Below are positions 1 to 64,000 of a DNA stretch of 64,000 nucleotides, piece after piece. The notes below the pieces were generated by a model. It made no database searches and was not told the origin of the DNA. It saw only the letters and a list, made by a program, of their open reading frames with translations. The stretch is from a virus. The DNA lies in the IMG/VR virus record IMGVR_UViG_3300037423_000584; one strand, 5' to 3'. Numbering within the stretch: position 1 is the first letter of the stretch; every line of letters begins with the position of its first letter. The position numbers and the translations under genes are program-made.

Positions 1-997
1 GAGATAGACATTGAAGCTGCATAGCAAGCATACCGTTATAGGCAAGCTGAGTAGCTAATATATGTCTTATATTGCTAGTATCTCCCATTACTTCTTTGAA
101 TATCTTATAGTTCCTATAAGTCATCTTAGCAACACGTCGCCAAGCGGCGTGCCACATATTATTATAATCAGTAAGATTTCTGAGAGAATTGTCTCCTGCT
201 GTTACTTCGGCTACTGCTTGATTATAATTCCAAGACGATTGTTCGAATCCAGCGGCAGTATTCCATACTTCATTGCTATATTCTATATACCAATTAATAC
301 CGGGCTTTTGTGTTGTCTTGATAAGTTTAGCAAGATTATAGACAAAATCATCATCAGCTTTTGCTGGAATATTTATCCATCCATCTTTGCCAGTTTTATT
401 ACACAAGGCAATAGCCATCTCGTATGGACCTCCTCTATCGGTTGTCCACACTGGATCAGTAACTAAGCATCTATCAGACCATTTGACTACATTTGAACTA
501 TTTATATGTGAATAATCCATGAACCTAAAGCCACCAAATGGCTCAAGTCCAGATAAGAATTCATTAGTAAAGATTTGGTCATCGTTTGTATAGCCTGGAG
601 CAAATAGTTTAACATTTTTTACAGTGCCACCGGTATTACGAAATGCAAGAAATAACGCTGTGTCATCGTTATAATCGAATGTTACATCAGCAGTTGATTT
701 ATTGGTAGATGGATCGTATTTATAGTTGATTATTCTTGCCGGACATGCTACTTGAGTAACATCGGCTTTGCCATCGAATGATAATTTGTATACACCATTA
801 GCCCAGCCATTTTTAATATTAGTGAATACTGTAATACCAAAATCGGTAGTAGGCCATATATTAGGGCTAATATTTAATGGTGTCCAAGGTTCCTTATCAG
901 ATCCGATTTGTCTTGATGTCTTGATAACATCAATAAACATTCTAGATTTAGACCAATCAGACAACCCCTCTAGATTCATTCCTAAAAGGCTTTTCAT
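1..997 (-). CDS. Putative glycoside hydrolase (clan GH-A-like TIM barrel), partial; runs off the window edge
   Basis: Absent from the ORF track. Manual translation from ATG at 997: MKSLLGMNLEGLSDWSKSRMFIDVIK...RFMD...GGPYEMAIALCN...WINIP...WYIEYSNEVWN, open to base 1. NE acid/base-type motif. Confidence 0.7.
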   Translation of the reverse strand, partial: MKSLLGMNLEGLSDWSKSRMFIDVIKTSRQIGSDKEPWTPLNISPNIWPTTDFGITVFTNIKNGWANGVYKLSFDGKADVTQVACPARIINYKYDPSTNKSTADVTFDYNDDTALFLAFRNTGGTVKNVKLFAPGYTNDDQIFTNEFLSGLEPFGGFRFMDYSHINSSNVVKWSDRCLVTDPVWTTDRGGPYEMAIALCNKTGKDGWINIPAKADDDFVYNLAKLIKTTQKPGINWYIEYSNEVWNTAAGFEQSSWNYNQAVAEVTAGDNSLRNLTDYNNMWHAAWRRVAKMTYRNYKIFKEVMGDTSNIRHILATQLAYNGMLAMQLQCLS

Positions 998-1030
998 ATA
1001 ACCTCGCATACTCAAAGGTTAAAGTGTGTA

Positions 1031-1076
1031 AAAATAAAATCTCCTCTACCTTTTTAATACAAGATAGAGGAGAAAA
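1031..1076 (-). terminator. Intrinsic terminator after gene 1101-1721
   Basis: TCTCCTCTA...TAGAGGAGA stem followed by a T-rich run on the minus strand. Confidence 0.6.
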
Positions 1077-1100
1077 ATGGATCACAATATATTATTATCT

Positions 1101-1721
1101 TTATAGGTACTCTAGCTCATAATATGAGCCGAATTCTTTAGATCCTACTGTATTAGGTGAAGCACTTATCGCAATATACCAGTCATGACGTGCAGAAGAC
1201 GTATTAGGACCATTAATGTGTAATCCAGAAGTGCCAGGACCGTTGCTAAGAGTAAGAACGGAACCAGAGCCAAATATATTGATCCAATTAGCACTTCCGC
1301 TGCCGCTAAAGTCTTGGTTATTATTTGGATGGATAATTTCCGCAGCATATACAGTTACACCAGAAGGATTGTTATTTTTATTACTTCTGTCATAAGCATA
1401 CATCTTGACGTTTTGTACCTGAACAGGGGTACTATTGGTGAACCTAACGTTTAGTGTTGACAAATAGTTAGGCAATCTAAGTAGATGAATACCGCTGCCA
1501 GTTTGACCAAGTATAACACCAGATGTATTAAGATATTTACAATTGTCTGCTTCTGGACCCTGAGCAGTACCAGTTGAGTCTGTTATAAATGTACGGCCTT
1601 GATAAGATCCAACGGCAACCGAATAACCGAAGCCATTGTCTCCATAAAAGCCTAAGCCAGAACCAGCTAAATTATTAATATTAAAGTCTGTTCCGGCATA
1701 AAATTCAAATTGTGCTGCCAT
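1101..1721 (-). CDS. Putative virion structural protein (G/S/N-rich, beta-rich)
   Basis: 206 aa; GGAG RBS and own TGTATA motif; sits at the end of the tail block. Confidence 0.5.
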   Translation of the reverse strand: MAAQFEFYAGTDFNINNLAGSGLGFYGDNGFGYSVAVGSYQGRTFITDSTGTAQGPEADNCKYLNTSGVILGQTGSGIHLLRLPNYLSTLNVRFTNSTPVQVQNVKMYAYDRSNKNNNPSGVTVYAAEIIHPNNNQDFSGSGSANWINIFGSGSVLTLSNGPGTSGLHINGPNTSSARHDWYIAISASPNTVGSKEFGSYYELEYL

Positions 1722-1778
1722 TTTAAATCTCCGTTTTTATTTTATAGTGTACATAAATTTATACAAGAAATTATTGAA

Positions 1779-3581
1779 TTACTCTTCTTCTTTTGGTATA
1801 TTTAGTTCAGGAATGTCGGGCAACGTTCCTGTAGCATCTTCTGAATATTTGAAGTCGTATTTAACAACTGCTATTATAGATCTAGCAAAGAATCCAGAAT
1901 AACCTATGGAACTTCCTGTTTTTGTTCCACTTGATGTTAATATATTTATAAGTTCTGGTTGTCTTGGAACTCTACCTCCATCTAGTGGACCATTTATTAA
2001 TGGAGAAACAACGATTTCTTCATCTGGTCCTACTGATTTGGACCAGACTTTGGACCAATGATGTTCTTGCCCAACTATTCCACATCCATCGTATGTATTT
2101 ATTTTCCTAGCAGCGAAAAAATCTCCATCAGAATTATTATTAGAAATATTTGAAGATACGAAATCTACTCCACTAGATGATGGTCTAATATATAAATCTA
2201 CTGTTTTCCCTATTCCACTTGCTTTAGAAAAACTAAATGATGCTACTAAATTATTATTAAACATACGACATGAAGCAACATTTTTCTTGTATTTTATTAC
2301 AGCAGAATTTTGATCAAACGGATTCTCATAATATATTTCATCGATTTCAAGATTCGATAATGCACATACTACACCGGGATAACTTACATATAATCCACCA
2401 TTAAATCCATCTAGTGTTCCAACGTGTGCATTTGCTGATGTTGTATTAAAATATCTCTGATGATTAGTATCTTCGCCAGTTTGATCAGTATAAATACGAC
2501 TATCATAACCATAAATCTGATCATATGGCAAATATGCACCGCTAGGATCTCTTCCTCGTTGACTGAAATATGCCTGTGGATTGACATAATTCCAAGCATC
2601 AAGTGTAGCAGCATACTGATCCGATGGGTGATAATCTATATACGCATCGCCTTTGTTTCCTAATGGAATTTCTGTACCGCGAATACCATATGCGAATTTA
2701 TTATCATAATCGCATTTAAATATACCAAATACAAGTCCTCTTCCTGTTTCGATCTGCCAAAATCTGCCAAAGTAATCTGTAGATCCAATACTTGTAAAAA
2801 CAGCATGTTGTCCAAATCCAGTTTCAATACTATCTTGTCTTTGTTCTGACCAAAATAGATAAGGAAATCCAATAGATCCCTTGGCAAAAGAATTACTATA
2901 TTGTTGAAGCCAAAATGGACAGTAACCAACGTGTGTTAATAGATTTATCGCCTTTTGCAGATCATTAAGTATCCAAGGACCCATGTAGTCGCCGACCCGC
3001 GGCATACCACTTGTTGTGATTATATCTGCTGGTTTAACTTGATTCTCAGAGAAGATCCATCCGCCAGAAGCAGATATGTAGTCAAAAAGTGCTCCGGAAT
3101 AATGCTTTTGTTCCAATGGCGTAAATGCAAAATCCCATCTTTTGTCTGGAATTAAACTTCCTTGATCGTAATATCCACCACTAGCTAATGGCCTACCTCC
3201 TTGCGTGAATACAAATCTTGCTCTTTGTCCATCTACTCCTGTTTCGGCTATATTATGTATTTCTCTAGGAAATTTTCTAGTAAAACCAGTAGGAGGGGGA
3301 AAGACTTCATCTGCCCAAGATAATACTAATCCAGACGTTCCTCCAAAGTCATTTGGATTCTTTACAAATCTTGACTTCATGGTATCTGCCGTGTAAACAA
3401 GATCTTTCCATGGACGAAGAGCATAATCTGATTTAAATGCCAATTGTCCCGGAAAAATACCAGATTGACTAAGAGCTATTATTCTTTCTGTTATAGCACG
3501 TTCAAAGTGTTTGTAGATATTTATATCTGTAAAATCTACTCCTTCTTTTTCGTAATCTATATTCCAATTAATATCTGGCAT
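1779..3581 (-). CDS. Putative tail-tip protein
   Basis: 600 aa; translationally coupled in the tail operon; synteny only. Confidence 0.45.
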   Translation of the reverse strand: MPDINWNIDYEKEGVDFTDINIYKHFERAITERIIALSQSGIFPGQLAFKSDYALRPWKDLVYTADTMKSRFVKNPNDFGGTSGLVLSWADEVFPPPTGFTRKFPREIHNIAETGVDGQRARFVFTQGGRPLASGGYYDQGSLIPDKRWDFAFTPLEQKHYSGALFDYISASGGWIFSENQVKPADIITTSGMPRVGDYMGPWILNDLQKAINLLTHVGYCPFWLQQYSNSFAKGSIGFPYLFWSEQRQDSIETGFGQHAVFTSIGSTDYFGRFWQIETGRGLVFGIFKCDYDNKFAYGIRGTEIPLGNKGDAYIDYHPSDQYAATLDAWNYVNPQAYFSQRGRDPSGAYLPYDQIYGYDSRIYTDQTGEDTNHQRYFNTTSANAHVGTLDGFNGGLYVSYPGVVCALSNLEIDEIYYENPFDQNSAVIKYKKNVASCRMFNNNLVASFSFSKASGIGKTVDLYIRPSSSGVDFVSSNISNNNSDGDFFAARKINTYDGCGIVGQEHHWSKVWSKSVGPDEEIVVSPLINGPLDGGRVPRQPELINILTSSGTKTGSSIGYSGFFARSIIAVVKYDFKYSEDATGTLPDIPELNIPKEEE

Positions 3582-4615
3582 TAGTGAAACCTCGGATAAT
3601 CCCAGACTGCTGTTTGAAATGTTTCATCAGCAATCATTAATACTTGATATTTTGTATTTCCTTTAACCAATGGTTTTTGGAAAACATAAAAGTCCTTTGT
3701 CGAATCATAATTTAACCAAACAAGATCTCCCGCAAAAGATCTCATATGATTTATTTCATATGCTGGCTTATTGGTAAGAGTACCAACTCTTCCTCCTCGT
3801 TTTACAATAAAGTTTCCACTTTCTTGTAATTCTACTTCTTGCCAACCATAAACTGTGCCACTTGCATTTATTGTTACGAAATCGTTATTATTTAATTTAA
3901 ATCCGCTTGCAGATTGTATTCTTGCCCAGAATCCCGGCTGAGAGAAGGTTGTCCATACGTTTCTTTCAGTGTCATATCTTAAGTCAATTGGTGCAGCAAC
4001 ATAATCTGATGGATCTACGTCGTAACCTCTATCATATTCTCCCTTGAATTTATTTTTTCCTTTTCCAGATGGATATGGGTTTCCATCCATTGTGTATCCC
4101 CATCCAACAGCCATAACTGGCAATCTAAGTCCTATTCCTCTTATGTTGCTTACATCTCTGTATCTATTAGAATCACCATAATATTTCTTAGACGATACAA
4201 GATGATTTATAGAATCTCCGCTTGGTGCAGCCCATCTGTCATATATAACATTCGTTTTCTTGCTGTCGTAATAAAACGGTAATAATGATTTGCCGTTTAC
4301 ACCAGATGCTATATTTAATTTACTTACATTTTGATCGAAACATGGTAGATCGCCACTTCCAAGTGCTGTTTGGAATGGCATAAAGATGTTTGATAGATCT
4401 GTTCCTGCTGATTGCTGATATGTATCATCCTTCATATCATGCAAGGCTGTTTCATATGAAATATTAGTTTTAAAACTAACAGAAACTCTATGAGATTTAT
4501 CCGCTGGTGATTTGCCAGTTCCTTTCGTAAAAAGACCAAGTACCTTAGTATATGAATAATCATCTACATAAGATATCTTCTTTTTAGATGTTCTTGAACC
4601 TTCAAAATTAGGCAT
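3581..4615 (-). CDS. Putative tail-tip protein
   Basis: 344 aa; synteny downstream of hub-like gene. Confidence 0.45.
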   Translation of the reverse strand: MPNFEGSRTSKKKISYVDDYSYTKVLGLFTKGTGKSPADKSHRVSVSFKTNISYETALHDMKDDTYQQSAGTDLSNIFMPFQTALGSGDLPCFDQNVSKLNIASGVNGKSLLPFYYDSKKTNVIYDRWAAPSGDSINHLVSSKKYYGDSNRYRDVSNIRGIGLRLPVMAVGWGYTMDGNPYPSGKGKNKFKGEYDRGYDVDPSDYVAAPIDLRYDTERNVWTTFSQPGFWARIQSASGFKLNNNDFVTINASGTVYGWQEVELQESGNFIVKRGGRVGTLTNKPAYEINHMRSFAGDLVWLNYDSTKDFYVFQKPLVKGNTKYQVLMIADETFQTAVWDYPRFH

Positions 4616-4626
4616 ATATTGTTCCT

Positions 4627-7600
4627 TTAATCAGCAAATCTATTTGTTCCTTCATATGCGGCATAATATTGATGTCTAATATTAGTATTCTCAGGATCTC
4701 TGAGTTTTTCTCTTGGATCTATTCTTGTTCTAGATATATTATCGTATTCTGCTTTTCTAAATGTTCCTGGTTTTCCTGCATAAGTTGCAAAATTATATGT
4801 TGTTTTTACTCCACCTATGCCGAAATCTATAGAAAGACCAGTAATATTACTATTAAAACCTAACTGATCTCCTAGACCGAATTCTGGGAATCCAACAACA
4901 GAAATAGATGCACTATCAACATATTCTACAGACGCAATGCTTCTTTGGAATCTTTCTTGGCCTGCTTGTTCTAAATTGTAATCCCAAGATTGATTAGAAG
5001 GAGGTCTTGAAAAGTTCCAAGGAACTAGGCCCGGATCAACGTCGATTTTTACCATGCCACTGTTAACAAATGTATTATTGTACCAAGGACCATATGTAAC
5101 CCAAGTGCTTGTCAATGGAATAATTACGGCTTCAAGATCCATAATTCTTTCTTTTGACATCTCTCTCATATATGGATTATTAGTAAAATAATAAACTTGT
5201 TCAACCCAAGTTCTGATTACTTTCTTGGCGTATTGTTTTATATTTTCTCCGGTTTTATCTGCACCGACTTTGATTATATCTCTACAAGTTTTATTAGTTT
5301 TAAAATGATACCAGAAGTATTTTACTAATCCTGCTTTAGTAGACAAGAATTCATCGTCAATTTCTGCACTTCTATAATCACCAGCGATTGCAACACCATC
5401 GGTTGGATCAAATTCAACAGGACTTGGTAATTCTACAAGTGCAAGATCTGGACGTTTTATTAATTGATTGACGGAGCATGAGATATAAACTCTCTCTGGA
5501 TTTCCTATAGTGCCATCTGGTCTAACAGAAACAGTTAATTTATTTGGTCTGAATTCAGAAACAGGAATATCTTGGAACATTGCTTTATTAATTCCATTGG
5601 AATTGAAATTAACATTGCCTTGTGGTTTCCAATTCATAACAGCCATGGCATAAAATCTACCATCTTCTGCCATGAATCTTCTTCTTATTTGATCTTCTTC
5701 TGAACTGAATGATCCGTTTGTTCCATTTATGATACCATCAAATGCAGGAGGAAGGGTTTCCCAATAGCCTCTTTGATCCACAACATATTCAATTTCTGGT
5801 TTTAATGGACGAGTAGGAACTGGTTTATTATCCCAAATTCTTTCCATTATAATAGATCTTGGTAGGCATACCAAGAATTTTCTACCCATATTGTCTAGAG
5901 CATATTGTCTTACTTGTTGATAAATTATTGTATGGAAAGAACTTAGGGTGCGTGAGTAATCTCCATTTTTAAATATATCAGACCATGAAGGATCAGTGAT
6001 AGTTATTGATCCATCGGAATTGCTAACCATCCCATTCTTTAAGTTTTCTAAATATACGTTAGAACTTAAATAGCCAACAATATTAAATTTTGTTAAATCT
6101 ATGCTTTTATCATGATCGATGATCTTCTTTATAGTTCCCCAAGCAATTCCCGGCAAACGAAGAGAATCAGCTATTTCTGGATAATAAATTCTATAAAGAT
6201 TATAGAAAGCATCTTCGCTAATTAAAGCTGCTCTGAGAACTTCTGTATTTAATGGAAGACCTCTAATATATCCATCTATATTGGAAGACGAATTGATTAT
6301 ATATTCTTTTACATAAGCAAATGGTCTTTGATCTGAATCTTCATCTCCGTCTATAAATGCTTTAGTATGTTGTACTTGCCTAACAGTAAATCTATCAACG
6401 ACAATAGAGCATAGAGGTATGCGTTCTGTAAGTTTGCCAAATTCTTCTGAATTTCTATCAAATACAAGATGTTCTAAAGGCAAAAATGGCTCTATTAGTG
6501 GATAAGCGTTGTCATCAGGAGTTACTCCCCAGTATGGGAATATAGAACCTGATTGAACATCGAAATTTTTATTCACTATTTCTATAGATCCATCGTCTCC
6601 TTCTTGTTGTACTTCTGCTTCTCCTCCAAATAATCTAGCTATAATATCTGATGGAAAGGCATTGTAATCTTCTTTGTCATCTGTTAAATGCATCGATTTT
6701 ACATAAGTAGATGGCCAAGCAATGTAATTCTTGTTTCTTGGGCCGCCAAATACAACGCTACAAGTGCATTCATTTCTTGCTTCTTTTCCGACTCTTGCGT
6801 GTTCTACTATATCTTTTCTTTTAGATATGAAATCTTCTATTTCTGTTTTAGTAAGAGGATCTGTGTTATATCTCTTCATACCTCTTATTTCGACAAGCAT
6901 ATTCATGTCGGAAACTTTTCGTGCATAAAGAATATAATCTGATCCAGAATCTGTAGCTATTCTTTGACACAAAGAAGATAAATCTATGGAATTGTCCTCT
7001 ATTCTATAATAGTCTGGTACATTATAAAATGTATCACCAGTAAAAAGAAATTCCATATAGACATTGTTTACTCTAACTCTGCAATTTTCTAGTGCTTCTT
7101 GTATTTTGGACCAAGGAATTCCAAGTTCATTTCTTTCAGATTCCATTCCGTAGTTCCAATATCCAAACACGTCTATGATGTTATGAACATTATCAAATCT
7201 GGGAGCATTTCCCGTTAGGTTCTGTGATAAAGAGAAATTTCCCAAAAAACATTGTATTCCTGAAAACATCTCTCTAGGATCTGTAAGGCTTACGTTAATA
7301 GTTCTTCCTGCTGCGTCTATTTTAGAAACGCTCCAAGATGTGCATATTCCACAAAAATAAAATGGAACTTCTGGATCTTTCATTACTGTTGGATTTAGAT
7401 CCTTGCCATTTTCAAAGAAAATAGGTTTTCCTACTCCTCCTTTTGGAAAACTGATTGCCCATACAGAAGGAATTAATGGTTCTAAAAACTCATCTCCATT
7501 GTCTACATCTTCTACAAGAGTTAAAGATGCAGAACTGGCAACGCCATTGAAGCCTATAGACATATTGACAGATAAAACTGTGCAACCCATAAACTTATAG

Positions 7601-7692
7601 GCTCTGGTATCCTTGTTGTAAGAGCAATCAGAAACTCCTGATGAAAATTTACTGAATATGCATTTTTCAGGATTGGGTATAGTTATTGCCAT
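4627..7692 (-). CDS. Putative baseplate hub / central tail-tip protein
   Basis: 1021 aa; hub-like N-terminus (SVNMSIGFNGVASSASLTLVED) and C-terminus (ITGLSIDFGIGGVKTTYNF); position after the tape measure gene. Confidence 0.55.
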   Translation of the reverse strand: MAITIPNPEKCIFSKFSSGVSDCSYNKDTRAYKFMGCTVLSVNMSIGFNGVASSASLTLVEDVDNGDEFLEPLIPSVWAISFPKGGVGKPIFFENGKDLNPTVMKDPEVPFYFCGICTSWSVSKIDAAGRTINVSLTDPREMFSGIQCFLGNFSLSQNLTGNAPRFDNVHNIIDVFGYWNYGMESERNELGIPWSKIQEALENCRVRVNNVYMEFLFTGDTFYNVPDYYRIEDNSIDLSSLCQRIATDSGSDYILYARKVSDMNMLVEIRGMKRYNTDPLTKTEIEDFISKRKDIVEHARVGKEARNECTCSVVFGGPRNKNYIAWPSTYVKSMHLTDDKEDYNAFPSDIIARLFGGEAEVQQEGDDGSIEIVNKNFDVQSGSIFPYWGVTPDDNAYPLIEPFLPLEHLVFDRNSEEFGKLTERIPLCSIVVDRFTVRQVQHTKAFIDGDEDSDQRPFAYVKEYIINSSSNIDGYIRGLPLNTEVLRAALISEDAFYNLYRIYYPEIADSLRLPGIAWGTIKKIIDHDKSIDLTKFNIVGYLSSNVYLENLKNGMVSNSDGSITITDPSWSDIFKNGDYSRTLSSFHTIIYQQVRQYALDNMGRKFLVCLPRSIIMERIWDNKPVPTRPLKPEIEYVVDQRGYWETLPPAFDGIINGTNGSFSSEEDQIRRRFMAEDGRFYAMAVMNWKPQGNVNFNSNGINKAMFQDIPVSEFRPNKLTVSVRPDGTIGNPERVYISCSVNQLIKRPDLALVELPSPVEFDPTDGVAIAGDYRSAEIDDEFLSTKAGLVKYFWYHFKTNKTCRDIIKVGADKTGENIKQYAKKVIRTWVEQVYYFTNNPYMREMSKERIMDLEAVIIPLTSTWVTYGPWYNNTFVNSGMVKIDVDPGLVPWNFSRPPSNQSWDYNLEQAGQERFQRSIASVEYVDSASISVVGFPEFGLGDQLGFNSNITGLSIDFGIGGVKTTYNFATYAGKPGTFRKAEYDNISRTRIDPREKLRDPENTNIRHQYYAAYEGTNRFAD

Positions 7693-7693
7693 A

Positions 7694-9157
7694 TTATTCC
7701 TGTGTATTATTTATTCCAGAAGGAATTCCATAGACATTACTCTTCTTTGGATTCATTACCCATGAAACGGTTCTAGAATACTGTCTTTTGATTGGATTCC
7801 ATTCTTCCGAGTTCTGCTTAATGTAATAATTTCCTGCACTTGGTTTTAATTGATCTATTAAATCATTAGTATTTGGTTTAGATTTATACATCGATAACAA
7901 AGAAGATCCAGATGACTGTGCCATCACAGCATTTATTGTAATTGTTCTTTCTGGCAAAGTTTTTGTATACATATATTGGACAACGGGACCTTCTGCTCTT
8001 CCTGGGACTTGTATTTGTGCAAAGATATCATTTGATCCAATATCGGATATTGATATATTTTCGTCAATAGCGTTTGATATAAAGAATCCAGAAGTAGCAG
8101 GAAAAGTATATGAATATCTAACAATACCTGTAAAATCTTCATATGTTATCTGTTTTGTGCTTGGGATCGGACTTACGCTATATCCTCCTGGTCTATAAAA
8201 TGTTGCTCTAAGATATATATTTGGTTCTACGGTAGAATTATAATAAGTTTTTGCTCTAGAAAATCTTAAATTTCTGTTCGATGCTTTATCAGCATATCCG
8301 TAGACTGTTCCATTTATAGTAATAGTGCCCTTTTTGGGATTATCTTGTTCTGTGGAAAATGCACCAGTGAACTCTTCTCTGGTTATTCCACTAGGATTAT
8401 ATACGAAATTTTCGTCTAATTCCCAAGAATTTCCAACTATTCCTATATTCTCTGATACGGATCTATTCCAAAAATTAGTAGTATCGCTAGGTATATCTGC
8501 TAACGTTCCTGATAAAGCAATACTATGAACTTTGACAGGTGTTAAGTTTCCATTTTCTGATATACTATAACTTCTATCTCTGCACCATTGTTTTGCTATA
8601 GATAGTGCATCGTTTATTCCAGATGATCCATATGCAATGGTTCCGACTGCTTGTAATCTATGGCTTAGTATAAATGTCCCATCTTCGTTTTCAGTTATGG
8701 ACCAATTTTCAGACGCAGATTGTATAAATTGAGAATCTGTATCTTCTAATGGAAGACTCTTTGCTCTAAGAACAACGGTATAAGTACATTTATTTACCCA
8801 TATTGACTGATCAAAATTGAGGCTTTCTATTGTGCAATAAGCATCTATTGTATTAGGACCGCCACCGCCCGGTGTTTCTATTTCTAATCTTCCTCCATCC
8901 TGAGAAAAAAGATTTCTTATTCTTTTCTGTTCTGACAGAACATCTTCCATAGTTGGAGAATCGCTATTGCTTTCATTTTGGGCACCGGGAGAATCTTGAT
9001 CTGTGCCAACATTTACTATGGTTCCAGTCAGAGTAAAGACATTTTCTGGGTACAGTTTACGTCCGGCTTCATCTCTTACGTATTGTTTCTGTATAGAGAC
9101 TACTGGTGCAGGAATAAGTTCTTCTGGACCATTTGGTCCTGTAAATCGTATTGGCAT
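7694..9157 (-). CDS. Putative distal tail / tail-tip protein
   Basis: 487 aa; repeated beta-rich segments; synteny. Confidence 0.5.
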   Translation of the reverse strand: MPIRFTGPNGPEELIPAPVVSIQKQYVRDEAGRKLYPENVFTLTGTIVNVGTDQDSPGAQNESNSDSPTMEDVLSEQKRIRNLFSQDGGRLEIETPGGGGPNTIDAYCTIESLNFDQSIWVNKCTYTVVLRAKSLPLEDTDSQFIQSASENWSITENEDGTFILSHRLQAVGTIAYGSSGINDALSIAKQWCRDRSYSISENGNLTPVKVHSIALSGTLADIPSDTTNFWNRSVSENIGIVGNSWELDENFVYNPSGITREEFTGAFSTEQDNPKKGTITINGTVYGYADKASNRNLRFSRAKTYYNSTVEPNIYLRATFYRPGGYSVSPIPSTKQITYEDFTGIVRYSYTFPATSGFFISNAIDENISISDIGSNDIFAQIQVPGRAEGPVVQYMYTKTLPERTITINAVMAQSSGSSLLSMYKSKPNTNDLIDQLKPSAGNYYIKQNSEEWNPIKRQYSRTVSWVMNPKKSNVYGIPSGINNTQE

Positions 9158-9159
9158 CT

Positions 9160-11709
9160 TTAACTCCTGTAGCCTCTAGTAAATAAATTAATACCTTGTG
9201 CAATATTTCCAATCGTTGGCATATACATATAAACGCTGTCTAATACTGTTCCTAGAACACCATTGACAAACATGTCTACATTTGATACTGTTTGATCTGA
9301 TGTTTTTAAGTACATATCAATATTCGATTCTTCAAACATTCTTTTTTCAATATAAAGGTTCATGTATGAAGTATTTATATAAAATCCATCATTAGAACCA
9401 TCGCCCGAAATATATAGATCTGTATAACCATTAGCGAATATTGTATTGCCGTTATTGCTTCCTTGGATATATAAATCTATATTACCATTAGATTTAGATA
9501 CATCAGAATTAATGAATAAATTGAGATAATCATTTATATCTTCATGTCCAGATCCAGAAGCATTAAGATATAAATTTAAATAAGAGTTTGCTGGATCTCC
9601 TATTATTATTAATGGAACATTACCAAAACTATATTCTGATCCTTGAGAATGTCCTTCTATAAAATTAAATACTGAATCAGTAGCACTAATTAAGTTGCCA
9701 CCATGAATCATTAGATTTAGTGAACTATCTGATGTTGTTATACCATTAACGTAGTGATATACAGTATCAATAACTGCATAGTGACCAGATTCAACAAGAT
9801 TTACTTGATCACTGGTATAAGTATGTCCAGCTAAATAATGATCCAACTGAGTATTAGAAGGATGTGGTCCAGATATAAATAAGTCTACATGATTAAATTG
9901 TGGCGTTGGTCCAGATATATATAGATTAAGATTTTGATTTGCGATAGTTGCTGTTTTTATAAATAAATCAACATTGCTATACCATACTATAGAAACGTTA
10001 TCTACTATTGTTTCATCATTTGTAAATGATAGATCAAGACTATCATTAATAGATATATTTTTAACTTTGTTTACTTGAATTTCATCCTGTAGACCTATCG
10101 TGTCTTTTATGAATGGTCTATTAGGAAGAAAAATACTATCTGATAATGTAATAGTCGAATTTAATCCTGTTTTCGTTGCCTGAACACTATCTGATAGAGA
10201 TAACGTGCTATATATCCTTTTATAGTTTAATGGTAATTTTAATGAATTAAGACCTACGAAATTTAAAATAGCACTTTCACCAATGCTATAATAAAGGTAT
10301 AATTTATGTGCATTTACTACTTTTATTTGTATTCCTACTCGTCCGGCTTGCAATGCAATTTTTGCAGTATCGGTTGCATCTCCTGTTTGACTTAATTTAT
10401 TTATTAATAATTGTCCGTCAACATAAAATGCTATACCATTGTTGTGATATATGGTAAATTTATAAGTACCACTTTCTGGAACAATGAAATCCGCATAATA
10501 AGAAGCAGAATAATTATTGATATCTAGATCAACAAATCCATCATTGTTAGCATCTGGATAATTATATCCAAAGTCCGAATTATAAGAAAAAGGAGTTGTT
10601 GACAACAAAGTAAATGGTGTACCAGAAAACGAAGTTGTATGATTATAATAATCTTCTACAATACCTTCTCCATATGTATATACATAATCTATACCATCTC
10701 CTCCGTCATAGAGATATGCACCAAGACCAACTCCGTATCCATTATTTTGTCTAGCTTTTCCTTTTGCATCAATTCTGTTACTAGCTGGATAACTTGTACC
10801 AGCAAAAGTTGCTAAAAATAATGCATTTTCATCATTCCTTTTAATATTCCAATTACTTTCTGGGTCTACATATAAATTAGTAGGATAAATATAATCTGTT
10901 GAAACATATCTAACAGTATCTAGCAAATTTGTTTCTGAAATAATATTTGTAGATAAATTATTAATCGATATATTTTCTGTTATATTTGATTCTATTCTAT
11001 AAGATGGTATATTAGTAAATATGTTGTTAGCAGAAGTTCCGAATGCTTCATTCAAAGCAGCAAACGCTACATATTTTGTTGTAAAATTTCTTGAGTGTAT
11101 TGTGTTATTGGTAGACGAAAATCCAGATCCATGTATAAAATGGACTAAAGCTGGACTTGTATCGGTAGTGGAAATTAATTCTTCATAAACAGGTTGTTCT
11201 ACTGAATGTTTTGCATATATAATTGTGTTTGAAATACTTACAAATGCAGAACTATCTTCTTCTCCTGAATAAATAGCAGATCTTAAATTAATTCCTTCGC
11301 ATATAATTAGACAACCATCAACGAAAGCATTACTTGCATTTGTAGTAAGAACTATTGCATCGGTTGGTCCATCTGCAATAATTTTCATTCTTTTAATGGT
11401 TACATTTGGTATATCTATTCTAATCGCAGGAGCATCGTATATTGGATATGTAGTAGTTGAAACTTTGCTTATATATGCACTGTCTGTTCTAGAAGAACCT
11501 TCGTGCCAATTTTCATCTGCTCCATATATTTTTACGCTATTTGATCCACTAAAAACTGCATCTGTTATATCAACAGGACCAGCATCAAAACCAGAATAGA
11601 CCTCTGCCCACTGGTCGTTGCCGCCTTGGGTTTTGGCCCAATTCCACCAATCTTGTAGACTAGTAAAATCGCCACCTGATTTTTTAATGGTTTTAATAAC
11701 GGTAGCCAT
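9160..11709 (-). CDS. Tail fibre/spike-like protein: beta-helix + PA14-like domain + C-terminal repeats
   Basis: PA14-like segment YSASYYADFIVPESGTYKFTIYHNNGIAFYVDGQLLIN; about 18 xx(D/N)L(Y/F)IxG repeats at the C-terminus. Confidence 0.6.
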   Translation of the reverse strand: MATVIKTIKKSGGDFTSLQDWWNWAKTQGGNDQWAEVYSGFDAGPVDITDAVFSGSNSVKIYGADENWHEGSSRTDSAYISKVSTTTYPIYDAPAIRIDIPNVTIKRMKIIADGPTDAIVLTTNASNAFVDGCLIICEGINLRSAIYSGEEDSSAFVSISNTIIYAKHSVEQPVYEELISTTDTSPALVHFIHGSGFSSTNNTIHSRNFTTKYVAFAALNEAFGTSANNIFTNIPSYRIESNITENISINNLSTNIISETNLLDTVRYVSTDYIYPTNLYVDPESNWNIKRNDENALFLATFAGTSYPASNRIDAKGKARQNNGYGVGLGAYLYDGGDGIDYVYTYGEGIVEDYYNHTTSFSGTPFTLLSTTPFSYNSDFGYNYPDANNDGFVDLDINNYSASYYADFIVPESGTYKFTIYHNNGIAFYVDGQLLINKLSQTGDATDTAKIALQAGRVGIQIKVVNAHKLYLYYSIGESAILNFVGLNSLKLPLNYKRIYSTLSLSDSVQATKTGLNSTITLSDSIFLPNRPFIKDTIGLQDEIQVNKVKNISINDSLDLSFTNDETIVDNVSIVWYSNVDLFIKTATIANQNLNLYISGPTPQFNHVDLFISGPHPSNTQLDHYLAGHTYTSDQVNLVESGHYAVIDTVYHYVNGITTSDSSLNLMIHGGNLISATDSVFNFIEGHSQGSEYSFGNVPLIIIGDPANSYLNLYLNASGSGHEDINDYLNLFINSDVSKSNGNIDLYIQGSNNGNTIFANGYTDLYISGDGSNDGFYINTSYMNLYIEKRMFEESNIDMYLKTSDQTVSNVDMFVNGVLGTVLDSVYMYMPTIGNIAQGINLFTRGYRS

Positions 11710-11720
11710 ATATTATTTAT

Positions 11721-12209
11721 TTAAGCAAAAACAGTATAGATGATCTTAATTTGATCGCCAGAAGTTACAGTGATAGAAGAATCGAATGTAGCTGTTGACC
11801 AAAGAGTTCCACTGGTTCCTGATTTTGCAGAATCGCTATTTACAAAAATACCAGTGATACTTCCTGTGGTATTTATATTGAATGTAGCAGGAGTGGTATT
11901 TTTCGTAGATTGACTTATAGCATTATCAGAAACCCACTGACGTCTTGTAGTGTCACTATAACCTGTAAATTCTATCCATCCAGAGTGAGACGATATGGTA
12001 TCATTAGAAGCAAGAGCAGAATAACTTGATGTATCTATAAGTCCAATATACCAAGCAGTTATCTGTGTACCTGAATTAAACATTACATCAAGAATCTTGT
12101 TCTTTCCTGCGTTTGTGATACCATTATTAAAATCGATAGTATTTATAACTTCATTATTTCTAATGTGTTGTAACTGAAATTTTCCTTTTAATCCGATTGA
12201 TTCTTTCAT
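11721..12209 (-). CDS. Minor tail / fibre-anchoring virion protein
   Basis: NGITNAGKNKILD...WYIGL...GTLWS...VTSGDQIKIIYTV pattern common in phage tail proteins. Confidence 0.55.
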   Translation of the reverse strand: MKESIGLKGKFQLQHIRNNEVINTIDFNNGITNAGKNKILDVMFNSGTQITAWYIGLIDTSSYSALASNDTISSHSGWIEFTGYSDTTRRQWVSDNAISQSTKNTTPATFNINTTGSITGIFVNSDSAKSGTSGTLWSTATFDSSITVTSGDQIKIIYTVFA

Positions 12210-12222
12210 AAATTAATCTCCA

Positions 12223-15200
12223 TTATTTATTATTTTGTCTAAGTTCCCTAGATACTAATACAAGTTTTTCCTTTAATGATCTTTCTTCTGGTGTTGAACC
12301 AAGTTGTTTTGATAAGGAATCTATTACAGCAGATACAGTTGCTTTTACAGCTATATCTCTTGAACTATTTTCAAATCCTGTAACATTTAAGTCACCAGAT
12401 ACTTCTACCTTAGAATGAGATCCAGATTTATTCTGTATAGCATTTATAAATCTCTTTAGATCGGAAGACAGTTCTTCCATTGCACTAAATTTTGCAGCAA
12501 AGTCTAAAGGAGATGATCCTTTGTACTTATCAATGTCCTTTGTTAGACTTTCTCTGCTAAATTGGATCAAGTTGTCATCTGCTGATCCTCTTCCCTTGAT
12601 TTCAACAGGTGTTGAACTCGAAATTGCATTTGCTGGCGTAGCAGCAGGCTGAGCAACAGGAGAAGATGGAGGAGGAGCAAATGGATTAGTATATGCTGGC
12701 AATTGGAACTTAGTTCTAATTGCATCATTAATAGATTTTAATACATCTAACTGTTGTGTTTCTATAGATGCAGTTTCATTATAAGCAGAAAGCTGTTCCT
12801 TAACTTTGTCAAGAAGATCGCCAGAAGTATCTTGTCCAAGAGGACCGTTTCCTAATCCCTTCAAGAAAGATACGATTCCAGTGGCTTCTGATACTGTAGT
12901 TCTTCCTGCTGCACCGGGCAGTTTAACGCCACCAAATACGCTATTTGCCGTTTGTGCATCTTGTAAGAATGCATCTGGTAGAATAGATAGTCTATTTACA
13001 ACACCTTTGAATTGATCTTTAGATATCTTGCCAGAAACAACATCTTTTAGAATCTGTTGTGGATTTCTCTCGCCAGCTAATAATCCTCCACTGCTGAAAA
13101 GATCGCCAACTGTCGAATTAATTCTGCCAAGACTTACATCTGCTTGTGCTCTTTGTCCAACTGCTGTAGAACCAATTCTTTGATTAGCCTCTATTGAACT
13201 TGAAATACTCTTAGTGAGTTCTTCAAATTTAGCATTTAGAGCTTGCATTCTTAAGTTAGCTCTATCGACGCTATCTTTGTAGTCATCTTGAGCCTTCTTA
13301 AGATTAAGCATTCCGTCTGCTGCTTGCTTAGAAGAAGGAATAAATCCATCTCCACCAGTTAGACCAGCAGGATTAGCTAAAACCGTTTGACCAAATAGAT
13401 TGTTCCCAGATGATCCAAGGGTATTAGATGTACCTCTAATGATATCGTTTAAGCTAGCAACGATATCTTCTGAACTTGCACCAATAGAAGCAGACTGTCT
13501 TGCTCTATTGATTTTTGTATTAACAAAGGCTGTCTCGTATTGAACATCTCTGTCTTTTACGATGCGTTCTCTTTGATATCCTAAGAAGCTCTTCTTGATT
13601 TCTTCATTTAGTTGAGAAATAGCAGCCTTAAATCTATTAAGTTGTTCTGTTGGAAGATTCTTAATAAATTGAGCAATAAACGCAGAAGGATCGTTCTTAA
13701 ATCCTTGAACGTTTTGCTGTGCTGCTTTTGTAACACTATTAATGATTTCTGTTAATTGATTTTGACCTTCTTGTGTTCTAATATTTCCAGAAATACCAGA
13801 ATTCTTAAAGATATCGCTTATACCTTTAGATAATAAAGAACCAACATTGGTCTGATCTTGTTCTTGAACAACTCGACCAGCCAATTTTTGTAGTGAATCT
13901 ACAGATACATTTTCTAATCCTTTTTGAATTACTGCAATATCTCCGAATACATCTTTTTCGTTTCTAGAAAGAAATCCTCCTGCACTTTCGTTAATTCCAG
14001 AATCTATTGACTGTCTAGTATTTGGAGATGAAAGATTTAATTTTCCAAGTTTATTCTGGAAATTATTAAATGAAAAATCAGCAAATTGATCAGGAACTAA
14101 GAATAGACCGTTTCCTTGACCACTTAATGAAGTAGCAAATTGTTCTGATAATTGATTATCAATTCCTTTGCCTAATGCATTATTAGATATTTCTCTTGTT
14201 CGCTTATTAAAATTATAAGCAAATACTTCTACGCTGGCATTAGTTTGCAAGAATGCTTTTCTTGTCTCATCTATTACTTTAGCAATCTCAATAAAACTAT
14301 CTTTAACTGGATCTAAAACAACAGAGATAAACTCTTGTGCATTTTTGTCTGATCCACCTAGTTCCTTTTTGATTTTATCTTGTACTTGATCTGTAGAAAA
14401 ACCTTGAGCACCAAGCTGTCTAGCTCTATCAAATGCAAAATCTTTAATTTTTGCTGCGGCTGCTTGGCCTTCTGGTGTAGAAAGATCTTTTGCAAATTTA
14501 TCTCTTAATGCTTTTCTTGCATCTTCTTGCATTTCCTTTTGTGCTGCATCTGCAAATTTAGGATCAAAAGTACCTTGTCCTGCTCCAAGACCAGCAGCGG
14601 CACCATAAGAAAGTGTTCCAGAGCCAACTTTAGAAACTCTATCTTTTACTATATCCGATAACAACTGTCTTTGTTGACTTTGATTTTTACTAACAGAATA
14701 TCCAAGTAATAATTGTCCAACTCTGTCTGAATTTGCTTGACTATTTCCATTAATTAATCCACCTACTCCTCCGATAACTCCACCAGCAATTCCTCCAGCT
14801 AAAGTTCCAACTCCTGGAATTATAGATCCAGCAACTCCACCAGTTAATGCACCAGATGAAAATCCGGTCAATAATGAAGAAATAAGAGTATTTTTCTTAT
14901 TATTGCTAAGTATATTATTATAATTAGACTTTAATCCTTGACCATCTGATATTGATTGAACATTAGAAGCAAAAGAATTGCCAAGAATATCAATACCAGA
15001 AAGTGCAGCGGTTCCTAATAAGGATAATCCTATTGTTTTAGCAGTTGGATTACTGATTAGATTTCTGCCCTTTGTGGCTATATTTTCAATTCCACTAGAT
15101 AGTCTACCTCTTAAGCTATTGGCATTTGCTTGTTGTATTTGTTTTTGTTTAATAGAAAGTTCTTGTGCATCTAGTGCAGTGATTTCTCTTACGAAGAATT

Positions 15201-18200
15201 CTTTTTGCTTATTAAGCTTATCTATAGTGTCATTTGTTCTATCGATAGCTTTCTTTAGCTTCTTTTCAGCAAGGGAAACCTCTGCTTGTGTTGCATTTCT
15301 GTTTTCCAGCAACGCATTATAACGCTTTTGTGCAGCTTCTTGTGCTGCTATTGCCCTCTCTCTTCTTTTTGCTCCAACTGCTTCTGCTTTAGCATTTGCA
15401 GCTTGTAGTTCTTCTTTGGAAGCACTTCCTACAAGTTGATTCAAAGTAAGATCTTTGTTCTGTAAATTAACAGGATTCTCTGATTTAGCTTGTAGTACGG
15501 CTGCGGCACGAAGTTCTTGATCTGTAGAAAGCTTTGTAAGAAGCTTAGGAATTGGAATATTAGTTTTTTCATGATGAGATAATACCTTTTCTATTGTTTC
15601 ATCAGAAGCAACTTGTTGTAGATATTTCTCTTCAATTCTGTTATTTCCGGAACCAGCTTTTACACGATTAAAAATAAGATCAGCATCGCTTGCAACTTTT
15701 GAAGCAACTGTGCTATCTTTTGCACGCTGAATGAGATCTGGATTTTTTCTTAATGTTTGTTCAAATATTTTTTGATCAAAAACAGAAGAATTAATACCAG
15801 GAACTGGTCCTCCAAATAATTGAGTTATTGGATTACCGGGATGGAATTTGCCATTGCCGAAAAATTCAATAGGAGATCTGCCCAATTCCGGAGAAGTAGT
15901 AAATGGGAATTCTTGTCTGTGTTCTTTAGTATATCCGGGTCCGTATTTTCTAGTTAATACTAATTTACCATTTTCTAAGAATATAGAAGGTTGTGCTTCT
16001 TTGTTTAATGAAGCATGCATTCCTGCTTCTGTAGCAACAGAAGGATCTACGAACACTGTTTGAGAAGATAATGGTTTAAGACCAACATCCTTTGGATCAT
16101 GGCCCGGATGCAATGTCTTATTTCGTTGAGTTTTTCCATCTGCAAAAGTATAAGTAGAACCTTTTGCCGTTTGGAATCCAGTTACACTTCCTATTGGTGA
16201 CTTTATTACTCTTCCTAGTATATCATCATTTATTGTACTAAACTGAGTAGATTTTTGATATATTGCATTTTTCTTAATTTCATCTTCTAGTAATTGTTCA
16301 TTAATTACAGATTGTAATCCTCTTTCAAGATACTGTCTTTGATATATTCTATCTCTAGAATCCTTATCAATCAAAGAAACATTGGTATCTATTTTTTTGC
16401 CTCTTAGACTTTTTATTAATGGTGTTCCAGTATATGTAAGTGCCCCAGAACTAACAGTAGATTGTACTAGATCTTCTGTTAAGGATTTTCTTTTTATTCC
16501 AAGTGGAATTACTGGACCATCAGAGGTGGTATCGCTTGGACCACCGGGTTTTCCGAATACATTCTTAAGATTGCTTGCACCTCTTAGGAAATCTGGTATG
16601 CTGCCAAGAATACTTATTCCAAGTTTGATAGAAGCAAGTCTGACGAGCGTAGGAACAAGTGGAGCAATAGCATTTAAAGCATCGGCAGAATATTTTGCTA
16701 GTTCTGCAAATTCATGAACAAGTTGCTGAATACCTTGATTTTCTGAGAAGTGCTTAAATACTTCTTCGAATTTAGCACCAACAGAACTTATCTCAGCATC
16801 AATTCTCTTGATACCAATAACAGCATCTCTGCTTAGATCACCAGCAGATTGATTGATATCGCCAAGTGCCTTTGCGAATTCGCTTCCACCTTCTGCACCT
16901 TTTGCGATGTCTTTAAAGAATGGAGCAAGAACTCTGCCTTGTCCAATACCAGCAATCTTATTTACAACTTGATTTATACCTTCGTCATCAAGACCTTTTT
17001 CTTTTATAGCTTTACCGATTTCAAGGAATCTTTGAGCAATACCCTTTAAGCTTCCATCGGCGTTTCTAATTTTACCATTAGTAAATTGTTGCTCGAAATC
17101 AATAACTGCCTGATCATATGCTTTTAATGATGCGATACTGAATGCAGTACCAACAGTAGCAATTGGTGATTGAGATACTTTCTTTGCAGAAGCTATTGCA
17201 GCAACATATTCGTCAATTTGTCCTTTAGCAGACGCGAATGCACCACCACCGTTCTTGATAGCAGTAAAGATATCTCCAACGTCCAGAGAATACTTTTTGC
17301 TTACTTTACTGATTTTATCAAGAACAGATTCAGTTTCTTCGCCACTAAGATTAAATTGGTTAATTGCAGCAACGACACCTTCGGTAGTATCTCTTACTTC
17401 TCCGAATACGGCAGAAACTTTTGTTTTAGCAATTGCGTTTACTGCTCTTACAAGAGTTCCTTCGCTGCCAAACTTCTCGCCAGATTGGCTAAAGATTCTA
17501 GCTACGTTGATTAGTTCTTTGCCGCTTTGACCATAGGTCTGAGCAACCTTAAGTACCTTTTCGGATACTTCCGATGCTTTGTCAGCATTGCCATCAAAAA
17601 GCTGAGTTAATTTATTAATTTCAGCGTTTAGAGCAATAGCAGAGTCTTTGGCAGCAATAAGTGCGGCGGATAGCTTAAAAACTATTCCTGCTGGGATTAG
17701 ATAGGCAGTAAGTCTTGTGGTTGTACGACCAACTTGTTCAGCAAAGCTTGCTTGATCTTCTGTTGCTCTACGAGTAGATTTACTAAGTTCGTCAGTGCCT
17801 TTTACTGTTTGCTGTAATGCCTTTTGAGCATTATTTAATTGCTGCTGAAGACCGTTAGCACCTTGTCCAACTGCACCAGCATTTTGACCAGTAGTAAAGT
17901 TAACCTTTACGCTTACTGGATTTCTTTCAAAGTAACTATTAACCTTGGTACGGAAGATAGACGCCTGAGAAGGATCAAACTCAATCTTAATTGGTCTAGC
18001 AGTATTTAAGAGTTTATTAACTCTATCTATACTTTCTTTATTAAATTCAAGATTGAATTTTCCAAGGTTATTTTGGATTTGGTTTTTGACAGACGAAATG
18101 CTCTTTGATGAAATAGACATGTCCAAGTCTGATAACTTGGACTGTATTGCTTTTCTCATTCCTTCTAAACTTGAAGGATCTATGCCAGCACTTACTATAA

Positions 18201-18210
18201 TATCTGCCAT
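12223..18210 (-). CDS. Tail tape measure protein
   Basis: 1995 aa, helical and A/Q/K/S-rich; TP901-like core (VAQTYGQSGKELINVARIFSQSG...LDKISKVSKKYSLDVGDI); Gly-rich hydrophobic segment; follows chaperone genes. Confidence 0.9.
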   Translation of the reverse strand: MADIIVSAGIDPSSLEGMRKAIQSKLSDLDMSISSKSISSVKNQIQNNLGKFNLEFNKESIDRVNKLLNTARPIKIEFDPSQASIFRTKVNSYFERNPVSVKVNFTTGQNAGAVGQGANGLQQQLNNAQKALQQTVKGTDELSKSTRRATEDQASFAEQVGRTTTRLTAYLIPAGIVFKLSAALIAAKDSAIALNAEINKLTQLFDGNADKASEVSEKVLKVAQTYGQSGKELINVARIFSQSGEKFGSEGTLVRAVNAIAKTKVSAVFGEVRDTTEGVVAAINQFNLSGEETESVLDKISKVSKKYSLDVGDIFTAIKNGGGAFASAKGQIDEYVAAIASAKKVSQSPIATVGTAFSIASLKAYDQAVIDFEQQFTNGKIRNADGSLKGIAQRFLEIGKAIKEKGLDDEGINQVVNKIAGIGQGRVLAPFFKDIAKGAEGGSEFAKALGDINQSAGDLSRDAVIGIKRIDAEISSVGAKFEEVFKHFSENQGIQQLVHEFAELAKYSADALNAIAPLVPTLVRLASIKLGISILGSIPDFLRGASNLKNVFGKPGGPSDTTSDGPVIPLGIKRKSLTEDLVQSTVSSGALTYTGTPLIKSLRGKKIDTNVSLIDKDSRDRIYQRQYLERGLQSVINEQLLEDEIKKNAIYQKSTQFSTINDDILGRVIKSPIGSVTGFQTAKGSTYTFADGKTQRNKTLHPGHDPKDVGLKPLSSQTVFVDPSVATEAGMHASLNKEAQPSIFLENGKLVLTRKYGPGYTKEHRQEFPFTTSPELGRSPIEFFGNGKFHPGNPITQLFGGPVPGINSSVFDQKIFEQTLRKNPDLIQRAKDSTVASKVASDADLIFNRVKAGSGNNRIEEKYLQQVASDETIEKVLSHHEKTNIPIPKLLTKLSTDQELRAAAVLQAKSENPVNLQNKDLTLNQLVGSASKEELQAANAKAEAVGAKRRERAIAAQEAAQKRYNALLENRNATQAEVSLAEKKLKKAIDRTNDTIDKLNKQKEFFVREITALDAQELSIKQKQIQQANANSLRGRLSSGIENIATKGRNLISNPTAKTIGLSLLGTAALSGIDILGNSFASNVQSISDGQGLKSNYNNILSNNKKNTLISSLLTGFSSGALTGGVAGSIIPGVGTLAGGIAGGVIGGVGGLINGNSQANSDRVGQLLLGYSVSKNQSQQRQLLSDIVKDRVSKVGSGTLSYGAAAGLGAGQGTFDPKFADAAQKEMQEDARKALRDKFAKDLSTPEGQAAAAKIKDFAFDRARQLGAQGFSTDQVQDKIKKELGGSDKNAQEFISVVLDPVKDSFIEIAKVIDETRKAFLQTNASVEVFAYNFNKRTREISNNALGKGIDNQLSEQFATSLSGQGNGLFLVPDQFADFSFNNFQNKLGKLNLSSPNTRQSIDSGINESAGGFLSRNEKDVFGDIAVIQKGLENVSVDSLQKLAGRVVQEQDQTNVGSLLSKGISDIFKNSGISGNIRTQEGQNQLTEIINSVTKAAQQNVQGFKNDPSAFIAQFIKNLPTEQLNRFKAAISQLNEEIKKSFLGYQRERIVKDRDVQYETAFVNTKINRARQSASIGASSEDIVASLNDIIRGTSNTLGSSGNNLFGQTVLANPAGLTGGDGFIPSSKQAADGMLNLKKAQDDYKDSVDRANLRMQALNAKFEELTKSISSSIEANQRIGSTAVGQRAQADVSLGRINSTVGDLFSSGGLLAGERNPQQILKDVVSGKISKDQFKGVVNRLSILPDAFLQDAQTANSVFGGVKLPGAAGRTTVSEATGIVSFLKGLGNGPLGQDTSGDLLDKVKEQLSAYNETASIETQQLDVLKSINDAIRTKFQLPAYTNPFAPPPSSPVAQPAATPANAISSSTPVEIKGRGSADDNLIQFSRESLTKDIDKYKGSSPLDFAAKFSAMEELSSDLKRFINAIQNKSGSHSKVEVSGDLNVTGFENSSRDIAVKATVSAVIDSLSKQLGSTPEERSLKEKLVLVSRELRQNNK

Positions 18211-18234
18211 GTCTATCTTCCGTTATAAAGGTTA

Positions 18235-19032
18235 TTACTTCGGTTCTTCAACTACAACAGGAGTACCATCTTCGTCTAAAAATGGCTGTTCCTCTGAAAT
18301 CTCGCCTTGAAGAGTATTGATTTGCTTTGCAACCTCTTCCTCTAGCATCTTGACAGTCTTACCTTCTCTGTCAACCTTTTCACCAGTCTTGCGATCAATA
18401 TAGTTTAGATCATCATCAATGAAGTTATACTTCTTAAGCCAGCGATTTTCTGGTAGACGCTTTTCGAATTCTGTATTGACTCCATAGATTACTTCGGCAG
18501 AAGCAACACCGGCCTTGCGATAAACATCGCTTAGTTTATCAGCCTTCATGTCATCGAACGATTCCCAATAGTTTACTCCTGTTTCAGAATATACAGTACA
18601 AGCATAAACTATATAATCATTACGTTCACGTTCTGCTAAAGATTCGATAGTGGAATCATCGAAAATCTGACGCTTGCTCATTATCTTAACCATTTCTTTA
18701 CGCTTATCAGTTACTTCAATAGCAAGCTTACGACCTTCACTAAGTTTAATTCCGCCCTTCTTCATTTTGCCCAGAAGAACTTCGATATCCTCTTGAATCT
18801 GAGAGAGTTCTTGTTCTTCCTTTTCTGTCCAGACTCCTGTTTCCTTTAGAAACTTGTCTAGCTCAGAACGAAGAAGAAGACCCTTCTTGCCTCCGCTTTC
18901 TCTAATAAGGGATGCTACTTTTGAAGCATAAATCTTATCGGATTGCTCAAGATCGTCATAGGTTGGGCGACGAACCGATAGTGTAATTTCCTTGCCATCC
19001 TTATCGAAACTAGTAAAATCCTTGCGATTCAT
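18235..19032 (-). CDS. Putative tail assembly chaperone
   Basis: 265 aa, charged; immediately upstream of the tape measure gene. Confidence 0.45.
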   Translation of the reverse strand: MNRKDFTSFDKDGKEITLSVRRPTYDDLEQSDKIYASKVASLIRESGGKKGLLLRSELDKFLKETGVWTEKEEQELSQIQEDIEVLLGKMKKGGIKLSEGRKLAIEVTDKRKEMVKIMSKRQIFDDSTIESLAERERNDYIVYACTVYSETGVNYWESFDDMKADKLSDVYRKAGVASAEVIYGVNTEFEKRLPENRWLKKYNFIDDDLNYIDRKTGEKVDREGKTVKMLEEEVAKQINTLQGEISEEQPFLDEDGTPVVVEEPK

Positions 19033-19034
19033 TA

Positions 19035-19355
19035 TTATTCTCCTTTGTAATTCCTCTTGACTAAAATTGTCTGATGTCTATTCCAAACTACTTCGTGAAG
19101 GTCCAATTCGCTCATGCAATTACGTTTTTGTTGATTTCCAGTATTTAGGATATTATTGCGACATTCTTTCCATTTAGATCGGAAATCTTTTTGTTGGTCT
19201 GTTAATTCTGATTCTGGTCTGTTATATCCCCACAATTCTCCGAAAGCCATTTCAAACTGACTAAGCGGATAAATCATAGTGGTATCAAATTTCTTGCTTA
19301 CAATCTTCTTAAGTCTATCTCTAAACTTATCCTTCGTCTCTTGACTGTATTCCAT
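19035..19355 (-). CDS. Hypothetical protein
   Basis: 106 aa ORF coupled in the tail operon. Confidence 0.6.
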   Translation of the reverse strand: MEYSQETKDKFRDRLKKIVSKKFDTTMIYPLSQFEMAFGELWGYNRPESELTDQQKDFRSKWKECRNNILNTGNQQKRNCMSELDLHEVVWNRHQTILVKRNYKGE

Positions 19356-19356
19356 T

Positions 19357-20409
19357 TTATCTCCTATTTTGTGTTCCTTGCGATGCCGCCTGATTTACTT
19401 TCATAATCAGATCTTGCTTCACATCAGGCAACTGTGTATGTTCCAATTGTCCTTTTTCGTTGATTACTTTTTCTCTAGTCGCTATAATTCCTTTGGCAAT
19501 AGGATCGTTAAGGCTATAAACTTCTTTTGCCCCTTCCTTGTCACTTGGAATAAAGACTTCTTGACCAGATATTAAGTTTGCTGAATTTTCTACTTGTCTC
19601 TTCTGATTTTCTTTATTTATTCTATCTGCTTCTGCTTTATACCAAGCATCGAATTTCGTATCGTCGTTTATTACTTCGTCACTTGGTCTATTTGAACTTT
19701 CAAAAGCAAAATCGTAGACCTTGGTCCACAACAAAAGCAAATATTGTAAATCCGTCATCTCAACAGAAGAGTGAGGGAAAAGGTGGGTTCCTGTACCTTT
19801 CGATACTGTCCAATATAACCGCCAAGGGTCGGTTCTTGCTATCTCTCTTATTTCTGGCTCAGAAATACCGTTTTCCTTATAATAATAATATACAAGAACA
19901 TCTAAAAATGCTGGCTCTTCTAATAGAGATCTATCTTTAATTTCTGTTATTTTTGATACTATAAACTTCTTTCTGCCCATATCGGATAAGTATTCAGCAG
20001 TAGAAGAATATAATTGATTCCTGATGGTTTCTAATTCTATGAAACGCTTCTTTGCTTTTTCTATGGCTGCTTTTGCTGTTCTTTCCTCTGATTTCTTGAA
20101 TCTAAGCTCTGGCAATCTAGAGTTGAGTTTCTCGATATCTGATTTAATAGTTTCTAGTTCTTTTTGAAGCTTATCATTCCATAAACCTTTTTCAGTCAAC
20201 AGTTTATATGATTCTTCAAGAGTAAATAATCCATCTTCTTTTGTAGATCTATTAAAGATTTTGTTGTAAATCCAGTCGCTTTCGGCAAGGATGGACAACG
20301 AAGGATCTTTGAAAACAACATCAAAGTTGTCATGCTTGTACTTGACTGTGCAGTACAATGTTCTACTGGTTATTCTGCGGAGGATTTGTTCTCTTTTATT
20401 GAAGTCCAT
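19357..20409 (-). CDS. Putative tail assembly chaperone-like protein
   Basis: 350 aa coiled-coil; C-terminal PSDEVINDDTKFDAWY motif; lies between tube and tape measure genes. Confidence 0.4.
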   Translation of the reverse strand: MDFNKREQILRRITSRTLYCTVKYKHDNFDVVFKDPSLSILAESDWIYNKIFNRSTKEDGLFTLEESYKLLTEKGLWNDKLQKELETIKSDIEKLNSRLPELRFKKSEERTAKAAIEKAKKRFIELETIRNQLYSSTAEYLSDMGRKKFIVSKITEIKDRSLLEEPAFLDVLVYYYYKENGISEPEIREIARTDPWRLYWTVSKGTGTHLFPHSSVEMTDLQYLLLLWTKVYDFAFESSNRPSDEVINDDTKFDAWYKAEADRINKENQKRQVENSANLISGQEVFIPSDKEGAKEVYSLNDPIAKGIIATREKVINEKGQLEHTQLPDVKQDLIMKVNQAASQGTQNRR

Positions 20410-20446
20410 ATATCTAATTATCGTTTATTCCTATAGATATATACAA

Positions 20447-20480
20447 TAAAAAATCCCACGCCATAGGGTTAACGTGGGAT
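20447..20480 (-). terminator. Intrinsic terminator
   Basis: ATCCCACG...CGTGGGAT stem followed by a T6 run on the minus strand. Confidence 0.65.
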
Positions 20481-20535
20481 AGACAGGAACGGAAGTGATA
20501 TTTTGTTAAGTAATGACAAGTTACTTAACATATAA

Positions 20536-20796
20536 TTATCGTATCTTCTTATTAGTTTTTTTGACTTTTTTCTTTTTATTTTTATAATCGTGAAACATTT
20601 TATGACATTCTTCACATAGCGTTATTAAATCCAAATCGTCTTCATTTCCTAATCTGTCATATGTACTGTGATGTACTTGCAACAAAGTATCGTTTGCATC
20701 TGCGTTACAAAGTCTACATTTGAATCCATCTCTCTTTAATATTTGGATTCTTCTTTTACGCCATTTCTTAGATTTTATGTATTTTGTTAGATTCAT
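20536..20796 (-). CDS. HNH endonuclease
   Basis: RDGFKCRLC...LQVHH...DLITLCEECHKMFH. Confidence 0.9.
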   Translation of the reverse strand: MNLTKYIKSKKWRKRRIQILKRDGFKCRLCNADANDTLLQVHHSTYDRLGNEDDLDLITLCEECHKMFHDYKNKKKKVKKTNKKIR

Positions 20797-21140
20797 GTTA
20801 TATATATCCAGCCAGGCCCCTTTACTGCTGATTCTATCTTCTCTCTTTTAGAGTTAGTATTAGAATCTTAGTAAATCAATCTTAGAACCAAAATCTATCC
20901 TATTATCAGCACTAGGTTGTGAGGTTGCACATTGCCTAGATTTATTTTTTTCCGGATAGTACAAAGTTCTAAAGCCCAGAACATGGCCTGTAATATGTTC
21001 TGCTGCTGACTCATAACTGCGGCGGCTTTTGTTTTTAGGACACGGTTTTAGTTTTAAAATGGAATGGGATACCGTCTGTCTATAAACCCTATGTCTGTCA
21101 ACTATAATTATCGTAGTGATAGAACGGTGTTTAAGCGTTA

Positions 21141-21173
21141 AAATAAAAAGATCCAGCACGAAGGCTGGATCTT
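21141..21173 (-). terminator. Intrinsic terminator after tail tube gene
   Basis: AAGATCCAGC-CTTCGT-GCTGGATCTT followed by a T-rich run. Confidence 0.8.
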
Positions 21174-21201
21174 ACCTTTATATATAAATATAAGTAGGAT
21201 A

Positions 21202-22212
21202 TTAAGTTAGACCTTCTGGGTCACTCAAAGAAGTGACATCTAACTTGTTGAAATTCTGGAACGAATAAGTCATTGTTGCATTACCACCAGTAGCGTCAAA
21301 ACCACTGAACGAAACAGATTGAAGCTTATTCTTATTACCAAGATCAAAGATTGTTCCATCGTCAAGCTTGATCTTAATTGGTTCATTTGTTAGGTTGGTT
21401 GCATCGCTGATAGCATTGATATTGTCACCGGGGTTGCTACCACCAGCGGTAACAGTAATAGAGCAGTTTACAGCAGTTGGGAAGGTAGCATACTTATAGT
21501 ATGGCTTCCGACGACCAAGCTCGTATAGATCTTCACGACCAAGGCTGCAACTGATATTAACGTCCTGAATGTGTGCTCCGAATACACCTGCTGTTTGAAT
21601 GTTATAACCAGAACCACCAATTACAGTAACACCGGGAATATTTGTTGGGAAAACAGATTCACCGCTTCCCATACGAACGTTTTGACGTCGCTGAGTACCA
21701 GAGGCAGGAGTATCAGTATTATCAAAGTGACCATTGAATGCGAAGCTTGAGGTCTTCCAAATCTTATCGTTACCAGTTAAGCTAACGCTTTCACGAGCGT
21801 TACCTTGGACTGGAAGAGTATAGTTTAGGCTGTTTACATACATACCAGAGCAGTATGCTTGAACCATGGGGGTTCCAGTTGCACTGCTATTGGTATCTTG
21901 GAACAAGCTAACGAATACGTCTGCCCGTTGATTGGTACGATTTAGAAGAGACTTGCTAGTTGCACCCCGAGTAGAAAGATGGTAAACAAGAGGATAGCCA
22001 TCAAGAACCTTATCAATTGTCATTTCGACAGTTGGAAGGTTTTCAATGTTCTCATAGATATCAAGCTGACCTAACTCGAAGACCTGCTCTAGATTGAAGT
22101 TAGTGTTCATGCTTACGCTTTGGACACCGTGAACAGGCAAGCCTGTTACGCTGCAATATGGTCCAATTGCAACTTCTGCTAATGCGTATATTATCCTGTT
22201 AGTTGTAGGCAT
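21202..22212 (-). CDS. Major tail (tube) protein
   Basis: HGVQSVSMNTNFNLEQVFELGQ and QDVNISCSLGREDLYELGR tube-like motifs; strong RBS, own promoter motif and terminator. Confidence 0.75.
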   Translation of the reverse strand: MPTTNRIIYALAEVAIGPYCSVTGLPVHGVQSVSMNTNFNLEQVFELGQLDIYENIENLPTVEMTIDKVLDGYPLVYHLSTRGATSKSLLNRTNQRADVFVSLFQDTNSSATGTPMVQAYCSGMYVNSLNYTLPVQGNARESVSLTGNDKIWKTSSFAFNGHFDNTDTPASGTQRRQNVRMGSGESVFPTNIPGVTVIGGSGYNIQTAGVFGAHIQDVNISCSLGREDLYELGRRKPYYKYATFPTAVNCSITVTAGGSNPGDNINAISDATNLTNEPIKIKLDDGTIFDLGNKNKLQSVSFSGFDATGGNATMTYSFQNFNKLDVTSLSDPEGLT

Positions 22213-22283
22213 TTTATTATCTCCGTTTCTATAAAATTTCTTTCCAATGATATAGCGTACAAATATTTATACAAGTATAAATA

Positions 22284-23219
22284 TTAATATGTACTTAAAT
22301 ATCTATCTACTTGAACAGTTTGCCTACACTGACCTCTGAATAAATCAAGATGGTCATCAATTGTTTCTGTTTGGCTTTTATCTATATATCCATAAGTCCA
22401 AAAATAACTATTATTTCTATTGGCTAAATTAGGATAAGTTAAAGCACCACTAGATAAAGTACCATTATTTTTAAGAGGAATTGGAGCACGATTTACATCA
22501 AATAAACTAATTGATGTAGAATCTTGATTGCTAATTAAATCGAGCAAACGTTTATTGGTAAAACCCTTGTCGGTGAAAGTATGATAAAAAACCATATATT
22601 CTGATCGTTCGCCACCTCCGAGTTGCAATCCCTCGTTTGTTCTATTTTGTACGTCTATTACTATACAAGGAATCCATACTCTATTTTCTTTAAGATTAGA
22701 AGCCATTCCAGATGGAGAAAGAGTATCTAACGAATCATATCTGGTTTGATATTCGTCTACTATAGTTTTCCATTCATAACTATCTGCTGTATAAACAGAT
22801 ATATCCCTAGCAGTGTATTCGCATCTAATATTTCCTGACGTTACAGGACGATCAAAAATTATTCTTCCTCTTTTATAATCAACCTTATAAGATAAATTGC
22901 CAGAAGTATTTGTAGGTAAAAATACATTATTAATATAAATACCAGAAACTTGGAATGGAGCAATAGATTCTCCAATAGGAGCTACATCATTTTCCCAAAC
23001 CCAAGATGGACCAAAACCTTCGTACACTTGATAGTCATTGTATCTATCATCTTTTACATGTTTTAATTTTGTATAACCAGATGTAGGAAGATTGAATTTT
23101 ATAGGAGTATAGGCACCTACTTCTAAAAGACCATATTCAAGCCAAGATTTAAGGTTATAAGCGAGAATATCGCTACCTTCGTAATCGTAGAAGTTTTTTG
23201 TTCCCTTTAATACTGGCAT
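22284..23219 (-). CDS. Putative tail terminator / neck protein
   Basis: 311 aa; IPCIVID...GLQLGGG; directly upstream of the tube gene. Confidence 0.5.
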   Translation of the reverse strand: MPVLKGTKNFYDYEGSDILAYNLKSWLEYGLLEVGAYTPIKFNLPTSGYTKLKHVKDDRYNDYQVYEGFGPSWVWENDVAPIGESIAPFQVSGIYINNVFLPTNTSGNLSYKVDYKRGRIIFDRPVTSGNIRCEYTARDISVYTADSYEWKTIVDEYQTRYDSLDTLSPSGMASNLKENRVWIPCIVIDVQNRTNEGLQLGGGERSEYMVFYHTFTDKGFTNKRLLDLISNQDSTSISLFDVNRAPIPLKNNGTLSSGALTYPNLANRNNSYFWTYGYIDKSQTETIDDHLDLFRGQCRQTVQVDRYLSTY

Positions 23220-23223
23220 TTTA

Positions 23224-24024
23224 TTATCTCGATTTAAGTATTCTAATCATCATGGATCTTACTTTAGATCTTATAAGTGCTTTTAATTCTCTACTTTTTG
23301 CTATTTCATCTATAAAATTCTTTGTGCCTGGATTTGGTATCGCTATAACTGGGAATTGATACGGAAATCTTCGTATCTTGTTTAAAGCTTTAGACATAAC
23401 CGCTCTACCAGACCTACTGATTCCTTGAGGAACACCAGATAGATCATATCTAATACCATAGTCTTTTATATCAGGAATATCTGCTTTTATAGCACTCATT
23501 TTTGCTTCTAAAAGCCATTTCATCCATTCGATATGATAAACTTTTGGCTCTCTTTTTCTCTTTCTTCTTATTGTACTTTTAGATGTACTATAATAATGAA
23601 ACTCATCTCCTGATTTTAATTGATCTTCATATTTTGCAGGATCTAATGCACTTATAGTAATATTGACATCAGAAGATAAACCAGAAGCACTTTGTATTCT
23701 TCCTACTTCTACATCAATTGTTTCGATCAGAATTTCCATCATTCTGTTCAGAGCAGTTTTAGCCATTTGATCTGTTAAACCAAATTCTGCTTGTAAATCG
23801 TGTCTTTCTAGGTTTGGAAATTCTCCATTGAGTCCTTTATAAACTCTACTTCCTTCTATAGCTTTAATAATTATATCTTTTACAACTATATATACTTCTT
23901 CTTTTGCTTTATATATTCTGTTATTTATAGTTTGACGTGCTCTTTCTGCAAGCTTCTTGTTGAAGTTTGTTGTAGCTTTGACAGAAATTTTACCAACTCT
24001 TAATGTCATCCTATTCTTTCCCAA
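23224..24024 (-). CDS. Putative tail completion / neck protein
   Basis: 266 aa, basic; located in the connector cluster. Confidence 0.4.
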   Translation of the reverse strand: MGKNRMTLRVGKISVKATTNFNKKLAERARQTINNRIYKAKEEVYIVVKDIIIKAIEGSRVYKGLNGEFPNLERHDLQAEFGLTDQMAKTALNRMMEILIETIDVEVGRIQSASGLSSDVNITISALDPAKYEDQLKSGDEFHYYSTSKSTIRRKRKREPKVYHIEWMKWLLEAKMSAIKADIPDIKDYGIRYDLSGVPQGISRSGRAVMSKALNKIRRFPYQFPVIAIPNPGTKNFIDEIAKSRELKALIRSKVRSMMIRILKSR

Positions 24025-24485
24025 TAACTAATAGAATATCTATCTTTTTGTAATCCAACAGGAATAGGTGCTCTTATGATTTTGTAATTTCCAAAAATAA
24101 TGTCTTGACTATTTACGTTTGGCTTAATATACTGACATCTCAAAAGGTCTGGAACGTCAGTTAAAAATGATTTTAAGCGTATAACTGCACTCGGATGATC
24201 TACTCTAAGTCCGAAGTGTTCAAAGTCTTTAGGATCATATTTAATCAGAGCTTTTATTATTTTAGTATTTTGAGTCTCATCGGGAGCAGGAACTTCTGGT
24301 GTTCCTTTGTACGATGGTTTTCTTAGTTCATTTTCTCTAAGTGGATCATCAAACTCATCTTGTACATTTGTTACAGTTGGTTTAAAATATAAAGTTATAT
24401 TTTTGCCAAGATTTTCAATCAGAGAATCTATCTCTGTTTGATAAACCTTTACGAGATCTGAAAATGAATTTGGATCTAATGGCAT
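24006..24485 (-). CDS. Putative head closure (stopper) protein
   Basis: 159 aa; follows the adaptor-like gene. Confidence 0.45.
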   Translation of the reverse strand: MPLDPNSFSDLVKVYQTEIDSLIENLGKNITLYFKPTVTNVQDEFDDPLRENELRKPSYKGTPEVPAPDETQNTKIIKALIKYDPKDFEHFGLRVDHPSAVIRLKSFLTDVPDLLRCQYIKPNVNSQDIIFGNYKIIRAPIPVGLQKDRYSISYWERIG

Positions 24486-24488
24486 ATT

Positions 24489-25013
24489 TTATCTAATATA
24501 AAGATTATTGAAAAAGTCAATAGTGTTAAAATTATCTGTAAGCCAAAATTTTGAGTGAGTAAATGGCGAACCAATAGCTTTACCAGCCTTCATGCTTCTC
24601 TTGTAACGCAAATCTTGTAATAGCTTATTATAAGCACCACATGGTCCTAGTTCCAAAATATCTCTATATCCTTTAAAACCACTTGTGGTATCGATCTCGG
24701 AATCTCCATCCCGTACTCTAATTCCAGTTTTTACAGCATTCTGATAAGTATTCAGATTAAGCATACAAGCTGCTTTTAGTGTAAAAAGAGCCATTGCTAC
24801 TGGATCAGAAGAAGAAGTTGATGTAGGGTCTGGCGAAATATTAGTAGAATCAAAATCAAAAGTATACGAAGTTGGAAAAGCGTAATCTTGTGTGGTTATA
24901 AGACCAGAAACCAATAGGGCTTCTTGGATTCTAGAATCTGTATAATTCTGAGTATCTCCGGTATCTCCTATGAGATTTCGTACCATCAGTGTTAATATTG
25001 GTTGCCATGCCAT
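24489..25013 (-). CDS. Head-tail adaptor protein
   Basis: MVRNLIGDT...YTDSRI N-terminus typical of gp15/gp6-type adaptors. Confidence 0.65.
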   Translation of the reverse strand: MAWQPILTLMVRNLIGDTGDTQNYTDSRIQEALLVSGLITTQDYAFPTSYTFDFDSTNISPDPTSTSSSDPVAMALFTLKAACMLNLNTYQNAVKTGIRVRDGDSEIDTTSGFKGYRDILELGPCGAYNKLLQDLRYKRSMKAGKAIGSPFTHSKFWLTDNFNTIDFFNNLYIR

Positions 25014-25028
25014 AGAATTTACCTTGGA

Positions 25029-25385
25029 TTATAGTGAATATTTTGGTACTGCTTGAACTTCTAAACTCTTTTGCAAATGAGTCACATATGTATCACCATC
25101 AAGTACCCATAGATTAATAAAATATTTTCCAGGATTTTCTGTCAATTCAGAAGATAATACATCTATTGAAATTTTCTTATTACTATTATCAATGTTAAAT
25201 CTTCCTGGATCTATAGAATATTTAATTATCAATATAGGAGTAGACGATGGAGTAGTTTTTGCAACACTTAATATAATATCTTCAACAGAAGTTAAATCAA
25301 TTTCTTGTGACGAAACGTTGTAAGAAATATCGTTAAAGGTTAATTTTATGTCAGAATTCTGAGGAACTTGATTAATCATAAACAT
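25029..25385 (-). CDS. BppU N-terminal-like / Ig-like virion protein
   Basis: IDLTSVEDIILSV...ISIDVLSSELTENPGKYFINLWV pattern. Confidence 0.45.
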   Translation of the reverse strand: MFMINQVPQNSDIKLTFNDISYNVSSQEIDLTSVEDIILSVAKTTPSSTPILIIKYSIDPGRFNIDNSNKKISIDVLSSELTENPGKYFINLWVLDGDTYVTHLQKSLEVQAVPKYSL

Positions 25386-25388
25386 TTC

Positions 25389-25580
25389 CTACAATTGAGT
25401 TTCTTCAATTAAAACTGTATTATTTTCTATCTCTTTTATAAAAGTGGTATTAAATTCTATTTCCTTAAATAGTATAATATTATCATATATAACTTCATGG
25501 GTTATATTGATATTTAGTTTTCTGGATGCTCCTCCCATCCAGTATGCCAAGAGACTCCTAACTGTTGCTATTACAGACAT
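25389..25580 (-). CDS. Hypothetical protein
   Basis: 63 aa coupled ORF. Confidence 0.5.
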   Translation of the reverse strand: MSVIATVRSLLAYWMGGASRKLNINITHEVIYDNIILFKEIEFNTTFIKEIENNTVLIEETQL

Positions 25581-26080
25581 TAATCTACCCCAGTTATCGG
25601 TTTTGCATTATTTGAAGTTTCTACTGTGCGTTCCCAAACAGGAGAAGAAAAATTATCAGTTTCATCAGTTACTTGAAGTGTAGTTCCGTCTATTCTCCAA
25701 GCATTTCTTAAGAATCTCATCGCATTTAAAGCACTTCTTGGTGCGATAGATCCAGAAACAGCAGTCCAATCTCTTGATAAATATGAATCTGCCAAGTCGT
25801 TGCGTGCAGAAGAAGTAGAAGATACAATGTTGGCATCTTCTACCTCTATATTTTCTTGTGCATAACTTGTTCCATCATCCCATATAACTTTACCTCTCCA
25901 TGCGACGTTAAAATCAACATAGGTACTATAAAGTCCTGCACCGGATGGATATTCAACAACACCAGAATTTGTTCTGTCTATTAATGTATTATTATCTTTG
26001 TCAACAAGACGATAATATAATCCACTTCCAATACCAGAAGTGCCCCAGTCCACTGATAATATTTTTTGTACTGTTGACAT
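25580..26080 (-). CDS. Putative virion protein
   Basis: 166 aa; located in the fibre cluster. Confidence 0.5.
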   Translation of the reverse strand: MSTVQKILSVDWGTSGIGSGLYYRLVDKDNNTLIDRTNSGVVEYPSGAGLYSTYVDFNVAWRGKVIWDDGTSYAQENIEVEDANIVSSTSSARNDLADSYLSRDWTAVSGSIAPRSALNAMRFLRNAWRIDGTTLQVTDETDNFSSPVWERTVETSNNAKPITGVD

Positions 26081-26090
26081 TTTTTATCCA

Positions 26091-26453
26091 TTATTCTTGG
26101 AATAAATCCATGCATATTGATAAAGATTCTATTGGTAATTTTGAATCATTCAAAATACTGAGAGGAATAGGAGTAAATTGTACTTCAATTTGTTCTTGAA
26201 TTAAAGAATTTATCTCTTCTATAAATTTTGACATATTTTCTTGTGAAACAACAAATGTTCCTTTCTGATCCTCTTTTTCAATTCCATATTTCTTAACAAG
26301 TTCATTTCGTTGTTTTTCAAATATATCAAGACTAGTTCCTAATTCAGAAACAAGCTTTGCAAGTCGAAAACTGGCTGTTACAGGAAGAGAAATTTTGCTA
26401 ATTTCCTTTATTGCATTTACAATTTCTAACCAATTTTTAATACTCTTCTTCAT
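26091..26453 (-). CDS. DUF1617-like phage protein
   Basis: LPVTASFRLAKL...FEKQRNELVKKYG...FIEEINSLIQEQIEV. Confidence 0.6.
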   Translation of the reverse strand: MKKSIKNWLEIVNAIKEISKISLPVTASFRLAKLVSELGTSLDIFEKQRNELVKKYGIEKEDQKGTFVVSQENMSKFIEEINSLIQEQIEVQFTPIPLSILNDSKLPIESLSICMDLFQE

Positions 26454-26559
26454 ATTTTGATCCTTTTTTTAATTACTATATAAAATATATCGTATTAGTA
26501 ATTAATAATTTTATCCATGTCCAATATAATTTTATACAATTTTTAATATAAATTATGTT

Positions 26560-27195
26560 TTAATTAATAGATTCTTCTGATTGATTAGTATTTGGATCAG
26601 AATCTGGTATTTGCTCTGGACTTGGATCTGGCTCAGGTGGAGGAGGTGGAGGAATTAATTTTAATTCCGAAGAAATAATAGTATTTCGCCGTAATAATAA
26701 TGTATTTCTAGTAACAGATGGTTCATATCCTTCACATGAACACTCTACTGTATATGTACCCTCCACCAATTCCTGAGTAATGTTTTTTGAGGAATCTATA
26801 GATATATTCTGACTAATTCCATCTTTGGTGATTGTAACAGCAGTATTTTCTGGTCCAGTAATAGTTAATTGATATACCATTCTTGGCATACCAGTAATTG
26901 GATCAAGTTTAATATCACCGGGAGCAACAATAGTGATAGTTCCTGGTTTTCCACTGTTAACTGCATTTTTCATAGCTGTTCCATCGGTGAACAGAGAGAT
27001 TGTCAATGGCAATCCAAGAACTTCGTCAATGATCTGTTGGGGTGTGAAATCTGGATCATCCCAGAATTCTCCGAAAATCAATTCATATAATACCTTATTT
27101 GATTGAGCGAATCTATCTCGTAATTCTGCAAACTTCTTCTGTTTATTAACGACTTTAGCAGCCCGTGAGTTTGTTAAATCATCCCAATTACTCAT
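26560..27195 (-). CDS. Hypothetical protein with PEGA-like C-terminal domain and Pro-rich tail
   Basis: LVEGTYTVECSCEGYEP; PPPPPPEPDP. Confidence 0.55.
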   Translation of the reverse strand: MSNWDDLTNSRAAKVVNKQKKFAELRDRFAQSNKVLYELIFGEFWDDPDFTPQQIIDEVLGLPLTISLFTDGTAMKNAVNSGKPGTITIVAPGDIKLDPITGMPRMVYQLTITGPENTAVTITKDGISQNISIDSSKNITQELVEGTYTVECSCEGYEPSVTRNTLLLRRNTIISSELKLIPPPPPPEPDPSPEQIPDSDPNTNQSEESIN

Positions 27196-27208
27196 TGTTT
27201 AATACTCC

Positions 27209-29998
27209 TTATATTATATATGGAACTTTAGTTGATCCAGAGGTGGGGCCGTTAGCTAATACCGGAGCACCATCTCCGTAATAATCAAGAGTTCCGGCAT
27301 CAGTACCACTCCTTCCGCCAGTCACGCTTACATCATCCACGTAGACGATTTGGTCCACCGAACTACTCGTCCCCGTCGCCCACACGTTGACGGCGAAGTA
27401 GAGGACGGCGTTGTCGGTAGGAGTGACGGTGACGGACAACTGCTCCCATGTTCCCGTCGCGGCCGAGGCGGTCGCCGTGGACGTCGCGACAGGACCGGCG
27501 AATTGATTTCCCGGACAGACTAGCGAGGCCCCGGCAAGAGACGTCTCCCTCCGTACCCAGACAGACACTGTGATCGGGACACCAGAGACGGCCGCTACGC
27601 GGGCAATACGGAACGGGTATGGATAGGCCGATCCTCGCTGGAACAGATTGGAGGTCGTTGACCAGTACAGTGTCACTTTGCGGGACTTGCCCCCGGCTGT
27701 GTGGACGATGGTGGATTCTTCCTGAATGCTCCCGCCGTCGAAAATGCTGACGTTCCCTTGGGACACCCCGTTGATCTTGAAATTCTGAAAGTGGATGGTC
27801 GGGTTGGTGGCCATTGACGCGTTAGGGGTGATCGATTTTAGGGGGTCAACGGCTCCAAAGTAGTTGGCCGTTACTACGTTGGTGTTGATCCAGTAGCATT
27901 CGTTTGACCCGCTAACGGACGTGTTGACCCCGGCCGTAGAGAAGTAGTTTAGCTGGTTGCTACTAAAGTTTTGCCATATATCGTATAGCGTGGTTCCGAT
28001 GATACGGCCTCTCCCAGCTCCGAGCAGTATCGGGCCGTTCCCGTTGCAGTTTCGCACGACACCGAGATACAGGTTTCCCTCTCCACTGAATCCCTGAAAT
28101 ACCGCACTTGCTCCCTGCCCACCATTGGAGATGTAATTCTTTATGGTCAGTGAGGAGTCGCGGTCGAACGATGCACCCATCGACACGCCACCGCTACTGA
28201 AAGCATTGATGAAGGTGAACGTGACGTCACTTCCCTGCGACCCGGTCCCGGACCATGATAGAGTACCCGAGCCAACAGCGGATTCGATGTTGATTGTCTG
28301 CGTGCTCGCCTGCGACATAGTAAGCGTCGTACTGAATCGGACGGCTGACAGGCCGGTGACGACCATGCTGGTGTTTGAGAGGTCGCATGCCAGAAGCGTA
28401 AAGCCACTATGGCCGGAATGGTCAATGTAGGTCTGGGCGGGTGTTTGCTGGGTACTCATGTCCGTCCGGTTCCACCCGCCGCTAATCTGGATACCCGAAC
28501 CTTTAGGGGCCGGCGACGGACCTCGGCCGGGCATTCGGATTAGAATACTACCCGAGGTCCCGAGCCCCAAGGCGTAGCTTCGAATGCATTCCCGCCGGTA
28601 TAAGGTGGCACCGGTCGCCGTAACTCCCGTATAGCCTCTCGTCGCGGACTGGTTGTTGGCGGACGAATGAGCGAAGTTCGAATCTTGGTCGATCAGAAGG
28701 CACTTACCGCCAGAACCGTTATCCCAGAAGCTGGCGACGGGCCACCACGCCTCGGAATCATCCCCGCCCGCACCGATCGAGTTGGCCTTACCGATTAAGC
28801 TAGCGTGAGTGATCGCCTTGGCGTTCGACGGGGCGACGACGGCGACTATGTTACAGACCTGCAACCCGATGGAAACAAATGAACCGGAGTCCCTATAGAT
28901 CGCAACGGAATTGATCCCGCTCGGGAGGGCTGATCCGTTATCAAAGACGACTGGATAGATAGCATTAACGCTTCCCGCCGGCAGTGGAATCGTGGTCACT
29001 GGGACGTCCCCCGTCGTATCAGAGCAAAGGCGAAGGGAGAAGTTGGCAGGGGTATTGCTGGACGCAGTTTTGAATTGCAAAGATATCTGCTGGTACGCCG
29101 ACAGGTCCAATGTGGACGGGAGGGTACGGTAGGCCAGCTTCCCCGCTGCCGTCCCTGAACATACCACGGAGAATTGTCCAGCCGGGTCCTTCATGGTTCC
29201 CGCCGAGCCGATTGTGTTCGGAGAGACAGCCGTCCACGCAGCCGAGATGCCGGTGCCCACTGCACGGTCAATCACCTTGAATCCGGTCGTACCCGTAAGC
29301 TCAACAACCTTGTTCCTGTATTGTCCGACCGTCACGTTGTTGTAGGTGGTGCCGGGAGCCGTGGACCCGTCCAGCGTGAACGTAGTAGTTCCCGTTACGG
29401 TGATTCTCCACAGGTTGTTTATTGGCGTGGAGACGCTGACGGCAGTTACGAATACCCAATCGCCGGTCTGGAAACCATGAGCAGTGGTGGTCGTAATCGA
29501 AACAGGTGTAGTATTGGTCGTTACATTGCTCGTCTTGGTGGATTCGTAGAACCGGCCGCTATCTGAGTCCTGCCAGTTCGACGTGATTCCGGTGCTGACC
29601 GGGGCAGGAGAGGCCATGACTCGGATGGTATCATTGGGCATCACGGAACTGAGGGTATTGAACGCGACGCTGTTGTTCGGAGTCTTCCATCGGCCACCGA
29701 TGTTGAACGTGTAGGTGCCGTTGGTAAGGGTCGTGCTGGTGTAGATGGTCGAACCGTTGGCGACATAAGTGAATGGCGAGAGCGTCAGGGTCGTGCTGTT
29801 CGGGACAGCCGTAATCAGGAACGCCCCTCTTGTCGTGAGCATGATCGACCGACCGATCAGTGCCGTGGTAAATCCTGTCGTCTGAGAGGATGCAACGAAA
29901 GAGGAGCTGGTGAGCGTGCCGCTTCCGGTATTTTCTAAGGCGAACGAGTCGCCACCCCACAGGTCGTTGCCGTTTTCGAGGTCGAAATACCAAATCAT
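27209..29998 (-). CDS. Large GC-rich virion fibre/adhesin (FCCH-like beta module, beta-helix, CBM-like C-terminus)
   Basis: TPVSITTTTAHGFQTGDWVFVTAV...ITVTGTTTFTLDG; C-terminal ITVSVWVRR...TWEQLSVTVTP...VYVDDVSV jelly-roll pattern. Confidence 0.6.
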   Translation of the reverse strand: MIWYFDLENGNDLWGGDSFALENTGSGTLTSSSFVASSQTTGFTTALIGRSIMLTTRGAFLITAVPNSTTLTLSPFTYVANGSTIYTSTTLTNGTYTFNIGGRWKTPNNSVAFNTLSSVMPNDTIRVMASPAPVSTGITSNWQDSDSGRFYESTKTSNVTTNTTPVSITTTTAHGFQTGDWVFVTAVSVSTPINNLWRITVTGTTTFTLDGSTAPGTTYNNVTVGQYRNKVVELTGTTGFKVIDRAVGTGISAAWTAVSPNTIGSAGTMKDPAGQFSVVCSGTAAGKLAYRTLPSTLDLSAYQQISLQFKTASSNTPANFSLRLCSDTTGDVPVTTIPLPAGSVNAIYPVVFDNGSALPSGINSVAIYRDSGSFVSIGLQVCNIVAVVAPSNAKAITHASLIGKANSIGAGGDDSEAWWPVASFWDNGSGGKCLLIDQDSNFAHSSANNQSATRGYTGVTATGATLYRRECIRSYALGLGTSGSILIRMPGRGPSPAPKGSGIQISGGWNRTDMSTQQTPAQTYIDHSGHSGFTLLACDLSNTSMVVTGLSAVRFSTTLTMSQASTQTINIESAVGSGTLSWSGTGSQGSDVTFTFINAFSSGGVSMGASFDRDSSLTIKNYISNGGQGASAVFQGFSGEGNLYLGVVRNCNGNGPILLGAGRGRIIGTTLYDIWQNFSSNQLNYFSTAGVNTSVSGSNECYWINTNVVTANYFGAVDPLKSITPNASMATNPTIHFQNFKINGVSQGNVSIFDGGSIQEESTIVHTAGGKSRKVTLYWSTTSNLFQRGSAYPYPFRIARVAAVSGVPITVSVWVRRETSLAGASLVCPGNQFAGPVATSTATASAATGTWEQLSVTVTPTDNAVLYFAVNVWATGTSSSVDQIVYVDDVSVTGGRSGTDAGTLDYYGDGAPVLANGPTSGSTKVPYII

Positions 29999-32331
29999 TA
30001 TATTCTCCTCAAGCGTACTTTAATAATAACATCATCACTAGCAGTAAAGCCAGAATCAGCGGCAAATAATAAAAACTGATCAGTGGACAAAGTAACTGAC
30101 TGCCAATCACAGTTTGCTGAATTAACTTGAGCTGATGTTAACGATGGCTTTGTGCCAGTAGCCGTCATATCAATAAATGTAACTAGATCAGTTGACTTAT
30201 AAGCAGAGAAATTACCAGTCGTTTGTGCTGTTTTAGATGATATTTGCCATGATACCACCTGACAATCAATATCGATTGGAATCTGAACTTGTTTTACACC
30301 AGCAGATACTGTTACTCCCGCTGGAATAACTAATGCTCGTTCAAAATCAAGATTTGGAGCCGTTATTTTTCCGATACAAGCAAATGTACCAGCAAGAGTT
30401 CCATTGCCTGATTTATCTACAGTAAATTTTGATGTATGCGTTCCACCACCAGCCGGACTTCCACCGTTGTCTCCATTTGATTGACTGTGTGTACCAAGAT
30501 TAATAAGATACTGTGTACCAGTGGTAGTATTATCTGCATCATAGAATGCACTGACATAAATAATTGAGTTTGTTTGCGTGCCGGTTTGCTGGATATTTGG
30601 AAGAATCGAAAAGACAACAGGAGCAGATGTTCTAACAGATGTAGTTGTATTACTGACAACCACATTCGCCCGATTGGTCATATTACCGGTCGTCAATACG
30701 ATGCCTCGATCGGACCCGGTCGAGAGGTAGTTATTACATGTGATCGAGTTGTTGGCGTTGACTGAGAGGACCGAGGAGAAGTCGTTCTTAGTGAACGTTA
30801 AACCGCCAGCCGTCGAGACCCCACCGGGAACGGATAGTGCCGAATTGTTAAGCGTGAACGTATTGATGTTGCTATTGAACGAGAGGATCGTGGTCCCGGC
30901 GTACGTCATGAGCCACGAGCCACGAGCCAGCGAGTCCACCGTGCCGAATGCCGGTTGAACCTGAACCGTCAGGTCGCAGGAAACGTCCGACCCGGCCCCA
31001 GTGGTGTTACGGCCGTTGCCGTGCAGACGCAGGAGTGGGCTGTACTGCACGCTCCCGGTCGTCGTGTTAGTCAGCAGCAGACCATCTGTACTGGTCGTAC
31101 CTATGCCACTCTTAGTAATAGTAGGAGTGCCACTTACTGCTGATACAGAAAAACCACCGCTAGTCATTCCCCCGCTAGCCGTGAAAGTGCCAGCAACAGT
31201 AGCATCACCCGTTGCATTAACAATGAAAGTCCCGTCCGTATTTCTGAGGGTATCTGCTTTTACCGTCGTTACGGTTACGGTCCCTCCGGTAATTGTTACA
31301 TTGCTAGCATTCTGAGATGCCATAGTTCCAGCATCAGTAATATTTGATAATGTATGAGTATGCCCTACTATGCTTACTGTTGTGCCGCCCAAAGTAAGCG
31401 TTGTAAACGCACCAGATCCACCTGTTATACTAACAGAATTAGAATTCTGTGAAGCTATAGTTCCAAGAGTAGAAATTCCATTTCTAAATGTATTATATGT
31501 AGTCGTATCTACTTTAAGACCAAGAGCAGTATCAACTTCTGTTGTTGTATAAGCTCCTACTTGTGCAGCAGTAGTTCCATGTGGATTAGTAATATCAGCT
31601 TCGTGTGCAGCTAAATCACTAGCTGTTGCAAAATCTCCAATATCATGAGTTGCAATTGTTCCAAGACCAAGATTAGTTCTGGCGATAGAAATATCTATTA
31701 AATCAGAAAGATTAGAAGATTTCGAAAGTTTTCCTGCTACAGTTGTTGTCAATGCGGTAACAACAGATTCATCATTTGCAAGTTGTGTGGCGATTTCGCC
31801 AAGAGTATCTAAAGTATCAGGAGCAGAGTTTATAAGAGCAGATATTTCAGTACGAACAAAAGCGGTTGTTGCAATTTGTGTTGTATTTGTTCCAGCAGTA
31901 GCAGTTGGAGCAGTTGGAATATTAATAAAATCAGGAGAATCTAGAGATGCTTTTGTTGCTAATGCAGAACTTAATCCAGTAATATCAGACTGTGCATGAC
32001 TATGTATTGCTGTAGCAAATGCAGAAGATGGCTGTATCGAAGCGGTTCCAAGTCCAAGATTTATACGAGCAGTAGATGCATCTGTAATATCTGAAAGATT
32101 TGCAGATTTATCTAACTTGCTATTGATAGAAGTATCTAAACCAGAAATATCAGATGTTGTTAAAACAACTGTTGGTCCTGTTTGACCATTGATAGAAGTT
32201 ATTCCACCAGTCTGTTCTATAAGTTTAAATTTGTCAGTATTAGAATCATATGAAATAACATAACCATCTGTTAAACTTCCTGCGAAGTCTAGCATTTGTC
32301 GTATTTTTTTAATTACTCTTATAGCAGCCAT
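29998..32331 (-). CDS. Fibre protein
   Basis: Fibre motifs PTAPTATAGTNTTQIATTAFV, APDTLDTLGEIA, NLSDL..ARTNLGLG, MASQNASNVTITGGTV. Confidence 0.8.
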   Translation of the reverse strand: MAAIRVIKKIRQMLDFAGSLTDGYVISYDSNTDKFKLIEQTGGITSINGQTGPTVVLTTSDISGLDTSINSKLDKSANLSDITDASTARINLGLGTASIQPSSAFATAIHSHAQSDITGLSSALATKASLDSPDFINIPTAPTATAGTNTTQIATTAFVRTEISALINSAPDTLDTLGEIATQLANDESVVTALTTTVAGKLSKSSNLSDLIDISIARTNLGLGTIATHDIGDFATASDLAAHEADITNPHGTTAAQVGAYTTTEVDTALGLKVDTTTYNTFRNGISTLGTIASQNSNSVSITGGSGAFTTLTLGGTTVSIVGHTHTLSNITDAGTMASQNASNVTITGGTVTVTTVKADTLRNTDGTFIVNATGDATVAGTFTASGGMTSGGFSVSAVSGTPTITKSGIGTTSTDGLLLTNTTTGSVQYSPLLRLHGNGRNTTGAGSDVSCDLTVQVQPAFGTVDSLARGSWLMTYAGTTILSFNSNINTFTLNNSALSVPGGVSTAGGLTFTKNDFSSVLSVNANNSITCNNYLSTGSDRGIVLTTGNMTNRANVVVSNTTTSVRTSAPVVFSILPNIQQTGTQTNSIIYVSAFYDADNTTTGTQYLINLGTHSQSNGDNGGSPAGGGTHTSKFTVDKSGNGTLAGTFACIGKITAPNLDFERALVIPAGVTVSAGVKQVQIPIDIDCQVVSWQISSKTAQTTGNFSAYKSTDLVTFIDMTATGTKPSLTSAQVNSANCDWQSVTLSTDQFLLFAADSGFTASDDVIIKVRLRRI

Positions 32332-32352
32332 TTTTATTTGTCCTATTTATAA

Positions 32353-34314
32353 TTATCCATAAATGGTGCCATTGTATACTAATCCATTTGACTTAGGAAT
32401 ATATTCACTTACTGGACCAATACTTGGATTATTTATATTCATATCTTTACCTTCGATGTCCCAATGTAGCGTACATCCAAAAGGACTTGGTGTTCCTGCT
32501 CTATACAGTTGATCATTATTCGTAGGAGAAGATTTAATATCTGGAATTCTTATTAATGATACTGCCGATAGATCACTAGAATATCCGGCACTTCCATATG
32601 TTTTTTGGAAATTTACATATGCATTTGATTTGTTATATAAAGATGAATTTGCATCGTTATCTATAACATGACTTGGTATATTTCCAGGCCAAGCTAGTGT
32701 TACTGGCTGAGTTACAGAAAATATATTATTAGCAGCAGACCAATTTCCTACGGCAGCTTTATTAAAATTACCCTCGATTCTAGCAGAATATCCATTCATA
32801 GTAAAATGAATATGATTGTGCAATAACATTACTTTTTCACCGCCGTTGGCGGCTGCTAATAAATATACGTCACCATTTGCAGAACTTCCATCAATACTAA
32901 TAATGTTGCCTATTACATAGGCGTATGCAGTATGCCCTATGTTGGAAATAGCTGATCCATTAGTTCGATCAGTTACTTTTAAATCATATCTATTAAACGC
33001 TGCAATTTGATTCTTTTGACCAAATGGAAGAGAGGTTGTACTAGAAGTTGGAAACGCACTAGAGATGAACTGATTCCCTACAACAAATGTTCTACAAGAC
33101 TCAATTCTCTCTTTATGGGTGCTACCACTTATAGTAGATGTATTTTCATACAAGTTACCATACGCACATCCATATATTCCCGCATCTAAAGTCGTATTTT
33201 TATACGACACTACTAATCCTAAATCATTCCCATTACTGTGTCCATAGAAATCATATCCTGAAGACACCCAACTATCACCTACTGGTAATGCACCAAATCT
33301 AGCTGTATTTCTATGATACAAAGTTTCATGACCACCATTTCCTTGGAAAGATACATAAACAGTTTGGCCTGTGTTTATGGCAAGTCCGGCGTCACATTCT
33401 GCCACTGTAAACGTAGCTCCACTACCACTTCCTCCCGCCATACCTATCATGTGCCATGACCCGAAATACGCTTTACACCTATACACCACGCAAGCAGTAT
33501 CGGTGCCGGGTTCTATGTAAATAGGATACGGTGGCGATCCACCATAGTTTTGAATGATTGAGTATCCATCGACTCGTATATTTTCTATTCTACAACCAGT
33601 GGCACCATTCACATGAATGCCAGCTATTAAAGTAGTATCCGCTGGTCTAGCATCACATGCTTCATATGCAGTTCCATTTGGATTAGCCTGCGTATTGATA
33701 TACAACCTACTAGTTCCAGAGTCCCAAAAAAATCCCGGCTTAGTTGCCGATCTCAGGTTAGCCAAAGTAGTATATCTATGGAAGATAACACATTTTGGGT
33801 GTCCATACATTGGCACCCACCCAGAATTCCTGACCCATCCGATAAAGGTTGTTTCTGATACATAATAAGTAGTTCCAGTGTCAAGCGTCCAAACCGTACT
33901 AGTTGGATACAGTTTGTAAAATCTAGAGATCACTGGATCGTTTACAGTGTAATTTTCAACAGAGATATTGGGATCACTCCAAGCACCAATGGTTACATTG
34001 TTCTTAGTTATCTCAAGATTTACATTATTTGATCCGTCGTACAGCCACGTATCTCCTCGTCTAAATAACAATGCAATATTTGCATTGGACGGTGCAGCAT
34101 TTAAAATAGTCTGTGCAGCAGAAAGAGTTTTCTTTGGAGAACCGGTACTTAATCCATTATTTGCATCATTTCCATTTTGTGCAAAATAATAAGTTGTACC
34201 TCTAGCAGATGGACATTCTGATAAACGATAATTAAGTAATTTATTGTGCCAATCTAACCAAGATTTGCTCAATATAGATGGAGGATTTCCTACTACAGAC
34301 GAATATGATGCCAT
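32353..34314 (-). CDS. Right-handed beta-helix (pectin lyase-like) protein, possible depolymerase
   Basis: YYFAQNGNDANNGLSTGSPKKTL...LLFRRGDTW N-terminus; GNIIS/HNHI/NNIF rungs. Confidence 0.65.
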   Translation of the reverse strand: MASYSSVVGNPPSILSKSWLDWHNKLLNYRLSECPSARGTTYYFAQNGNDANNGLSTGSPKKTLSAAQTILNAAPSNANIALLFRRGDTWLYDGSNNVNLEITKNNVTIGAWSDPNISVENYTVNDPVISRFYKLYPTSTVWTLDTGTTYYVSETTFIGWVRNSGWVPMYGHPKCVIFHRYTTLANLRSATKPGFFWDSGTSRLYINTQANPNGTAYEACDARPADTTLIAGIHVNGATGCRIENIRVDGYSIIQNYGGSPPYPIYIEPGTDTACVVYRCKAYFGSWHMIGMAGGSGSGATFTVAECDAGLAINTGQTVYVSFQGNGGHETLYHRNTARFGALPVGDSWVSSGYDFYGHSNGNDLGLVVSYKNTTLDAGIYGCAYGNLYENTSTISGSTHKERIESCRTFVVGNQFISSAFPTSSTTSLPFGQKNQIAAFNRYDLKVTDRTNGSAISNIGHTAYAYVIGNIISIDGSSANGDVYLLAAANGGEKVMLLHNHIHFTMNGYSARIEGNFNKAAVGNWSAANNIFSVTQPVTLAWPGNIPSHVIDNDANSSLYNKSNAYVNFQKTYGSAGYSSDLSAVSLIRIPDIKSSPTNNDQLYRAGTPSPFGCTLHWDIEGKDMNINNPSIGPVSEYIPKSNGLVYNGTIYG

Positions 34315-34342
34315 ATTATACCTTCTTAATTATTTAATTATA

Positions 34343-34636
34343 TTAAAGAATAGTCTTTTCTACTACTCCCCAATCGGCTGTAGCAGTTCCAGAATCGCCC
34401 TTGGCAAATACTCTGGTGATTCCATTATAATTCAATTGAAATATCTGTGATCCACCTGGATATATTGGAAAATATTCATTTAAAGAATGAAGACCTGATA
34501 TATTTACCAAAAGTGTAACAGAACTAGATGGATTACAAGCAACCATTATTTTTGTACACTTTCCTCCGTCTGTAGATGAATCAAATATATATGTTCCGCT
34601 TGAAGAAATTGTTTGATTATATCCAGCAGTTGCCAT
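34343..34636 (-). CDS. Small virion protein
   Basis: 97 aa beta-rich; first gene after the capsid terminator; own TGTATA motif. Confidence 0.5.
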   Translation of the reverse strand: MATAGYNQTISSSGTYIFDSSTDGGKCTKIMVACNPSSSVTLLVNISGLHSLNEYFPIYPGGSQIFQLNYNGITRVFAKGDSGTATADWGVVEKTIL

Positions 34637-34711
34637 TTTATACCTTTCCTAAATATTATTGTATTAGATATAATAGTATACAATCTATATATATTATAAC
34701 TATGGTTTACT

Positions 34712-34745
34712 AAATAAAAAATCCCATACATAGTGTATGGGATTT
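34712..34745 (-). terminator. Intrinsic terminator after major capsid gene
   Basis: AAATCCCATAC...GTATGGGATTT followed by a T-run on the minus strand. Confidence 0.75.
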
Positions 34746-34776
34746 AATATTTTTTAATTTATTATTTACTAATAAA

Positions 34777-35799
34777 TTATAGAGAACCAAGGAGTAGACG
34801 GCTGTTATTGAGACATGCGAAACCTGCACTCATCCAAGCATAGTAGCTGGAACGACGATCACGATGTACGGTTTCATCTTCGAAAACAGCAAGCTTCTCA
34901 CGAACAGGCATTACGAAAGCATCTTGCTTAGAAAGATCAAGACCGACAACAAGCTCAACGTCACCAGATGCCATACCGTTGTTTGCAGCACCAGCGGCGA
35001 TCACATTTTGGTAGTAATCTTGATACTCTTGACCTTCGCCAAGTTCATCGAGATCAACAAGGTTGATACCATAAATGTTATTGATCTTGCCATCTTCTGC
35101 GGTATAGATTTCACGCCGGGTTAGATTATCAACCTGATCAATACCCCAGTTACGGATATCTTCCATAGCTTCTGGAGAGATGAAAAGGTGAGTAAGCTTA
35201 CCACGATTGATGCTAGTGCTGTTACCACCAGAGTTACGCCGCATAACAAGTTTCATTAGAGAAACAAGACGCTTAGTAAACTGACCAGCGGTTGCATTAG
35301 AGTCGCTGACAACGATATTGCGATCATAACCAGCAGCAAGTAGTGTATGCCAACCATCGTCATTAAGCTTCTTAACGAAGCCAGCCTCAAGAACTTCAAG
35401 AGCACGGGAGACGATATTCCACCGAGCCTCGCGAGCATAACGGAGCAAGAAGTCAATACCAGCACCGATGTCGTAAGTGGGAACGGTTACATAATCGCCT
35501 TCAACGAGCCGTTGAGGAATCTTACCCTGATTTGGGATGGTGTATGCAACGAACTCACCAGCGTTATCAGGACGATAGAAATCGATAGGATACTCAATAC
35601 GAGCGGCTGGATCAAACTCTTCGGGAGCGAAAATGCCAGTAATTATATTACCGGTAAGTACACCTTGACGAAGTGGAGTTTGAAGTGCTGCGGCAAAAAG
35701 CTTCTGAGCAGCAATTGCCTCATCCTTATTAGCAGAACCAGTCTGCTTAAGTAGATTTGTAATATCGGCCTTTTCATTTTCTTTAAGATCTTCGAACAT
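34777..35799 (-). CDS. Major capsid protein (HK97 fold)
   Basis: 340 aa; AAGGAG RBS; follows protease and decoration genes; strongly biased codon use; terminator downstream. Confidence 0.8.
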   Translation of the reverse strand: MFEDLKENEKADITNLLKQTGSANKDEAIAAQKLFAAALQTPLRQGVLTGNIITGIFAPEEFDPAARIEYPIDFYRPDNAGEFVAYTIPNQGKIPQRLVEGDYVTVPTYDIGAGIDFLLRYAREARWNIVSRALEVLEAGFVKKLNDDGWHTLLAAGYDRNIVVSDSNATAGQFTKRLVSLMKLVMRRNSGGNSTSINRGKLTHLFISPEAMEDIRNWGIDQVDNLTRREIYTAEDGKINNIYGINLVDLDELGEGQEYQDYYQNVIAAGAANNGMASGDVELVVGLDLSKQDAFVMPVREKLAVFEDETVHRDRRSSYYAWMSAGFACLNNSRLLLGSL

Positions 35800-35852
35800 A
35801 ATCGTCTCCTTAAATTATTTGTTATTTAATAATTATAAACTATCTCAATTTA

Positions 35853-36320
35853 TTACAGATCAACGTATAGACGGGCAAAGCCATTCTGATCTTTCTTAGA
35901 ACGGAAACGACCAACCTTGGGATTAGCAGCTTCGTTCCAAGCAGCACCAGGAGCAACGGCGGCAACAGTTCCGCTAGAGCTTAGGATTGCATGATCTTGT
36001 GCATTTGGGGTTCCGGTAATCTTATCGGTAACAACCCAACCCTTGGTCATAAGAGTAACCTTAGAACCAACGTTTACCTGATCTTTGTGCCAGTTAACAG
36101 GGAACCGGGTAAGATCTACGTTGACAACTTCATTAAGAAGAAGTCCAACGGGCTTGTTACCAGAAGAGTTTGCAGCAATGGTTACTAGGTTTGCAGAGTT
36201 ATCAAGAGAAACTCCGCTACCAGCAGTGCTAACAGAAGCAATTACGCCCTTGGAAGCAGTCTCATTGATGTAATAACCAATTTCTGTTGATTCAACTTGT
36301 CTATCAGCTTTGATTGCCAT
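35853..36320 (-). CDS. Capsid decoration / cement protein
   Basis: 155 aa between protease and MCP; PVGLLLNEV...GSKVTLMTKGWVVTD. Confidence 0.6.
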   Translation of the reverse strand: MAIKADRQVESTEIGYYINETASKGVIASVSTAGSGVSLDNSANLVTIAANSSGNKPVGLLLNEVVNVDLTRFPVNWHKDQVNVGSKVTLMTKGWVVTDKITGTPNAQDHAILSSSGTVAAVAPGAAWNEAANPKVGRFRSKKDQNGFARLYVDL

Positions 36321-36373
36321 TTGTATCTCCTTATAAATTCTATCATTAATTATATACAGATAATTTTATTTAT

Positions 36374-37849
36374 TTACTTTTTTCTTTTTGGAAGATTTAT
36401 TTTTTGATTACGATTGGCTCGAATTGTCTCTACGAGTTTAGCAGCAACAGTTTCGAGTTCTGCACCCTTGTTGGCATTTTCTCCTGCTGTATTCTCTGGG
36501 GATGCGATATTGTCAGATGCAGATGTATTTTCGAGAACCTTGGTGGCCTCCTCGGTTGACTCTTCTTTGGTGACTTGACCAGAAGGAGCAACAGAAGTTG
36601 CAAATTCAAGGACAGAAGCAAATGCTTCATCGCTCATGGCAAGAAGCTTAGTCTTCTTCTCGTCATTAAGTTCAATTTTGAGAGAAACGATCTTCTCTAG
36701 ACGAGCAGCATCTTTCTTCTCTTTCTCAAAAGCCTTGATAGCTTCATCCTTCTGTGCAAGAGAAGCCTCAATGGTCTTTACCTTCTCTTCGGAAGCGGCA
36801 AGTTGAGTTTGGAGTTCAGAAATCTTCTGTTCGGCAATCTGAGTCTTGGTTTCAGAAGCAGTGAGTCTGCTGGTAAGATCAGAATTAGAAGCGGTAAGAG
36901 TTTCTATTTTCTTATTAGACTCTTCTTGAGCAGCACTTGCTTTAAGACCTTCGATCTCAGACTTGAGAGAATCGATAACCGAATTTGCTTGTTCTAGTGT
37001 TTCAATTTTCATGACTGTTCCTTTAATAATATGTGAATAAACTTTTCTATCTGTACTATCTTCAAAATTTGCTTGTGATACTTCAATCTTATTTAGTTTG
37101 GTATATTCGCTTCCGGGATTTGCTGGAACATCTACGCTACCCATTCCAGTAAATCTAAATTTGCTCAAGGCCCGTCCGACTTTGTAATTATTGTATTTAC
37201 CAGATCCACCATATACTCTTAAATGTTTGGTTAAAAATGCTGTCTTTTCGTTTCTAGCAATTATCTTAACATCATTATTTACATCAACTAGAGCATAATC
37301 AAAGTTTTCTAATTTTGCTTCTACTGATACAAACTTTTGATTCTTTGGTGCTTTTTCTAGTATTTCAGATGCGATCTCGGGGAAAATGCTCTTATACATT
37401 ACGAAGTCAACTTCTACATCAAAGTATTCAGGATAAGTCCCGTCTGTATAAGCGTCTTCATCAATTATACTAGAATTTGAATCAAGTAGTCGATATCCAA
37501 TAATATGACCAATTATATTTGTTTCGATATGGTCATCATTATATGGATTATTTACTATTGTTCCCCGTGCGTCCCAAGTTGGCTTGGCTAGGAAAAGATC
37601 ATCATTTCTATTCATTAAAGTTGACATTAAGATAGCAGATCCATACATTAGATCAGGATGGCTATCATTGACAACTTGAGCAAGGACTTTGCCTATGTTG
37701 GCTTTGTCTTCTTGCTTCTTTAATTTCTCTAAACTATTTATAAGTAGATCTGATTTATCTTCGGTTATATTTATTGGTAGACAAACGCTTGCTGTTAAGT
37801 TAGCAAGTATTTTATCTTTAAGATCTTGTTCTTGTGAATAAATTTGCAT
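36374..37849 (-). CDS. Prohead protease fused to scaffold coiled coil
   Basis: NRNDDLF...NDDH...IIGHI...VSVE...FTGMGSVDVPANP, then a long acidic coiled coil. Confidence 0.75.
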   Translation of the reverse strand: MQIYSQEQDLKDKILANLTASVCLPINITEDKSDLLINSLEKLKKQEDKANIGKVLAQVVNDSHPDLMYGSAILMSTLMNRNDDLFLAKPTWDARGTIVNNPYNDDHIETNIIGHIIGYRLLDSNSSIIDEDAYTDGTYPEYFDVEVDFVMYKSIFPEIASEILEKAPKNQKFVSVEAKLENFDYALVDVNNDVKIIARNEKTAFLTKHLRVYGGSGKYNNYKVGRALSKFRFTGMGSVDVPANPGSEYTKLNKIEVSQANFEDSTDRKVYSHIIKGTVMKIETLEQANSVIDSLKSEIEGLKASAAQEESNKKIETLTASNSDLTSRLTASETKTQIAEQKISELQTQLAASEEKVKTIEASLAQKDEAIKAFEKEKKDAARLEKIVSLKIELNDEKKTKLLAMSDEAFASVLEFATSVAPSGQVTKEESTEEATKVLENTSASDNIASPENTAGENANKGAELETVAAKLVETIRANRNQKINLPKRKK

Positions 37850-37918
37850 ATTTTTACCGAAGCTAGTATTTTATACATTAAAAAAACAAAATAAATTAAA
37901 TATTTTTAATTCATCGTG

Positions 37919-39865
37919 TTAAGAATAGTATTCAGACCAGCATAGTGCTTCTATTCTTTTACGTTGTGCCAAAGTTGGCATCTGACCATTTTTAGAAGCA
38001 AAAGCCTTAATTTCATCATCGATTTTATTAACTATTTCTTGATTTAAAGAGGAAGCATTTTCAGATATGGACAATATTCCATCTTCTGAAATATCATCTC
38101 CATACTTAACGCAAGATAAGACAATAGATCTTATTTTGTTAATTTCGTCTTTTTGTGATGCAGTAAGCTTTCTTGCATTTTGAATATTTTCTTGTTCCAT
38201 ATATAATGGAATTACATATTCATCAATAGAATCAACCGCATCCAATGCAAATAAATTAAGTTCTTTTCCAGAAACCTTTGGTTTTGGAGTTCTTTGATCT
38301 CTACCAACGTCCTTCGTAGCAACAGGACGACCCTCGCCGGCTTGTCCTTGTGAGGAATCAAAAGGACTCTTTACTTCTATTCCGGCTTTCTTGAAAATTG
38401 GACCCTGTTGTTTAATCTTTTCAATTTCGATAAAGAAGTCTTCTCCATAGGCTTCCAGAACGGCTTCTGCACTGATAATACCTCTATCGAGAAGTCCAAT
38501 GATGAGTTTCTTATTGACGTTTTCGTCTTGGAGTTCTAACTTGCTAAACTTAACCTTTGGCAAAGAAGGAAAATCCATTGCCTTACAAATTAGTCTAAGT
38601 TCTTCATCAAGCCATTCAGAAAGCTTCTTTCGGACAGATTGAAGTTTTTCAATCAAAGTTTTTAACTGAATAGAGCTATTGGAGAAATTAGCACCATCGC
38701 CACCAATTAGAACTTCTGGCACTCCAAGGCCAATAAGAATATCTCTATTTACTTGAACATATTTTTCAGAACCAAGAATCTTATCTACAGGAGGATAGAA
38801 TGGTTCCATGGAAATCATGGAATCCCAAACAATATCCATTGCACCGCCACCTGTATTAGCTTCAAGGATATTAATAAGCTTTTCTACAGCAGCATCGTCT
38901 GGCAAAATTCCTTCTTTGTGGTCGCCAATCTTCCAAAGTCTTATAACGTTGATAACTCCATCAAGTGCAGATATTTCTGCTTGACGAAGCTTTTCTCTGA
39001 AATTAATATCGGATAAAACAGAAACCAAGAAAGGAGGTGCCCAATCATCCCAACTATCCTTTTTATTATGAGCAACATAAATTTTGCTCATATCGAGAAA
39101 CATCTTTCCTGAACTGTCAGAAGCGATTTTCTCTCTAATATCTTGTGGAAGACTATCTACTATTTTCTTATCAAAATCTTCTGTTGGATTCTTTATTTTG
39201 TTTATTAAAGTTTGGGATAGATTGAATGACAAGATCTTTTGTCCTGCCATTTTAGCTAGTTCCCCTCCAACCCAATCAAGAGCACAAAGGTTAAGAAATG
39301 AATAACGCATAGGAATCTCTCTAGATTCTACGTCATCATTTTCTTTATATACCTTTATATCTACTGAACTTGTAACTTTATCAAGCCATTGGTTTTCAAC
39401 TGGTTTATTTAATTTCCCAGTTATTCTCTTGACAACAACATTTCCATCAATTAAAAAGTGACGAGCAAATTCATTAGCAATATCATTAAGACAAACCTTC
39501 TTGGCCCAGACATTGAAAAATGCCTCGATCTTCCGATCAGGATGGACAATACGCATCTCTTCGCAGGCGAAGTCAGTCATCATATCCATGACGTTTCTTA
39601 CTACACCAACTTTGAGATAGGCATGTCTACAAGCATTAACTATGTGCTTGAATTGACGTGGAATTCTTTCATTTGGTCTAAAATAGTCGTAAGTCTCTCT
39701 GCTATAAGGCATTCTGACACTTACATCAGGAACAATCTCAGTAAGAGAAGTAGAGGCTTTAACTATAGGATCTTGTTTGTCAAAAGTGCCAGTATAAGAT
39801 GCCAATATCTTTTCTCTATTGGTATCATCAAAAGAAATATATGCTGGTTTATTAGGTTTGCTCAT
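37919..39865 (-). CDS. Portal protein
   Basis: 648 aa after TerL; VVRNVMDMMTDFA...FLIDGNV...ILIGLGVPEVLIGG. Confidence 0.85.
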   Translation of the reverse strand: MSKPNKPAYISFDDTNREKILASYTGTFDKQDPIVKASTSLTEIVPDVSVRMPYSRETYDYFRPNERIPRQFKHIVNACRHAYLKVGVVRNVMDMMTDFACEEMRIVHPDRKIEAFFNVWAKKVCLNDIANEFARHFLIDGNVVVKRITGKLNKPVENQWLDKVTSSVDIKVYKENDDVESREIPMRYSFLNLCALDWVGGELAKMAGQKILSFNLSQTLINKIKNPTEDFDKKIVDSLPQDIREKIASDSSGKMFLDMSKIYVAHNKKDSWDDWAPPFLVSVLSDINFREKLRQAEISALDGVINVIRLWKIGDHKEGILPDDAAVEKLINILEANTGGGAMDIVWDSMISMEPFYPPVDKILGSEKYVQVNRDILIGLGVPEVLIGGDGANFSNSSIQLKTLIEKLQSVRKKLSEWLDEELRLICKAMDFPSLPKVKFSKLELQDENVNKKLIIGLLDRGIISAEAVLEAYGEDFFIEIEKIKQQGPIFKKAGIEVKSPFDSSQGQAGEGRPVATKDVGRDQRTPKPKVSGKELNLFALDAVDSIDEYVIPLYMEQENIQNARKLTASQKDEINKIRSIVLSCVKYGDDISEDGILSISENASSLNQEIVNKIDDEIKAFASKNGQMPTLAQRKRIEALCWSEYYS

Positions 39866-39918
39866 AGTTAATCTAATTGTAATTAAATAGTAATCTGACT
39901 AGAATACTATACAATCAC

Positions 39919-42003
39919 TTATTGATTTCTTTTAATAAATCTAGCACCGTTATTTTTAATCCAATTTTTACCGTTAGCATCGAATTTAGCAAGTCCGTGA
40001 CCTCTATACATAGACCTATTTTCTCCTGCTTTAACTTTTCCTATTGTCTCTCTTGTTCCACCTACGGCTTTATATTGAACTTTAAAGACTGTGCTTTTAT
40101 CTTTGTTTCTAGAATAATAGTTGGCATATAATAATGCAGAATATCTATCTTTTCTTAGGTGTCCCTTCTTGCTTCCTTCTAATTTAATAGTAGGAGTATC
40201 GAAAGTTTCCTTACCAAGTGTAGAAGAAGGAGTAACAACGATTGTTGTCATTTCGTTCTTTAATTCCTCTATTTCTTCTACTAGATCTTCATAGGTATCG
40301 AATTTAATATTATTTACTTCATCTAGCTTAATGGCTTTTTCAAGTTCAATAGTATCAAACATTGGGAATAGAAGGATTTTATCTTGTAAATCCTTTAACA
40401 TTCCGTGGTTAGCTTCTGCGTTTATTTCTGCATTTGGTGCAATTAGTTCCAATATATGAATTCCTTCTTCTATATCGGAAGGTTTTGGTTTTTCAGGATC
40501 AACAATTTCATATACAGGAAATTCGCCTTCTTCACAGGTATATTGACTTGCCAAAGCTTCTGCGATTGCAGTACCGCCACCGTTTTTATCCATCATAATA
40601 CGTTCTATATTAAAAGTACGCATTAGTCCACGAATCTTTTTAGCAATATATTTATAATAGTCATCTTCTAAAGCTATACCAAGTTGTTTCATATATGCTT
40701 TAAAAGCATTGTATTTCTTTCTATTTGTAGTCCAGCAATTTACAACTCTTCTGTGATCTTGATATAGTTCAAGCAAAACTATGGCAGCATTGTCTTGATC
40801 TGCTGCGGGGTCTACGCCCATGATATAAATTCTTTCAGCATCACCAGTTCTGGAAGCAGAGAATTGGACATTACGACCTGATTGAGTCATAATCGGCTTA
40901 TTCGTAGTAGCAGCTTCAATGATTGATCTCTTGTAGAATCCATCGCTGTCTGCTTGAAATATGCCACAATATTCCATCAAGAATTGACCAGTATGTAGAT
41001 TTGCTTTGGCCTGTGATACTATACCTGCGTCAAGATATCCTTCTGGCAAATAAGTATATGGAATTCTTAAAATCGCATAATCTTTCCAATCAAAACCTTC
41101 AATTTCTGATTTATCTTCATTTGCAAATACAGTTGATAGCTTTTTCATTTCTCCTTTTGAAGATATAATAGTATGCCATTTCTTGAATTGAATATAAAAA
41201 TGGTTAAAAGCATAATATGCTGTTCCACTATAAACTATCTGGTTTCCTTTAATACCTGCCTTTGTTAAAGCTTTAATTTCATCGCTCCATTCTCCAAGAG
41301 CTTTGAGCTTCTTGTTAATCATAGCTTTCTTAACTTTTTCAACAGGAGAAGAAGATACGACACCGAAACCTTGAACTACTGTGGCAAAGATTTCTTGAGG
41401 AATAGATGCATATTCGTCGCAAAGGATGTAGTTTGCACGCATACCTCTGATCTTAGAACCATCGCCAAGAGGAATTGCAGTAAATAAACTATCTCCAATT
41501 CTTAATTCTACTCTGTCTACTTCTCTTCTTGGACCACCATTCTTTCCTCCAATATCTTTTAGGATAGGAGATTTTTCCCAAATATTTATGGCATAATCCA
41601 TTACTGCTCTAGATTGTCTAAATGCAGCACCGACGATGACAATCTTGCAACCGGGATGGAATATCATTCTCAGAAGTGCATATACTGCAAGAATAAAACT
41701 CTTGCCAGCACCGCGAGAAGCTATCAACATTGGGAATCTCTTATTCCACAATGTTTCTAATATAACTACTTGGAATGGAAGAAGATCTACTCCTAAAAGA
41801 ACTTTAGCAGCAAAGTGAAGATATTCTTGATTCATCAATGTCTGAACCATATCTTCAACAGGATCTTCTGGTGGTCTATCTAATGGATAATCAAGAAGTG
41901 GATTAAAAACATCTGATGGGATTTCTCCCAATTCCAGATATTCTATGTTTTCGGGTTTATTTAATTCCGAAAGACCATCTAGTAAATCTATATTACTTGC
42001 CAT
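39919..42003 (-). CDS. terL: Terminase large subunit
   Basis: Q-motif (LLPFQ), Walker A SRGAGKS, Walker B ILCDE, coupling motif SGT, nuclease GVDPA and KDRYSA; start at MASNID preferred to 42027. Confidence 0.95.
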   Translation of the reverse strand: MASNIDLLDGLSELNKPENIEYLELGEIPSDVFNPLLDYPLDRPPEDPVEDMVQTLMNQEYLHFAAKVLLGVDLLPFQVVILETLWNKRFPMLIASRGAGKSFILAVYALLRMIFHPGCKIVIVGAAFRQSRAVMDYAINIWEKSPILKDIGGKNGGPRREVDRVELRIGDSLFTAIPLGDGSKIRGMRANYILCDEYASIPQEIFATVVQGFGVVSSSPVEKVKKAMINKKLKALGEWSDEIKALTKAGIKGNQIVYSGTAYYAFNHFYIQFKKWHTIISSKGEMKKLSTVFANEDKSEIEGFDWKDYAILRIPYTYLPEGYLDAGIVSQAKANLHTGQFLMEYCGIFQADSDGFYKRSIIEAATTNKPIMTQSGRNVQFSASRTGDAERIYIMGVDPAADQDNAAIVLLELYQDHRRVVNCWTTNRKKYNAFKAYMKQLGIALEDDYYKYIAKKIRGLMRTFNIERIMMDKNGGGTAIAEALASQYTCEEGEFPVYEIVDPEKPKPSDIEEGIHILELIAPNAEINAEANHGMLKDLQDKILLFPMFDTIELEKAIKLDEVNNIKFDTYEDLVEEIEELKNEMTTIVVTPSSTLGKETFDTPTIKLEGSKKGHLRKDRYSALLYANYYSRNKDKSTVFKVQYKAVGGTRETIGKVKAGENRSMYRGHGLAKFDANGKNWIKNNGARFIKRNQ

Positions 42004-42475
42004 TTTCAGCCCTTGCAACTGCTTCAAAAATAGTTCGTGCTAATCTTTTTCCACATGGTCCTGCATACTTAACACTAATTCCATACTCTACTTCTAATTC
42101 CTCTAGCCACTTCATTACGGTATTACATGGCAATCCTGTTTGAACTTGAGGAGGAGCCATTCCTAAAAGATCATCAGAAAGAGACGACTCAACAATAATA
42201 TATTTATATTTGATATGACGAAGCTTTTCCATTTCTCTTTCGAATCGTTCTCTATTCGCAACTGGACTATAGTTACCAAATAGTTCTCTAAAGCCCATCT
42301 TACGTTCGATTCGGATAATATCCTCGTATCCTTTTAATGAATAATCTCCTGCTTCAAGTGTTCCTACTTCTGTTCCTAATACTTGTATTTTTCCTGCGAC
42401 CTTTTCTTCTGGATGAAAATCCCATCCTTTTTGTTCCCTTGTGTCGCGAATTACAGTCAGTGCTGGCAATCTCAT
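41993..42475 (-). CDS. ERCC4/XPF-type nuclease domain protein
   Basis: IRDTREQ...LEAGDYS...IERK motifs. Confidence 0.85.
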   Translation of the reverse strand: MRLPALTVIRDTREQKGWDFHPEEKVAGKIQVLGTEVGTLEAGDYSLKGYEDIIRIERKMGFRELFGNYSPVANRERFEREMEKLRHIKYKYIIVESSLSDDLLGMAPPQVQTGLPCNTVMKWLEELEVEYGISVKYAGPCGKRLARTIFEAVARAENGK

Positions 42476-42478
42476 TAT

Positions 42479-42850
42479 TTACCACCTTAATCTTGGATTA
42501 GTCTTACGCCATTTTCTGTACGGATTTTGATTATCATCTTTTTTCTTTTGTTTTTCTCCGTACTTTTTAATTCCACGTTCGGTTTTCTTTTGTTCAACTA
42601 TCCGTCTAAATTCCTCTTCAAAACTTTCCTCTCGACCAGTTACTAAATTATGACAGTCTTCACAAAGAGTAACTCCGTTATTTACTATATAACGGAGGTC
42701 TGGTCTATCTGCCCATCGTTTGATATGATGTGCTTCGATCTTTTTACCCTTTAGTTTACATTTAACACAACAGAATTGATCTCTAGAGAATACATTGTAT
42801 CTCCATATCTTATATTCTGGCGTGTTCATTTCTGGTCTATTAGAAAACAT
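42479..42850 (-). CDS. HNH endonuclease (possible packaging cofactor)
   Basis: RDQFCCVKC...EAHHI...NGVTLCEDCH. Confidence 0.9.
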   Translation of the reverse strand: MFSNRPEMNTPEYKIWRYNVFSRDQFCCVKCKLKGKKIEAHHIKRWADRPDLRYIVNNGVTLCEDCHNLVTGREESFEEEFRRIVEQKKTERGIKKYGEKQKKKDDNQNPYRKWRKTNPRLRW

Positions 42851-42852
42851 TA

Positions 42853-43932
42853 TTATATATTCGTATTAAGTTCTATATCGTTGCTTACCATTTCTTTAAT
42901 CATTTGATCAAAAGGAATAGTAATTTTCCATCCAAGATTTGTTTCGGCTTTTGCAGCATTTCCACAAAGTAGATCAACTTCTGCTGGTCTGTATAATTTT
43001 TGGTCTGTCTCAACAAACGGCTTCCAGTCTGTAATTCCAATAACTGAAAATGCAGCGTCTAGAAGTTCTTTAATTGTTCTAGTAGTACCAGAAGCGAATA
43101 CATAATCATCAGGAGTATCTTGTTGAAGCATAAGATACATACCATAAACAGTATCTCTAGCATCCATCCAGTCACGACGAGCTTTTAGATTTCCAAGCTT
43201 AAGTGGAGTAATTGCCTTATTCTTTAATGCTAATTCAAATACAGTTTGTACTGGAATAACAGAATCTGGTGCAATTTCATCATAAACTTCTGGTGCAAAG
43301 AAAGCATTCTCGGCTTGATTGAAAGATCGTCCAATCCAATCTGTTACCTTACGTGTAACGAATTGTTTTCCTCGACGTGGACTTTCGTGATTAAAACTTC
43401 TAGAGAAACAAGCAAACAAGCCATAAGATTCTTTATAGACTTTTACAAGAGATTCGGCTCCAAACTTTGCTGCTCCATATGGACTTCTAGGACGTGGTAT
43501 GGTATCTTCGTCTTGCTTATCAACAATTACATCGCCATAAACTTCGGAAGTAGAAGCCTGTAGAAACTTTGTTCGTGGAGAAATAAGACGAATAGCTTCC
43601 AGACAATTGCAAACACCGGTAAAATTAACATCACAAGTAGCTATAGATTGATCCCAAGAAGCAGCAACGAAGCTCTGAGCAGCTAAATTATAGAATTCAT
43701 TGGGCTTATATTGCTTAAGAACTCTAGCAATGCTGCCAAAATCTGTTACGTCACCTTGCTCTAGAATATAATTAGGATTATCAAATAGATGTTTAATATT
43801 ACTATAATCTGGTGAACTTGAACGTCTTTCCATTGCTACTACCTTATATCCTTTAGATAAAAGTAGTTCCGCAAGGTATGAAGCATCTTGACCACGGGCA
43901 CCAGTGAGAACTGCGATTTTATGACTATCCAT
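42853..43932 (-). CDS. gmd: GDP-mannose 4,6-dehydratase
   Basis: TGARGQDASYLAELLL, NLAAQSFV, QASTSEVYG, SPYGAAK, FNHESPRRG, LGNLKARRDW, RPAEVDLL. Confidence 0.95.
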   Translation of the reverse strand: MDSHKIAVLTGARGQDASYLAELLLSKGYKVVAMERRSSSPDYSNIKHLFDNPNYILEQGDVTDFGSIARVLKQYKPNEFYNLAAQSFVAASWDQSIATCDVNFTGVCNCLEAIRLISPRTKFLQASTSEVYGDVIVDKQDEDTIPRPRSPYGAAKFGAESLVKVYKESYGLFACFSRSFNHESPRRGKQFVTRKVTDWIGRSFNQAENAFFAPEVYDEIAPDSVIPVQTVFELALKNKAITPLKLGNLKARRDWMDARDTVYGMYLMLQQDTPDDYVFASGTTRTIKELLDAAFSVIGITDWKPFVETDQKLYRPAEVDLLCGNAAKAETNLGWKITIPFDQMIKEMVSNDIELNTNI

Positions 43933-44314
43933 TTTGATTTCCTTTTATTCTTTTGATTTCCTCTATAGGATTGCTTGTAGATACTAAATATCCTCTAATA
44001 ATCGTTTCTAATGCTTCTTGATTAATAGATCTATAATTATTTACTATAATATGTCTTGCTCTAAAACTCCGTATTTTTGATCCATCCATATCTACTGGAA
44101 AAAAGTAAATTTGCATTTTATCTATCTTGCAATTATCTTCCTGATATTCCCCTTTTATCGATTCATATTTTTCTTCTAAGTTTTTTAATATTTCTTTTGA
44201 CTGTCTATATGATGGAGATATAACAACAGTTTTCTCAGTTGGTTTGTTATTGGCAAGATATAGTATTATATCTTCAACAACATCTTTCTCTTTGTCTTCG
44301 ATATACAATATCAT
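43925..44314 (-). CDS. Truncated, inactive paralog of the terminase ATPase domain
   Basis: Aligns by eye to this genome's TerL (RQS; DGSKIR.RA; Y.SI.QE; S.P.E); Walker A absent; Walker B DE replaced by NN. Confidence 0.8.
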   Translation of the reverse strand: MILYIEDKEKDVVEDIILYLANNKPTEKTVVISPSYRQSKEILKNLEEKYESIKGEYQEDNCKIDKMQIYFFPVDMDGSKIRSFRARHIIVNNYRSINQEALETIIRGYLVSTSNPIEEIKRIKGNQNG

Positions 44315-44315
44315 T

Positions 44316-44591
44316 TTAATCTCTAAAAAATAAATCTAATTCTTTCTCTGATCCAACTATTGCTACCTTAGTATTATCGTCTTCAAGAACAATTGTATAT
44401 AAATAAAAATCTTCACAAGTTTTAGATATATCAATAGATACGTTTATCATCTTCTTTAAGAATTCTTGAATTGGACAATCTATGAACTGTATCTCAACAG
44501 TTTTAAGACTGTCCATTTCTTGGAAATAAATTCCTCGTTCAAAATTGTCTTGAGAGACAAAAAAGGTTTTAATTCCCTTGACCATTGGCAT
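44316..44591 (-). CDS. Hypothetical acidic protein
   Basis: 91 aa coupled ORF. Confidence 0.55.
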   Translation of the reverse strand: MPMVKGIKTFFVSQDNFERGIYFQEMDSLKTVEIQFIDCPIQEFLKKMINVSIDISKTCEDFYLYTIVLEDDNTKVAIVGSEKELDLFFRD

Positions 44592-45186
44592 ATTCCTTCT
44601 TTAGAATTTCGATAGCCTCTTCGAATCCTTTGCCCTCGTGGATTAATTGGTGAATCTTCGTGTGTACTTCTTTACAAATAGGAAGACCGTTGTTTGGATC
44701 GAATGCAAGTTCTGGACTTATATTCTCAGCTTTAGGAATAATATGATGTACTTCGATGTTATCTGTTCTTCCAGAAATGGCACATTTATTACCATACTTT
44801 TCCAATACTGCTTTTCTGAAATCATCATAAGCAGATTGATTCTTTGCCCATGCTGAGAAGGTGCTGCTTGCTCTGCCATCTTTCCAAGCAGGATGGCTTG
44901 GTCCTTTTTGATAAGCATGTTTGCACAATTCATCACAGAATTGGTTCTTGCTGTAAATTACTTTGCTATTTGGTCTACGGAAAAATGCTCCGCAGTTACC
45001 ACACATACAAAGAGTGCCAACAATTTCCTTCCCATTGCGTGGAAACTGGTGTCCGATTTGTTTGGCAAGTTTACGAATGAAAGGACGGCTTAGACCAGTC
45101 TTCTTTTCAATTTCTCTCTGGCCTTCGCCGGACAAAATAAGATCTACTGCGTAAGCTTTTTCTGATTCAGGAACTATTCTAGGCAT
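44569..45186 (-). CDS. HTH + Zn-finger + HNH endonuclease
   Basis: QREIEKKTGLSR; CGNCG...FCDELC; CAISG...EVHHI...NGLPICKEVH. Confidence 0.85.
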   Translation of the reverse strand: MPRIVPESEKAYAVDLILSGEGQREIEKKTGLSRPFIRKLAKQIGHQFPRNGKEIVGTLCMCGNCGAFFRRPNSKVIYSKNQFCDELCKHAYQKGPSHPAWKDGRASSTFSAWAKNQSAYDDFRKAVLEKYGNKCAISGRTDNIEVHHIIPKAENISPELAFDPNNGLPICKEVHTKIHQLIHEGKGFEEAIEILKKEYANGQGN

Positions 45187-46492
45187 TGTTTTCTCCGGTA
45201 ATTATTTTTACTATTTCTTCAAATGGTACTGTTTCTATTTCTCTTTCGCCAGCCAACATTGTGCTCATCTTCTTAGATCCATCTTTGTTCATTGAGTGAA
45301 TCAGGATCTTGGATTCTTTACATAAATTTTTGTTAAGTATATGATCTACAAATTCGCTTCCCTTCTGATTCATTCCTAAATCATAATCTAGGCAAATTAG
45401 GTCATATTTAGTTTCTTTGATTTTTTCTATCGCTTTTGATGGATTTGATGCAAAATCTAGCTTATTTTGATTAAAAACTTCCAAAAAGAACTGATGTCTA
45501 CGTAATTCATCATCAATAATCAGAATTTTTTTATCCTTTTCATTCTTAAATTCATTAACGAATTTACACTGAAAATTATTCATTATCACGATTTCTTTTT
45601 CAGGTATATAAGAATGTTCGTCCATTAGTATTGAGTCTTTTGTTCCATCAGGAAAAACATTGGGTTTTCGCCATTCTGATTTCTTCTTTTCTTTAGCAAG
45701 CCTTACAAGCTCCATATGCTTGCCGTATTCTTCTCTTGTTTGTCTATCTCTAAAAGCTTCTATCAAACCAACGAAGGTTGTATTACTTTTCTTGATTTGA
45801 TCTATTCTGTCTTTTCTTCGGGCATTGAGTTGATCCAAAAGTCTGTTTCTTGAATCAACGTTTTTCTGATAATCGTTCGTCATAATCTGAGCCTGAGCGT
45901 GCATACTTCTAACAAGATTCATAAGTTGGGCATCACGCTCTTGTGCATCTTCATCGTTGTCAATATCTGTTGCTTTTCTAAGAACATCAACTTCTTCTAT
46001 GGTCTTCTCAATTTCATCTTCGGCAACTCTAATGTTTCTAAGAATGCGGTTGCCCATGATTTCTGCTTTAATCAATTCATCAATCTGGCGTTTCTCTGTT
46101 GCAAGAATATCTTCGAATTGAATTGAAAGTGCTGCAAATTCTTCAAGATAGAATTTAATTTCACTTTCTGTAAACTGTTCTTTTAGATTGTCATAATATA
46201 GGCTGTTAACAAGCTGAGTCTTAAAGAACTCTTTTCTCTGTGCTTCTGTTAGATGCTGACCAATTCTTTTAGACGACACGGATGGTTCTGCTTTACTTGT
46301 CTTTTCTTTTCTGACTATATCTGTTTTAATAGACCCCTTAGAACCTTTAGCTATACCAAGTTTTCGACGAGCATATTTAATTGTACGAATATCTCTCTTA
46401 AGTTCTTTAGCAATTTGCTCATCGGTCTTATCGAGACAATTGCTTCTGATATATTCTAATTCTTGAGGTTTTAAATATGGATTCTTAGGCAT
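45179..46492 (-). CDS. HTH/coiled-coil protein (terminase small subunit candidate) fused to a cyclic-phosphate-processing-type receiver domain
   Basis: N-terminal TDEQIAKELKRDIRTI; C-terminal ILIIDDE...LDYDLG...G...ILIHSMN..G. Confidence 0.6.
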   Translation of the reverse strand: MPKNPYLKPQELEYIRSNCLDKTDEQIAKELKRDIRTIKYARRKLGIAKGSKGSIKTDIVRKEKTSKAEPSVSSKRIGQHLTEAQRKEFFKTQLVNSLYYDNLKEQFTESEIKFYLEEFAALSIQFEDILATEKRQIDELIKAEIMGNRILRNIRVAEDEIEKTIEEVDVLRKATDIDNDEDAQERDAQLMNLVRSMHAQAQIMTNDYQKNVDSRNRLLDQLNARRKDRIDQIKKSNTTFVGLIEAFRDRQTREEYGKHMELVRLAKEKKKSEWRKPNVFPDGTKDSILMDEHSYIPEKEIVIMNNFQCKFVNEFKNEKDKKILIIDDELRRHQFFLEVFNQNKLDFASNPSKAIEKIKETKYDLICLDYDLGMNQKGSEFVDHILNKNLCKESKILIHSMNKDGSKKMSTMLAGEREIETVPFEEIVKIITGENNA

Positions 46493-46493
46493 A

Positions 46494-47078
46494 TTATATC
46501 AATTTAATTTTCTTAGTTATTTCTTTCTTGAGCTTCTTTAGCTTCTGCTTAGAAAGTTTGCCACCAGAAACAAGCAAGTTAAAATCATGCAGATATTGTC
46601 TATCAATAACTTTCTCTAATTTGATTTTCATTTCGTCTGTAATCATCTTATTAATAGTATTATCTGAACTTACTCGCTCTATTTTTTCTTCTGTGGCATT
46701 TAATAGACTGTTACGACTTTCAAGAGACAGTTGATAATTTCGCCATTTATCACACTTGTCTTTCTCTGTTCCAAATCGGGCACAATCTACTTTTGAACCA
46801 GAATCAAAATATGGACATCTATGGCATGGAGACTTAACTGTCTTGGTAATATCTTTAAAACGATTAATAAGTCTATTTTTAACAGTGACACGCAAAAAAT
46901 GTTCCAAATTTCCTCTGTCTTCATTAAAATCTGGAAGTTTCTCCAAACAAATGATCCAAATTTCATTTTTTAGATCATTTTCGTCAAGATATCCAAACTT
47001 TTTTCCACAATGTTCATTGCTGATTTTATCGATTATATTAAATACATATTCATCCATCTTCTGATTCTTTCTTTTCAT
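46494..47078 (-). CDS. Phage sigma70-like factor with Cys-rich insert (late sigma candidate)
   Basis: Region 2-like DENDLKNEIWIICLEKLPDFNEDRGNLEHFLRVTVKNRLIN; CHRC...C...C insert. Confidence 0.7.
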   Translation of the reverse strand: MKRKNQKMDEYVFNIIDKISNEHCGKKFGYLDENDLKNEIWIICLEKLPDFNEDRGNLEHFLRVTVKNRLINRFKDITKTVKSPCHRCPYFDSGSKVDCARFGTEKDKCDKWRNYQLSLESRNSLLNATEEKIERVSSDNTINKMITDEMKIKLEKVIDRQYLHDFNLLVSGGKLSKQKLKKLKKEITKKIKLI

Positions 47079-47190
47079 TAGCTTTAATAATCTCTTCGCT
47101 GTCTACTGGATCTTGTTCCAGTAATTCAGCAACAACCTTTTCTTCAAGTTCTTTTGTTTCTTTTGCAACACCTTTAATTTTTTCTAACAT
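47050..47190 (-). CDS. Small acidic protein (46 aa)
   Basis: MLEKIKGVAKETKELEEK...EDG; GGAG RBS; below the ORF-track cutoff. Confidence 0.55.
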   Translation of the reverse strand: MLEKIKGVAKETKELEEKVVAELLEQDPVDSEEIIKANEKKESEDG

Positions 47191-47278
47191 ATATTCTCCA
47201 TTATAGTTATCGTTTTATAATATATTTATTTAAATAAATATTATATATTATTATACAGAACGGATAACAAATATAGGT

Positions 47279-47310
47279 AAATAAAAATGGGAACCTATAA
47301 AAGTTCCCAT
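47279..47310 (-). terminator. Intrinsic terminator separating accessory and late operons
   Basis: ATGGGAAC...GTTCCCAT followed by a T-run on the minus strand. Confidence 0.65.
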
Positions 47311-47555
47311 ATCTTAGTTCTTTCGAAATGTATTAAACGTTTTTACCTAACTAGCTTTTTTCTCCATTATGCTGAACTGGTTGGTCATTAAGCTATTTGT
47401 TATGGGCTAACTGGATTTGTAGGTTCACCAAGTCCTTTATACTCAATACTTATAGTAAAATCATCGCCAGATGCAGACCACTGTTGGTTTGTGGAATGCT
47501 CAATCCATACTACTGACCAATGAGTTGTCAGAGTGAAAAGTCTGGATATATAATT

Positions 47556-47783
47556 TCATCTGATGATTTTCCATTCGTCATACCAGCCTTCTGACAGATC
47601 TACATTTATCTTATTGAATTCGCAAATTTCCCGAACTTCTTCTCTTATCTCGTTCTTTTCTTCTTCTGTTGTACATTCGTCAAAAGTTGAACTTATCCAA
47701 ACCTGTTTTCCATTTTTAGATAAAAGAACATATCCATAGAACCCATAGTCGTCACCGAACATTTTACATTCTAGAGTATACAT
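47556..47783 (-). CDS. Hypothetical protein
   Basis: 75 aa coupled ORF. Confidence 0.55.
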   Translation of the reverse strand: MYTLECKMFGDDYGFYGYVLLSKNGKQVWISSTFDECTTEEEKNEIREEVREICEFNKINVDLSEGWYDEWKIIR

Positions 47784-48252
47784 CGTTTGGATTAATCCTT
47801 ATAATTTCGCGGCCTATCGATTTTGCATATTTAACAGCATTGCCAGTCCCGCCACTTGTTCCGTTCCACACAGCGGCCAACTTTTGACAATTATCTATCA
47901 TCCATATATTTCTATCTTGCATGCAAGAGTTCGTATAGGTTTTGTCAGAAACAAAGTGCGGGGTTACTATTCTATTTTCTAATATACTTTGATATAACTT
48001 CTGGGATTCATAGGGCCAACGAGATTCTTGGCCGACACATGGGATTGCTGCAATTACTGGAATTTGCAATTCTATCCCAAGGAGGGCAAAGATCATATCA
48101 ACACCCAAAGCCATTCCAGAAATTAGTTCATCTGGTTTTTCCTGTTCAATAACTTTTCTAAGTTCCTGCCGAATAAAATTAGAAAACGGTCCTTTTAAAG
48201 AATATTCATTGCCGAGTTTATTGGGTCTGTGTCCTGTTACTGATAATATCAT
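47764..48252 (-). CDS. YspA/DUF1273-like SLOG family protein
   Basis: TGHRP...ISGMALGVD...RNIWMID...AVWNGTSGGTGNAV. Confidence 0.85.
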   Translation of the reverse strand: MILSVTGHRPNKLGNEYSLKGPFSNFIRQELRKVIEQEKPDELISGMALGVDMIFALLGIELQIPVIAAIPCVGQESRWPYESQKLYQSILENRIVTPHFVSDKTYTNSCMQDRNIWMIDNCQKLAAVWNGTSGGTGNAVKYAKSIGREIIRINPNDVYSRM

Positions 48253-48566
48253 AGTTTATCCGCCATTTCTGCTAAAATATCCCCATGGCACGCAAGTGGC
48301 TTGCAAAAACATCCCAGAGTCTTATCATGTAAAGTATGAATATTGTCCAGAATCCATTGCCGACGTTCTGGTTCTATTTCTTTATATGCGATTCCTTCTA
48401 GCCAATCTTTATATGCTTGAATCGCCAGTTTTCTGGTTGCGACCTTTATGGGAGCGAGGGTGCTATCCTTATGAGTTGCAATATTTCCAAAGTGATATTT
48501 TGAATCCTTTTTTCGTCCTATATAAACGTCGCATTTGTCTTTCTTTATATTAACTACTTTTGTCAT
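48249..48566 (-). CDS. DUF4326 family protein
   Basis: DVYIGR...FGN...LGCFCKPLACHGDIL. Confidence 0.85.
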   Translation of the reverse strand: MTKVVNIKKDKCDVYIGRKKDSKYHFGNIATHKDSTLAPIKVATRKLAIQAYKDWLEGIAYKEIEPERRQWILDNIHTLHDKTLGCFCKPLACHGDILAEMADKL

Positions 48567-48841
48567 TCTTCAACCTTCTCATAAGTCTTTTCAAAGATGT
48601 CAGGTTTGCATGGATACTTTTCTCCATTGACTCCTGTTATAATCCAATCTCTTTCGGTGACAATCATTTGGCCCTCAAGAGTATTTATAAAAGCACATAT
48701 GCTCTTCTGTCTCGGGGGTTCCCAAGATTTATCACTGAATTCAAGTAATATAGTGTTATCTTCTATGACACCTTCTATCTTCTTGCCCGGAAACCATTGT
48801 TCTGCTTCTATAACTACTGGTTTCTTTCTAAATTTGGCCAT
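48563..48841 (-). CDS. Conserved phage protein
   Basis: KFRKKPVVIEAEQW...TLEG...DWII.GV.GE.YPCKPDIFEKTYE. Confidence 0.8.
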   Translation of the reverse strand: MAKFRKKPVVIEAEQWFPGKKIEGVIEDNTILLEFSDKSWEPPRQKSICAFINTLEGQMIVTERDWIITGVNGEKYPCKPDIFEKTYEKVEE

Positions 48842-49029
48842 TGTAATTCCTTTGCGAATTTTACTTTGTTTATATCAAACCGATATAAACTCTGAGTGTA
48901 ATAAAGTTTATTATTCATAGACTCAACAGACAGAGGGCCGGATAGCTGCCAGCCTTGGGCCAAAAGTTCGTTGATTTCTTTCTCGATCTTTTCTACTTGG
49001 GTTGAGTGAACAATTTTGATTTCATACAT
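48814..49029 (-). CDS. DUF1737-like small protein
   Basis: INELLAQGWQLSG...YTQSL. Confidence 0.6.
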   Translation of the reverse strand: MYEIKIVHSTQVEKIEKEINELLAQGWQLSGPLSVESMNNKLYYTQSLYRFDINKVKFAKELQWPNLERNQ

Positions 49030-49371
49030 AGATATTTTCCTTTCTCTATTAATTATCGTGTTTGTGTCTTTCTATGTTCTGAAAATATCGAGTTTGAATA
49101 CATGGGTCCGAATGATGGGCAACTTTCATACAGCAACGGTTGCCAGAAATAAAATCAGAGGGTGATAAAGAAAATAAGCATTGTTGTTTCTTTATAAAAA
49201 TGGGGGGTTAGAAGAATAAAAGAATATGAACGAAGGATGGGCATCTTCTTTTGGAAGATGCTGAGTGCTAGGGTTAGGGCCGCCCGCGGGGGGCCGCCGC
49301 AAATATCGACTAGTGTATATTTATAAAAACCTGGGGGCGTTAGGGCTTTGTGCGGTACGACAACCGCCTGC

Positions 49372-49386
49372 TGGCACGGCTTTTGC
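49372..49386 (+). promoter_or_regulatory. sigma54-type -24/-12 site
   Basis: TGGCACGGCTTTTGC (GG-N10-GC). Confidence 0.6.
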
Positions 49387-49448
49387 CTACGACATCCTGG
49401 CCGGAAATTTGTCAAATGTCGTACACTACTACGACAATGCGGCCGGTA

Positions 49449-49463
49449 GCAAAGACTGTGCCG
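49449..49463 (-). promoter_or_regulatory. sigma54-type -24/-12 site
   Basis: CGGCACAGTCTTTGC on the minus strand. Confidence 0.55.
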
Positions 49464-49553
49464 GACACCTGCCTAACAACCCCTGAAACTGTAACCCTTG
49501 GCGTGACAACGAGTTACGAAAAAAATGGACCGTTGAGGAATTTGGAACGGCAT

Positions 49554-49568
49554 CGGCACGGCCGTTGC
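49554..49568 (+). promoter_or_regulatory. sigma54-type -24/-12 site
   Basis: CGGCACGGCCGTTGC. Confidence 0.55.
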
Positions 49569-49637
49569 TCTATGTCTCCCGTCCCCACAAGGGACCGACC
49601 CCCGCAACGGGGGGCGTGACAAGTGACAACTAGGCTC

Positions 49638-49666
49638 TTGACTTGCACGCGGGGAGTCTCTACAAT
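49638..49666 (+). promoter_or_regulatory. sigma70 early promoter
   Basis: TTGACT-17 nt-TACAAT at the head of the plus-strand block. Confidence 0.8.
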
Positions 49667-49672
49667 CTCCCC

Positions 49673-50090
49673 GTTAGCCAGTACCGAAACCGAAGCGTCT
49701 GCCATTAGGTAGGTGTCAGGGAGTAGGGAAAGCGGATTATGGAAACTCAGTGTGAGTTTCCCCGCTAAGGGTCTAGACTGGTGACGAACGAAAGGATTGC
49801 CCGACACCTAGTAACAAAAACCTAACGGCCGGTATTAGGAATCTGAGATGGGGACAACCCCTGTTGACTGGTTCTAAGGTACGGGTTGGAGTGAAAATCT
49901 CCCGTTGGCTAACCCAACGCAAGTGAATAGTCGATACCTTAGCTAGATAGGCTTGCCCTATTTGCGTCCCGCAAGGGGTGTGGATTCGGACCCGATGCTA
50001 GCGAACGTAATCGGCCACGGGTTTTTGCGATGGCCCGGAAAATCGCACTAGGTACGTCGTGACGACGTGTATGGGTTTACCCCAGCCTAC
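49673..50090 (+). ncRNA. Structured leader / ncRNA downstream of the early promoter
   Basis: Stems TAGGTGTCAGGG/CCCGACACCTA, GGAAACTCA/TGAGTTTCC, CTAAGGTA/TACCTTAG, CCC-GCAA-GGG, ACGTCG-TGA-CGACGT; no credible ORF. Confidence 0.5.
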
Positions 50091-50165
50091 GGTACATAGA
50101 TGGATGGACCGCTGTACTCTGATATAGGGTAGCTGGGTTTAACGCTCCCATTAAGGTAGGTAGTG

Positions 50166-50285
50166 TTGCTTAACCAGTCTTATCATATATCGGAATATTG
50201 GCAGATGATGCCCGGCCTAGGCTATAAGCCTCAGAGAAAGCCGTTAAACTTGGGATTCGCGTTCCCCTCAGTCCCGCTTGTGTGA
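50166..50285 (+). CDS. Small ORF in stem-enclosed cassette A (about 39 aa)
   Basis: AAGGTAGG at 50153, then GTG/TTG start; MLNQSYHISEYWQMMPGLGYKPQRKPLNLGFAFPSVPLV. Confidence 0.4.
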   Translation: MLNQSYHISEYWQMMPGLGYKPQRKPLNLGFAFPSVPLV

Positions 50286-50545
50286 AGCGATACACTGATA
50301 AAACGCTATAGCGTCCGAAAAGATTCGCTTGTGTGACTAATGCCTTACCAGCGTTCACAAGGAATTGAAGTAGGACCACGATTGGAGTCAGCAACTAATC
50401 CGGAAGCTATTTGGATGGCCACTGGATAGCAGGATGTAAATTAAAGAGCGATTGAACGCTTCTATTCAGAGTATAGCCGTCCGTCCATCTGTGGTAAGTA
50501 AACTAGGTGAGTGGTCCGGCCTACCCTCAGAAAAGGTAGGTAGGT

Positions 50546-50812
50546 ATGCAACGGAACACTACGGTTCAAGAGGAACAGGAACGGCGAGAAGTGCAACGCT
50601 TTGGGAAAGCTTGCCACGAAGCGTTAGACGCTTGCCTTCGTAATGTCGAAAGTGCAAGGGTGACGTTTACTGGTCAAGGCGTGGAAGTGGGTGCAATCTC
50701 TCTCCGCATCGTTAAGACGTATGATGGCGAAAACCGGCCGGTTAGGTTGGTATCGGCATCTGCTACGCTCAAATTGCGTCTAAATGCATCGGCAGCTATC
50801 GAAAACAAGTAG
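50546..50812 (+). CDS. Early hypothetical protein (cassette B)
   Basis: AAGGTAGGTAGGT leader; enclosed by helix 50503-50528/50831-50856. Confidence 0.75.
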   Translation: MQRNTTVQEEQERREVQRFGKACHEALDACLRNVESARVTFTGQGVEVGAISLRIVKTYDGENRPVRLVSASATLKLRLNASAAIENK

Positions 50813-50907
50813 TCGGATCGGCTTCGTGCAGAGGGTACGCCGCACCATTCATCTAGGTTACTAGGATATTGCGAGTCTCCCATAGTCCCCTTACAAGGTA
50901 GGTGATT

Positions 50908-51138
50908 ATGGTTCAACATCTAATCAAAGTCGCCAAAGGTACGATTAATAATCCCGAAATCGTTCGGGTCTATACAATCACTAATGGGATTGTGTCGTAT
51001 CACATGGATTTTGTGGATTGGTTATCGGCTACAGAAATGTATCCCGATGGTTCATTTATCGATATGTTCGATGTTGGGATGCATCGTATCGGTGAAACGT
51101 TGGGGTTTTTCCCCGAAATATCAGCACTGGTCAATTAG
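50908..51138 (+). CDS. Early hypothetical protein (cassette C)
   Basis: AAGGTAGGTG leader, ATG at 50908; enclosed by helix 50865-50893/51147-51175. Confidence 0.75.
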   Translation: MVQHLIKVAKGTINNPEIVRVYTITNGIVSYHMDFVDWLSATEMYPDGSFIDMFDVGMHRIGETLGFFPEISALVN

Positions 51139-51251
51139 CGAACCCATAAGGGTTCTATGGGGGATTCTCAATATCTGAAAACATATCTACGGTATCGGTC
51201 AAGGTTTCACTTTTGAGCAATCCGAAAGGATTGCGGAAGGATGGTATTACC

Positions 51252-51719
51252 ATGACTCAGATCGATACTCCCGTCGAATCCTCTGCCGATGCCACTGAAG
51301 GCCAGCGGCAGGGTGCCGCTCCGGCCGCCCCGAACGCGGATGCGGAGCATTCGACCCGCGTCAAGAAGGTGATGGCCGACGTTCTCAAGCCCGGTTTCGG
51401 GAATGAGAACAAGGATGCCGCATTCACCCGCAAGATCGTGCAGTTGACGTTCCAGCGGGAACTCGGGAACGTGGACATCGCCGACAAGTCGGCCGATTCT
51501 GTGTACGCCGAAGCGTGCAAGCGGATCGCCGACAACGCCGAAGTCGAAGGCCAAGCGTTGAAGGAGCGATATATCGCGTCCGTCACCGCCGTCGCCTTGG
51601 GTGCTACGCGGGCCGTTACCCTTAAGGGTAACGTCACCGCGATGGAAGCGAGCAAGGCATACGTCAATTTCAAGCCGTCGGCCAAGCTCAACAACCAGAC
51701 GTTCTTCAACGCTCTGTAA
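51252..51719 (+). CDS. Early Ala-rich protein with GC-rich codons (cassette D)
   Basis: AAGGATGGT leader, ATG at 51252; enclosed by helix 51181-51198/51751-51768. Confidence 0.8.
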   Translation: MTQIDTPVESSADATEGQRQGAAPAAPNADAEHSTRVKKVMADVLKPGFGNENKDAAFTRKIVQLTFQRELGNVDIADKSADSVYAEACKRIADNAEVEGQALKERYIASVTAVALGATRAVTLKGNVTAMEASKAYVNFKPSAKLNNQTFFNAL

Positions 51720-51782
51720 CAAGATCCAACACTCTAACTGTCTCTAGTTTCCGGTATCGTAGATATGTAGTAGCTTAGATAG

Positions 51783-51824
51783 AACAAGAGGCGACCGGGC
51801 ACCGTGCCCGGCCGCTCTTGTTTG
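51783..51824 (+). terminator. GC-rich hairpin / terminator ending the cassette array
   Basis: AACAAGAG-GCG-A-CCGGGCAC...GTGCCCGG-C-CGC-TCTTGTT. Confidence 0.6.
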
Positions 51825-52187
51825 GGAGATAACTACGACATTATGTCGTACCTAACAAATGTTAGGAACGACGGGGAGTCGTACGACATTCTGACACCGA
51901 ACAGGTGTTAGGGTGTCTTTGTGTCGCACCTAACGCTTGGCTAACCAGGCAAGGTGTCGTACCGAACAAAAGCCAGCCGAACAAAAACCTAACAGCAGAC
52001 TCGGATGCCGACAGGCGGAGAGTCTGCGAGCGGCTGCGGCGAAGTACGGGCAACGTGCTTATGATTACTGTATCGGCAATATAGCTCTCTATGCGTCATT
52101 CTGACGCGGTACTACCAAGTAAGATTGTCACACTGTAAATTCAGGCGATGACAATAAGCTATGGTTAGTACATATATCTTATCCGTA

Positions 52188-53260
52188 ATATAGTTCGCCC
52201 CAACCTTGTGATAGGTTGTCGATGATGCGAACAAATGCGGAGTCAACAGTAGCCAAGTACGGAATTGGCTAGGGTTGTCTTGGTATACTTGTAGGTGTCC
52301 AATGATCCTGAAAGGGTGAATTGGGCGTCGAAACTATATCAGGCTTCTACAGTGACTCTGGTGCCTTGGGTTAGCTCTATCGCGTCCCCTATGCTGTTGG
52401 TCAATAGACTGGCGTATAGGTTCGGTGTGGTATCTAATCTGAGAGCATCCCCTCTTTAGACGTAGAGGGTCAAAGACCGAAGGCAAGGCAAAGCACTACG
52501 TGGACACGTAGATGGTTAGGGATTGATACCTAATGGGTTTCCCTATCCTACCTACCTAATACCACAGTGACTAAGCGGTGCATACCGCATATCCAAACAG
52601 GATAGCAACTGTTAGGGATATGGACTGGAACACTGACGAAGGGGTACATATCTACCATTGAAGGCCAGACGGTTATCGAAGCCGAATGTAGATTCCCCGC
52701 TGATACGAAAGAAACTCTATCGAAGGTGCAAAGGCGAAGTCATCTTAGATGACGAAGTAGCCGATGAGGTCGATAGTGACGAGTAGTTGAATGTGAAATG
52801 AATGGCCTAATTAACATAACCCGAACCCAGGATATCCAAGTAAGAACGGTTGGACAGCTATCACATCGAAAGTCAAGCGATGATGCTGCATCACTTCCTA
52901 GTATGAAAACGGATAGCGTCTTTCCTATAATGACGTAAATGGCTGGGATAACTAAACTTATAGACGATTGTAGGTTGTCGTATAACCTACAGTTTGTAGT
53001 GTAACCATTTCAAAACTTGTCTCATGTAATAGTCCCAAACACAATGCAGTCAGAGCAAAGCTCATTCTGAATCCATTGATTATGCGTGGGTTTCGCTATG
53101 GAGTCCTTTGGACTCAGATTGCAACTCTGTCGTCAAACGACATGGACTAACACAGATTAGGTTTCGAAAGAAACTGATACCTCTCGGTATCGTTTTGGAT
53201 GGAAGCACGAACAACACATGCGGGGATCGGTTCGTGAATAACTGACCGATTCCCTTTTTT
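52188..53260 (+). ncRNA. Large ornate non-coding RNA candidate (about 1.1 kb), family unassigned
   Basis: No ORF of 60 aa or more in six frames; about 20 contiguous hairpins, GAAA tetraloops and long-range stems; ends in a terminator; followed by a tRNA. 5' boundary approximate. Confidence 0.7.
53222..53260 (+). terminator. Terminator with TGAATAA loop
   Basis: GGGGATCGGTT..TGAATAA..GACCGATTCCC followed by a T-run. Confidence 0.8.
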
Positions 53261-53293
53261 CGTTTCCAAATCCAGGTTCTAACTAAAAAGGTA

Positions 53294-53366
53294 GGGCATA
53301 TAGCTCAACGGTTAGAGCAGAGCACTCATAATGCTTTGGTTCTAGGTTCGAATCCTAGTATGCCCA
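53294..53366 (+). tRNA. tRNA with CAT anticodon (Ile2 likely; elongator Met possible)
   Basis: Full cloverleaf GGGCATA...CT-CAT-AA...TTCGAAT...TATGCCC-A; no initiator features; CCA not encoded. Confidence 0.9.
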
Positions 53367-53394
53367 TTGGTCATCTAACAAAGGTAGGTTAGCT

Positions 53395-53481
53395 ATGGTC
53401 AAGTTTGATCGAACGTTCTTGTTCTTGGTTTCGTTCCTCATGCTTGCATGGGGATTGGCAGCGGTCGCGTCCAGGCATTAA
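53395..53481 (+). CDS. Small membrane peptide (28 aa)
   Basis: AAGGTAGGT leader; MVKFDRTFLFLVSFLMLAWGLAAVASRH. Confidence 0.6.
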   Translation: MVKFDRTFLFLVSFLMLAWGLAAVASRH

Positions 53482-53539
53482 TTGCGGCGGCTGCTCGGAA
53501 GGATGGTAAGGAAACCCATTTTTACTAAGGTAGGTAAAT

Positions 53540-53815
53540 ATGCGTCGTTCTCTTCGTTCACTCATGGATGGATCGGCCGTAGGTGGCGTTTGTCATTCGG
53601 TTGAAACTCCTAATCCGCGTAGGGTTGGATTTTATCCCAACGTGGAAGGATTTGAATGGATTCATGATAATTTCGTGAATACCGATCAAATCGTTGAACA
53701 GCAAATCAAGCTGGGATATCATCCGGCCGGTTATGGCGGTCCTTATGATATCAAGCAGGAGCAGAGGGGTGATAAGGTTATTATCACTTGGAAATGCTCT
53801 GATAATTGTGATTAA
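53540..53815 (+). CDS. Hypothetical phage protein
   Basis: AAGGTAGGT leader; QIKLGYHPAGYG...TWKCSDNCD. Confidence 0.75.
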   Translation: MRRSLRSLMDGSAVGGVCHSVETPNPRRVGFYPNVEGFEWIHDNFVNTDQIVEQQIKLGYHPAGYGGPYDIKQEQRGDKVIITWKCSDNCD

Positions 53816-53870
53816 AAATCACTCACAACCTCTGTATCGAAAGATACTTAGGTTGTTTCTACCTACCTTG

Positions 53871-53980
53871 AGAATCCATACATTGAATAGATGTGTGGGT
53901 TCTTTGCTCAGCCAGATGGCAGATAATATTAATAAGTCTGGCTAAAGTCCCATCGATGAATAACTGATGGGATTTTTTAT
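53871..53980 (+). terminator. Two terminator-like hairpins with TGAATA(G/A) loops
   Basis: 53871-53905 and 53944-53980, each followed by a T-run. Confidence 0.65.
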
Positions 53981-54140
53981 TGATAAGTACAGGGTCGCCT
54001 CATAGTAAGCCAATTTCCCCTAGTCAGAGCATATAGGGCTTGCAAGGCTTAAGAATGGGATAACCATCACCCTGTTACATTTAATAACAAATCGCGGTCG
54101 TTGCCGCGAAACATGGATACCATCAAAGGTAGGTATTATC

Positions 54141-54647
54141 ATGGAAAAGCTTCGTCGTCTAATTCTTGACGGTATGAAGAACGTTGACGGTTATATTACC
54201 GTTACTGCTTTAGCTGAGGGTATTAAAAAAATATCATCATTTACTGTTGATGAAGTGAAAACCGAAATCAACCGTATGGTTCTTGATGGGATTTTGGATA
54301 CCTTTTATGCCCGATCCGAAGCGGATTTGGCTATTAGACAGCTTAGTAAGAATAAGCAAAAGGTCTATATTCGAGATTATCTTGTGTCTCGAAATGGTGC
54401 GGTTTATATCTCTAATATTCCTCCCAATCATACTTCTGAACAGTTCAAAAATAGGAAGTATCTTTGGAAGAATAACACTTGGCACGATACGTGCTGTACA
54501 AGGGATCTGATGGATTCGGATAGCAAAAACTATACCGATTATCCGGGGATATGGACTTCCTTGGATGAGGCAATTAAGTTTGCTAAGTCTAAAGGTTACG
54601 ATCCTGTCGATCTAACTGATTCTATAATTCAGTCTCAGGTTATCTAA
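54141..54647 (+). CDS. Hypothetical protein (possible N-terminal winged helix)
   Basis: AAGGTAGGT leader; 168 aa. Confidence 0.7.
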   Translation: MEKLRRLILDGMKNVDGYITVTALAEGIKKISSFTVDEVKTEINRMVLDGILDTFYARSEADLAIRQLSKNKQKVYIRDYLVSRNGAVYISNIPPNHTSEQFKNRKYLWKNNTWHDTCCTRDLMDSDSKNYTDYPGIWTSLDEAIKFAKSKGYDPVDLTDSIIQSQVI

Positions 54648-54678
54648 GGCAATAATTCTTCTAAAGGTAGATACTATT

Positions 54679-54933
54679 ATGAATAACGTTGGCAACATTA
54701 GCGGCAAAACGATGATCACTCGTCATGCTGCTAATATCGTCAGTGAGACGAATCGTACTATGTCCGATAAGCCGGTGGCAGCTATGCAGAACCTTTGCAG
54801 GTTGCAGGGATATGTTACTGGCATGATCGAATCCTTGAAAATCAATGACAAGGAATGGATCGATGCCATGATGCATGGCTTGGATTCGGAGATTTTGAAA
54901 TATTCCAGGCAGATCACTATTCAGCATCCATAG
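54679..54933 (+). CDS. Hypothetical protein
   Basis: AAGGTAGA leader; 84 aa. Confidence 0.65.
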   Translation: MNNVGNISGKTMITRHAANIVSETNRTMSDKPVAAMQNLCRLQGYVTGMIESLKINDKEWIDAMMHGLDSEILKYSRQITIQHP

Positions 54934-55086
54934 TTTTGTATCGGCCTATGGTCCAAAACATACCAAAACCTCATTATTAGCTCAAAAACGAGGATTGGTG
55001 TTGTGTCCGCCTATGGTCAAAAACTGACCTTTCGGGTGTTTATAGGTTTAAATTATTACCATAAACATCCTTCTCATACCTACCTT

Positions 55087-55126
55087 GACACTCGTTATAG
55101 GGAAACCTGTAGCGGGTGTTTCTTTT
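55087..55126 (+). terminator. Terminator with GAAA loop
   Basis: GACACTCGTTATAGG-GAAA-CCTGTAGCGGGTGTT followed by TCTTTT. Confidence 0.7.
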
Positions 55127-55504
55127 GGAAACCGCGTTTTTAGCGTGAAAATGCGAGTTTTGTATTATTTGTGAATCGGTCTAGCAAAATATCACATAAA
55201 CAAACCCGAAAACTCGACAAAAAGCTCCGTTGCCTTATATCTATATGGTATAAGTATAAGAATAATAAAGATTATTGATATTGGATATAGGGATTTAATT
55301 AATAAACCCGATTATTTGTTCAAAAATAAGGGTTTTTTCATAAATTACAAGGAAATTCGCAGTATGCACCCCAATTCTATTCGCCTTAGCTATAAGTATT
55401 ATGGTAATAAGGGTAATAGTTATAAGAAAGAGTATAAGTATAAGGGGTTGTTTAGTAATATTAAGATCAAACCTTGATTTTTAGATCAAAAACGAGGTTT
55501 TAGT

Positions 55505-55615
55505 ATGAATCGTGACAATGTACCATCGTCCACGCTTGTAGTAATAGGTATAGTTTCTATGCTTATTATTATGAGTGTGGGATTAGGTATAATTATATGG
55601 TTTATATGGCCTTAA
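55505..55615 (+). CDS. Small membrane protein (36 aa)
   Basis: GAGG upstream; MNRDNVPSSTLVVIGIVSMLIIMSVGLGIIIWFIWP. Confidence 0.5.
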   Translation: MNRDNVPSSTLVVIGIVSMLIIMSVGLGIIIWFIWP

Positions 55616-55728
55616 ACGGCCGTATAGGCTTTGATCACATGTCTAGTGTAATAGTACATTAAAACCTAATTCTAGGTGAATTGGGAATGTATTGTTAGAT
55701 AGGTATACCAAACAAAGGTAGGTATAGT

Positions 55729-55827
55729 ATGCCGTTTGAATACAATAGCGATTATAAGATCGATTGGAACAACGAAGAAGATATGGATTGGTTGATGAAC
55801 CATATCGATTCGTATCTCAGTCGATAG
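55729..55827 (+). CDS. Small acidic protein (32 aa)
   Basis: AAGGTAGGT leader; MPFEYNSDYKIDWNNEEDMDWLMNHIDSYLSR. Confidence 0.6.
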   Translation: MPFEYNSDYKIDWNNEEDMDWLMNHIDSYLSR

Positions 55828-55868
55828 TTATTTGATCTTGGGACTCTGATTTAAAAGGTAGGTGATCA

Positions 55869-56090
55869 ATGAAAGTTAATGTGGTTTTAAAGAATGCAGA
55901 CTTTACAGAATGTAGAGGTCCGATGCTTTTCCATAAAGTCTTTGTCGATCTAGACAAAGCTGTGGAATATGTAAAAGGACAAAGTGGGATATTTGGGGGT
56001 CAGCAGTACGATAAACCTTCTTCGTTTTCTTCCAAAAACAGATTAAGTTTTAATGGTTTTGATATCCTTACCGATATCGAACTTGAATAG
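55869..56090 (+). CDS. Hypothetical phage protein
   Basis: AAAGGTAGGTGATC leader; NADFTECRGPM. Confidence 0.7.
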   Translation: MKVNVVLKNADFTECRGPMLFHKVFVDLDKAVEYVKGQSGIFGGQQYDKPSSFSSKNRLSFNGFDILTDIELE

Positions 56091-56101
56091 GGCAGAATCG
56101 T

Positions 56102-56269
56102 ATGAAACAGAACACTCTCTTTAAGACTCATAAGTTGTTTCAAACAACAGAAAAAGATGGTTTGTGGGGAGGAAAGATCACAATCTATCGTTGCTCTTGT
56201 TGCGGAAAACGATGGAGTGGTATTGGTAAAAAGCCTTCTGCTGGTGAAAGATGCAGAGGGAAGAATTGA
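56102..56269 (+). CDS. Small Cys-containing protein (55 aa)
   Basis: YRCSCCGKRW Zn-ribbon-like motif. Confidence 0.5.
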   Translation: MKQNTLFKTHKLFQTTEKDGLWGGKITIYRCSCCGKRWSGIGKKPSAGERCRGKN

Positions 56270-56506
56270 TATATAGTCCAAATTGCTAAGTGTTTGGCTA
56301 GGACCCTGATACTGAATAAGTATTAGGGTCTTTTTGTAATAATAATCCTGAAACGGCAGGATGGGTTATCAAGTAAAAAAGAGATATAGCCGTCAACTTA
56401 TCTCTTCTCTGATAAGACGGACCAGCGATGGTACACTGGTTATTATTACATTGAAATTCTAATATCGAAAGATGTTAGAGTTTCTTTATTTTAAAGGTAG
56501 GTTAAA

Positions 56507-56917
56507 ATGCGATTCTCTGAATGGTCAGATGGATCGATGCCCGTGTTTCTTAATCCAACCCATGACGAAATTGTGGAATTGGTTAAGTCTCATCCTGATA
56601 CGCTTCGTATCTGTGAAGATGACAATAATATAGCTGTTGCTAGTGGCTATGGTAATACACATACAAGTGTTATTAAAGTCATCAGAAAGAATGCTATAAA
56701 GGATTTCTTTCCATTGGACTTGATTCTCTTTAGAGAAACTGGCCGATGGTTATGGAATCCGTTGGGTCATTGGGATAGGGTACTAACAGAACGAGTAGGA
56801 TTTGAATCTGGGTTGCGGTTTTTGTCTGATAAGACAAAGGAGTTTGTTTTAGAGTTTGTTAGGATTGCAGAGGATCAATATAGGACAACAGAGTCTAATA
56901 TTATAGACTTTGAATAA
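56507..56917 (+). CDS. Hypothetical protein
   Basis: AAGGTAGGT leader; 136 aa. Confidence 0.7.
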   Translation: MRFSEWSDGSMPVFLNPTHDEIVELVKSHPDTLRICEDDNNIAVASGYGNTHTSVIKVIRKNAIKDFFPLDLILFRETGRWLWNPLGHWDRVLTERVGFESGLRFLSDKTKEFVLEFVRIAEDQYRTTESNIIDFE

Positions 56918-56936
56918 AATTTAAGTGGGCTAGGGC

Positions 56937-57176
56937 ATGAAGATTGCGAATTGTCAGTTTAATGAAGATAAACTGATTGTTGTTGTTAATGAAGAATCAG
57001 AATATCTATTCAAACATCCATCTATTAGAGATTTTGGAAGACATTTCTCTAGTAATGGTAAAGAACTTAAACCCACGAATTATTGGGTTTATAAATATGA
57101 TAGATATGATAGAGATTTAAAACTTGACGAAATCATTCTTCATCTGAACGAATTAGGATATACGGTTTTGTTTTAA
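56937..57176 (+). CDS. Hypothetical protein
   Basis: 79 aa in operon. Confidence 0.6.
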   Translation: MKIANCQFNEDKLIVVVNEESEYLFKHPSIRDFGRHFSSNGKELKPTNYWVYKYDRYDRDLKLDEIILHLNELGYTVLF

Positions 57177-57189
57177 AAGGTAGGCAAAT

Positions 57190-57384
57190 ATGCAACAAGA
57201 AAACTTGGAAGATTTGCCAAAACGTCAGCGTGTGAGTGCTGAGAATCACCACGCTTGTCGTCCATTGTGTCCATGTTGTGGAGGTGGCGATAATCGTAAA
57301 GGTTATAAACATACGAAGGCAACAAGCAGATATCATAGTGCAAAGTCCCGTAGATCGAAACCAAAGAAGAAGGATCATCAGTAA
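57190..57384 (+). CDS. Small basic Cys/His-rich protein (possible RNA binder)
   Basis: AAGGTAGG leader; HHACRPLCPCC...KSRRSKPKKKDHQ. Confidence 0.65.
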   Translation: MQQENLEDLPKRQRVSAENHHACRPLCPCCGGGDNRKGYKHTKATSRYHSAKSRRSKPKKKDHQ

Positions 57385-57390
57385 TAAGCA

Positions 57391-57465
57391 GGGCACATAG
57401 CTCAACTATGGTAGAGCAGCCGTCTCCAAAGCGGCAGGTTTTTGGTTCGAATCCAAATGTGCTCG
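57391..57465 (+). tRNA. tRNA-Trp (CCA)
   Basis: Cloverleaf GGGCACA...GCCGT-CT-CCA-AA-GCGGC...TTCGAAT...TGTGCTC-G. Confidence 0.9.
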
Positions 57466-57492
57466 TTATATTAATAGAAAGGTAGGAAGTGT

Positions 57493-57729
57493 ATGAATTT
57501 GATTCAGGGTTGTAATTATCAAGTTAAGAAAGATCATCGTTTTCATCCGGGTCGATTTGGTCAGTTTCAATTTCTTGGTGGGCCTAATCGAGAAGCAATT
57601 GTTATGTCTGATTTGCAAGATTCAAAAAGTATCTTTGCAGTAGGATTGAATGACCTTGTTGATTTTGATCCTGCCAAAGATGATGTATTTGAAAATGCTG
57701 TACCGGGAAGAATGTTAGAATTAAGCTAA
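57493..57729 (+). CDS. Hypothetical protein
   Basis: AAGGTAGG leader; 78 aa. Confidence 0.7.
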   Translation: MNLIQGCNYQVKKDHRFHPGRFGQFQFLGGPNREAIVMSDLQDSKSIFAVGLNDLVDFDPAKDDVFENAVPGRMLELS

Positions 57730-57877
57730 GATCAGCATCTTTGATTGTCCCCTTCGTAGAACTTCAAGATTGAATAAGTCTTGGGTTCTTTTGTAGATAG
57801 GTTAGGTGACATCAGAGTCTTATAAAATGCCGAAAGGTATAGCCTATCTACTTAATTTAAAAATAAAGGTAGACAAC

Positions 57878-58129
57878 ATGAAAGCTAAATATATTATTTT
57901 GGAACGATCTGGTATCGAAATGCCAATTTTGTTTCCAGAATTTATTGAACACATAGATGCTGTACTAATTGGTGGTAAAGTTATATCTGCTGGATTTTTT
58001 GAAGTTATTCTTCGCGAACATTCAAGAATGGAAGTGAGAGCCTACGGAGAAAGCATTAGCCTTAAAGTAAAGGCTAGATTCGAAGATGCTGATTTGATCG
58101 AGAAAATGATCTGTAATTATGAGAATTAA
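57878..58129 (+). CDS. Conserved phage hypothetical protein
   Basis: AAGGTAGA leader favours ATG 57878; PILFP..I.H...VISAGFF...YGESISL. Confidence 0.7.
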   Translation: MKAKYIILERSGIEMPILFPEFIEHIDAVLIGGKVISAGFFEVILREHSRMEVRAYGESISLKVKARFEDADLIEKMICNYEN

Positions 58130-58140
58130 GGTAGGTTTGT

Positions 58141-58590
58141 ATGCAAACCAAATCAATTGTTCGTGAAAACGCAGAAAAAGATCCGAATTATGCACCGTAT
58201 TGTATGCCTTGTCCTCGTTTGGTTCGAATGAAGAAAATCGAACCATTCTTTTGGAAGTGCGATAAGTGCGGTGCCGAATGCGACGAACGAGAGATTAAGC
58301 AAGAAGATATTGATAAGCTTGATGAGCTTCAATCGAAAGAGAATGATGGTCGTGGTATTTCTTGTGTAAAAACCATCCTTTTCTTTCTTAGACATAATAA
58401 AATTGATGAAGCTAGGGCTTGCAGGCAAAACGAAGGCGACAAGATTAATTCTTATCCATTGGTCGAATTACAAATCAACAAGATGTTTGGTTGCAGAACG
58501 CATTTAAGGAAGATGTGTAATCATTGGCTTTGCGTTAGTCTTCTAAATGGGACCAAGGCAAAAACAGTTGTTGCCCCGCATCATGGATAA
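58141..58590 (+). CDS. Zn-ribbon-containing hypothetical protein
   Basis: YAPYCMPC...WKCDKCGA; AAGGTAGGT leader. Confidence 0.7.
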   Translation: MQTKSIVRENAEKDPNYAPYCMPCPRLVRMKKIEPFFWKCDKCGAECDEREIKQEDIDKLDELQSKENDGRGISCVKTILFFLRHNKIDEARACRQNEGDKINSYPLVELQINKMFGCRTHLRKMCNHWLCVSLLNGTKAKTVVAPHHG

Positions 58591-58592
58591 CC

Positions 58593-58901
58593 ATGATTAC
58601 GCATGTTGCTATACTTGATATAAATAAGAAAATTTGGTCATTACCTAGACCCAACCGTCATCATAATGTAATTCATATGATTAATGAACAATCTGGTAGA
58701 GATATTGCCAGAGGTTTATTAAAAGATCATGTGCAAGGATTTATGAATGACTCTGGTCAATTTTTAACACGAAAAGAAGCATTTTATGAAGCGTTAAGAT
58801 GTGATCAATTGTTACCACCTTATAATCCAATTAATCCATCTGAAAGACATGGTGAGATTAATAAAAATCCTAGAGAATTATTCTCAGAGGATTTGTGGTA
58901 G
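58593..58901 (+). CDS. Conserved phage hypothetical protein
   Basis: PNRHH...QGF...FLTRKEA...LFSEDLW. Confidence 0.75.
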   Translation: MITHVAILDINKKIWSLPRPNRHHNVIHMINEQSGRDIARGLLKDHVQGFMNDSGQFLTRKEAFYEALRCDQLLPPYNPINPSERHGEINKNPRELFSEDLW

Positions 58902-58974
58902 ATTTTGCCCCTTGAGTTCCAGGCAGGAATCCAATAGTAAACAACTGTTGGATTCTTTTAAAGGTAGGTGAAAT

Positions 58975-59301
58975 ATGGAAGATCCGGTTTTAGAAGCTAT
59001 ATCGCTTCTAATGGAAAGTTTCTTGCCTCAAATGTCTGGTTCTGAGACAGTTAGACATAGAATTTGTGATGAATTTGTTCAGTTCCAAGTTGATAGAGAT
59101 ATCTTTATCGATTGGATGAAAGTTCATCCTGAATTTAAGATGCTTAAGGAGATCAAAGCACTAGTTCTTCTTAAGAACAATAAGAACAGAATGATTAAAC
59201 AGTTTTCTGTTGATTCATTTATTACTTCTTATCTTACTAAACCTAATCGTCATAAAGATTCATTGGTTCGTGAAGCTGGACGAAAGTTTGGTTTGACATA
59301 G
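58975..59301 (+). CDS. Hypothetical protein
   Basis: AAGGTAGGTG leader; 108 aa. Confidence 0.7.
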   Translation: MEDPVLEAISLLMESFLPQMSGSETVRHRICDEFVQFQVDRDIFIDWMKVHPEFKMLKEIKALVLLKNNKNRMIKQFSVDSFITSYLTKPNRHKDSLVREAGRKFGLT

Positions 59302-59361
59302 ACGATCAATAAGATCGTCATTGATCTTATATGATCTTTCTTTCTTAAAAGGAGAAAGGTC

Positions 59362-59616
59362 ATGGACAAAGAGACTCAAAGAAAAATAGATCATCTGTTT
59401 CAAAAACAGATAATGAAAAATATTCCAGAAATTGTGTTAATGGCACAACTGGTTATTTTTAGTCAAGAGAATAGAGATACAGAAGCAATAAAGAAAGAGA
59501 TCCAGCACAGACGACGGTTAAATAAATGGCTTGATGAATATGGTACATGGCACAAGGGACAAGCTCCATATGGTGCCGATGCTATACTTGAACAAATAAA
59601 TAAAATGAAATCGTAA
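59362..59616 (+). CDS. Hypothetical protein
   Basis: AAGGAG/AAGGT leader; 84 aa. Confidence 0.65.
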   Translation: MDKETQRKIDHLFQKQIMKNIPEIVLMAQLVIFSQENRDTEAIKKEIQHRRRLNKWLDEYGTWHKGQAPYGADAILEQINKMKS

Positions 59617-59640
59617 TCAATTACAAATTATTTTATGTAT

Positions 59641-59676
59641 TGATGAGTTCGCTTCCGTATACTGATGAGTTCGCTT
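59641..59676 (+). repeat. 14-bp direct repeat (operator-like)
   Basis: TGATGAGTTCGCTT twice, 22-bp period. Confidence 0.7.
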
Positions 59677-59694
59677 GACAAAGGTAGGTAGATT

Positions 59695-60204
59695 ATGCGG
59701 AATTTGGCTAAACCGTTTCGTCCGGTTCGTTTGATTAATGATAAACCTTATGAATTGGATACCATGCGTATGGGTCCGAAGGGTCAATCGGTTAACACAA
59801 CTGGTTGTTTCGGTGTTCAATCCACATACGGGGTTCGTGGATTAAGTATTGTTAATCGGAAAATAGCTCCGGGCAAACACAAAGGTGCGGTTAAGAAAAA
59901 AAATGGTTCTAGGCTTATTTCTGCAAGAACTATTCTTAACTTTGATCGAACATCTTTGCCGAAATTGTTAAATATTCGGAACGATCTTGTTTTCCTTAAG
60001 GCTCTTAATGGTCTTTCGGAAGATATGGATCAGGTTTTGAATGATTTAACTGATTATATGTTGGCAAGTTATGGTTCATCGATTAAGAAGTTCGACGAAC
60101 AACGTATTCGTACTGCCAAGGGGATGATTGGCAAAATTCAAGTTAAACCCATGAATGATCTTAAAGAGAAGATCAATCGGGCTTTGGCTATCATGGGTGG
60201 ATGA
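59695..60204 (+). CDS. Basic hypothetical protein
   Basis: AAGGTAGGT leader; 169 aa. Confidence 0.7.
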   Translation: MRNLAKPFRPVRLINDKPYELDTMRMGPKGQSVNTTGCFGVQSTYGVRGLSIVNRKIAPGKHKGAVKKKNGSRLISARTILNFDRTSLPKLLNIRNDLVFLKALNGLSEDMDQVLNDLTDYMLASYGSSIKKFDEQRIRTAKGMIGKIQVKPMNDLKEKINRALAIMGG

Positions 60205-60422
60205 TGAACACTTTGGATAAAATAAAACTTATTCCTAAAAATAAGTGGATGAAAGACAGAATACAACGACATGGAGATGTTGTTATATTCAAAAAAGAAG
60301 GTTTGTTTAAAGGTAAAAAAGCTTTACTTGTAGAATCACTTAATAATACTTCTATTGTCAATACCAAGTGGTTGGCTTGGATTGTTTTAGAAGAAGACGC
60401 ATCTATTGTTGTAATAAAATAG
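60201..60422 (+). CDS. Hypothetical protein
   Basis: 73 aa, ATGA-coupled to the upstream gene. Confidence 0.6.
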   Translation: MMNTLDKIKLIPKNKWMKDRIQRHGDVVIFKKEGLFKGKKALLVESLNNTSIVNTKWLAWIVLEEDASIVVIK

Positions 60423-60471
60423 ATTTCCTACCTTGAGAATCCTGTAACTGAATAAGTTGCAGGATTTCTTT

Positions 60472-60573
60472 GTATACATACGAGGCCGCGGTGGCTCGGG
60501 GAGACGTTCCCTAGTTCCGTTCGATTCGGGTACTTGGTAGAGATAGCATTCGACAGCTATCCCGTATGTATAC
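60472..60573 (+). ncRNA. Small multi-hairpin RNA candidate
   Basis: Perfect 11-bp closing stem GTATACATACG/CGTATGTATAC; internal hairpins with TTCGA loops. Confidence 0.55.
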
Positions 60574-60582
60574 TTAATATAT

Positions 60583-60689
60583 GGCGTTGGGTAGGCCGGC
60601 GTCGATAACCGGCTAAATCTTCGGATGACCTTGGCAGGACTACCCTCGGAAAAGGCTCATTACCATCCGGGTTCGAATCCCGAACGCCA
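60583..60689 (+). ncRNA. tRNA-like RNA (acceptor + T arm, non-canonical core)
   Basis: GGCGTT...CGGG-TTCGAAT-CCCG-AACGCC-A; no D or anticodon arm. Confidence 0.6.
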
Positions 60690-60762
60690 TTTTCTCTCGG
60701 TAAGGTATAGCAAAGTAGTTATACCTTATTATCCTGTTGTTTTATATAGGGGAAGTTAGCTT

Positions 60763-60972
60763 ATGTTTGGGGATCATTTGTCTTTGGCCAATCTTTGGGT
60801 AAAGATGGCAAAGTTGCATGAGCTAATGGGACAAGATGCAGCATCTAGATTAGCAATTAGAAATGCTTCTTATCACATTGAAGAAGCAGCAAAACTTCAA
60901 CATCAAACTGTTCGATTTAATAGGGAAGGCGGTGATGTCATATGCTCTAGTACAAAAATAGCTTGTGCATAA
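60763..60972 (+). CDS. Hypothetical protein
   Basis: 69 aa; AGGGG upstream. Confidence 0.5.
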   Translation: MFGDHLSLANLWVKMAKLHELMGQDAASRLAIRNASYHIEEAAKLQHQTVRFNREGGDVICSSTKIACA

Positions 60973-61137
60973 GTCGGACCCCCATTCTTATGCACTAATA
61001 GCTGATTAGGGGTACAAATTTGGAGGATATATGCAAGCTTAGCTTGTACTACTTAATAAACAATAAAATAAATTAAATATCACACGCGGATTCCGATGCT
61101 TCAAATACCTCATTCTGAATAAGAGTGGGGTATTTTT

Positions 61138-61395
61138 ATGGAACCTATCGAAGAAGCAAAAGAGCTTCTAAGAACAATATACTATTATGCCACTAGAGAT
61201 TCTAATATTCTTTGGTGGCATTCATTGAATAGCGAGACAGCACTAGAACTACTTAATAATGGATCTTTGATTGATATCTATGATTTTTTGACAGATATCA
61301 AAGATTGGGCCACTAGTGAAGGTGATGATGTTGGTCCCGATTGGTGGCAACAAAATAATTTAACGAAACGAATTTTATCTATTGACCTTTCATAA
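61138..61395 (+). CDS. Hypothetical protein
   Basis: 85 aa; start abuts the terminator hairpin. Confidence 0.6.
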   Translation: MEPIEEAKELLRTIYYYATRDSNILWWHSLNSETALELLNNGSLIDIYDFLTDIKDWATSEGDDVGPDWWQQNNLTKRILSIDLS

Positions 61396-61407
61396 AGGTA
61401 GGTAATC

Positions 61408-61662
61408 ATGAGCAAAGAACAACTGCTCGAAACAGTTGGAAGTTTTACTTGGAGCTTTCATGATAAGTTCCTTGTCGAGATTCCAAATGTTGGCAATTTT
61501 GTTTGGAGCGATCCAGATTATCGTGGGGATAATTCCTTTAAACGATATGATGGAAATTACAAACAGTGGTGCAAAGAAGAAGGAATTCCTTTCGGTCGCG
61601 ATAAAGGAAAACATAAGATTCGAAATTATTGCGGATCTGAAATCAAGATTGTCGGACTGTAA
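61408..61662 (+). CDS. Hypothetical protein
   Basis: AAGGTAGGT leader; 84 aa. Confidence 0.7.
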   Translation: MSKEQLLETVGSFTWSFHDKFLVEIPNVGNFVWSDPDYRGDNSFKRYDGNYKQWCKEEGIPFGRDKGKHKIRNYCGSEIKIVGL

Positions 61663-61691
61663 ATCTATTGATTTATTAAAGGTAGGTTGAT

Positions 61692-62204
61692 ATGGCATGG
61701 GTCACGTTACATGATCTTTTATCTCCAAATTTAAATCTTTATGGCATCGTTCCACTAGATGCTACTATAACTTTAATCAGTGGTTCTGATGATGAATCAT
61801 CATTCTTTCGTTATGAATATAAAAAGAATGATTATATAGAAGAAATGATTCGTCTCGATAAGACAAAAATGTCGATTCGCGATTTTATCGACAAATTTGC
61901 CATTCTTGCAAAATCAACTGAATGGGGTGTTTCTAAAAATGGATCTTTAATCCATCATTCTGATGGTTTATATCGTGTAAAGGATGGCAAACTAGTTTCA
62001 TTTGAAGTAAATGGCGGTCAAATAGTTTTTCTTACATACTGTCAATTAGATTTGACAGAATGGTTGAAAGAACAACCGGACGATATTCTTGCTCAATTCA
62101 TGAAGCATTCGTTTGGATGGCGAAGAGAATACAAAGAGTTGGCAAATAATCTGTGTAATAAACTTGCAAGGCAAATCAACCTTTTGCAAGGCAGATATGA
62201 ATAA
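61692..62204 (+). CDS. Hypothetical protein
   Basis: AAGGTAGGT leader; 170 aa. Confidence 0.7.
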   Translation: MAWVTLHDLLSPNLNLYGIVPLDATITLISGSDDESSFFRYEYKKNDYIEEMIRLDKTKMSIRDFIDKFAILAKSTEWGVSKNGSLIHHSDGLYRVKDGKLVSFEVNGGQIVFLTYCQLDLTEWLKEQPDDILAQFMKHSFGWRREYKELANNLCNKLARQINLLQGRYE

Positions 62205-62212
62205 GGTGCCTT

Positions 62213-62518
62213 ATGCAACCTAAAGTAAGGCGTCATCGTCGCATCTATGGTCGGATAAGTCTTAGCGATCCTTGGAATAAACTATGTTGGGATTTGCTTG
62301 ACGAGGGTCGTAGTTATGCTTATATAAGTCAAAAGACTTATCTGACATACTATCAGATTACTTATCGAGTAAAGAAATGGAATAAGAAAGTTTCTTATTA
62401 TAGAAATGGAACAGGGCAATCTAAAGCAGCTAGTAGAAGAATGAAACGATTAATTCTTCTCGAAGAACGTATCGAGAAGATGGTTATGGGAAGCAAACGG
62501 ATTGTTGTTTCTCTTTAG
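62213..62518 (+). CDS. Basic HTH-like DNA-binding protein
   Basis: LLDEGRSYAYISQKTYLTYYQITYRVKK. Confidence 0.55.
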   Translation: MQPKVRRHRRIYGRISLSDPWNKLCWDLLDEGRSYAYISQKTYLTYYQITYRVKKWNKKVSYYRNGTGQSKAASRRMKRLILLEERIEKMVMGSKRIVVSL

Positions 62519-62798
62519 TTATCGAAGATAACAGGGATGGTGGCCATGGGGTTGTATGTTCAATTTGTAATCTTGGATATTCTCGATTGGTTCGACAATA
62601 TCCTCAACAGCGATCATTGATCGCAAGAAGGCTATATGTCCAGCAATCTTCACGGTTCTCATGACGGTTATGCTATGCGTACTGCTAATAAAGCCGTTGC
62701 TGGTGGTGTGATTCTTGTTTGGGGATTTGTCATTCTTGTGGTTGTTATGATGATAATTGGTTGGGTTATCAATCTGTTTAATTAATCTGGGAGGATTA

Positions 62799-62966
62799 AT
62801 GTCACCGTTTTTGGGGTTGGCTATTGTTTTCTTTATTGTCGCCATTGCTTGTTATGTCGCAGGAGCTAACACTTCTGGAATGCTAGAAAGAATTGGACGA
62901 ATTATGTTATTCGTCTTTCTGACATTGGCAATCATTTTCCTAATTATTGGATTCATGCGTCAATAG
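62799..62966 (+). CDS. UPF0391/DUF1328-like two-helix membrane protein
   Basis: GGAGG then ATG 62799; LAIVFFIVAIACYVAG...IGRIMLFVFLTLAIIFLI. Confidence 0.55.
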   Translation: MSPFLGLAIVFFIVAIACYVAGANTSGMLERIGRIMLFVFLTLAIIFLIIGFMRQ

Positions 62967-63008
62967 CAACTCCGCAGGACGGTTAATATTGGACGTAACC
63001 AGTTAGTG

Positions 63009-63358
63009 GATTGTAATATCCTCTAAGGGAGTCACAATCGGCAAGTGACCGAAAGTGGTAACTCTAATAGCTAGATTTGTCCTATCGTAACAGATGGGCA
63101 AATCTTTGTGTCTAAATCGAATGCAACCACGTGTGTTTAGGGCACCTTGGTTGAGACTGTGTGTTAGGCGTAATACAGCCACCACTTTCTTAGCCCTGAT
63201 TTAGATACCTTTTGAATCATTCATCGACGGATGAATGATTCTTTTGTTTTGTTGCTGACCAGAAATGGTGGATATATAATTGAATGTTGGCCAATTCCCT
63301 TGTGGTGGTAACTCCTAGGCCATGACATAGTTATATATTATACGAGCAGTAACAAAAC
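63009..63358 (+). ncRNA. Structured intergenic RNA(s) with internal terminator
   Basis: GAAAGTGGT/ACCACTTTC closing stem (63051/63189); terminator 63214-63250; rod hairpin 63246-63358. Confidence 0.45.
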
Positions 63359-63394
63359 TCGAAATTTACTTATAGAAATATAGGTAAATTTCTT

Positions 63395-63616
63395 ATGAAT
63401 AATAAGCCATTTGGACATACTAGTAGATATGGAACCATTGTAACATCTGATAGATGTGATTTTGCTAATGGAATTACGATTATAAAAGATCATAATTTAT
63501 CAGAAGATAGATATATTTCTGATATAGCCGAGGCATTTGGATTTCATGCTGCAAATATCCTTCCTAATCTAAATGGTTTTCAAGGATATGATTGTTTGAA
63601 GTTCAATTTCATCTAA
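63395..63616 (+). CDS. Hypothetical protein
   Basis: 73 aa; TAGGT upstream. Confidence 0.55.
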   Translation: MNNKPFGHTSRYGTIVTSDRCDFANGITIIKDHNLSEDRYISDIAEAFGFHAANILPNLNGFQGYDCLKFNFI

Positions 63617-63795
63617 TGTTATTTATCAATCAAACGACTAAAGGTATATTAATCGCAACGGTTATTATAACTATTGCAATTTTTTTATTCTCTGGGGCGG
63701 TATTTGAGCCGTTAGTCAATAAGAACTGGGCGATTATTTTGTCGTCTATTGGTACTTCGTTGATTTGGTATTTGATTTTAAAGTTGAAATATTGA
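63616..63795 (+). CDS. Small two-TM membrane protein
   Basis: TAATG coupling favours the start MLFINQ; two hydrophobic helices. Confidence 0.55.
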   Translation: MLFINQTTKGILIATVIITIAIFLFSGAVFEPLVNKNWAIILSSIGTSLIWYLILKLKY

Positions 63796-63798
63796 ATT

Positions 63799-63915
63799 AT
63801 GAAACAAAAAGCTTTTACTCTTACTGAATTACTTATTGTTATTAGCACTATTGTTGTTCTTGGTATTGTATTTATTCTGCTTATTTTAAAAGCAATTTCT
63901 ATAATTCATCATTGA
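63799..63915 (+). CDS. Mini-pilin: prepilin-type N-terminal cleavage/methylation motif only (38 aa)
   Basis: MKQKA/FTLTELLIVISTIVVLGIVFILLILKAISIIHH. Confidence 0.65.
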   Translation: MKQKAFTLTELLIVISTIVVLGIVFILLILKAISIIHH

Positions 63916-63945
63916 TATAAGTTGTTGTAATTAGTAGATTTAATA

Positions 63946-64000
63946 GCCCCGGTATCTCAACCGCCTTCTAAGCGGTCGTTAACCGAGTAATTGGAGTATG
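63946..64000 (+). tRNA. Atypical tRNA-like element with Arg(TCT) anticodon arm, partial
   Basis: GCCCCGG-TA-TCTCA-ACCGC-CT-TCT-AA-GCGGT; no D arm before the anticodon arm; truncated by the window end. Confidence 0.5.

Follow-up and report, generated by a model that had tools for sequence, protein, structure and literature searches.

A short, catalytically dead terminase ATPase derivative with a preferentially kept donor face in a family of phages

We found that a short gene in the packaging gene run of an uncultured phage (IMG/VR record IMGVR_UViG_3300037423_000584) encodes a dead ATPase core of the terminase TerL, one that has lost the lid together with the cis side (ATP-binding, acceptor) and has preferentially kept the trans side (arginine-finger, donor). 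The window examined, a stretch of 64,000 nucleotides, is part of a phage record of 172,542 bases with a GC content of 34.7%. The gene, referred to here as mini (43925-44314, minus strand, 129 amino acids), corresponds to the part of the TerL ATPase core that begins with the Walker A strand and ends with the helix following Walker B. A previous sequence-only reading had proposed a maintained, catalytically dead derivative of the TerL ATPase; this was supported by our analysis, and the protein probably acts by binding.

Gene setting and terminase ancestry

Residues 25-122 of the mini protein were aligned with TerL 125-234 at 31% identity over 110 amino acids (BLASTP, E 1e-15), and the local score of 141 compared with a mean of 36 and a maximum of 74 among 3000 shuffles. 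Comparison of the mini family profile with the TerL profile gave a probability of 99.7% (E 1.8e-26), so the alignment with TerL noted earlier was borne out. The best Foldseek matches of the AlphaFold model (pLDDT 87.6) were the terminase ATPases of T4, P74-26 and D6E, with weak E-values in the PDB, none reaching 0.001 there, and 3e-4 in the viral library. In both homology and fold, the mini protein is a terminase (ASCE) core. The TerL ATPase domains of P74-26, T4 gp17, D6E and PhiV-1 (PDB 4ZNL, 2O0J, 5OE8 and 8DGC) share its fold and order of elements, whereas the mini protein is without their adenine-binding motif, P-loop, Walker B, motif III, lid and nuclease. A sequence search of the PDB with the mini protein returned nothing significant, and a word-based protein search and a viral-contig scan with the single mini as query recovered only mini itself. 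Pfam matches to Cas6 and topoisomerase fell under the cut-off and were discarded; the family as such is absent from Pfam and PHROGs.

The mini gene starts with ATG, 1 nt past the stop of the upstream gene, and its stop is overlapped by 8 nt by the start of the GDP-mannose 4,6-dehydratase gene (42853-43932, minus strand), its conserved downstream neighbour; the tight coupling to both neighbours described previously was confirmed. The gene run comprises a sigma-like factor, an HTH/coiled-coil/receiver protein, an HTH-HNH gene, a 91-residue ORF and mini, followed by the dehydratase, an HNH gene, an ERCC4-type nuclease, TerL and portal, with three genes separating mini and terL. The HTH/Zn/HNH gene (44569-45186, minus strand) is a conserved upstream synteny marker and was the basis for scoring the presence or absence of mini. 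TerL (39919-42027, minus strand), which represents the parent family of mini and is its predicted partner, is intact, with Walker A, Walker B, motif III and an RNase H-type nuclease; its nearest cultured relatives are from Bacillus phages, at 25%. Mini is the sole TerL-like short copy within its 172-kb genome. A promoter scan gave no surplus over shuffles.

Two neighbours were also of note. Every close relative examined had the dehydratase gene as a conserved part of its packaging gene run. The product of 45179-46492, in which a cREC_REC receiver domain is fused to HTH and coiled-coil parts, is a candidate small terminase, and its orthologues in L009 and L101 are without the receiver domain. 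Genome-bin matches of the TerL family spanned unrelated phyla and appear mis-binned, and a host assignment from them was rejected.

Lost and retained parts of the ATPase core

A full HMMER scan recovered 13 short homologues (100-139 amino acids) besides TerLs, and the 13-member alignment used here consists of the window mini and 12 of these. The first methionine of mini aligns with the Walker A strand, the AlphaFold model having a strand (E2-5) followed by a helix (H7-23), and residue 1 of the model aligns to P74-26 residue 31. The sequence-only reading had placed the start past Walker A; instead, residues 1-11 (44282-44314, minus strand) begin at the Walker A strand, and an eroded, acidic stretch replaces the P-loop. 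Across the family, TerL P-loop residues G106 and K109 were found in 0 of 13 members and R105 in one. The change of Walker B from DE to NN was verified at N92-N93 (44036-44041, minus strand), equivalent to TerL D204-E205, where the D is present in 0/13 members and the E in 1/13. Mini ends at approximately TerL 240 and TerL motif III lies at 267-269, so that motif III, the lid and the nuclease, the last already reported as absent, are all lost; every family member stops short of motif III, and none has a lid or nuclease.

The best-kept parts of the family are the motif before Walker B, together with G108 and P116. This motif, residues 77-85 (44060-44086, minus strand), is the best conserved of all and contains R82 and R85, while the helices after Walker B, residues 100-123 (43946-44017, minus strand), carry the invariant G108 and conserved P116 and are predicted by the model to pack on the TerL lid. 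R82 corresponds to TerL R194, to P74-26 R139, which is a confirmed trans finger (PMC5727402), and to T4 R245, an Avs2 C-terminal sensor contact. By position, R82 precedes Walker B by 10 residues, the same spacing as P74-26 R139, and both proteins have an arginine at the trans-finger position. The finger arginine is present in 10 of the 13 family members and missing from three (P0007, P0008 and P0010), and two of the 13 are without the last interface helix. R85, the equivalent of PhiV-1 R154, is invariant across the family. It was separately noted that TerL residue 219 is Gln in the window and Arg in about half of the TerL family, that mini has Arg there (R107), and that, by approximate mapping, this residue is close to where the D6E trans finger R158 falls.

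We assessed how many of the TerL positions with at least 75% conservation were retained by the 13 minis. Retention on the donor face was 0.68, higher than at acceptor-face positions (0.24) and at the remaining ones (0.29), with p 0.002 and 0.001; the test is partly circular because the donor set was taken from the complex model and the homologues were found by likeness to mini.

The complex model of TerL 45-395 with ATP, Mg and the mini protein scored 0.75, and the best of three controls scored 0.00. Of 80 solved complexes 58 attained the score mark, as did 2 of 110 mismatched pairs; these counts apply only roughly to the present case, and close cousins of true partners also pass. Runs of the model shared at least 93% of contacts, with a partner pLDDT of at least 86. 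The predicted interface comprises mini residues 58-61, 79-84 and 100-123, and on TerL the P-loop (104-110), 134-142, Walker B (204-208), T269 and the lid (328-352; 40972-41046, minus strand), which in the model is the main docking site. The named contacts do not include the invariant R85. The modelled arrangement is the lid-to-core contact with which terminase rings have been modelled (PMC9410871), and the model may therefore pass because of its resemblance to the TerL-TerL interface. The complex model is accordingly read as evidence of a retained donor face and not of binding. We consider it slightly more probable than its opposite that the mini protein binds its own TerL. Of the two functions proposed earlier, that of a dominant-negative motor regulator gains support from this model.

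Distribution and divergence of the family

Homologues were found in related phages, where the distribution had been suggested as a check. Seven phages (the window, L007, L008, L009, L011, L101 and L106) carry the mini gene shortly upstream of the dehydratase, and it is missing at the syntenic site in three relatives (L014, L097 and L098) in which the flanking genes are conserved. Elsewhere, members follow the capsid gene in L012, belong to a replication cluster in L013 and form part of a small-gene cluster in L150. Only TerL, and no mini, was found in four complete, more distant genomes. Mini orthologues were 28-42% identical, compared with 40-71% (mostly 50-62%) for the neighbouring HNH, dehydratase and TerL genes, and the mean identity among minis of 26% was barely above the 24% between minis and TerLs. 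The family is patchy and fast-evolving, and its divergence, its presence and absence, its three other contexts and the portal clip in L150 are signs of a conflict gene. The alignment was too variable for a DNA-pattern scan, and dN/dS was uninformative, as no differences separate the window-type copies and the single close pair shows two synonymous changes and one conservative change.

The earlier description of mini as a copy of the phage's own TerL stands with regard to homology to the TerL ATPase core and fails with regard to a recent copy. There was no DNA-level match between mini and the window TerL, and a clade of mini with its own TerL was rejected for two pairs (AU p 1.7e-4 and 0.0095), although long branches make this result unsure; recent duplication of the own TerL was ruled out on these two grounds. 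Minis were no nearer to their own TerL than to other TerLs, and in trees the short proteins fell on one side of a supported branch and all TerLs on the other. With no fresh copy and this tree evidence, mini appears to be an old derivative of the phage family's TerL. A split terminase was excluded by the undivided TerL genes of the window, L011, L012 and L106; the L009 TerL (L009:10321-12412) has several frameshifts and stops, probably assembly errors, with its ATPase core still present.

A decaying duplicate without function is very improbable, as was argued before from the intact frame: the high divergence is in keeping with it and the more intact stand-alone copies P0026 (L104) and P0020 (L105) suggest a decay gradient, but the 13 members, at a mean identity of 26%, are all open frames of 100-139 residues with the same start and nearly the same end, and conservation is asymmetric, gene coupling tight and the fold confident. 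The first of these copies (L104:27-554) is a 175-residue stand-alone TerL ATPase directly before ERCC4 and TerL, with Walker motifs partly intact, and is possibly a less-decayed stage or a separate duplication. The second (L105:197-775) is a 192-residue TerL-like ATPase beside phoH in a replication cluster, with Walker A present, DN at Walker B and a twin-arginine-like N-terminus. We also observed a full-length TerL homologue of 658 residues, P0009, with DQ instead of DE at Walker B. Differences between the mini gene L013:623-982 and those of L117-L121 are confined to codons 97-100, which suggests a short recombination patch.

Directly behind the mini homologue P0010 in L150, we found a 79-residue stand-alone portal-clip fragment (L150:1350-1589). 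It matches residues 307-356 of the window portal (37919-39865, minus strand; clip at 38798-38947) at 54% (E 5e-17), with a score of 149 against a shuffle maximum of 54. These portal residues form a strand-helix-strand element between stem helices, a clip by architecture. No homologues or other copy of the fragment were found, the evidence is from one contig, and the mini there has no finger arginine. The portal clip is also a docking place for TerL, so the L150 pair could equally be two TerL binders. The portal is the other original Avs target besides terminase. That fragments of both original targets stand in tandem outside the packaging operon is more in keeping with counter-defence than with control of packaging.

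Possible roles of the mini protein

Avs1-3 and Upx recognise terminase through features that the phage cannot mutate. We tentatively favour, while holding it short of probable, that the mini protein is a one-sided cap concealing the ATP site of TerL from Avs1-3, and would act in counter-defence as a shield on the phage's own trigger and not as bait. The mini protein would be co-transcribed just ahead of TerL, and its donor face would dock on the ATP site and lid of its own TerL like a neighbouring ring subunit; as it has no lid or active site of its own, a further subunit would not be accepted and free TerL monomers would be capped. The ATP-bound active site read by Avs2 and Avs3 would thereby be covered, and TerL assembly on the portal would displace the cap, a release that has to be assumed because a tight cap would poison packaging. 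In a structure of Avs2 with terminase, the P-loop and the bound ATP are what the TPR domain reads (bioRxiv 2026.08.25.746987; PMC13601566). Avs recognition seemingly targets monomers and clashes with oligomerised forms, as stated for newer Avs families (PMC13581612), which matches the logic of a cap, and it has been speculated that a third partner conceals terminase during infection (PMC11564622). The occurrence of some family members outside the packaging operon argues against it, as do the members without the finger arginine or the last interface helix, the position of R85 outside the named contacts and the finding that minis are no nearer to their own TerL than to others.

The kept surface can also be read in another way. 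The Avs2 C-terminal sensor contacts D242, R245, N247, Q271, S275 and S276 (T4-type residues; bioRxiv 2026.08.25.746987) correspond to mini 79, 82, 84, 108, 112 and 113 by a gapless mapping anchored on Walker B, and all six positions fall inside the predicted TerL interface; the same surface may therefore be read as a face that binds TerL or as an epitope for the sensor, alternatives that sequence cannot separate. An exposed donor face may in some hosts itself trigger defence, as Ksap1/2 and vs.8 do, and such a trade-off between shield and trigger would explain the fast evolution and patchy presence of mini.

It is somewhat unlikely that the mini protein is a silent decoy, blocking the C-terminal sensor common to Avs2 and Avs3 through its kept face and, without ATP, P-loop and nuclease, failing to engage the TPR domain. 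Besides the six mapped contacts, PhiV-1 R154, which is gripped by EcAvs2 E1444/E1462 (PMC13601566), is the invariant R85; the side lost by mini is exactly the TPR/ATP side; the portal-clip fragment stands behind mini in L150; and SeAvs3 is not activated by Ksap1/2 (PMC13601566). However, Ksap1/2 activate Avs2 although predicted to contact mainly its C-terminal sensor (PMC11564622; PMC13601566), vs.8 and isolated ATPase domains are EcAvs2 activators (PMC13601566), and Walker B mutants are mostly still activators of Upx (PMC13601566; PMC11564622). The literature searches turned up no terminase mimic that fails to activate. The decoy is weaker than the cap because isolated TerL ATPase domains, Ksap1/Ksap2 and T4 vs.8 all activate Avs2 homologues (PMC13601566; PMC11564622). 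The other function proposed by the sequence-only reading, titration of Avs without activation, thus stands in that the kept face is the Avs2 C-terminal sensor contact and is weakened by the activating analogues.

A packaging regulator with no defence role, in which the cap keeps TerL monomeric before the portal, stops futile rings or lends a finger for ATP turnover, is unlikely. The same complex model, the finger arginine in most members and the placement of mini in seven phages, a few genes ahead of TerL or of the dehydratase preceding TerL, are consistent with it. Against it, three close relatives whose gene order is otherwise preserved have no mini at the site, none was found in the four more distant complete genomes, and mini evolves much faster than motor genes, moves among operons and stands beside the portal-clip fragment in L150.

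We regard as distinctly unlikely a binding module for another target, such as the terminases of phages that co-infect and compete, a ring ATPase of the host or some other protein. The minis show no tracking of their cognate TerL, their genomic context is variable and includes a replication cluster (L013), and the phage functions of Ksap1, Ksap2 and vs.8 are unknown (PMC13601566); but no candidate partner was found, and the retained residues are those conserved in the phage family's own TerL.

Truncated terminases are already known, in Rak2-like phages and as vs.8, and what is new here is the mini family with a residue-level, testable capping model. T4 vs.8 (NP_049732.1, 219 residues; Evans et al. 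2026, PMC13601566) is also a stand-alone TerL-ATPase homologue with no nuclease and a similar motif before Walker B, but vs.8 keeps Walker A and B and mini has neither. Its match to mini was weak (hhalign 34.5%, E 4e-4, against a single sequence; tblastn found nothing in T4) compared with 99.7% to the TerL of mini's own clade, which points to separate origins. Ksap1 and Ksap2 (Bechon et al. 2024, PMC11564622) are likewise small proteins confined to particular phage lineages and, as in mini, have a sheet resembling that of the terminase ATPase and helices that are predicted to face the C-terminal sensor of Avs2. They have no TerL sequence homology and are demonstrated Avs2 activators, whereas mini is a clear TerL sequence homologue. 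A tblastn search with mini of 50,697 phage records at E 1, which is indirect for Ksap1/Ksap2, returned only Bacillus and Clostridium phage terminases. In Rak2-like jumbo phages and Sinorhizobium phiM12/phiN3 (CBB_274; PMC5259590, PMC7760394), a second, truncated terminase gene of the T4-type TerL lineage (PHA02533) adjoins terL and is described as a group hallmark. Mini differs in belonging to another TerL family, in being patchy and shifting in position, and in lying three genes from terL in a 172-kb genome.

The reason why phages carry small terminase look-alikes has been named an open question, and it was suggested that such proteins may be anti-defence factors that Avs2 came to see (PMC13601566). 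It is possible, though again short of probable, that phages use one-sided pieces of oligomerising PAMP proteins of their own, such as the TerL donor face and the portal clip, to cap newly made monomers or occupy the Avs sensor, so that the PAMP proteins escape Avs pattern-recognition receptors, and that Ksap1/2, vs.8 and the Rak2-like truncated terminases follow the same strategy, some of them having been learned by Avs2. The mini family offers a minimal, residue-level candidate, one conserved surface with either the motor of the phage itself or the sensor as its possible partner, and its readings as shield, decoy or trigger are separable by simple toxicity and binding assays. If capping is true, mini would be a natural inhibitor for trapping TerL subunit interfaces.

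Follow-up and report, generated by a model that had tools for sequence, protein, structure and literature searches.

A block of small ORFan genes in the window (the whole stretch of 64,000 nucleotides analysed here) is preceded by a recurrent element at ribosome-binding-site (RBS) position, AAGGUAGGU, which reads as a Shine-Dalgarno (SD) sequence split by one extra U and would serve as the RBS of about 20 such genes. We see an even chance that this element is a class-specific split SD which is also an address for antisense elements encoded by the phage, and the complementarities found suggest that the whole gene set is probably controlled jointly through RNA pairing with the tag. The phage is uncultured and is represented by a complete 172-kb record with roughly 280 genes, of which about 20 carry the motif.

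The window has 20 copies of the motif, AAGGTAGG, where 1.38 are expected (in 100 shuffles the maximum was 5, and none reached 20). Seventeen copies lie on the + strand, clustered within 11.5 kb (Table 1), and the remaining three window copies are its reverse complement. At 15 sites the motif sits 5-7 nt 5' of an ATG, the ORFs opened being 28-170 aa long. When two RBS-placed copies of a one-mismatch variant are included, an ATG follows at 4-7 nt at 17 window sites between 50.5 and 61.7 kb, within the spacing of ~4-9 nt that characterises an SD. Beyond the window there are two further RBS-placed copies, 6-7 kb past the block (genome positions 110362 and 111250). A position-specific k-mer test ranked AAGGTAG as the top start-associated 7-mer genome-wide (18 of 39 copies, P ~1e-19). 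An earlier note on this DNA had described the motif as an RBS-position signal equal to AAGGAGGT plus one U, and this description holds: its 17 coordinates are all correct and all on the + strand, the copy said to overlap a tRNA 5' end does cover the first two bases of tRNA-Met, and 55854 indeed reads AAAGGTAGGTGATC. Its count of sixteen copies at RBS distance comes to 15 clear cases and a doubtful sixteenth (50153), which precedes only a GTG or TTG. Not in its list are the two variants, the three reverse-complement copies and the two copies beyond the window.

Table 1. Motif copies, variants and anti-motif tracts in the window (window positions; distances run from the motif to the start codon)
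Feature	Position	Strand	Context
AAGGTAGG	50153..50160	+	high-GC island; then GTG (+2) or TTG (+5), doubtful 39-40 aa ORF
hybrid leader, first clear gene of the presumed early class	50520..50548	+	CCTACCCT, 5 nt, AAGGTAGGTAGGT, ATG 50546 (88 aa)
motif	50895..50902	+	5 nt to ATG 50908 (76 aa); extended form AAGGTAGGTGAT
anti-motif tract CCTACCTACCT	52547..52557	+	ORF-poor high-GC island; complementary to AGGTAGGTAGG at 50535-50545
motif, not an RBS	53288..53295	+	final two G open tRNA-Met (53294-53366)
motif	53381..53388	+	6 nt to ATG 53395 (28 aa)
motif	53527..53534	+	5 nt to ATG 53540 (91 aa)
anti-motif (A)CCTACCTT	53862..53904	+	3' UTR; directly 5' of 15-bp hairpin, loop GAAUA, U-rich tail
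motif	54126..54133	+	7 nt to ATG 54141 (168 aa)
variant AAGGTAGA	54664..54671	+	7 nt to ATG 54679 (84 aa)
anti-motif ACCTACCTT	55079..55128	+	directly 5' of terminator-like hairpin: 15 pairs, GAAA loop, TCTTTTGG tail
motif	55715..55722	+	6 nt to ATG 55729 (32 aa)
motif	55855..55862	+	6 nt to ATG 55869 (73 aa); context AAAGGTAGGTGATC, extended SD plus one U
motif	56494..56501	+	5 nt to ATG 56507 (136 aa); directly 3' of terminator-like hairpin 56453-56484
motif	57177..57184	+	5 nt to ATG 57190 (64 aa)
motif	57479..57486	+	6 nt to ATG 57493 (78 aa); just past tRNA-Trp (57391-57465)
variant AAGGTAGA	57866..57873	+	4 nt to ATG 57878 (83 aa)
motif	58128..58135	+	5 nt to ATG 58141 (149 aa); overlaps the preceding gene's stop codon
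motif	58961..58968	+	6 nt to ATG 58975 (108 aa)
motif	59681..59688	+	6 nt to ATG 59695 (169 aa)
anti-motif CCTACCTT	60427..60475	+	5 nt past stop of gene 60201-60422; directly 5' of terminator-like hairpin
motif	61395..61402	+	5 nt to ATG 61408 (84 aa)
motif, last in block	61679..61686	+	5 nt to ATG 61692 (170 aa)

The rightward transcription unit opens with the motif-led genes, which form one block adjoining the strand switch and are presumably expressed early. No Pfam or PHROG family was found among the proteins that they encode. In the other blocks GGAG, GAGG or AGGA lies upstream of 22-44% of genes (7-12% in control windows), whereas in the motif block this applies to only 2 of 18 called genes. 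A genome-wide comparison confirmed that the motif is limited to one gene class and that the other classes use GGAG/AGGA; the GGAG-type sites reported for late genes were also found, for example on the head genes, where the RBS of the major head protein is TAAGGAGA. As the remaining genome, capsid genes included, uses GGAG/AGGA, host ribosomes presumably read canonical SDs. The motif might otherwise have been an ordinary SD for a host with a 16S tail ending in ...ACCUACCUU, a variant anti-SD that the earlier note had listed as an alternative. This is scarcely credible and has been largely refuted by the canonical SDs on the other genes and by a scan for such tails: its one attraction is a perfect hypothetical match, but the 185,579 species genomes scanned, one per species, yielded no complementary 16S tail (the query GCGGYTGGATCACCTACCTT, i.e. 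a 16S end ...GGATCACCTACCTT, gave two matches, neither in rRNA). More distant relatives of the phage use AGGAG/AAGGA, and conservation of the CCUCC core is reported for the bacteria studied (PMC6288834).

On the host ribosome, AAGG and AGGU would each pair with the canonical anti-SD while the U is bulged out. The motif lacks uninterrupted complementarity to the CCUCC core; its best duplex with the canonical anti-SD needs the bulged U and has a predicted energy of -7.8 kcal/mol over 8 bp. Like a canonical SD, it has start-codon spacing and two halves complementary to ...ACCUCCUU..., and some sites reach the GAUC of the tail, three of them carrying GGTGAT, i.e. GGUGAU(C), which lengthens the 16S match. 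It differs from one in that an invariant extra U interrupts the duplex, which is predicted to be ~4 kcal/mol weaker than that of AAGGAGGU (-11.6), a canonical form used elsewhere in the phage. Mean predicted anti-SD pairing is -7.45 in the early block and -4 to -5 elsewhere, making the motif the strongest RBS class of the genome on the energy model.

These values invite the simpler reading of a strong RBS with no partner, in which the split SD would be an optimum for fast early translation, through overlapping half-sites or a favourable duplex strength or spacing, and its complements would be coincidental or unrelated. Consistent with it, the predicted accessibility of the motif sites is the same as for other RBSs, and no significant selection for an extended match to the phage RNA loop described below is seen in their flanks. 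The conserved part of the sites is (A)AAGGTAGGT, 9-10 nt only, with no conserved column upstream of the 9-mer, and the position following GGT holds an A at 8 of 16 sites (background 33%). The simpler reading is unlikely, however: AAGGAGGU would pair better, and a bulge that is predicted to be unpaired on the ribosome should vary freely, yet it is a U in 21 of 21 sites. The exact complements of the motif and the cis pairing in related phages also stand against it.

Exact reverse complements of the motif number four genome-wide, all on the + strand and in non-coding contexts. Three of them lie in the motif block directly 5' of terminator-like hairpins (53862, 55079 and 60427), and the hairpins at 60427 and 53870 have common flanks and a common GAAUA loop, with compensated changes in the stem interior. 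The fourth is found 13 kb downstream in the loop of a D-arm insert in a tRNA-shaped RNA (Rfam tRNA, 42.5 bits) that has a 5-nt 'anticodon' loop. The loop has 18 nt, UUUGACUACCUACCUUUU, of which 9-13 are complementary to the tag; a 9-mer complement would occur in it by chance with a probability of ~4e-5 per loop. In all anti-motif tracts the A opposite the bulged U is kept. The predicted energy of the motif with the loop is -12.6 kcal/mol over 9 bp (9-13 contiguous with flanks), and AAGGAGGU is predicted to reach only -7.7 with the loop; as the canonical form favours the anti-SD over the loop, the motif and the loop form an orthogonal pair on these predictions. A sister phage with an altered tag and a matching altered antisense loop was looked for and not found, so that the proposed trans pairing has no support from covariation. 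The tracts 5' of terminators could be another kind of signal, such as a nut-like boxA/boxB site.

In three related phages (L116/L117, here REL; L113; L134), the motif and anti-motif elements occur in cis, in the order ACCUACCNN-loop-NNGGAUGGU-AUG. An alignment of 23 leaders, from these relatives together with the two copies that this phage retains (one relative-type leader at genome position 115000 and the hybrid leader at window position 50520, whose arms are predicted to be able to pair like the relatives' hairpin), has 85% paired cells against 78% in shuffles, and 17 cells with double-sided changes against 7.2; none of 500 shuffles reached either value, and slid registers have much lower scores. 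Covariation is seen at two pairs (C-G/U-A and U-A/C-G/A-U), on three arm haplotypes only, so that it could partly reflect cassette duplication. Also kept in the arms, in 20-23 of 23 leaders, are a fixed C-A mismatch together with a U-G pair; this hints that a particular shape may be read. REL and this phage have early ORFs that are unrelated to each other; therefore it is the leader that is conserved and not the genes.

A protein could be the reader of such a shape. By analogy with T4 RegA and RegB, an RNA-binding protein or endonuclease of phage or host origin would recognise AAGGUAGGU and repress, activate or cleave the early class. A 9-mer without variation is typical for a protein site, the GGAG of T4 early-class SDs is an address of this kind for the RegB endoribonuclease (PMC3014915), and most proteins of the phage are without known function. 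We nevertheless regard a protein operator as distinctly unlikely: homologues of RegB (PF10715), RegA, CsrA and bS21 were not found by Pfam in the complete 172-kb record, no candidate protein was identified, and the exact complements in loop or single-stranded contexts would be left unexplained.

The earlier note had also proposed that the inserted U could keep early mRNAs out of reach of a nuclease directed at GGAG or of a repressor that binds GGA, such as CsrA. The motif does contain no GGAG, GAGG, AGGA or GGA while late genes have GGAG, but the equivalent early leaders of the three relatives retain GGA or GGAG (AAGGAUGGU, GGAGAUGGU, GGAGGAUGG), the gene at 59362 inside the block has the canonical AAAGGAGA, no RegB or CsrA gene was found in the phage by Pfam, and a GGAG nuclease of the phage would strike its own late mRNAs. 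T4 RegB, moreover, attacks early genes and does not spare them (PMC3014915). Evasion is thus not supported and is very improbable. The motif differs from a CsrA site in having no GGA core, in a phage with no CsrA gene. The relatives' AAGGAUGG, which we take to resemble the CsrA consensus, has its GGA in the stem and not in the hairpin loop. The earlier note's further alternative, a phage-specific translation signal, is the closest to the evidence.

Repeated leaders before ORFans also recall the promoter-early stem-loop (PeSL), a repeated module ending in an SD and start codon that precedes ORFans in the plastic, T4-type hyperplastic early region (PMC2839356), and the relatives' leaders likewise contain a stem-loop. 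On this analogy the motif would be a recombination scar of mobile regulatory cassettes, a repeat kept for gene shuffling and having no RNA role; ORFan 'slots' that change behind a common leader, one of which (53288) holds a tRNA and not an ORF, fit this picture. We consider it highly doubtful, since the 9-10 conserved nucleotides between dissimilar flanks are too short for homologous exchange and spacing as exact as that of an RBS speaks for a role in translation. A PeSL comprises a terminator stem-loop and, in each repeat, a sigma-70-like promoter whose upstream region is AT-rich, whereas here no promoter is conserved (37 promoter-like matches, not above the shuffle level of 45), the stem-loop found in the relatives takes in the SD, and this phage seems to have given up the cis arm, a stem-loop being absent at 18 of 19 sites.

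In the reading that we favour, a split SD that doubles as an antisense address, the extra U would turn the RBS into a private 9-nt address, perfectly complementary to the phage-encoded ACCUACCUU on the transcribed strand. The anti-tags would be exposed single-stranded 5' of three 3'-UTR terminator hairpins and in the 18-nt tRNA-shaped loop, with one more tract lying in the ORF-poor island, and we infer that their pairing in vivo would cover the RBS of the entire class together while canonical SDs are spared, most likely resulting in early translation shut-off. The relatives would have a weak cis leader hairpin around the SD, from which this phage apparently shifted the anti-RBS arm to trans. 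A more specific form of this proposal is offered tentatively and at less than even confidence. In it the U-A insertion creates an orthogonal SD-like pair, with a tag usable by the host and anti-tag RNAs (the tRNA-scaffolded loop and pre-terminator seeds, possibly released as 3'-UTR fragments) that would bind the tag much more strongly than they do any canonical SD, forming an RNA-only, class-wide switch of ~20 early genes; the relatives would represent the ancestral cis form, and the clade would record a cis-to-trans shift of a translational operator.

Parts of such a system are known elsewhere. Bacterial 3'-UTR-derived sRNAs with terminator-proximal seeds exist, e.g. DapZ and CpxQ; as in these, a putative single-stranded seed lies directly 5' of an intrinsic-terminator hairpin at the mRNA end, with the difference that the seed here would target the phage's own RBS tag. 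The C4 antisense RNA of phages P1 and P7 is processed in a tRNA-like manner by RNase P and has a loop that partly covers the RBS of the target mRNA (PMC5320573). The likeness is one of proposed function and not of membership: both are structured small RNAs encoded by a phage, and the tRNA-shaped RNA has an exact complement of the RBS tag. A search of the window at the gathering threshold, and of the surroundings of the tRNA-shaped RNA with E up to 1, gave no match to C4 (RF01695). The target here would be a class of ~20 genes with a modified SD and not an immunity operon, extra anti-tag copies lie 5' of terminators, and the role is predicted from sequence. RegB offers the parallel of an early-class SD through which the whole class would be addressed for inactivation once the early period is over, but it is a protein reading ordinary GGAG, whereas here the tag is a non-canonical 9-mer, the candidate reader is an RNA, PF10715 is absent and GGAG-type sites are found at only 2/18 early initiation regions.

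The timed shut-off of early genes in phages is known chiefly as the work of promoter switching and of proteins such as T4 RegB and RegA. If true, an RBS tag shared by a whole class and read by phage RNAs would solve this task compactly and with RNA only, and would be a natural orthogonal ribosome-binding code of a design that synthetic biology makes artificially. Because the anti-SD is nearly universal, simple reporters suffice for a direct test. Early leaders have been kept across this clade, with complete turnover of the genes that follow them, and the conserved leader is a practical marker for early genes in uncultured phages.

The motif AAGGUAGGU, a split Shine-Dalgarno (SD) sequence with one extra U, is a real, highly non-random and class-specific tag of ribosome binding sites (RBS), and the earlier note had described it correctly. 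The window contains 20 occurrences of the sequence AAGGTAGG, where 1.38 would be expected; 17 of them lie on the + strand within 50153-61686, and the whole genome has 21 forward and four reverse copies. Fifteen of the window copies lie 5-7 nt upstream of an ATG, heading ORFs of 28-170 aa, and two more RBS-placed copies occur 6-7 kb past the block, that is, the rightward gene cluster beside the strand switch. In an unbiased comparison of 7-mers for their placement 3-8 nt upstream of an ATG that opens a reading frame, AAGGTAG came out on top genome-wide (18 of its 39 copies; P about 1e-19). A sequence logo of 21 sites has shown that conservation is limited to (A)AAGGTAGGT, with none farther upstream. 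A promoter or leaderless-mRNA reading has been ruled out by the shortness of the conserved stretch (9-10 nt), by a distance from the ATG too small for a -10 element and by the tight packing of the genes. One copy overlaps the 5' end of a tRNA-Met, as though the tRNA filled a gene "slot"; anti-tag pairing there would cover the RNase P site of this tRNA. Some genes of the block lack the tag, including two that overlap the stop of the preceding gene, probably with translational coupling. Among start-associated 7-mer families of the whole genome, TGGGGTA(TT) ranks second (7 of 17 copies); the copies inspected, past the window end, resemble tRNA-like RNAs at their 3' acceptor end and abut the ATG of small ORFs.

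Coordinates of the features discussed (window positions unless marked as genome or prefixed by the contig of a relative)
Feature	Position	Description
Genome block 1	genome 1-41 kb	rightward genes
Genome block 2	genome 41-91 kb	leftward, structural: terminase, portal, head proteins
Genome block 3	genome ~92.4 kb to end	rightward genes
929-aa ORF	27209-29998 (- strand)	local GC peak, 0.57 vs genome 0.35
cREC_REC protein	45179-47078 (- strand)	437 aa, receiver domain, conserved across clade
High-GC island	49000-53250	GC 43-51%, few ORFs, hairpin-rich
Similar islands	L116 10-12 kb; L134 9-11 kb	L116 GC 0.59
Tag copy	50153	only GTG or TTG downstream
Tag copy and tRNA-Met	53288; 53288-53366	copy overlaps tRNA 5' end
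Tag variants AAGGTAGA	54664, 57866	one mismatch, RBS position
Untagged genes	58593, 60201	overlap preceding stop
Untagged gene	59362	canonical AAAGGAGA
Untagged genes	56937, 60763, 61138, 62213	other upstream sequences
TGGGGTA(TT), examples	61120-61140, 69815-69830, 70320-70337	
Anti-motifs	53862, 55079, 60427	inside block, in 3' UTRs
Anti-motif tract	52547	CCTACCTACCT
Fourth anti-motif	genome 117374-117381	outside window, in 18-nt loop UUUGACUACCUACCUUUU
Terminator-like hairpins	51885, 53870, 55087, 56300, 56453, 60437, 63214 (+ strand)	loops GAAUA, GAAA or GAACA
Relative-type leader	genome 115000-115031	outside window, CCTACCCT..AAGGATGGT..ATG
tRNA-shaped RNA of nearest relative	L117:7745-7845	101 nt, Rfam tRNA 45.4 bits, early region
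Leader hairpins of L132	L132:12380-18830	GCUCUUGAAAGGAGC type
Terminase with insertions	L113:16268-19618	intein + LAGLIDADG

The window covers bases 42356-106355 of a complete 172,542-bp IMG/VR record, in which a crude gene map has revealed three blocks, with the tagged cluster at the very start of the third, directly past the strand switch. Its position and content point to an early block. The tagged proteins belong to no Pfam or PHROG family, which is usual for phage early genes. Neither 9 kb of the block (megablast) nor the head protein (tblastn) matched deposited phages, among which, judged by these comparisons, there is no close relative. The divergent late and early blocks are separated by a high-GC island (the phage overall has 35% GC), for which no matching Rfam family was found; two relatives carry a similar island in the same place, with no alignment between the islands. 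The cREC_REC protein and its neighbour, a 194-aa protein with a weak match to sigma-70 region 2, head the leftward block. Elsewhere, the GC peak of a 929-aa ORF suggests recently acquired sequence. The large terminase of many relatives contains an intein and LAGLIDADG insertions (proteins P0008, P0035, P0044 and others), and that of the phage under study is intein-free.

The earlier note had allowed that the tag might be the ordinary SD of an unusual host with a variant anti-SD, a reading now essentially excluded. Canonical SDs are in use elsewhere in the phage, with GGAG, GAGG or AGGA upstream of 22-44% of genes compared with 7-12% in control windows, and TAAGGAGA precedes the major head gene and its neighbour. 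Moreover, a scan of 185,579 species, one genome each, for a 16S end reading GCGGYTGGATCACCTACCTT gave no rRNA match, the two matches obtained being in non-rRNA sequence without an Rfam match. Four distant relatives found through TerL (~45% identity; IMG/VR) use AGGAG or AAGGA throughout, and no enrichment of the tag was detected in them. Pairing energies were computed against a canonical 16S tail and against the loop of a tRNA-shaped RNA of the phage, for the tag and the canonical SD AAGGAGGU. The tag is predicted to pair with the tail at -7.8 kcal/mol (8 bp, bulged U) and with the loop at -12.6 kcal/mol (9 bp), and the canonical SD at -11.6 and -7.7 kcal/mol, respectively. Mean predicted anti-SD pairing in the block (-7.45) is the strongest in the genome, where values elsewhere are -4 to -5, so that tagged sites should be good RBSs even with the bulge; RBS accessibility did not differ between tagged sites and other RBSs (0.49 vs 0.47). 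The U left unpaired on the ribosome is nonetheless invariant in 21 of 21 sites, which argues that something besides the anti-SD reads the tag. The alternative of a phage-specific translation signal, also raised in the earlier note, lies closest to the evidence.

Exact reverse complements of the tag number four in the whole genome, all on the transcribed (+) strand and in non-coding places. Each of the three within the block is directly bordered on its 3' side by a long hairpin that leads into a U-rich tail; flanks and a GAAUA loop are common to the hairpins at 53870 and 60437, whose stem interiors differ with compensation. Terminator-like sites are altogether frequent (31 vs 11.5 expected), and in the hairpin family listed in the table flanks and loop are likewise shared and stems compensated. 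Alternatively, the tracts next to the terminators might be part of a different signal, for example a linear box and hairpin of the nut type. The fourth anti-motif lies in a hairpin inserted in the D-arm of the tRNA-shaped RNA at genome 117340-117448, a structure that has a 5-nt "anticodon" loop and reaches 42.5 bits with the Rfam tRNA model. With their flanks, individual tagged sites form 9-13 contiguous pairs with the UUUGACUACCUACCUUUU loop; selection for complementarity beyond 9-10 nt was not significant, and three sites extend the 16S match rather than the loop match. The ORF-poor island that precedes the block holds a fifth, longer tract, which matches AGGTAGGTAGG in the first tagged gene. 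Exact scans found no antisense loop in IMG/VR, no anti-motif plus terminator element in metagenomes, and in neither a sister phage in which tag and anti-tag had changed in step.

Closer relatives were reached through the conserved cREC-domain protein beside the strand switch and by walking along contigs. The nearest, REL (contigs L116/L117), has 61% identity in this protein and essentially no early genes in common with the phage under study. About 18 of its early leaders read AACCUACC-NN, a loop of 3-30 nt, NN-GGAUGGU, 1-6 nt and AUG, where NN covaries in three types (CCCU/AGGA, CCUC/GAGA and CCUA/UAGA). The same leader occurs in L113 and L134 (three such leaders in L133/L134). Among 23 aligned leaders, of which these relatives contribute 21 and the phage under study two, 85.1% of cells are paired compared with 78.4% in shuffles, and 17 cells carry double-sided changes compared with 7.2 (0/500 shuffles reach either value); slid registers give 34-55% pairing, and one C-A mismatch and one U-G pair are conserved. 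Covariation in the relatives' leaders is based on three haplotypes. With only seven pairs in these hairpins, an RNase III site has been ruled out. The earlier note had also proposed that early mRNAs evade a factor directed at GGAG or GGA, which is not supported, given that GGA or GGAG is retained at this position in the relatives, that one block gene uses AAAGGAGA, and that no RegB, RegA, CsrA or bS21 homologue is encoded by the phage. Degenerate scans for the hairpin leader gave no more than single matches at chance level, both in IMG/VR and, among the matches listed, in metagenomes. No anti-leader RNA was found in REL, whose one insert-bearing tRNA-like RNA, with a long hairpin in the anticodon arm, is not complementary to its leader. 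L132 has neither the tag nor such leaders; several of its early genes are preceded by small hairpins whose 3' arm contains the SD. As leader types differ across REL/L113/L134, L132 and this phage, the clade habitually carries structured early leaders that are specific to a lineage.

The 5' arm ACCUACC(UU) of the relatives' leaders is the anti-motif sequence of the phage under study, which keeps the relative-type leader once and has a hybrid, CCTACCCT-cagaa-AAGGTAGGTAGGT-ATG, at its first tagged gene. By sequence comparison, its RBS arm appears to have come to complement the ACCUACCUU arm perfectly, and the latter arm may now be supplied from elsewhere. As a functional split SD, the tag would give unmodified host ribosomes a site for strong early translation, and its extra U would make it uniquely addressable by ACCUACCUU elements, presumably supplied both by the tails of early transcripts next to terminators and by the loop carried on the tRNA scaffold. 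The predicted energies make the pair orthogonal, with canonical SDs favouring the ribosome and the tag its anti-tag. The tag is akin to two known kinds of element, SD sites and targets of RBS-directed antisense control. In T4, the early-class SD is an address for inactivation by RegB (PMC3014915), a logic that the tag may parallel, and the RNase P-processed antisense C4 RNA of P1/P7 occludes an RBS with its loop (PMC5320573), as the anti-tag loop might. We infer that tag and anti-tag pair and that the effect would be repression rather than protection or activation. The chances are roughly even that the tag is also the address of a phage RNA-based switch, through which accumulating ACCUACCUU elements would cover the RBS of the entire tagged class.

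Follow-up and report, generated by a model that had tools for sequence, protein, structure and literature searches.

To our knowledge, only a handful of bacterial and phage non-coding RNAs longer than 500 nt have been described, and none of them has an established function. ROOL measures ~580 nt and contains conserved pseudoknots. Structured RNA also occurs in T7-type early RNA and in rRNA operons, where RNase III helices of tens of nucleotides flank coding or rRNA units, and in ColE1 RNA II, which is ORF-free, strand-specific, highly structured, several hundred nucleotides long and replicon-specific, and is tied to a mapped origin. Among the large phage RNAs, GOLLD is often encoded beside tRNA genes (its member env-38 lies downstream of a Met-tRNA) and increases in expression during phage lysis, and ROOL is a very abundant phage or prophage RNA encoded near tRNA islands, with no known protein partner (bioRxiv 10.1101/2024.12.08.627333). 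In the large lytic phage K (Kayvirus), two abundant, intergenic and tRNA-adjacent RNAs, lnc001 and lnc002 (635 and 1154 nt respectively), have been reported, one of which has its own early promoter (PMC9241854). In a soil phage, we found an ORF-free region of ~1.5 kb that is probably a new large structured phage RNA.

The window analyzed here is a stretch of 64,000 nt from an IMG/VR phage record of 172,542 bp that is rated complete, in which it occupies bases 42356-106355, and positions below are those of the window. The identical phage is found in at least 11 metagenome runs from soil and rhizosphere. Its portal, large terminase and other late or structural genes are encoded on the - strand up to ~49.0 kb, from where a + strand early arm begins with many small ORFs preceded by the leader AAGGTAGGT. 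Whole-genome GC is 34.7%, and GC climbs to 43-53% at ~49-54 kb. Other GC-rich DNA, foreign-looking, is present at 27-30 kb, and a second GC-rich ORF-free stretch is located at 49030-50546, closer to the strand switch. The constant left neighbor of the region of interest is a GC-rich (58%) early gene of 155 aa (51252-51719, + strand), enclosed by a long-range helix (51181-51198/51751-51768, + strand; inverted repeat I7, 18 nt, 89% complementary) that is the last of four “gene-in-a-loop” cassettes. Its product is an orphan, the sole member of its cluster, with no match in Pfam or PHROG. The protein C-terminus resembles that of the 166 aa positional counterpart in a relative, L012 (41% identity over 37 aa, pairwise E 8e-7), and the L012 gene is likewise enclosed by helices of other sequence (7931-7957/8562-8588 and 7916-7930/8637-8651). 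Models of the neighboring small protein (pLDDT 46 and 58; Atlas model 0.43) are too poor for a fold search.

The stretch between the stop of the 155 aa gene at 51719 and a tRNA-Met gene at 53294 (51720-53293) is ORF-free with 46% GC, and nowhere in the 172.5 kb genome is there a longer gap between ORFs of at least 70 aa than 51723-53539, also 46% GC. An initial annotation had flagged 52188-53260, the central and 3' part of this structured region on the + strand, as a giant non-coding RNA without an ORF of 60 aa or more, and indeed the longest ORFs in this interval are 54 and 50 aa, with both strands considered. Independent gene callers, applied to seven identical contigs, left the stretch empty, the sole exception being a short antisense ORF (35 aa) called on two contigs. 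Stop-codon reassignment or recoding can be excluded, because each of the three stop codons occurs often in every one of the six frames, so that no frame is opened. The region at 51.78-53.26 kb is non-coding.

Besides lacking coding capacity, the stretch does not correspond to a catalogued RNA. The cmscan comparison that the initial annotation had called for returned no match to GOLLD, ROOL, OLE, HEARO, introns, RNase P RNA or tmRNA, and these are therefore excluded as far as the models see. At the gathering score, Rfam 15 detects only two tRNAs in the whole window. Permissive filters over 51500-53600 (E up to 10) gave no GOLLD or ROOL match, and apart from tRNA only chance-level matches (E >=3) were obtained over 48.5-53.6 kb with E up to 10. 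Group I and II introns, RNase P RNA, tmRNA, 6S RNA, riboswitches and self-cleaving ribozymes are all without an Rfam match. The corresponding stretches of the relatives L012 and L013 have no match at the gathering score either, and that of L024 has none at E up to 1. Neither the stretch (blastn, word size 11) nor a 437 aa receiver-domain protein encoded nearby (tblastn) has a match among 50,697 phage records. All seven other contigs that carry the 155 aa gene are 100% identical over the stretch, and word scans of IMG/VR, JGI metagenomes and GTDB with invariant words and the tRNA-Met returned 0 matches to alignable relatives. A terminase-based search for kin found none.

The 5' limit of the non-coding unit is likely a terminator-like hairpin, rich in GC and followed by the U-rich tail TCTTGTTTGGG (51782-51826, + strand), which appears in the terminator scan and whose helices 51784-51788/51817-51821 and 51795-51800/51806-51811 have pair probabilities >=0.9. 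Just after it are two copies of a 19 nt hairpin motif similar to TACGACATTCTGTCGCACC (51834-51852 and 51882-51900, + strand), within a hairpin-dense 5' segment (51827-52187, + strand) that lies outside the coordinates of the initial annotation. This segment contains twelve robust local helices and short direct repeats of GTCGTACC[T/G]AACAAA and CCGAACAAAA (D1-D5, D9), and its 200 nt windows reach z-scores of -3 to -9.8 on the + strand (fold z-scores are given relative to dinucleotide shuffles throughout). Nothing backs a left boundary at 52188, and the strongest-folding part (51770-52180) sits upstream of it.

Further downstream, the stretch contains the complement of the ribosome-binding leader of the early genes, ACCTACCTA, with CCT just before it (52547-52558, + strand). 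This anti-leader word recurs behind the stop codons of early ORFs at 53861 and 55078. Leader-like fragments also occur in the ORF-free stretch, and the leader motif itself is absent from the + strand between 50895 and 53288. The pentamer CGAAG recurs, as had been noticed, with seven copies compared to 1.5 expected. The only robust multi-helix domain of the region is a nested 3' domain of ~190 nt (53011-53197, + strand; local z -4.6 to -5.5), in which the helices 53011-53016/53192-53197, 53030-53035/53144-53149 and 53046-53051/53117-53122, together with inner hairpins, have pair probabilities >=0.9. The unit ends with an intrinsic terminator (53222-53262, + strand) consisting of an 11 bp stem (53222-53232/53244-53254, pair probability >=0.9), a loop containing TGAATAA, and a T-run, and the clean terminator originally described at the end of the region is thus robust. 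It is an early-class terminator of the same type as those of the coding cassettes. The downstream tRNA was also correctly recognized: 32 nt further on lies a tRNA-Met (CAU) (53294-53366, + strand; Rfam 75.2 bits, also found by ARAGORN), the 5' end of which overlaps a copy of the leader motif, AAGGTAGGG, at 53288.

The whole unit (51770-53262) folds with z -8.4 in the sense (+) orientation and -6.2 in antisense, compared to z -2.4 and +0.9 for coding controls. For 52188-53260 alone the values are -5.1 and -2.9 respectively, so that the interval folds better than the shuffled controls that the initial annotation had named. The signal is uneven: two parts, 51.77-52.2 kb and 53.0-53.3 kb, give very strong values, while 200 nt windows within 52400-52900 fold no better than shuffles. 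Early coding sequence flanking the stretch is strongly structured too, and excess folding is thus a property of the entire early arm.

At the level of individual helices, the tiling by local hairpins largely holds, with eight of 11 reaching a mean pair probability >=0.9, although one of those listed (CTACGT/ACGTAG) has a value of 0.03, and GNRA-capped hairpins are not enriched (1 vs. 1.2 expected). The three pairs proposed to close domains have pair probabilities of 0.01, 0.00 and 0.23. Long-range helices or pseudoknots organizing a multi-domain architecture are unsupported, a result that is not decisive given the weakness of thermodynamic prediction for long-range pairs. We also considered 14 nt inverted repeats at 51756/52645 and 52532/53507, but by our estimate chance alone would produce about two pairs of this kind in 5.3 kb. 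Pairing of the terminator tail with a distal 3' segment into a closing duplex does not exceed shuffles in five of six lineages, and a duplex like that predicted for a sister clade (see below) is at chance level when sought in the window. A single 1.1 kb RNA that begins at 52188 and is held together by long-range helices is thus not supported; almost all robust helices are local, and the unit is likelier to span ~51.78-53.26 kb.

Relatives were traced through the 437 aa receiver-domain protein, which has ~100 related sequences (37-65% identity), the longest contig measuring 358 kb. One distant relative has its contig in the bin of a Balneolaceae MAG. Every fully readable early arm keeps an ORF-free or ORF-poor, GC-enriched and sense-folding stretch of ~1.1-1.7 kb after the first small GC-rich early gene (L014, L022 and L027 contain little usable early-arm information). 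The order of small GC-rich gene, terminator-like hairpin and 1.1-1.7 kb stretch is found in L012, L013, L023, L024 and L026. In L012 (63% identity in the 437 aa protein), a gap is followed by the GC-rich 166 aa gene, a gene-free stretch of 1658 bp and a 92 aa gene; similarly, in L013 (61% identity) a gap and a GC-rich 204 aa gene precede a gene-free stretch of 1089 bp. These two stretches have 45-49% GC and fold with z -8.6 sense and -2.2 antisense in L012, and -6.3 and -4.3 in L013. L021 keeps the GC-rich small gene and the terminator hairpin, yet has genes called 0.5 kb downstream, and the stretch in L025 ends at its contig end. In most lineages, including the window, L024, L021 and L013, the small gene leads to a hairpin that is rich in GC and has a tail resembling TCTTGTTT.

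Despite this conserved position, the sequences do not correspond. No similarity was detected between the window stretch and L012, L021 or the sister-clade RNA (nhmmer and blastn, also with the gaps only), and, apart from the motif described next, the L012 and L013 stretches have no detectable sequence in common either with one another or with the window; they likewise lack a common peptide and contain no ORF remnant. The sole sequence-level correspondence is the 19 nt hairpin motif, with two copies in an equivalent place in L013 (8686 and 8775) matched weakly by blastn, and without a good match in the rest of the 172 kb genome or in other relatives. The tRNA neighborhood is not conserved, since ARAGORN detected a tRNA gene in none of the fetched loci (L009-L013).

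A sister clade consisting of L023 (with L026, 99.9% identical in the stretch), L024 and L025 provides three distinct sequences that can be aligned. In the 437 aa protein, its members are 48-51% identical to the window and 81-89% identical among themselves, and in each a GC-rich first early gene of 175 aa is followed by a gene-poor stretch. The alignment of these stretches (A4, ~1.05 kb) closes with a terminator-like hairpin and contains a 520 nt core (columns 71-590) in which every pair is 94-96% identical. When L023 is compared with the other two members in five neighboring genes, identity is 41-65% at third codon positions and 89-96% at second positions, and the core is thus more conserved than the codons of the neighboring proteins. 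Variable sites are spread evenly over the three phases (47/47/45), with indels of 1, 2, and 4 nt, and the single long frame on the antisense strand is interrupted by two stops in L025, with substitutions distributed in a flat pattern.

Substitutions in this clade also follow a fold. On single-sequence structures, compensatory changes number 7 vs. 2.7, 13 vs. 4.6 and 6 vs. 2.2 (~2.7-fold; P 0.005-0.02), and broken pairs are depleted (42 vs. 64, 70 vs. 94 and 36 vs. 58; P <=0.002). On the RNAalifold structure, 13 pairs are changed on both sides compared to 4.9 +/- 1.8 in shuffles (0/500) and 0-3 in slid controls. The consensus folds at -270 kcal/mol sense vs. -209 antisense, with 15% G-U cells. 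The sister-clade stretch is a real, strongly constrained and strand-specific structured non-coding RNA. Word scans with its core in the collections named above returned 0 further matches. Its profile finds nothing in the window, and hhalign gives no significant relationship between the protein families of 155 aa and 175 aa (E 0.05); the link to the window stretch is therefore one of position and architecture rather than demonstrated homology. The strongest proof of selection is provided by the related clade rather than by this phage, and the window stretch may be under the same constraint. For the window stretch itself, the direct evidence is its base composition, its folding, where it lies, and a hint of expression.

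This hint comes from metatranscriptome coverage, one of the checks that had been suggested: parts of the stretch occur in contigs from two different metatranscriptome studies, X12 (52548-53034) and X13 (52586-52734), both inside the flagged interval and without information on strand, ends or level. The contigs hint at an abundant RNA. Since both runs were selected by this very stretch, they do not allow its level to be ranked relative to other genes, and no conclusion can be drawn from those parts of 47-57 kb that lack RNA contigs. The X12 contig is a natural variant with ~96% identity, 18 substitutions (16 of them listed) and one insertion, and X13 has two of the same substitutions. The listed X12 substitutions all fall within 52687-52952. 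The variant contains zero compensatory changes and is not significantly structure-preserving (P ~0.2).

Taken together, it seems likely that in this group of phages the first early gene is followed by a large structured non-coding RNA, that 51.78-53.26 kb is the version in this phage, and that its sequence turns over between clades. We propose that the region encodes no protein and would be transcribed from the + strand along with the early genes. The RNA would start after the leaky-looking terminator hairpin behind the first GC-rich early gene and end at the early-class intrinsic terminator just before the tRNA-Met, and selection may keep ~1.45 kb of densely folded non-coding RNA, of which the flagged interval would be the 3' two-thirds. 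The product would presumably accumulate as a discrete species. Other phages of the group would keep an RNA locus at this position with clade-specific sequence. The new large structured RNA class of the initial annotation is therefore only partly upheld: the non-coding character, absence from Rfam, sense folding, kept position and RNA contigs agree with a new structured RNA, whereas a single class is not shown because no detectable sequence is common to the clades.

As to function, we would guess at an early RNA acting in trans that may participate in host takeover as a decoy, sponge or scaffold, by analogy with what has been proposed for GOLLD, ROOL and the lncRNAs of phage K. Such a role would fit the early timing, the size, the clade-specific sequence, and the lack of a conserved partner gene except the fast-evolving small protein, and turnover between clades would fit an arms race. 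As a more far-reaching version, the slot after the first early gene could be a dedicated locus for unrelated structured RNAs of giant size (1-1.6 kb), exchanged or remodeled between clades like anti-defense cassettes and performing the same early job in host takeover as trans-acting decoys, sponges or self-assembling scaffolds. We regard this version as possible but doubtful; if true, these would be the largest phage-borne structured RNAs known and the slot the first positional hot-spot for such RNAs.

Instead of acting in trans, the stretch might be a cis-acting structured spacer in a polycistronic transcript, i.e., the 3' tail of the first early cistron plus the leader of the tRNA, serving as a platform for processing or stability through RNase III or RNase E sites and exonuclease protection. 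This reading, which we consider unlikely, is favored by the cassette architecture around the stretch, as the early arm is built of structured cassettes with long-range helices and leader/anti-leader pairs, an architecture conserved in the L012 counterpart. Within the stretch, an anti-leader word is present, and robust helices are nearly all local hairpins outside the domain at 53011-53197. The terminator is of the type that ends coding cassettes, and no promoter of its own was identified, but in most lineages a terminator-like hairpin parts the stretch from the upstream gene, and the fetched relatives have no tRNA downstream. Known phage spacers, as in T7 early RNA, are tens of nucleotides long rather than 1.1-1.7 kb, and the 94-96% identity of the 520 nt sister-clade core is far beyond what a stability element would need.

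Quite unlikely is a role at the DNA level, as a replication origin or pre-primer or another site, e.g., for packaging, in which an early transcript through GC-rich, G-skewed DNA forms a structured pre-primer or R-loop as in ColE1 RNA II or T4 R-loop origins. The cumulative GC skew minimum at ~48.5-49 kb is 2.7-4.2 kb from the ORF-free stretch, but gene orientation switches at the same place, so that no origin is needed to account for the minimum, and the other ORF-free GC-rich stretch (49030-50546) is nearer. Although the region is ORF-free with short direct repeats at its 5' end, it contains neither iteron arrays nor an AT-rich unwinding element. Clade-specific sequence is expected if an origin co-evolves with its initiator, and the sister-clade core is highly conserved at the nucleotide level; its strand-specific consensus, many G-U pairs and compensatory changes point to pairing in RNA, which a pre-primer RNA would also show.

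Non-functional DNA, either decayed early-gene cassettes or an unpurged foreign GC-rich insert, is in our view similarly unlikely. The anti-leader word and leader-like fragments could be read as debris of cassettes, but remnants of any ORF of the genome or its relatives are found at chance level only. Also in favor are the other GC-rich, foreign-looking DNA at 27-30 kb, the lack of sequence conservation between clades, and a center that outpaces its flanks in the natural variant. Against this, a 1.1-1.7 kb stretch is kept in place although the conserved proteins are only 48-63% identical, sense folding is far above shuffles in three lineages, and the sister-clade counterpart is under strong purifying selection. 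Unrecognized small protein genes, as short leaderless ORFs or through an unusual reading, can be all but dismissed: many early genes of this phage are only 40-90 aa and the stretch has several + strand ORFs of 35-59 aa, but none follows a AAGGTAGGT leader, the only ATG-started ORF within 52548-53034 (52798-52938, 46 aa) is broken in the metatranscriptome variant by an A inserted after 52808, peptides common to the stretch and the equivalent gaps of relatives do not exceed chance level, and the sister-clade alignment has flat codon phases and frame-breaking indels.

A large structured non-coding RNA kept at this position therefore remains our preferred reading. A position-kept locus of 1-1.5 kb across soil phages of 120-185 kb would add new and larger examples to the few long RNAs known, and its earliest transcription together with turnover between clades would point to a role in host takeover. 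Further, a plain screen for ORF-free, GC-elevated DNA still yields uncatalogued RNAs in uncultured phages.

Large phage non-coding RNAs are a known kind, to which the window RNA would belong as a member of no catalogued family and larger than GOLLD. Like GOLLD, it would be a large non-coding RNA of a phage, with GC above that of its genome; a tRNA gene adjoins it in this phage, though none was found in the fetched loci of relatives. Unlike GOLLD, it measures ~1.45 kb rather than ~800 nt and has no Rfam-model match at E up to 10. The 3' region of GOLLD is universally conserved across distant taxa, whereas the window stretch is unrecognizable between sister clades, and a long-range or pseudoknotted architecture is not supported in the window. 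ROOL differs by the absence of an Rfam match and by a tRNA neighborhood that is not conserved among relatives of the window. T7-type and rRNA RNase III helices resemble the neighboring cassettes of this phage in placing stable helices between or around functional units, but the 1.45 kb of the window holds nothing to release, except perhaps the RNA itself. Compared to ColE1 RNA II, the origin of which is mapped, the stretch is two to three times longer. lnc001 and lnc002 of phage K have no sequence relationship to it (blastn, word size 11, 50,697 phage records), and they were defined by RNA-seq rather than conservation, whereas expression in the window is hinted at by contigs; in size, timing and context, these two RNAs are the closest analog of the window RNA.

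In the sister clade of related phages, found through the 437 aa receiver-domain protein that they share with the window, alignment of the gene-poor stretches identified a structured non-coding RNA of ~1.05 kb, located on the minus strand in all three loci (L024, 2470-3531; L023, 1705-2781; L025, 1-897). Within this RNA, a 520 nt core retains 94-96% identity among the aligned sequences, vs. 41-65% at synonymous sites of nearby genes, and compensatory changes were found at 13 pairs. A search of Rfam with this RNA gave no match.

A long-range helix surrounds the first GC-rich early gene in the window, pairing 51181-51198 with 51751-51768. L012, another of the related-phage loci, also has a helix enclosing its first GC-rich early gene (7916-7957 with 8562-8651), and the sequence of this helix is wholly unlike that of the window. 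The presence of a counterpart helix of entirely different sequence supports a "gene-in-a-loop" architecture.

Further downstream, two phages share a 19 nt hairpin motif, resembling TACGACATTCTGTCGCACC, that is present as a tandem pair directly 3' of the terminator (window, 51834-51852 and 51882-51900; related locus L013, 8686-8704 and 8775-8793) and is absent elsewhere in the genome. Possible roles for this motif are promoter, processing site, and protein-binding site. The ribosome-binding leader motif also recurs as AAGGTAGGG at window 53288-53296, where it overlaps with the tRNA-Met 5' end, as though the tRNA sat in the slot of a coding cassette.

A second ORF-free, GC-rich stretch (46-58% GC) of ~1.5 kb spans window 49030-50546, at the strand switch and 5' of the first leader-bearing cassette. 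No genes were called in this stretch on the identical contigs, and its candidate roles are leader RNA, promoter region, and origin. At window 50316-50438, the metatranscriptome contig of a close relative carries 109 unrelated nt instead of 121 nt of the first cassette, a replacement that is a cassette-level exchange between strains. Within the structural module, a 929 aa ORF (window 27209-29998, minus strand) looks like a gene of foreign composition, with 51-58% GC vs. 35% for the genome; its sole Pfam match is a weak one to E1_FCCH.

Among the other relatives, L027 (JBBAEC010000032.1) is distant, its version of the 437 aa protein being 45% identical, and its contig was binned with a Balneolaceae MAG, which provides a weak hint of Balneolaceae as host for this phage group. 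In L021, the 1116 aa ORF in the large-terminase position (16268-19618) contains intein and LAGLIDADG domains, and an epimerase gene (12129-14261) also has a faint LAGLIDADG match.

Follow-up and report, generated by a model that had tools for sequence, protein, structure and literature searches.

Terminator-flanking complements of a private early leader in an uncultured phage: candidate 3′-UTR anti-RBS elements

The question raised by this locus is why short complements of the early ribosome-binding leader are placed at the 3′ ends of early transcription units. The window, which is the whole stretch of DNA analysed (64,000 nucleotides), comes from an uncultured 172-kb phage in which about 17 early genes were found to carry a private ribosome-binding tag. 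The early sector covers 12.6 kb (window 50000-62600), and the leaders, tracts and structured elements described below all lie on the + strand.

Private early leader and anti-leader tracts

The early leader AAAGGUAGGU was found to be the canonical extended Shine-Dalgarno (SD) sequence AAAGGAGGU with one extra U, so the ordinary 16S tail should still bind it, with a bulge. The duplex of the early leader with the phage CCUACCUU was far stronger than that with the ordinary 16S tail, and ordinary leaders of the GGAG type were poor partners for CCUACCUU. The late phage genes contained GGAG or AGGA leaders. A host 16S 3′ end GGAUCACCUACCUU, with CCUACCUU as a variant anti-SD, was sought in 185,579 species genomes and gave three matches, of which two were inspected and neither was in an rRNA context.

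The tandem leader AGGTAGGTAGG (50534-50544) was found before the ATG at 50546 (ORF 50546), and the leader AAGGUAGGUA of ORF 53540 at 53527-53536. ORF 54141, the first gene in the unit ending at terminator T2, contained the leader AAGGUAGGUAU (54126-54136) and ORF 59695, in the unit ending at terminator T3, the leader AAGGUAGG (59681-59688). A tRNA-Met gene was found to be flanked on both sides by duplicated leader modules. The early sector had no homologues; no relatives were found for ORF 54141 and only distant ones for ORF 59695. Related phages contained canonical or polypurine leaders without a same-strand complement, and none contained this leader, while the other samples holding this DNA were 100% identical.

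When the sequence was re-checked, every motif listed in the original prediction was present at its position. The anti-leader tract A1, UACCUACCUU (TACCTACCTT), occupies 53860-53869 in the 3′ UTR of ORF 53540-53815 and is the exact complement of AAGGUAGGUA (10 bp). It was followed by A2, AUACCUACCUU (ATACCTACCTT), at 55076-55086 beyond ORF 54679-54933, forming 11 bp with the leader of ORF 54141, and by A3, CCUACCUU (CCTACCTT), at 60427-60434 beyond ORF 60201-60422, forming 8 bp with the leader of ORF 59695. The tracts begin 45 nt (A1), 143 nt (A2) and 4 nt (A3) past the stop codon. As had been proposed, each lies directly 5′ of a terminator hairpin, and the spacing to the 5′ foot of the strong stem was 0 nt in all three, the stems beginning at 53870, 55087 and 60435.

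The terminator hairpin T1 (53870-53904) was found to contain a 14-bp stem with three G-U pairs and the loop UGAAUAG, followed by a weak U tract UUCUUUGCUC; T2 (55087-55120) contained 15 pairs followed by UCUUUUGG, and T3 (60435-60470) contained the loop UGAAUAAG. T2 and T3 passed the scan for intrinsic terminators, and T1 matched in its stem but not in the strength of its U tract. The G-U pairs in the stems indicate that function lies with the RNA of the + strand. Hairpins were the only basis for assigning transcription units and their ends, and the tract was present at only three of about eight early terminators, the one at 56300 being without it. A further hairpin (53825-53856) lies upstream of A1 in the same 3′ UTR, and the fold of 53822-53912 gave z = -6.1, with A1 predicted to lie inside a 13-nt single strand that separates the two hairpins. 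The order of hairpin, single strand and terminator was shared by the three units (z = -6.1, -3.9 and -5.6).

On the + strand of 50000-62600, three copies of the 8-mer CCTACCTT were observed against 0.067 expected from dinucleotide shuffles, followed by five anti-leader 7-mers against 0.24 and six 6-mers against 0.78; counts as high as those observed did not occur in any of 300 shuffles. Over the whole genome the + strand contained four exact copies of CCTACCTT against about 1.2 expected. All four were non-coding and in sense orientation, three touching a terminator stem and the fourth lying within a tRNA-like RNA (position 75019, numbered from the start of the window).

Predicted exposure and pairing partners of the tracts

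A1, A2 and A3 were all predicted to be single-stranded, with opening energies of 0.4 (A1), 0.1-0.2 (A2) and 1.0-1.2 (A3) kcal/mol, a span of 0.1-1.2 kcal/mol, whereas the background median was 5.0 and an opening energy of 1.0 kcal/mol or less was seen in only 1.3% of random windows. The complementarity extends over 8-11 perfect base pairs and covers the SD. Duplexes of each tract with each of 16 early leaders scored about -12 to -20 kcal/mol, the means lying between -13 and -15, whereas background duplexes scored -4.1 +/- 2.0 kcal/mol. The private leader gave -14.6 to -16.5 kcal/mol with the anti-leader versus -10.6 kcal/mol with the generic 16S tail, which the anti-leader duplex thus outscores, and the anti-leader gave -5.2 to -7.8 kcal/mol with the late GGAGA leader.

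It had been proposed that the 3′ ends pair back to their own RBS. The part of this that stood is that the tracts are real, enriched and exposed, and that equilibrium folds of whole units paired the tract to the 5′-most leader with P>0.95; as equilibrium folding always prefers a perfect 8-11-mer, these folds demonstrate feasibility and not occurrence. Specificity for the own RBS did not stand. No partner-specific match of a tract to the leader of its own unit was found, the energies being generic over all leaders: among 18 leaders the own leader ranked 14th for A1, 3rd for A2 and 6th for A3, and the best partners of the tracts at 53860 and 60427 were leaders belonging to other units. The leader of the downstream unit was an equally good partner and took about one third of the ensemble when both leaders were present.

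The interpretation that we prefer, at close to an even chance, is that the three CCUACCUU tracts (8-11 nt) may serve as 3′-UTR anti-leader, or anti-RBS, elements that close the private RBS of early mRNAs in cis or in trans. Pairing in the cell and repression are what we infer from the position, enrichment, predicted accessibility, energetics and selectivity of the tracts. After transcription has reached the end of a unit, its 3′ tract would pair with a free leader, the likeliest partner being the 5′-proximal leader of the same molecule, and the closed loop would be stacked on the terminator helix. The closed leader would block 30S binding and might expose the mRNA to decay, with the outcome that every early message would limit itself. 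The exposed tracts could also hit the leader of the next unit in read-through RNA, or act in trans.

Comparable arrangements have been described in bacteria. In icaR of Staphylococcus aureus, a UCCCCUG motif in the 3′ UTR pairs with the SD of the same mRNA, blocking initiation and making an RNase III substrate (PMC3868564), and a 5′/3′-UTR interaction is also described for hbs of B. subtilis (PMC5737220). The phage tracts resemble icaR in being short pyrimidine-rich 3′-UTR anti-SD motifs complementary to an SD of the same mRNA, the pairing being predicted here; tract and SD lie on the same inferred transcript, with the leaders upstream and no terminator between. They differ from icaR in that the target is a private SD variant common to about 17 genes and the motif itself is an exact 8-11-mer flush with the terminator stem, occurs in three units and was not found in relatives. 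In B. subtilis, anti-SD-like 8-mers placed hundreds of nucleotides from the RBS pair with it in living cells, where they prevent translation and accelerate decay (Gill et al., bioRxiv 2025, PMC12697547); the phage tracts likewise lie far downstream of the RBS and are predicted to pair. Such sequences are depleted in natural genes according to the same study, whereas in the phage the exact complement showed an enrichment of about 45-fold and was restricted to 3′ UTRs. The enrichment together with the confinement to 3′ UTRs points to deliberate use. The lambda sib element is similar to the proposed phage arrangement in that sequence around a gene-distal terminator sets the fate of the mRNA through alternative RNA pairing. 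It differs in that its RNase III hairpin arises solely in read-through RNA and leaves the RBS untouched, the RBS being the proposed partner of the phage tracts.

Alternative roles of the tracts

The best surviving alternative, which we hold to be unlikely, assigns the tracts no role in RNA pairing: CCTACCTT would be a conserved sequence on the 5′ side of a terminator, or of an element at cassette boundaries, that occurs in paralogous copies. Recent duplication, a protein that reads it or a function as inverted DNA repeats bounding shuffled early cassettes (PeSL-like, as in T4-type phages) would have preserved it, and the match to the leader would be a by-product. T1 and T3 were found to share 16 identical nucleotides, CCTACCTTGAGAATCC, so the three tracts may stem from one element and represent fewer independent events; the flanks of five terminators all contained CCTT plus GAG or GAC, and the CCCCTT versions persist despite having lost complementarity to the leader. 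The duplicated modules around the tRNA-Met gene indicate that leader-containing DNA recombines here, and the relatives are without the feature. Shuffling mediated by repeated promoter-terminator cassettes has been described (PMC2839356, PMC4122927); as in this locus, the PeSL cassettes of T4-type phages are repeated stem-loop modules at the borders of small early ORFs, in an early region that is hyperplastic, but they consist of promoter and stem-loop without an RBS complement, which the phage tracts carry. The 8-nt flank was, however, identical in the three copies though the hairpin stems had diverged by compensatory change, both partners being altered in 9 of 14 stem pairs, and none of 500 shuffles reached the covariation score obtained over six copies. 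An arbitrary 8-mer would be the exact complement of the dominant motif of the sector with a probability of about 1.5e-5 (4^-8), and the match to the leader consensus extends over 10-11 nt. The unusual lack of pairing in the tracts also argues against a mere flank, and evidence of a recombinase or invertase was not found.

A somewhat less probable alternative is that the tracts act mainly in trans as 3′UTR-derived sRNAs, composed of the 5′ hairpin, the CCUACCUU seed and the terminator, which would be released as short stable RNAs by processing of early mRNA or from an internal promoter and would titrate all early leaders alongside the 75019 RNA. This composition is that of bacterial sRNAs, and sRNAs which share the terminator of their parental mRNA and expose a seed just upstream of it, as was found here, are established (NarS, PMC7038943; RNase E map, PMC5222698). 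Such sRNAs target ribosome-binding regions, as is predicted for the phage seed, which differs in being a perfect anti-RBS for its own gene class and part of a putative fragment. Action in trans also agrees with seeds that pair with any of the 16 leaders and show no match specific to their own unit, and with the location of the fourth anti-leader on a separate RNA scaffold. No convincing sigma-70-like promoter was found upstream, however, the three sites are few for about 17-20 leaders, and local concentration greatly favours partners in cis.

It is still less probable that the tracts serve to insulate adjacent units from each other, or to couple the translation of these units, by masking the next leader on read-through RNA with the terminator inside a long stem. 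Translation of the downstream gene would then require either a transcript of its own or a ribosome that melts the tract while terminating a short way upstream. Consistent with this, A1 paired with 54126 and A2 with 55715 in folds without the upstream leader (about 9-10 expected base pairs), A2 matched 55715 and 54126 over the same 11 nt, and the share of the ensemble taken by the downstream leader, given above, has the same direction. A3 starts 4 nt past a stop codon and the flank at 58908 starts 1 nt past one. The CCCCUU flanks of the terminators at about 57757 (57749-57754) and about 58925 (58908-58913) were predicted to pair with the next leaders, 57866 and 58961 respectively, around the terminator hairpin. 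The pairings of these variants, which the original prediction had grouped with the exact tracts, turned out to be weak (-6 to -8 kcal/mol versus the background of -4.1 +/- 2) and showed no partner specificity, with ranks of 5th and 3rd among 18, and the flank at 57749 is a degenerate anti-leader at best. The next leader is 257, 629 and 961 nt away from the three exact sites, and the upstream leader becomes available first in transcription.

Other complements in the early sector

The region 51816-53262 is ORF-free and structured, contains no called gene and ends in a terminator with the loop UGAAUAAC; the fold of 52040-52990 gave z = -3.9 against shuffles. This large RNA had no match to an Rfam family and no homologue among the fetched relatives or cultured phages. 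It was found to contain CCUACCUACCU (CCTACCTACCT) at 52547-52557, which is, as had been noted, the exact complement of the tandem leader upstream of ORF 50546 (50534-50544). The site had been placed in a junction between helices, with which no predicted fold agreed. It forms the 3′ strand of an irregular hairpin (52492-52572, z = -1.9), whose 5′ strand GUAGAUGG..UAGGGA pairs with it, and this helix recurred in the 951-nt and 1447-nt folds. Locally 6 of its 11 nt were paired (P>0.95).

That the large RNA binds early leaders in trans through CCUACCUACCU, as an anti-SD-like guide or sponge, is very improbable. Against it, there is a single site, which is half paired, lies outside a junction, costs 3-5 kcal/mol (3.1-4.9) to open and has a chance of occurrence of 0.03-0.06 overall (0.06 for at least one CCTACCT in the 1447-nt stretch). 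In its favour are the 11-nt perfect complement of -20 kcal/mol with the ORF 50546 leader (-13 to -18 with other leaders), a fold better than shuffles and a helix weak enough that it could open.

A wider reading of the anti-leader elements, possible but doubtful, is that of a private translation-address system. The one-nucleotide insertion would turn the SD into a tag, AAGGUAGG, still legible to host ribosomes but closable only by phage-made CCUACCUU RNAs. The anti-tag would occur in several formats: at three mRNA 3′ ends on terminators, in the tRNA-shaped RNA, in a local hairpin at ORF 50546 and perhaps in the 1.4-kb RNA. If true, each early message would limit its own expression, and all early genes could be silenced as a class while translation of host and late genes continued unaffected. 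The tRNA-shaped RNA shares the complement CCUACCUU(UU), again in sense orientation, and presumably has the same leader targets; it is a separate scaffold, whereas the three tracts are parts of mRNA 3′ ends. In the local hairpin (50520-50544; z = -1.5, not significant), CCUACC was paired to the first GGUAGG of the tandem leader of ORF 50546.

The early leader and its genomic setting

The window comprised bases 42356-106355 of a 172,542-bp IMG/VR phage record. The minus strand was found to contain the structural and packaging genes, including a terminase at 39919-42027 and a tape-measure-like protein of 1995 aa, and the plus-strand sector of small ORFs starts at ~50,000. Among cultured phages, the terminase was found to have only distant matches, with ~25% identity to Bacillus phages. 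The coding stretches 51252-51719 and 27209-29998 were found to lie in windows of ~51% and ~57% G+C, respectively, in a genome of ~35% G+C, and may have been horizontally acquired; the ORF at 51252-51719 had no family match.

The ribosome-binding tag of the early genes (early leader), AAGGTAGG, a motif of the type AAAGGTAGGT, was found in 17 copies on the plus strand at 50153-61686, compared with 1.4 expected on both strands of the whole window, followed by the ATG at a distance of 4-6 nt. The early leader was found to differ from the canonical extended SD sequence AAAGGAGGT by the insertion of a single T. Against a generic 16S tail, the private leader was calculated to form a duplex of -10.6 kcal/mol with the U bulged and of -14.4 kcal/mol without the U, and the late leader one of -8.2 kcal/mol. 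A host with a variant anti-SD was rejected, as the 16S-type end reading GGATCACCTACCTT gave 3 matches in 185,579 species genomes, both of the two that were read lay in a non-rRNA context, and genes elsewhere in the genome are served by GGAG, AGGA or AAGG leaders; the early leader thus does not correspond to an unusual host ribosome. A promoter-element reading was rejected as well, since the sequences preceding the leaders showed no conservation and the complements of the leaders lacked any surrounding -35/-10 geometry.

The tRNA-Met at 53294-53366 was found to be flanked on both sides by directly repeated CTAAC-(1-6 nt)-AAGGTAGG, at 53279-53295 and 53375-53388. The upstream leader copy extends 2 bases into the tRNA and is not followed by an ORF, and the tRNA looks like one inserted into, or duplicated along with, a leader module. 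Intergenic direct repeats were present at 54942-54959 and 55007-55024 (cggcctatggtccaaaac and ccgcctatggtcaaaaac) and, in two copies of tgatgagttcgctt, at 59641-59654 and 59663-59676 right before the leader at 59681; these repeats may be protein-binding or promoter-associated sites. At 69821-94863, ORFs starting a few nt from the GGGGTATT 3′ ends of tRNA-Glu-like RNAs contained no SD-like leader of any kind, and constitute a third translation-start context of this genome.

Leader complements at the 3′ ends of early units

The original prediction placed complements of the leader in a large RNA and just before terminators, and each motif it quoted was found at its coordinate. On the plus strand of 50000-62600, the exact leader complement CCTACCTT was present in 3 copies vs 0.067 in dinucleotide shuffles, followed by shorter complements with 5 copies of the 7-mer vs 0.24 and 6 copies of the 6-mer vs 0.78; the 8-, 7- and 6-mer counts were equalled in 0 of 300 shuffles. 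The three copies lie in early 3′ UTRs as tracts A1 (53860-53869), A2 (55076-55086) and A3 (60427-60434), at 45, 143 and 4 nt from the stop codon, and all three adjoin with 0-nt spacing the first base of a long terminator hairpin (T1, T2 and T3, with stems starting at 53870, 55087 and 60435). The plus strand of the whole genome contained 4 exact copies, the fourth being located at 75019 within a tRNA-shaped RNA. The ORFs flanked by the tracts had no significant match in Pfam or PHROGs.

All three 3′ ends (3/3) were found to contain an upstream hairpin followed by a single strand ending in (UA)CCUACCUU, a hairpin of 13-15 bp and a U-rich tail, and their folds gave z values of -6.1, -3.9 and -5.6. 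The terminator hairpins form a family of at least six members in the early sector, most of them with a UGAAUA(A/G) loop. In the alignment of six copies, 9 of the 14 stem pairs were changed on both sides, the fraction of paired cells was 86.7% (shuffles, 67%), and 0 of 500 shuffles reached the covariation score of 0.69 (shuffles, 0.26). Read from the opposite strand, the several G-U pairs of the stems would become A-C, and the stems are therefore RNA structures of the plus strand. An origin of the 3′ ends by inversion of a terminator-plus-leader module was rejected, the spacing being 0 nt vs 5-9 nt and the G-U pairs fitting the plus strand only.

The 8-nt flank was found to be unchanged in the three copies despite the drifted stems, and two copies contained 16 identical nucleotides (CCTACCTTGAGAATCC), so that common descent is likely. 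Such descent would also suit a flank of the terminator or cassette without a pairing role, which retains a small but appreciable probability; an exact, exposed, 45-fold enriched and 3′-UTR-confined complement is hard to reconcile with neutrality. Genome-wide, no anti-SD flank was seen on terminators outside the early sector. Directly 3′ of T3, a tRNA-like RNA was observed at 60583-60689, with the acceptor GGCGTT/AACGCC and the T arm GGTTCGAATCC, which was not called by ARAGORN or Rfam.

Predicted pairing and the proposed control of early mRNAs

The predicted opening cost of the three tracts was 0.18-1.2 kcal/mol, compared with a median of 5.0 kcal/mol for random 10-nt windows of the sector, 1.3% of which were at or below 1.0 kcal/mol. 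The predicted duplexes of the tracts with each of 16 leaders ranged from about -12 to -20 kcal/mol and averaged -13 to -15 kcal/mol, compared with -4.1 +/- 2.0 kcal/mol for random 17-mers. The duplexes with the late-gene GGAGA leader were of -5.2 to -7.8 kcal/mol, and the inserted U thus makes the predicted pairing selective for the early class. In folds of the presumed units 53515-53912, 54110-55130 and 59665-60475, the tract was paired with the 5′-most leader at P>0.95; such whole-unit folds indicate that tract-leader pairing is feasible and not that it occurs.

Pairing of each 3′ end specifically with its own RBS had been proposed, and this part was not upheld, although the leader-complementary tracts at the 3′ ends were. 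The own leader, that of the unit ending at the given tract, ranked 14th, 3rd and 6th of 18 by duplex energy. Complementarity of 10 and 11 nt to 53527 and 54126 had initially suggested such specificity, which the energies across all leaders did not show. Strong duplexes with every early leader would also be expected of 3′UTR-derived sRNAs acting in trans, an explanation considered unlikely. The leader of the next unit was found to be an equal partner when the upstream leader was absent, and took ~1/3 of the ensemble when both were present; masking of that leader in read-through RNA is considered very unlikely.

The CCCCTT variants, also put forward as anti-leaders, gave mean duplex energies that equalled or approached the background (-6.1 and -8.4). 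In local folds they enclosed the terminator by pairing, with a bulged UA and no partner specificity, to the next leader (57866 and 58961). Within 57738-57885 and 58896-58985, the corresponding CUUUGAUUGUCCCCUU and AUUUUGCCCCUU, just 5′ of two terminators, were predicted to pair with the leader and start region of the next gene with the terminator enclosed, a possible case of translational coupling or of masking in read-through RNA. Within 50505-50552, the first GGUAGG of the tandem leader GGUAGGUAGGU (ORF 50546) pairs with CCUACC at 50520 in a predicted local hairpin that did not reach significance (z = -1.5), which gives a cis anti-leader at a distance of 9 nt.

The large RNA (51816-53262) contained no called gene, and 951 nt of the region folded better than shuffles (z = -3.9). 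Its search against Rfam gave no match even at E<=1, and no homologue was found by nhmmer in 1.26 Mb of related loci (0 matches) or by blastn in 50,697 phage records (0 matches). In each fold (85, 951 and 1447 nt), the leader complement at 52547-52557 lay on the 3′ side of an irregular hairpin. Its CC and CUAC were matched by GG and GUAG at 52508-52515, which left 6 of the 11 nt paired at P>0.95. With a predicted opening cost of 3.1-4.9 kcal/mol, and with 6% of shuffles of the region containing a CCTACCT by chance, the suggested role of the large RNA as a trans guide is highly improbable.

The best-supported reading is that the tracts are putative cis-encoded anti-RBS elements of the early mRNAs. 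While transcription proceeds, ribosomes would have access to the leader, and completion of the 3′ end would then sequester it, which would make each message self-limiting. The leader-tract duplex would stack on the terminator helix because the tract abuts the terminator stem, and the 5′ region would be brought beside the 3′ end. In B. subtilis, aSD-like 8-mers located hundreds of nt from the RBS were shown to pair with it in vivo, inhibiting initiation and accelerating decay, and natural genes are depleted of such sequences (Gill et al., PMC12697547); the icaR 3′ UTR follows the same logic (Ruiz de los Mozos et al., PMC3868564). The feature is a candidate variant of known anti-SD and 5′-3′ UTR control, in a phage whose RBS is private. 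The known cases concern single bacterial genes, whereas a coordinated viral programme is the candidate here. If the tracts do pair with the leaders, this phage would to our knowledge be the first with a whole temporal gene class bearing an orthogonal RBS tag together with anti-tags in the 3′ ends of its own mRNAs. The arrangement would then constitute a compact, purely RNA-based timer of early gene expression, extend icaR-type control and the long-range aSD effect to a viral programme, and serve as a natural template for orthogonal, self-limiting expression cassettes. Otherwise, the terminator and leader families still mirror each other strongly in a fast-evolving early region.

Early leaders in related phages

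The terminase was found to have many relatives. Enrichment of AAGGTAGG was absent in ten long IMG/VR relatives (terminase 44-46% identity); four of these, examined whole, contained a canonical AAAGGAG or polypurine leader, and the complete relatives an AAAGGAG leader. No homologue of ORF 54141 was found; ORF 59695 had one paralogue within this phage, and its distant homologues lay on contigs that carry different leaders. The phage, which comes from soil, is also present in JGI 3300037312, 3300037313 and 3300037471 and in Logan runs such as SRR35147169. Across the 34 kb compared, copies recovered from other samples showed 100% identity. As far as these sequence data reach, the anti-leader at terminators appears peculiar to this phage.

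The early cassettes of the relatives L071 (1-7700, minus strand), L046 and L035, with terminases ~44% identical, were found to contain a short GC hairpin followed by a TTGAC-N17-TAGACT/TATATA promoter, the polypurine leader GAAAGAAAGAGAGA and a small ORF. No complement of GAAAGAAAGAGAGA was present on the early strand of these three. The leader GAAAGAAAGAGAGA is a different private early leader in the same phage group, which thus contains more than one instance of a class-specific early leader.
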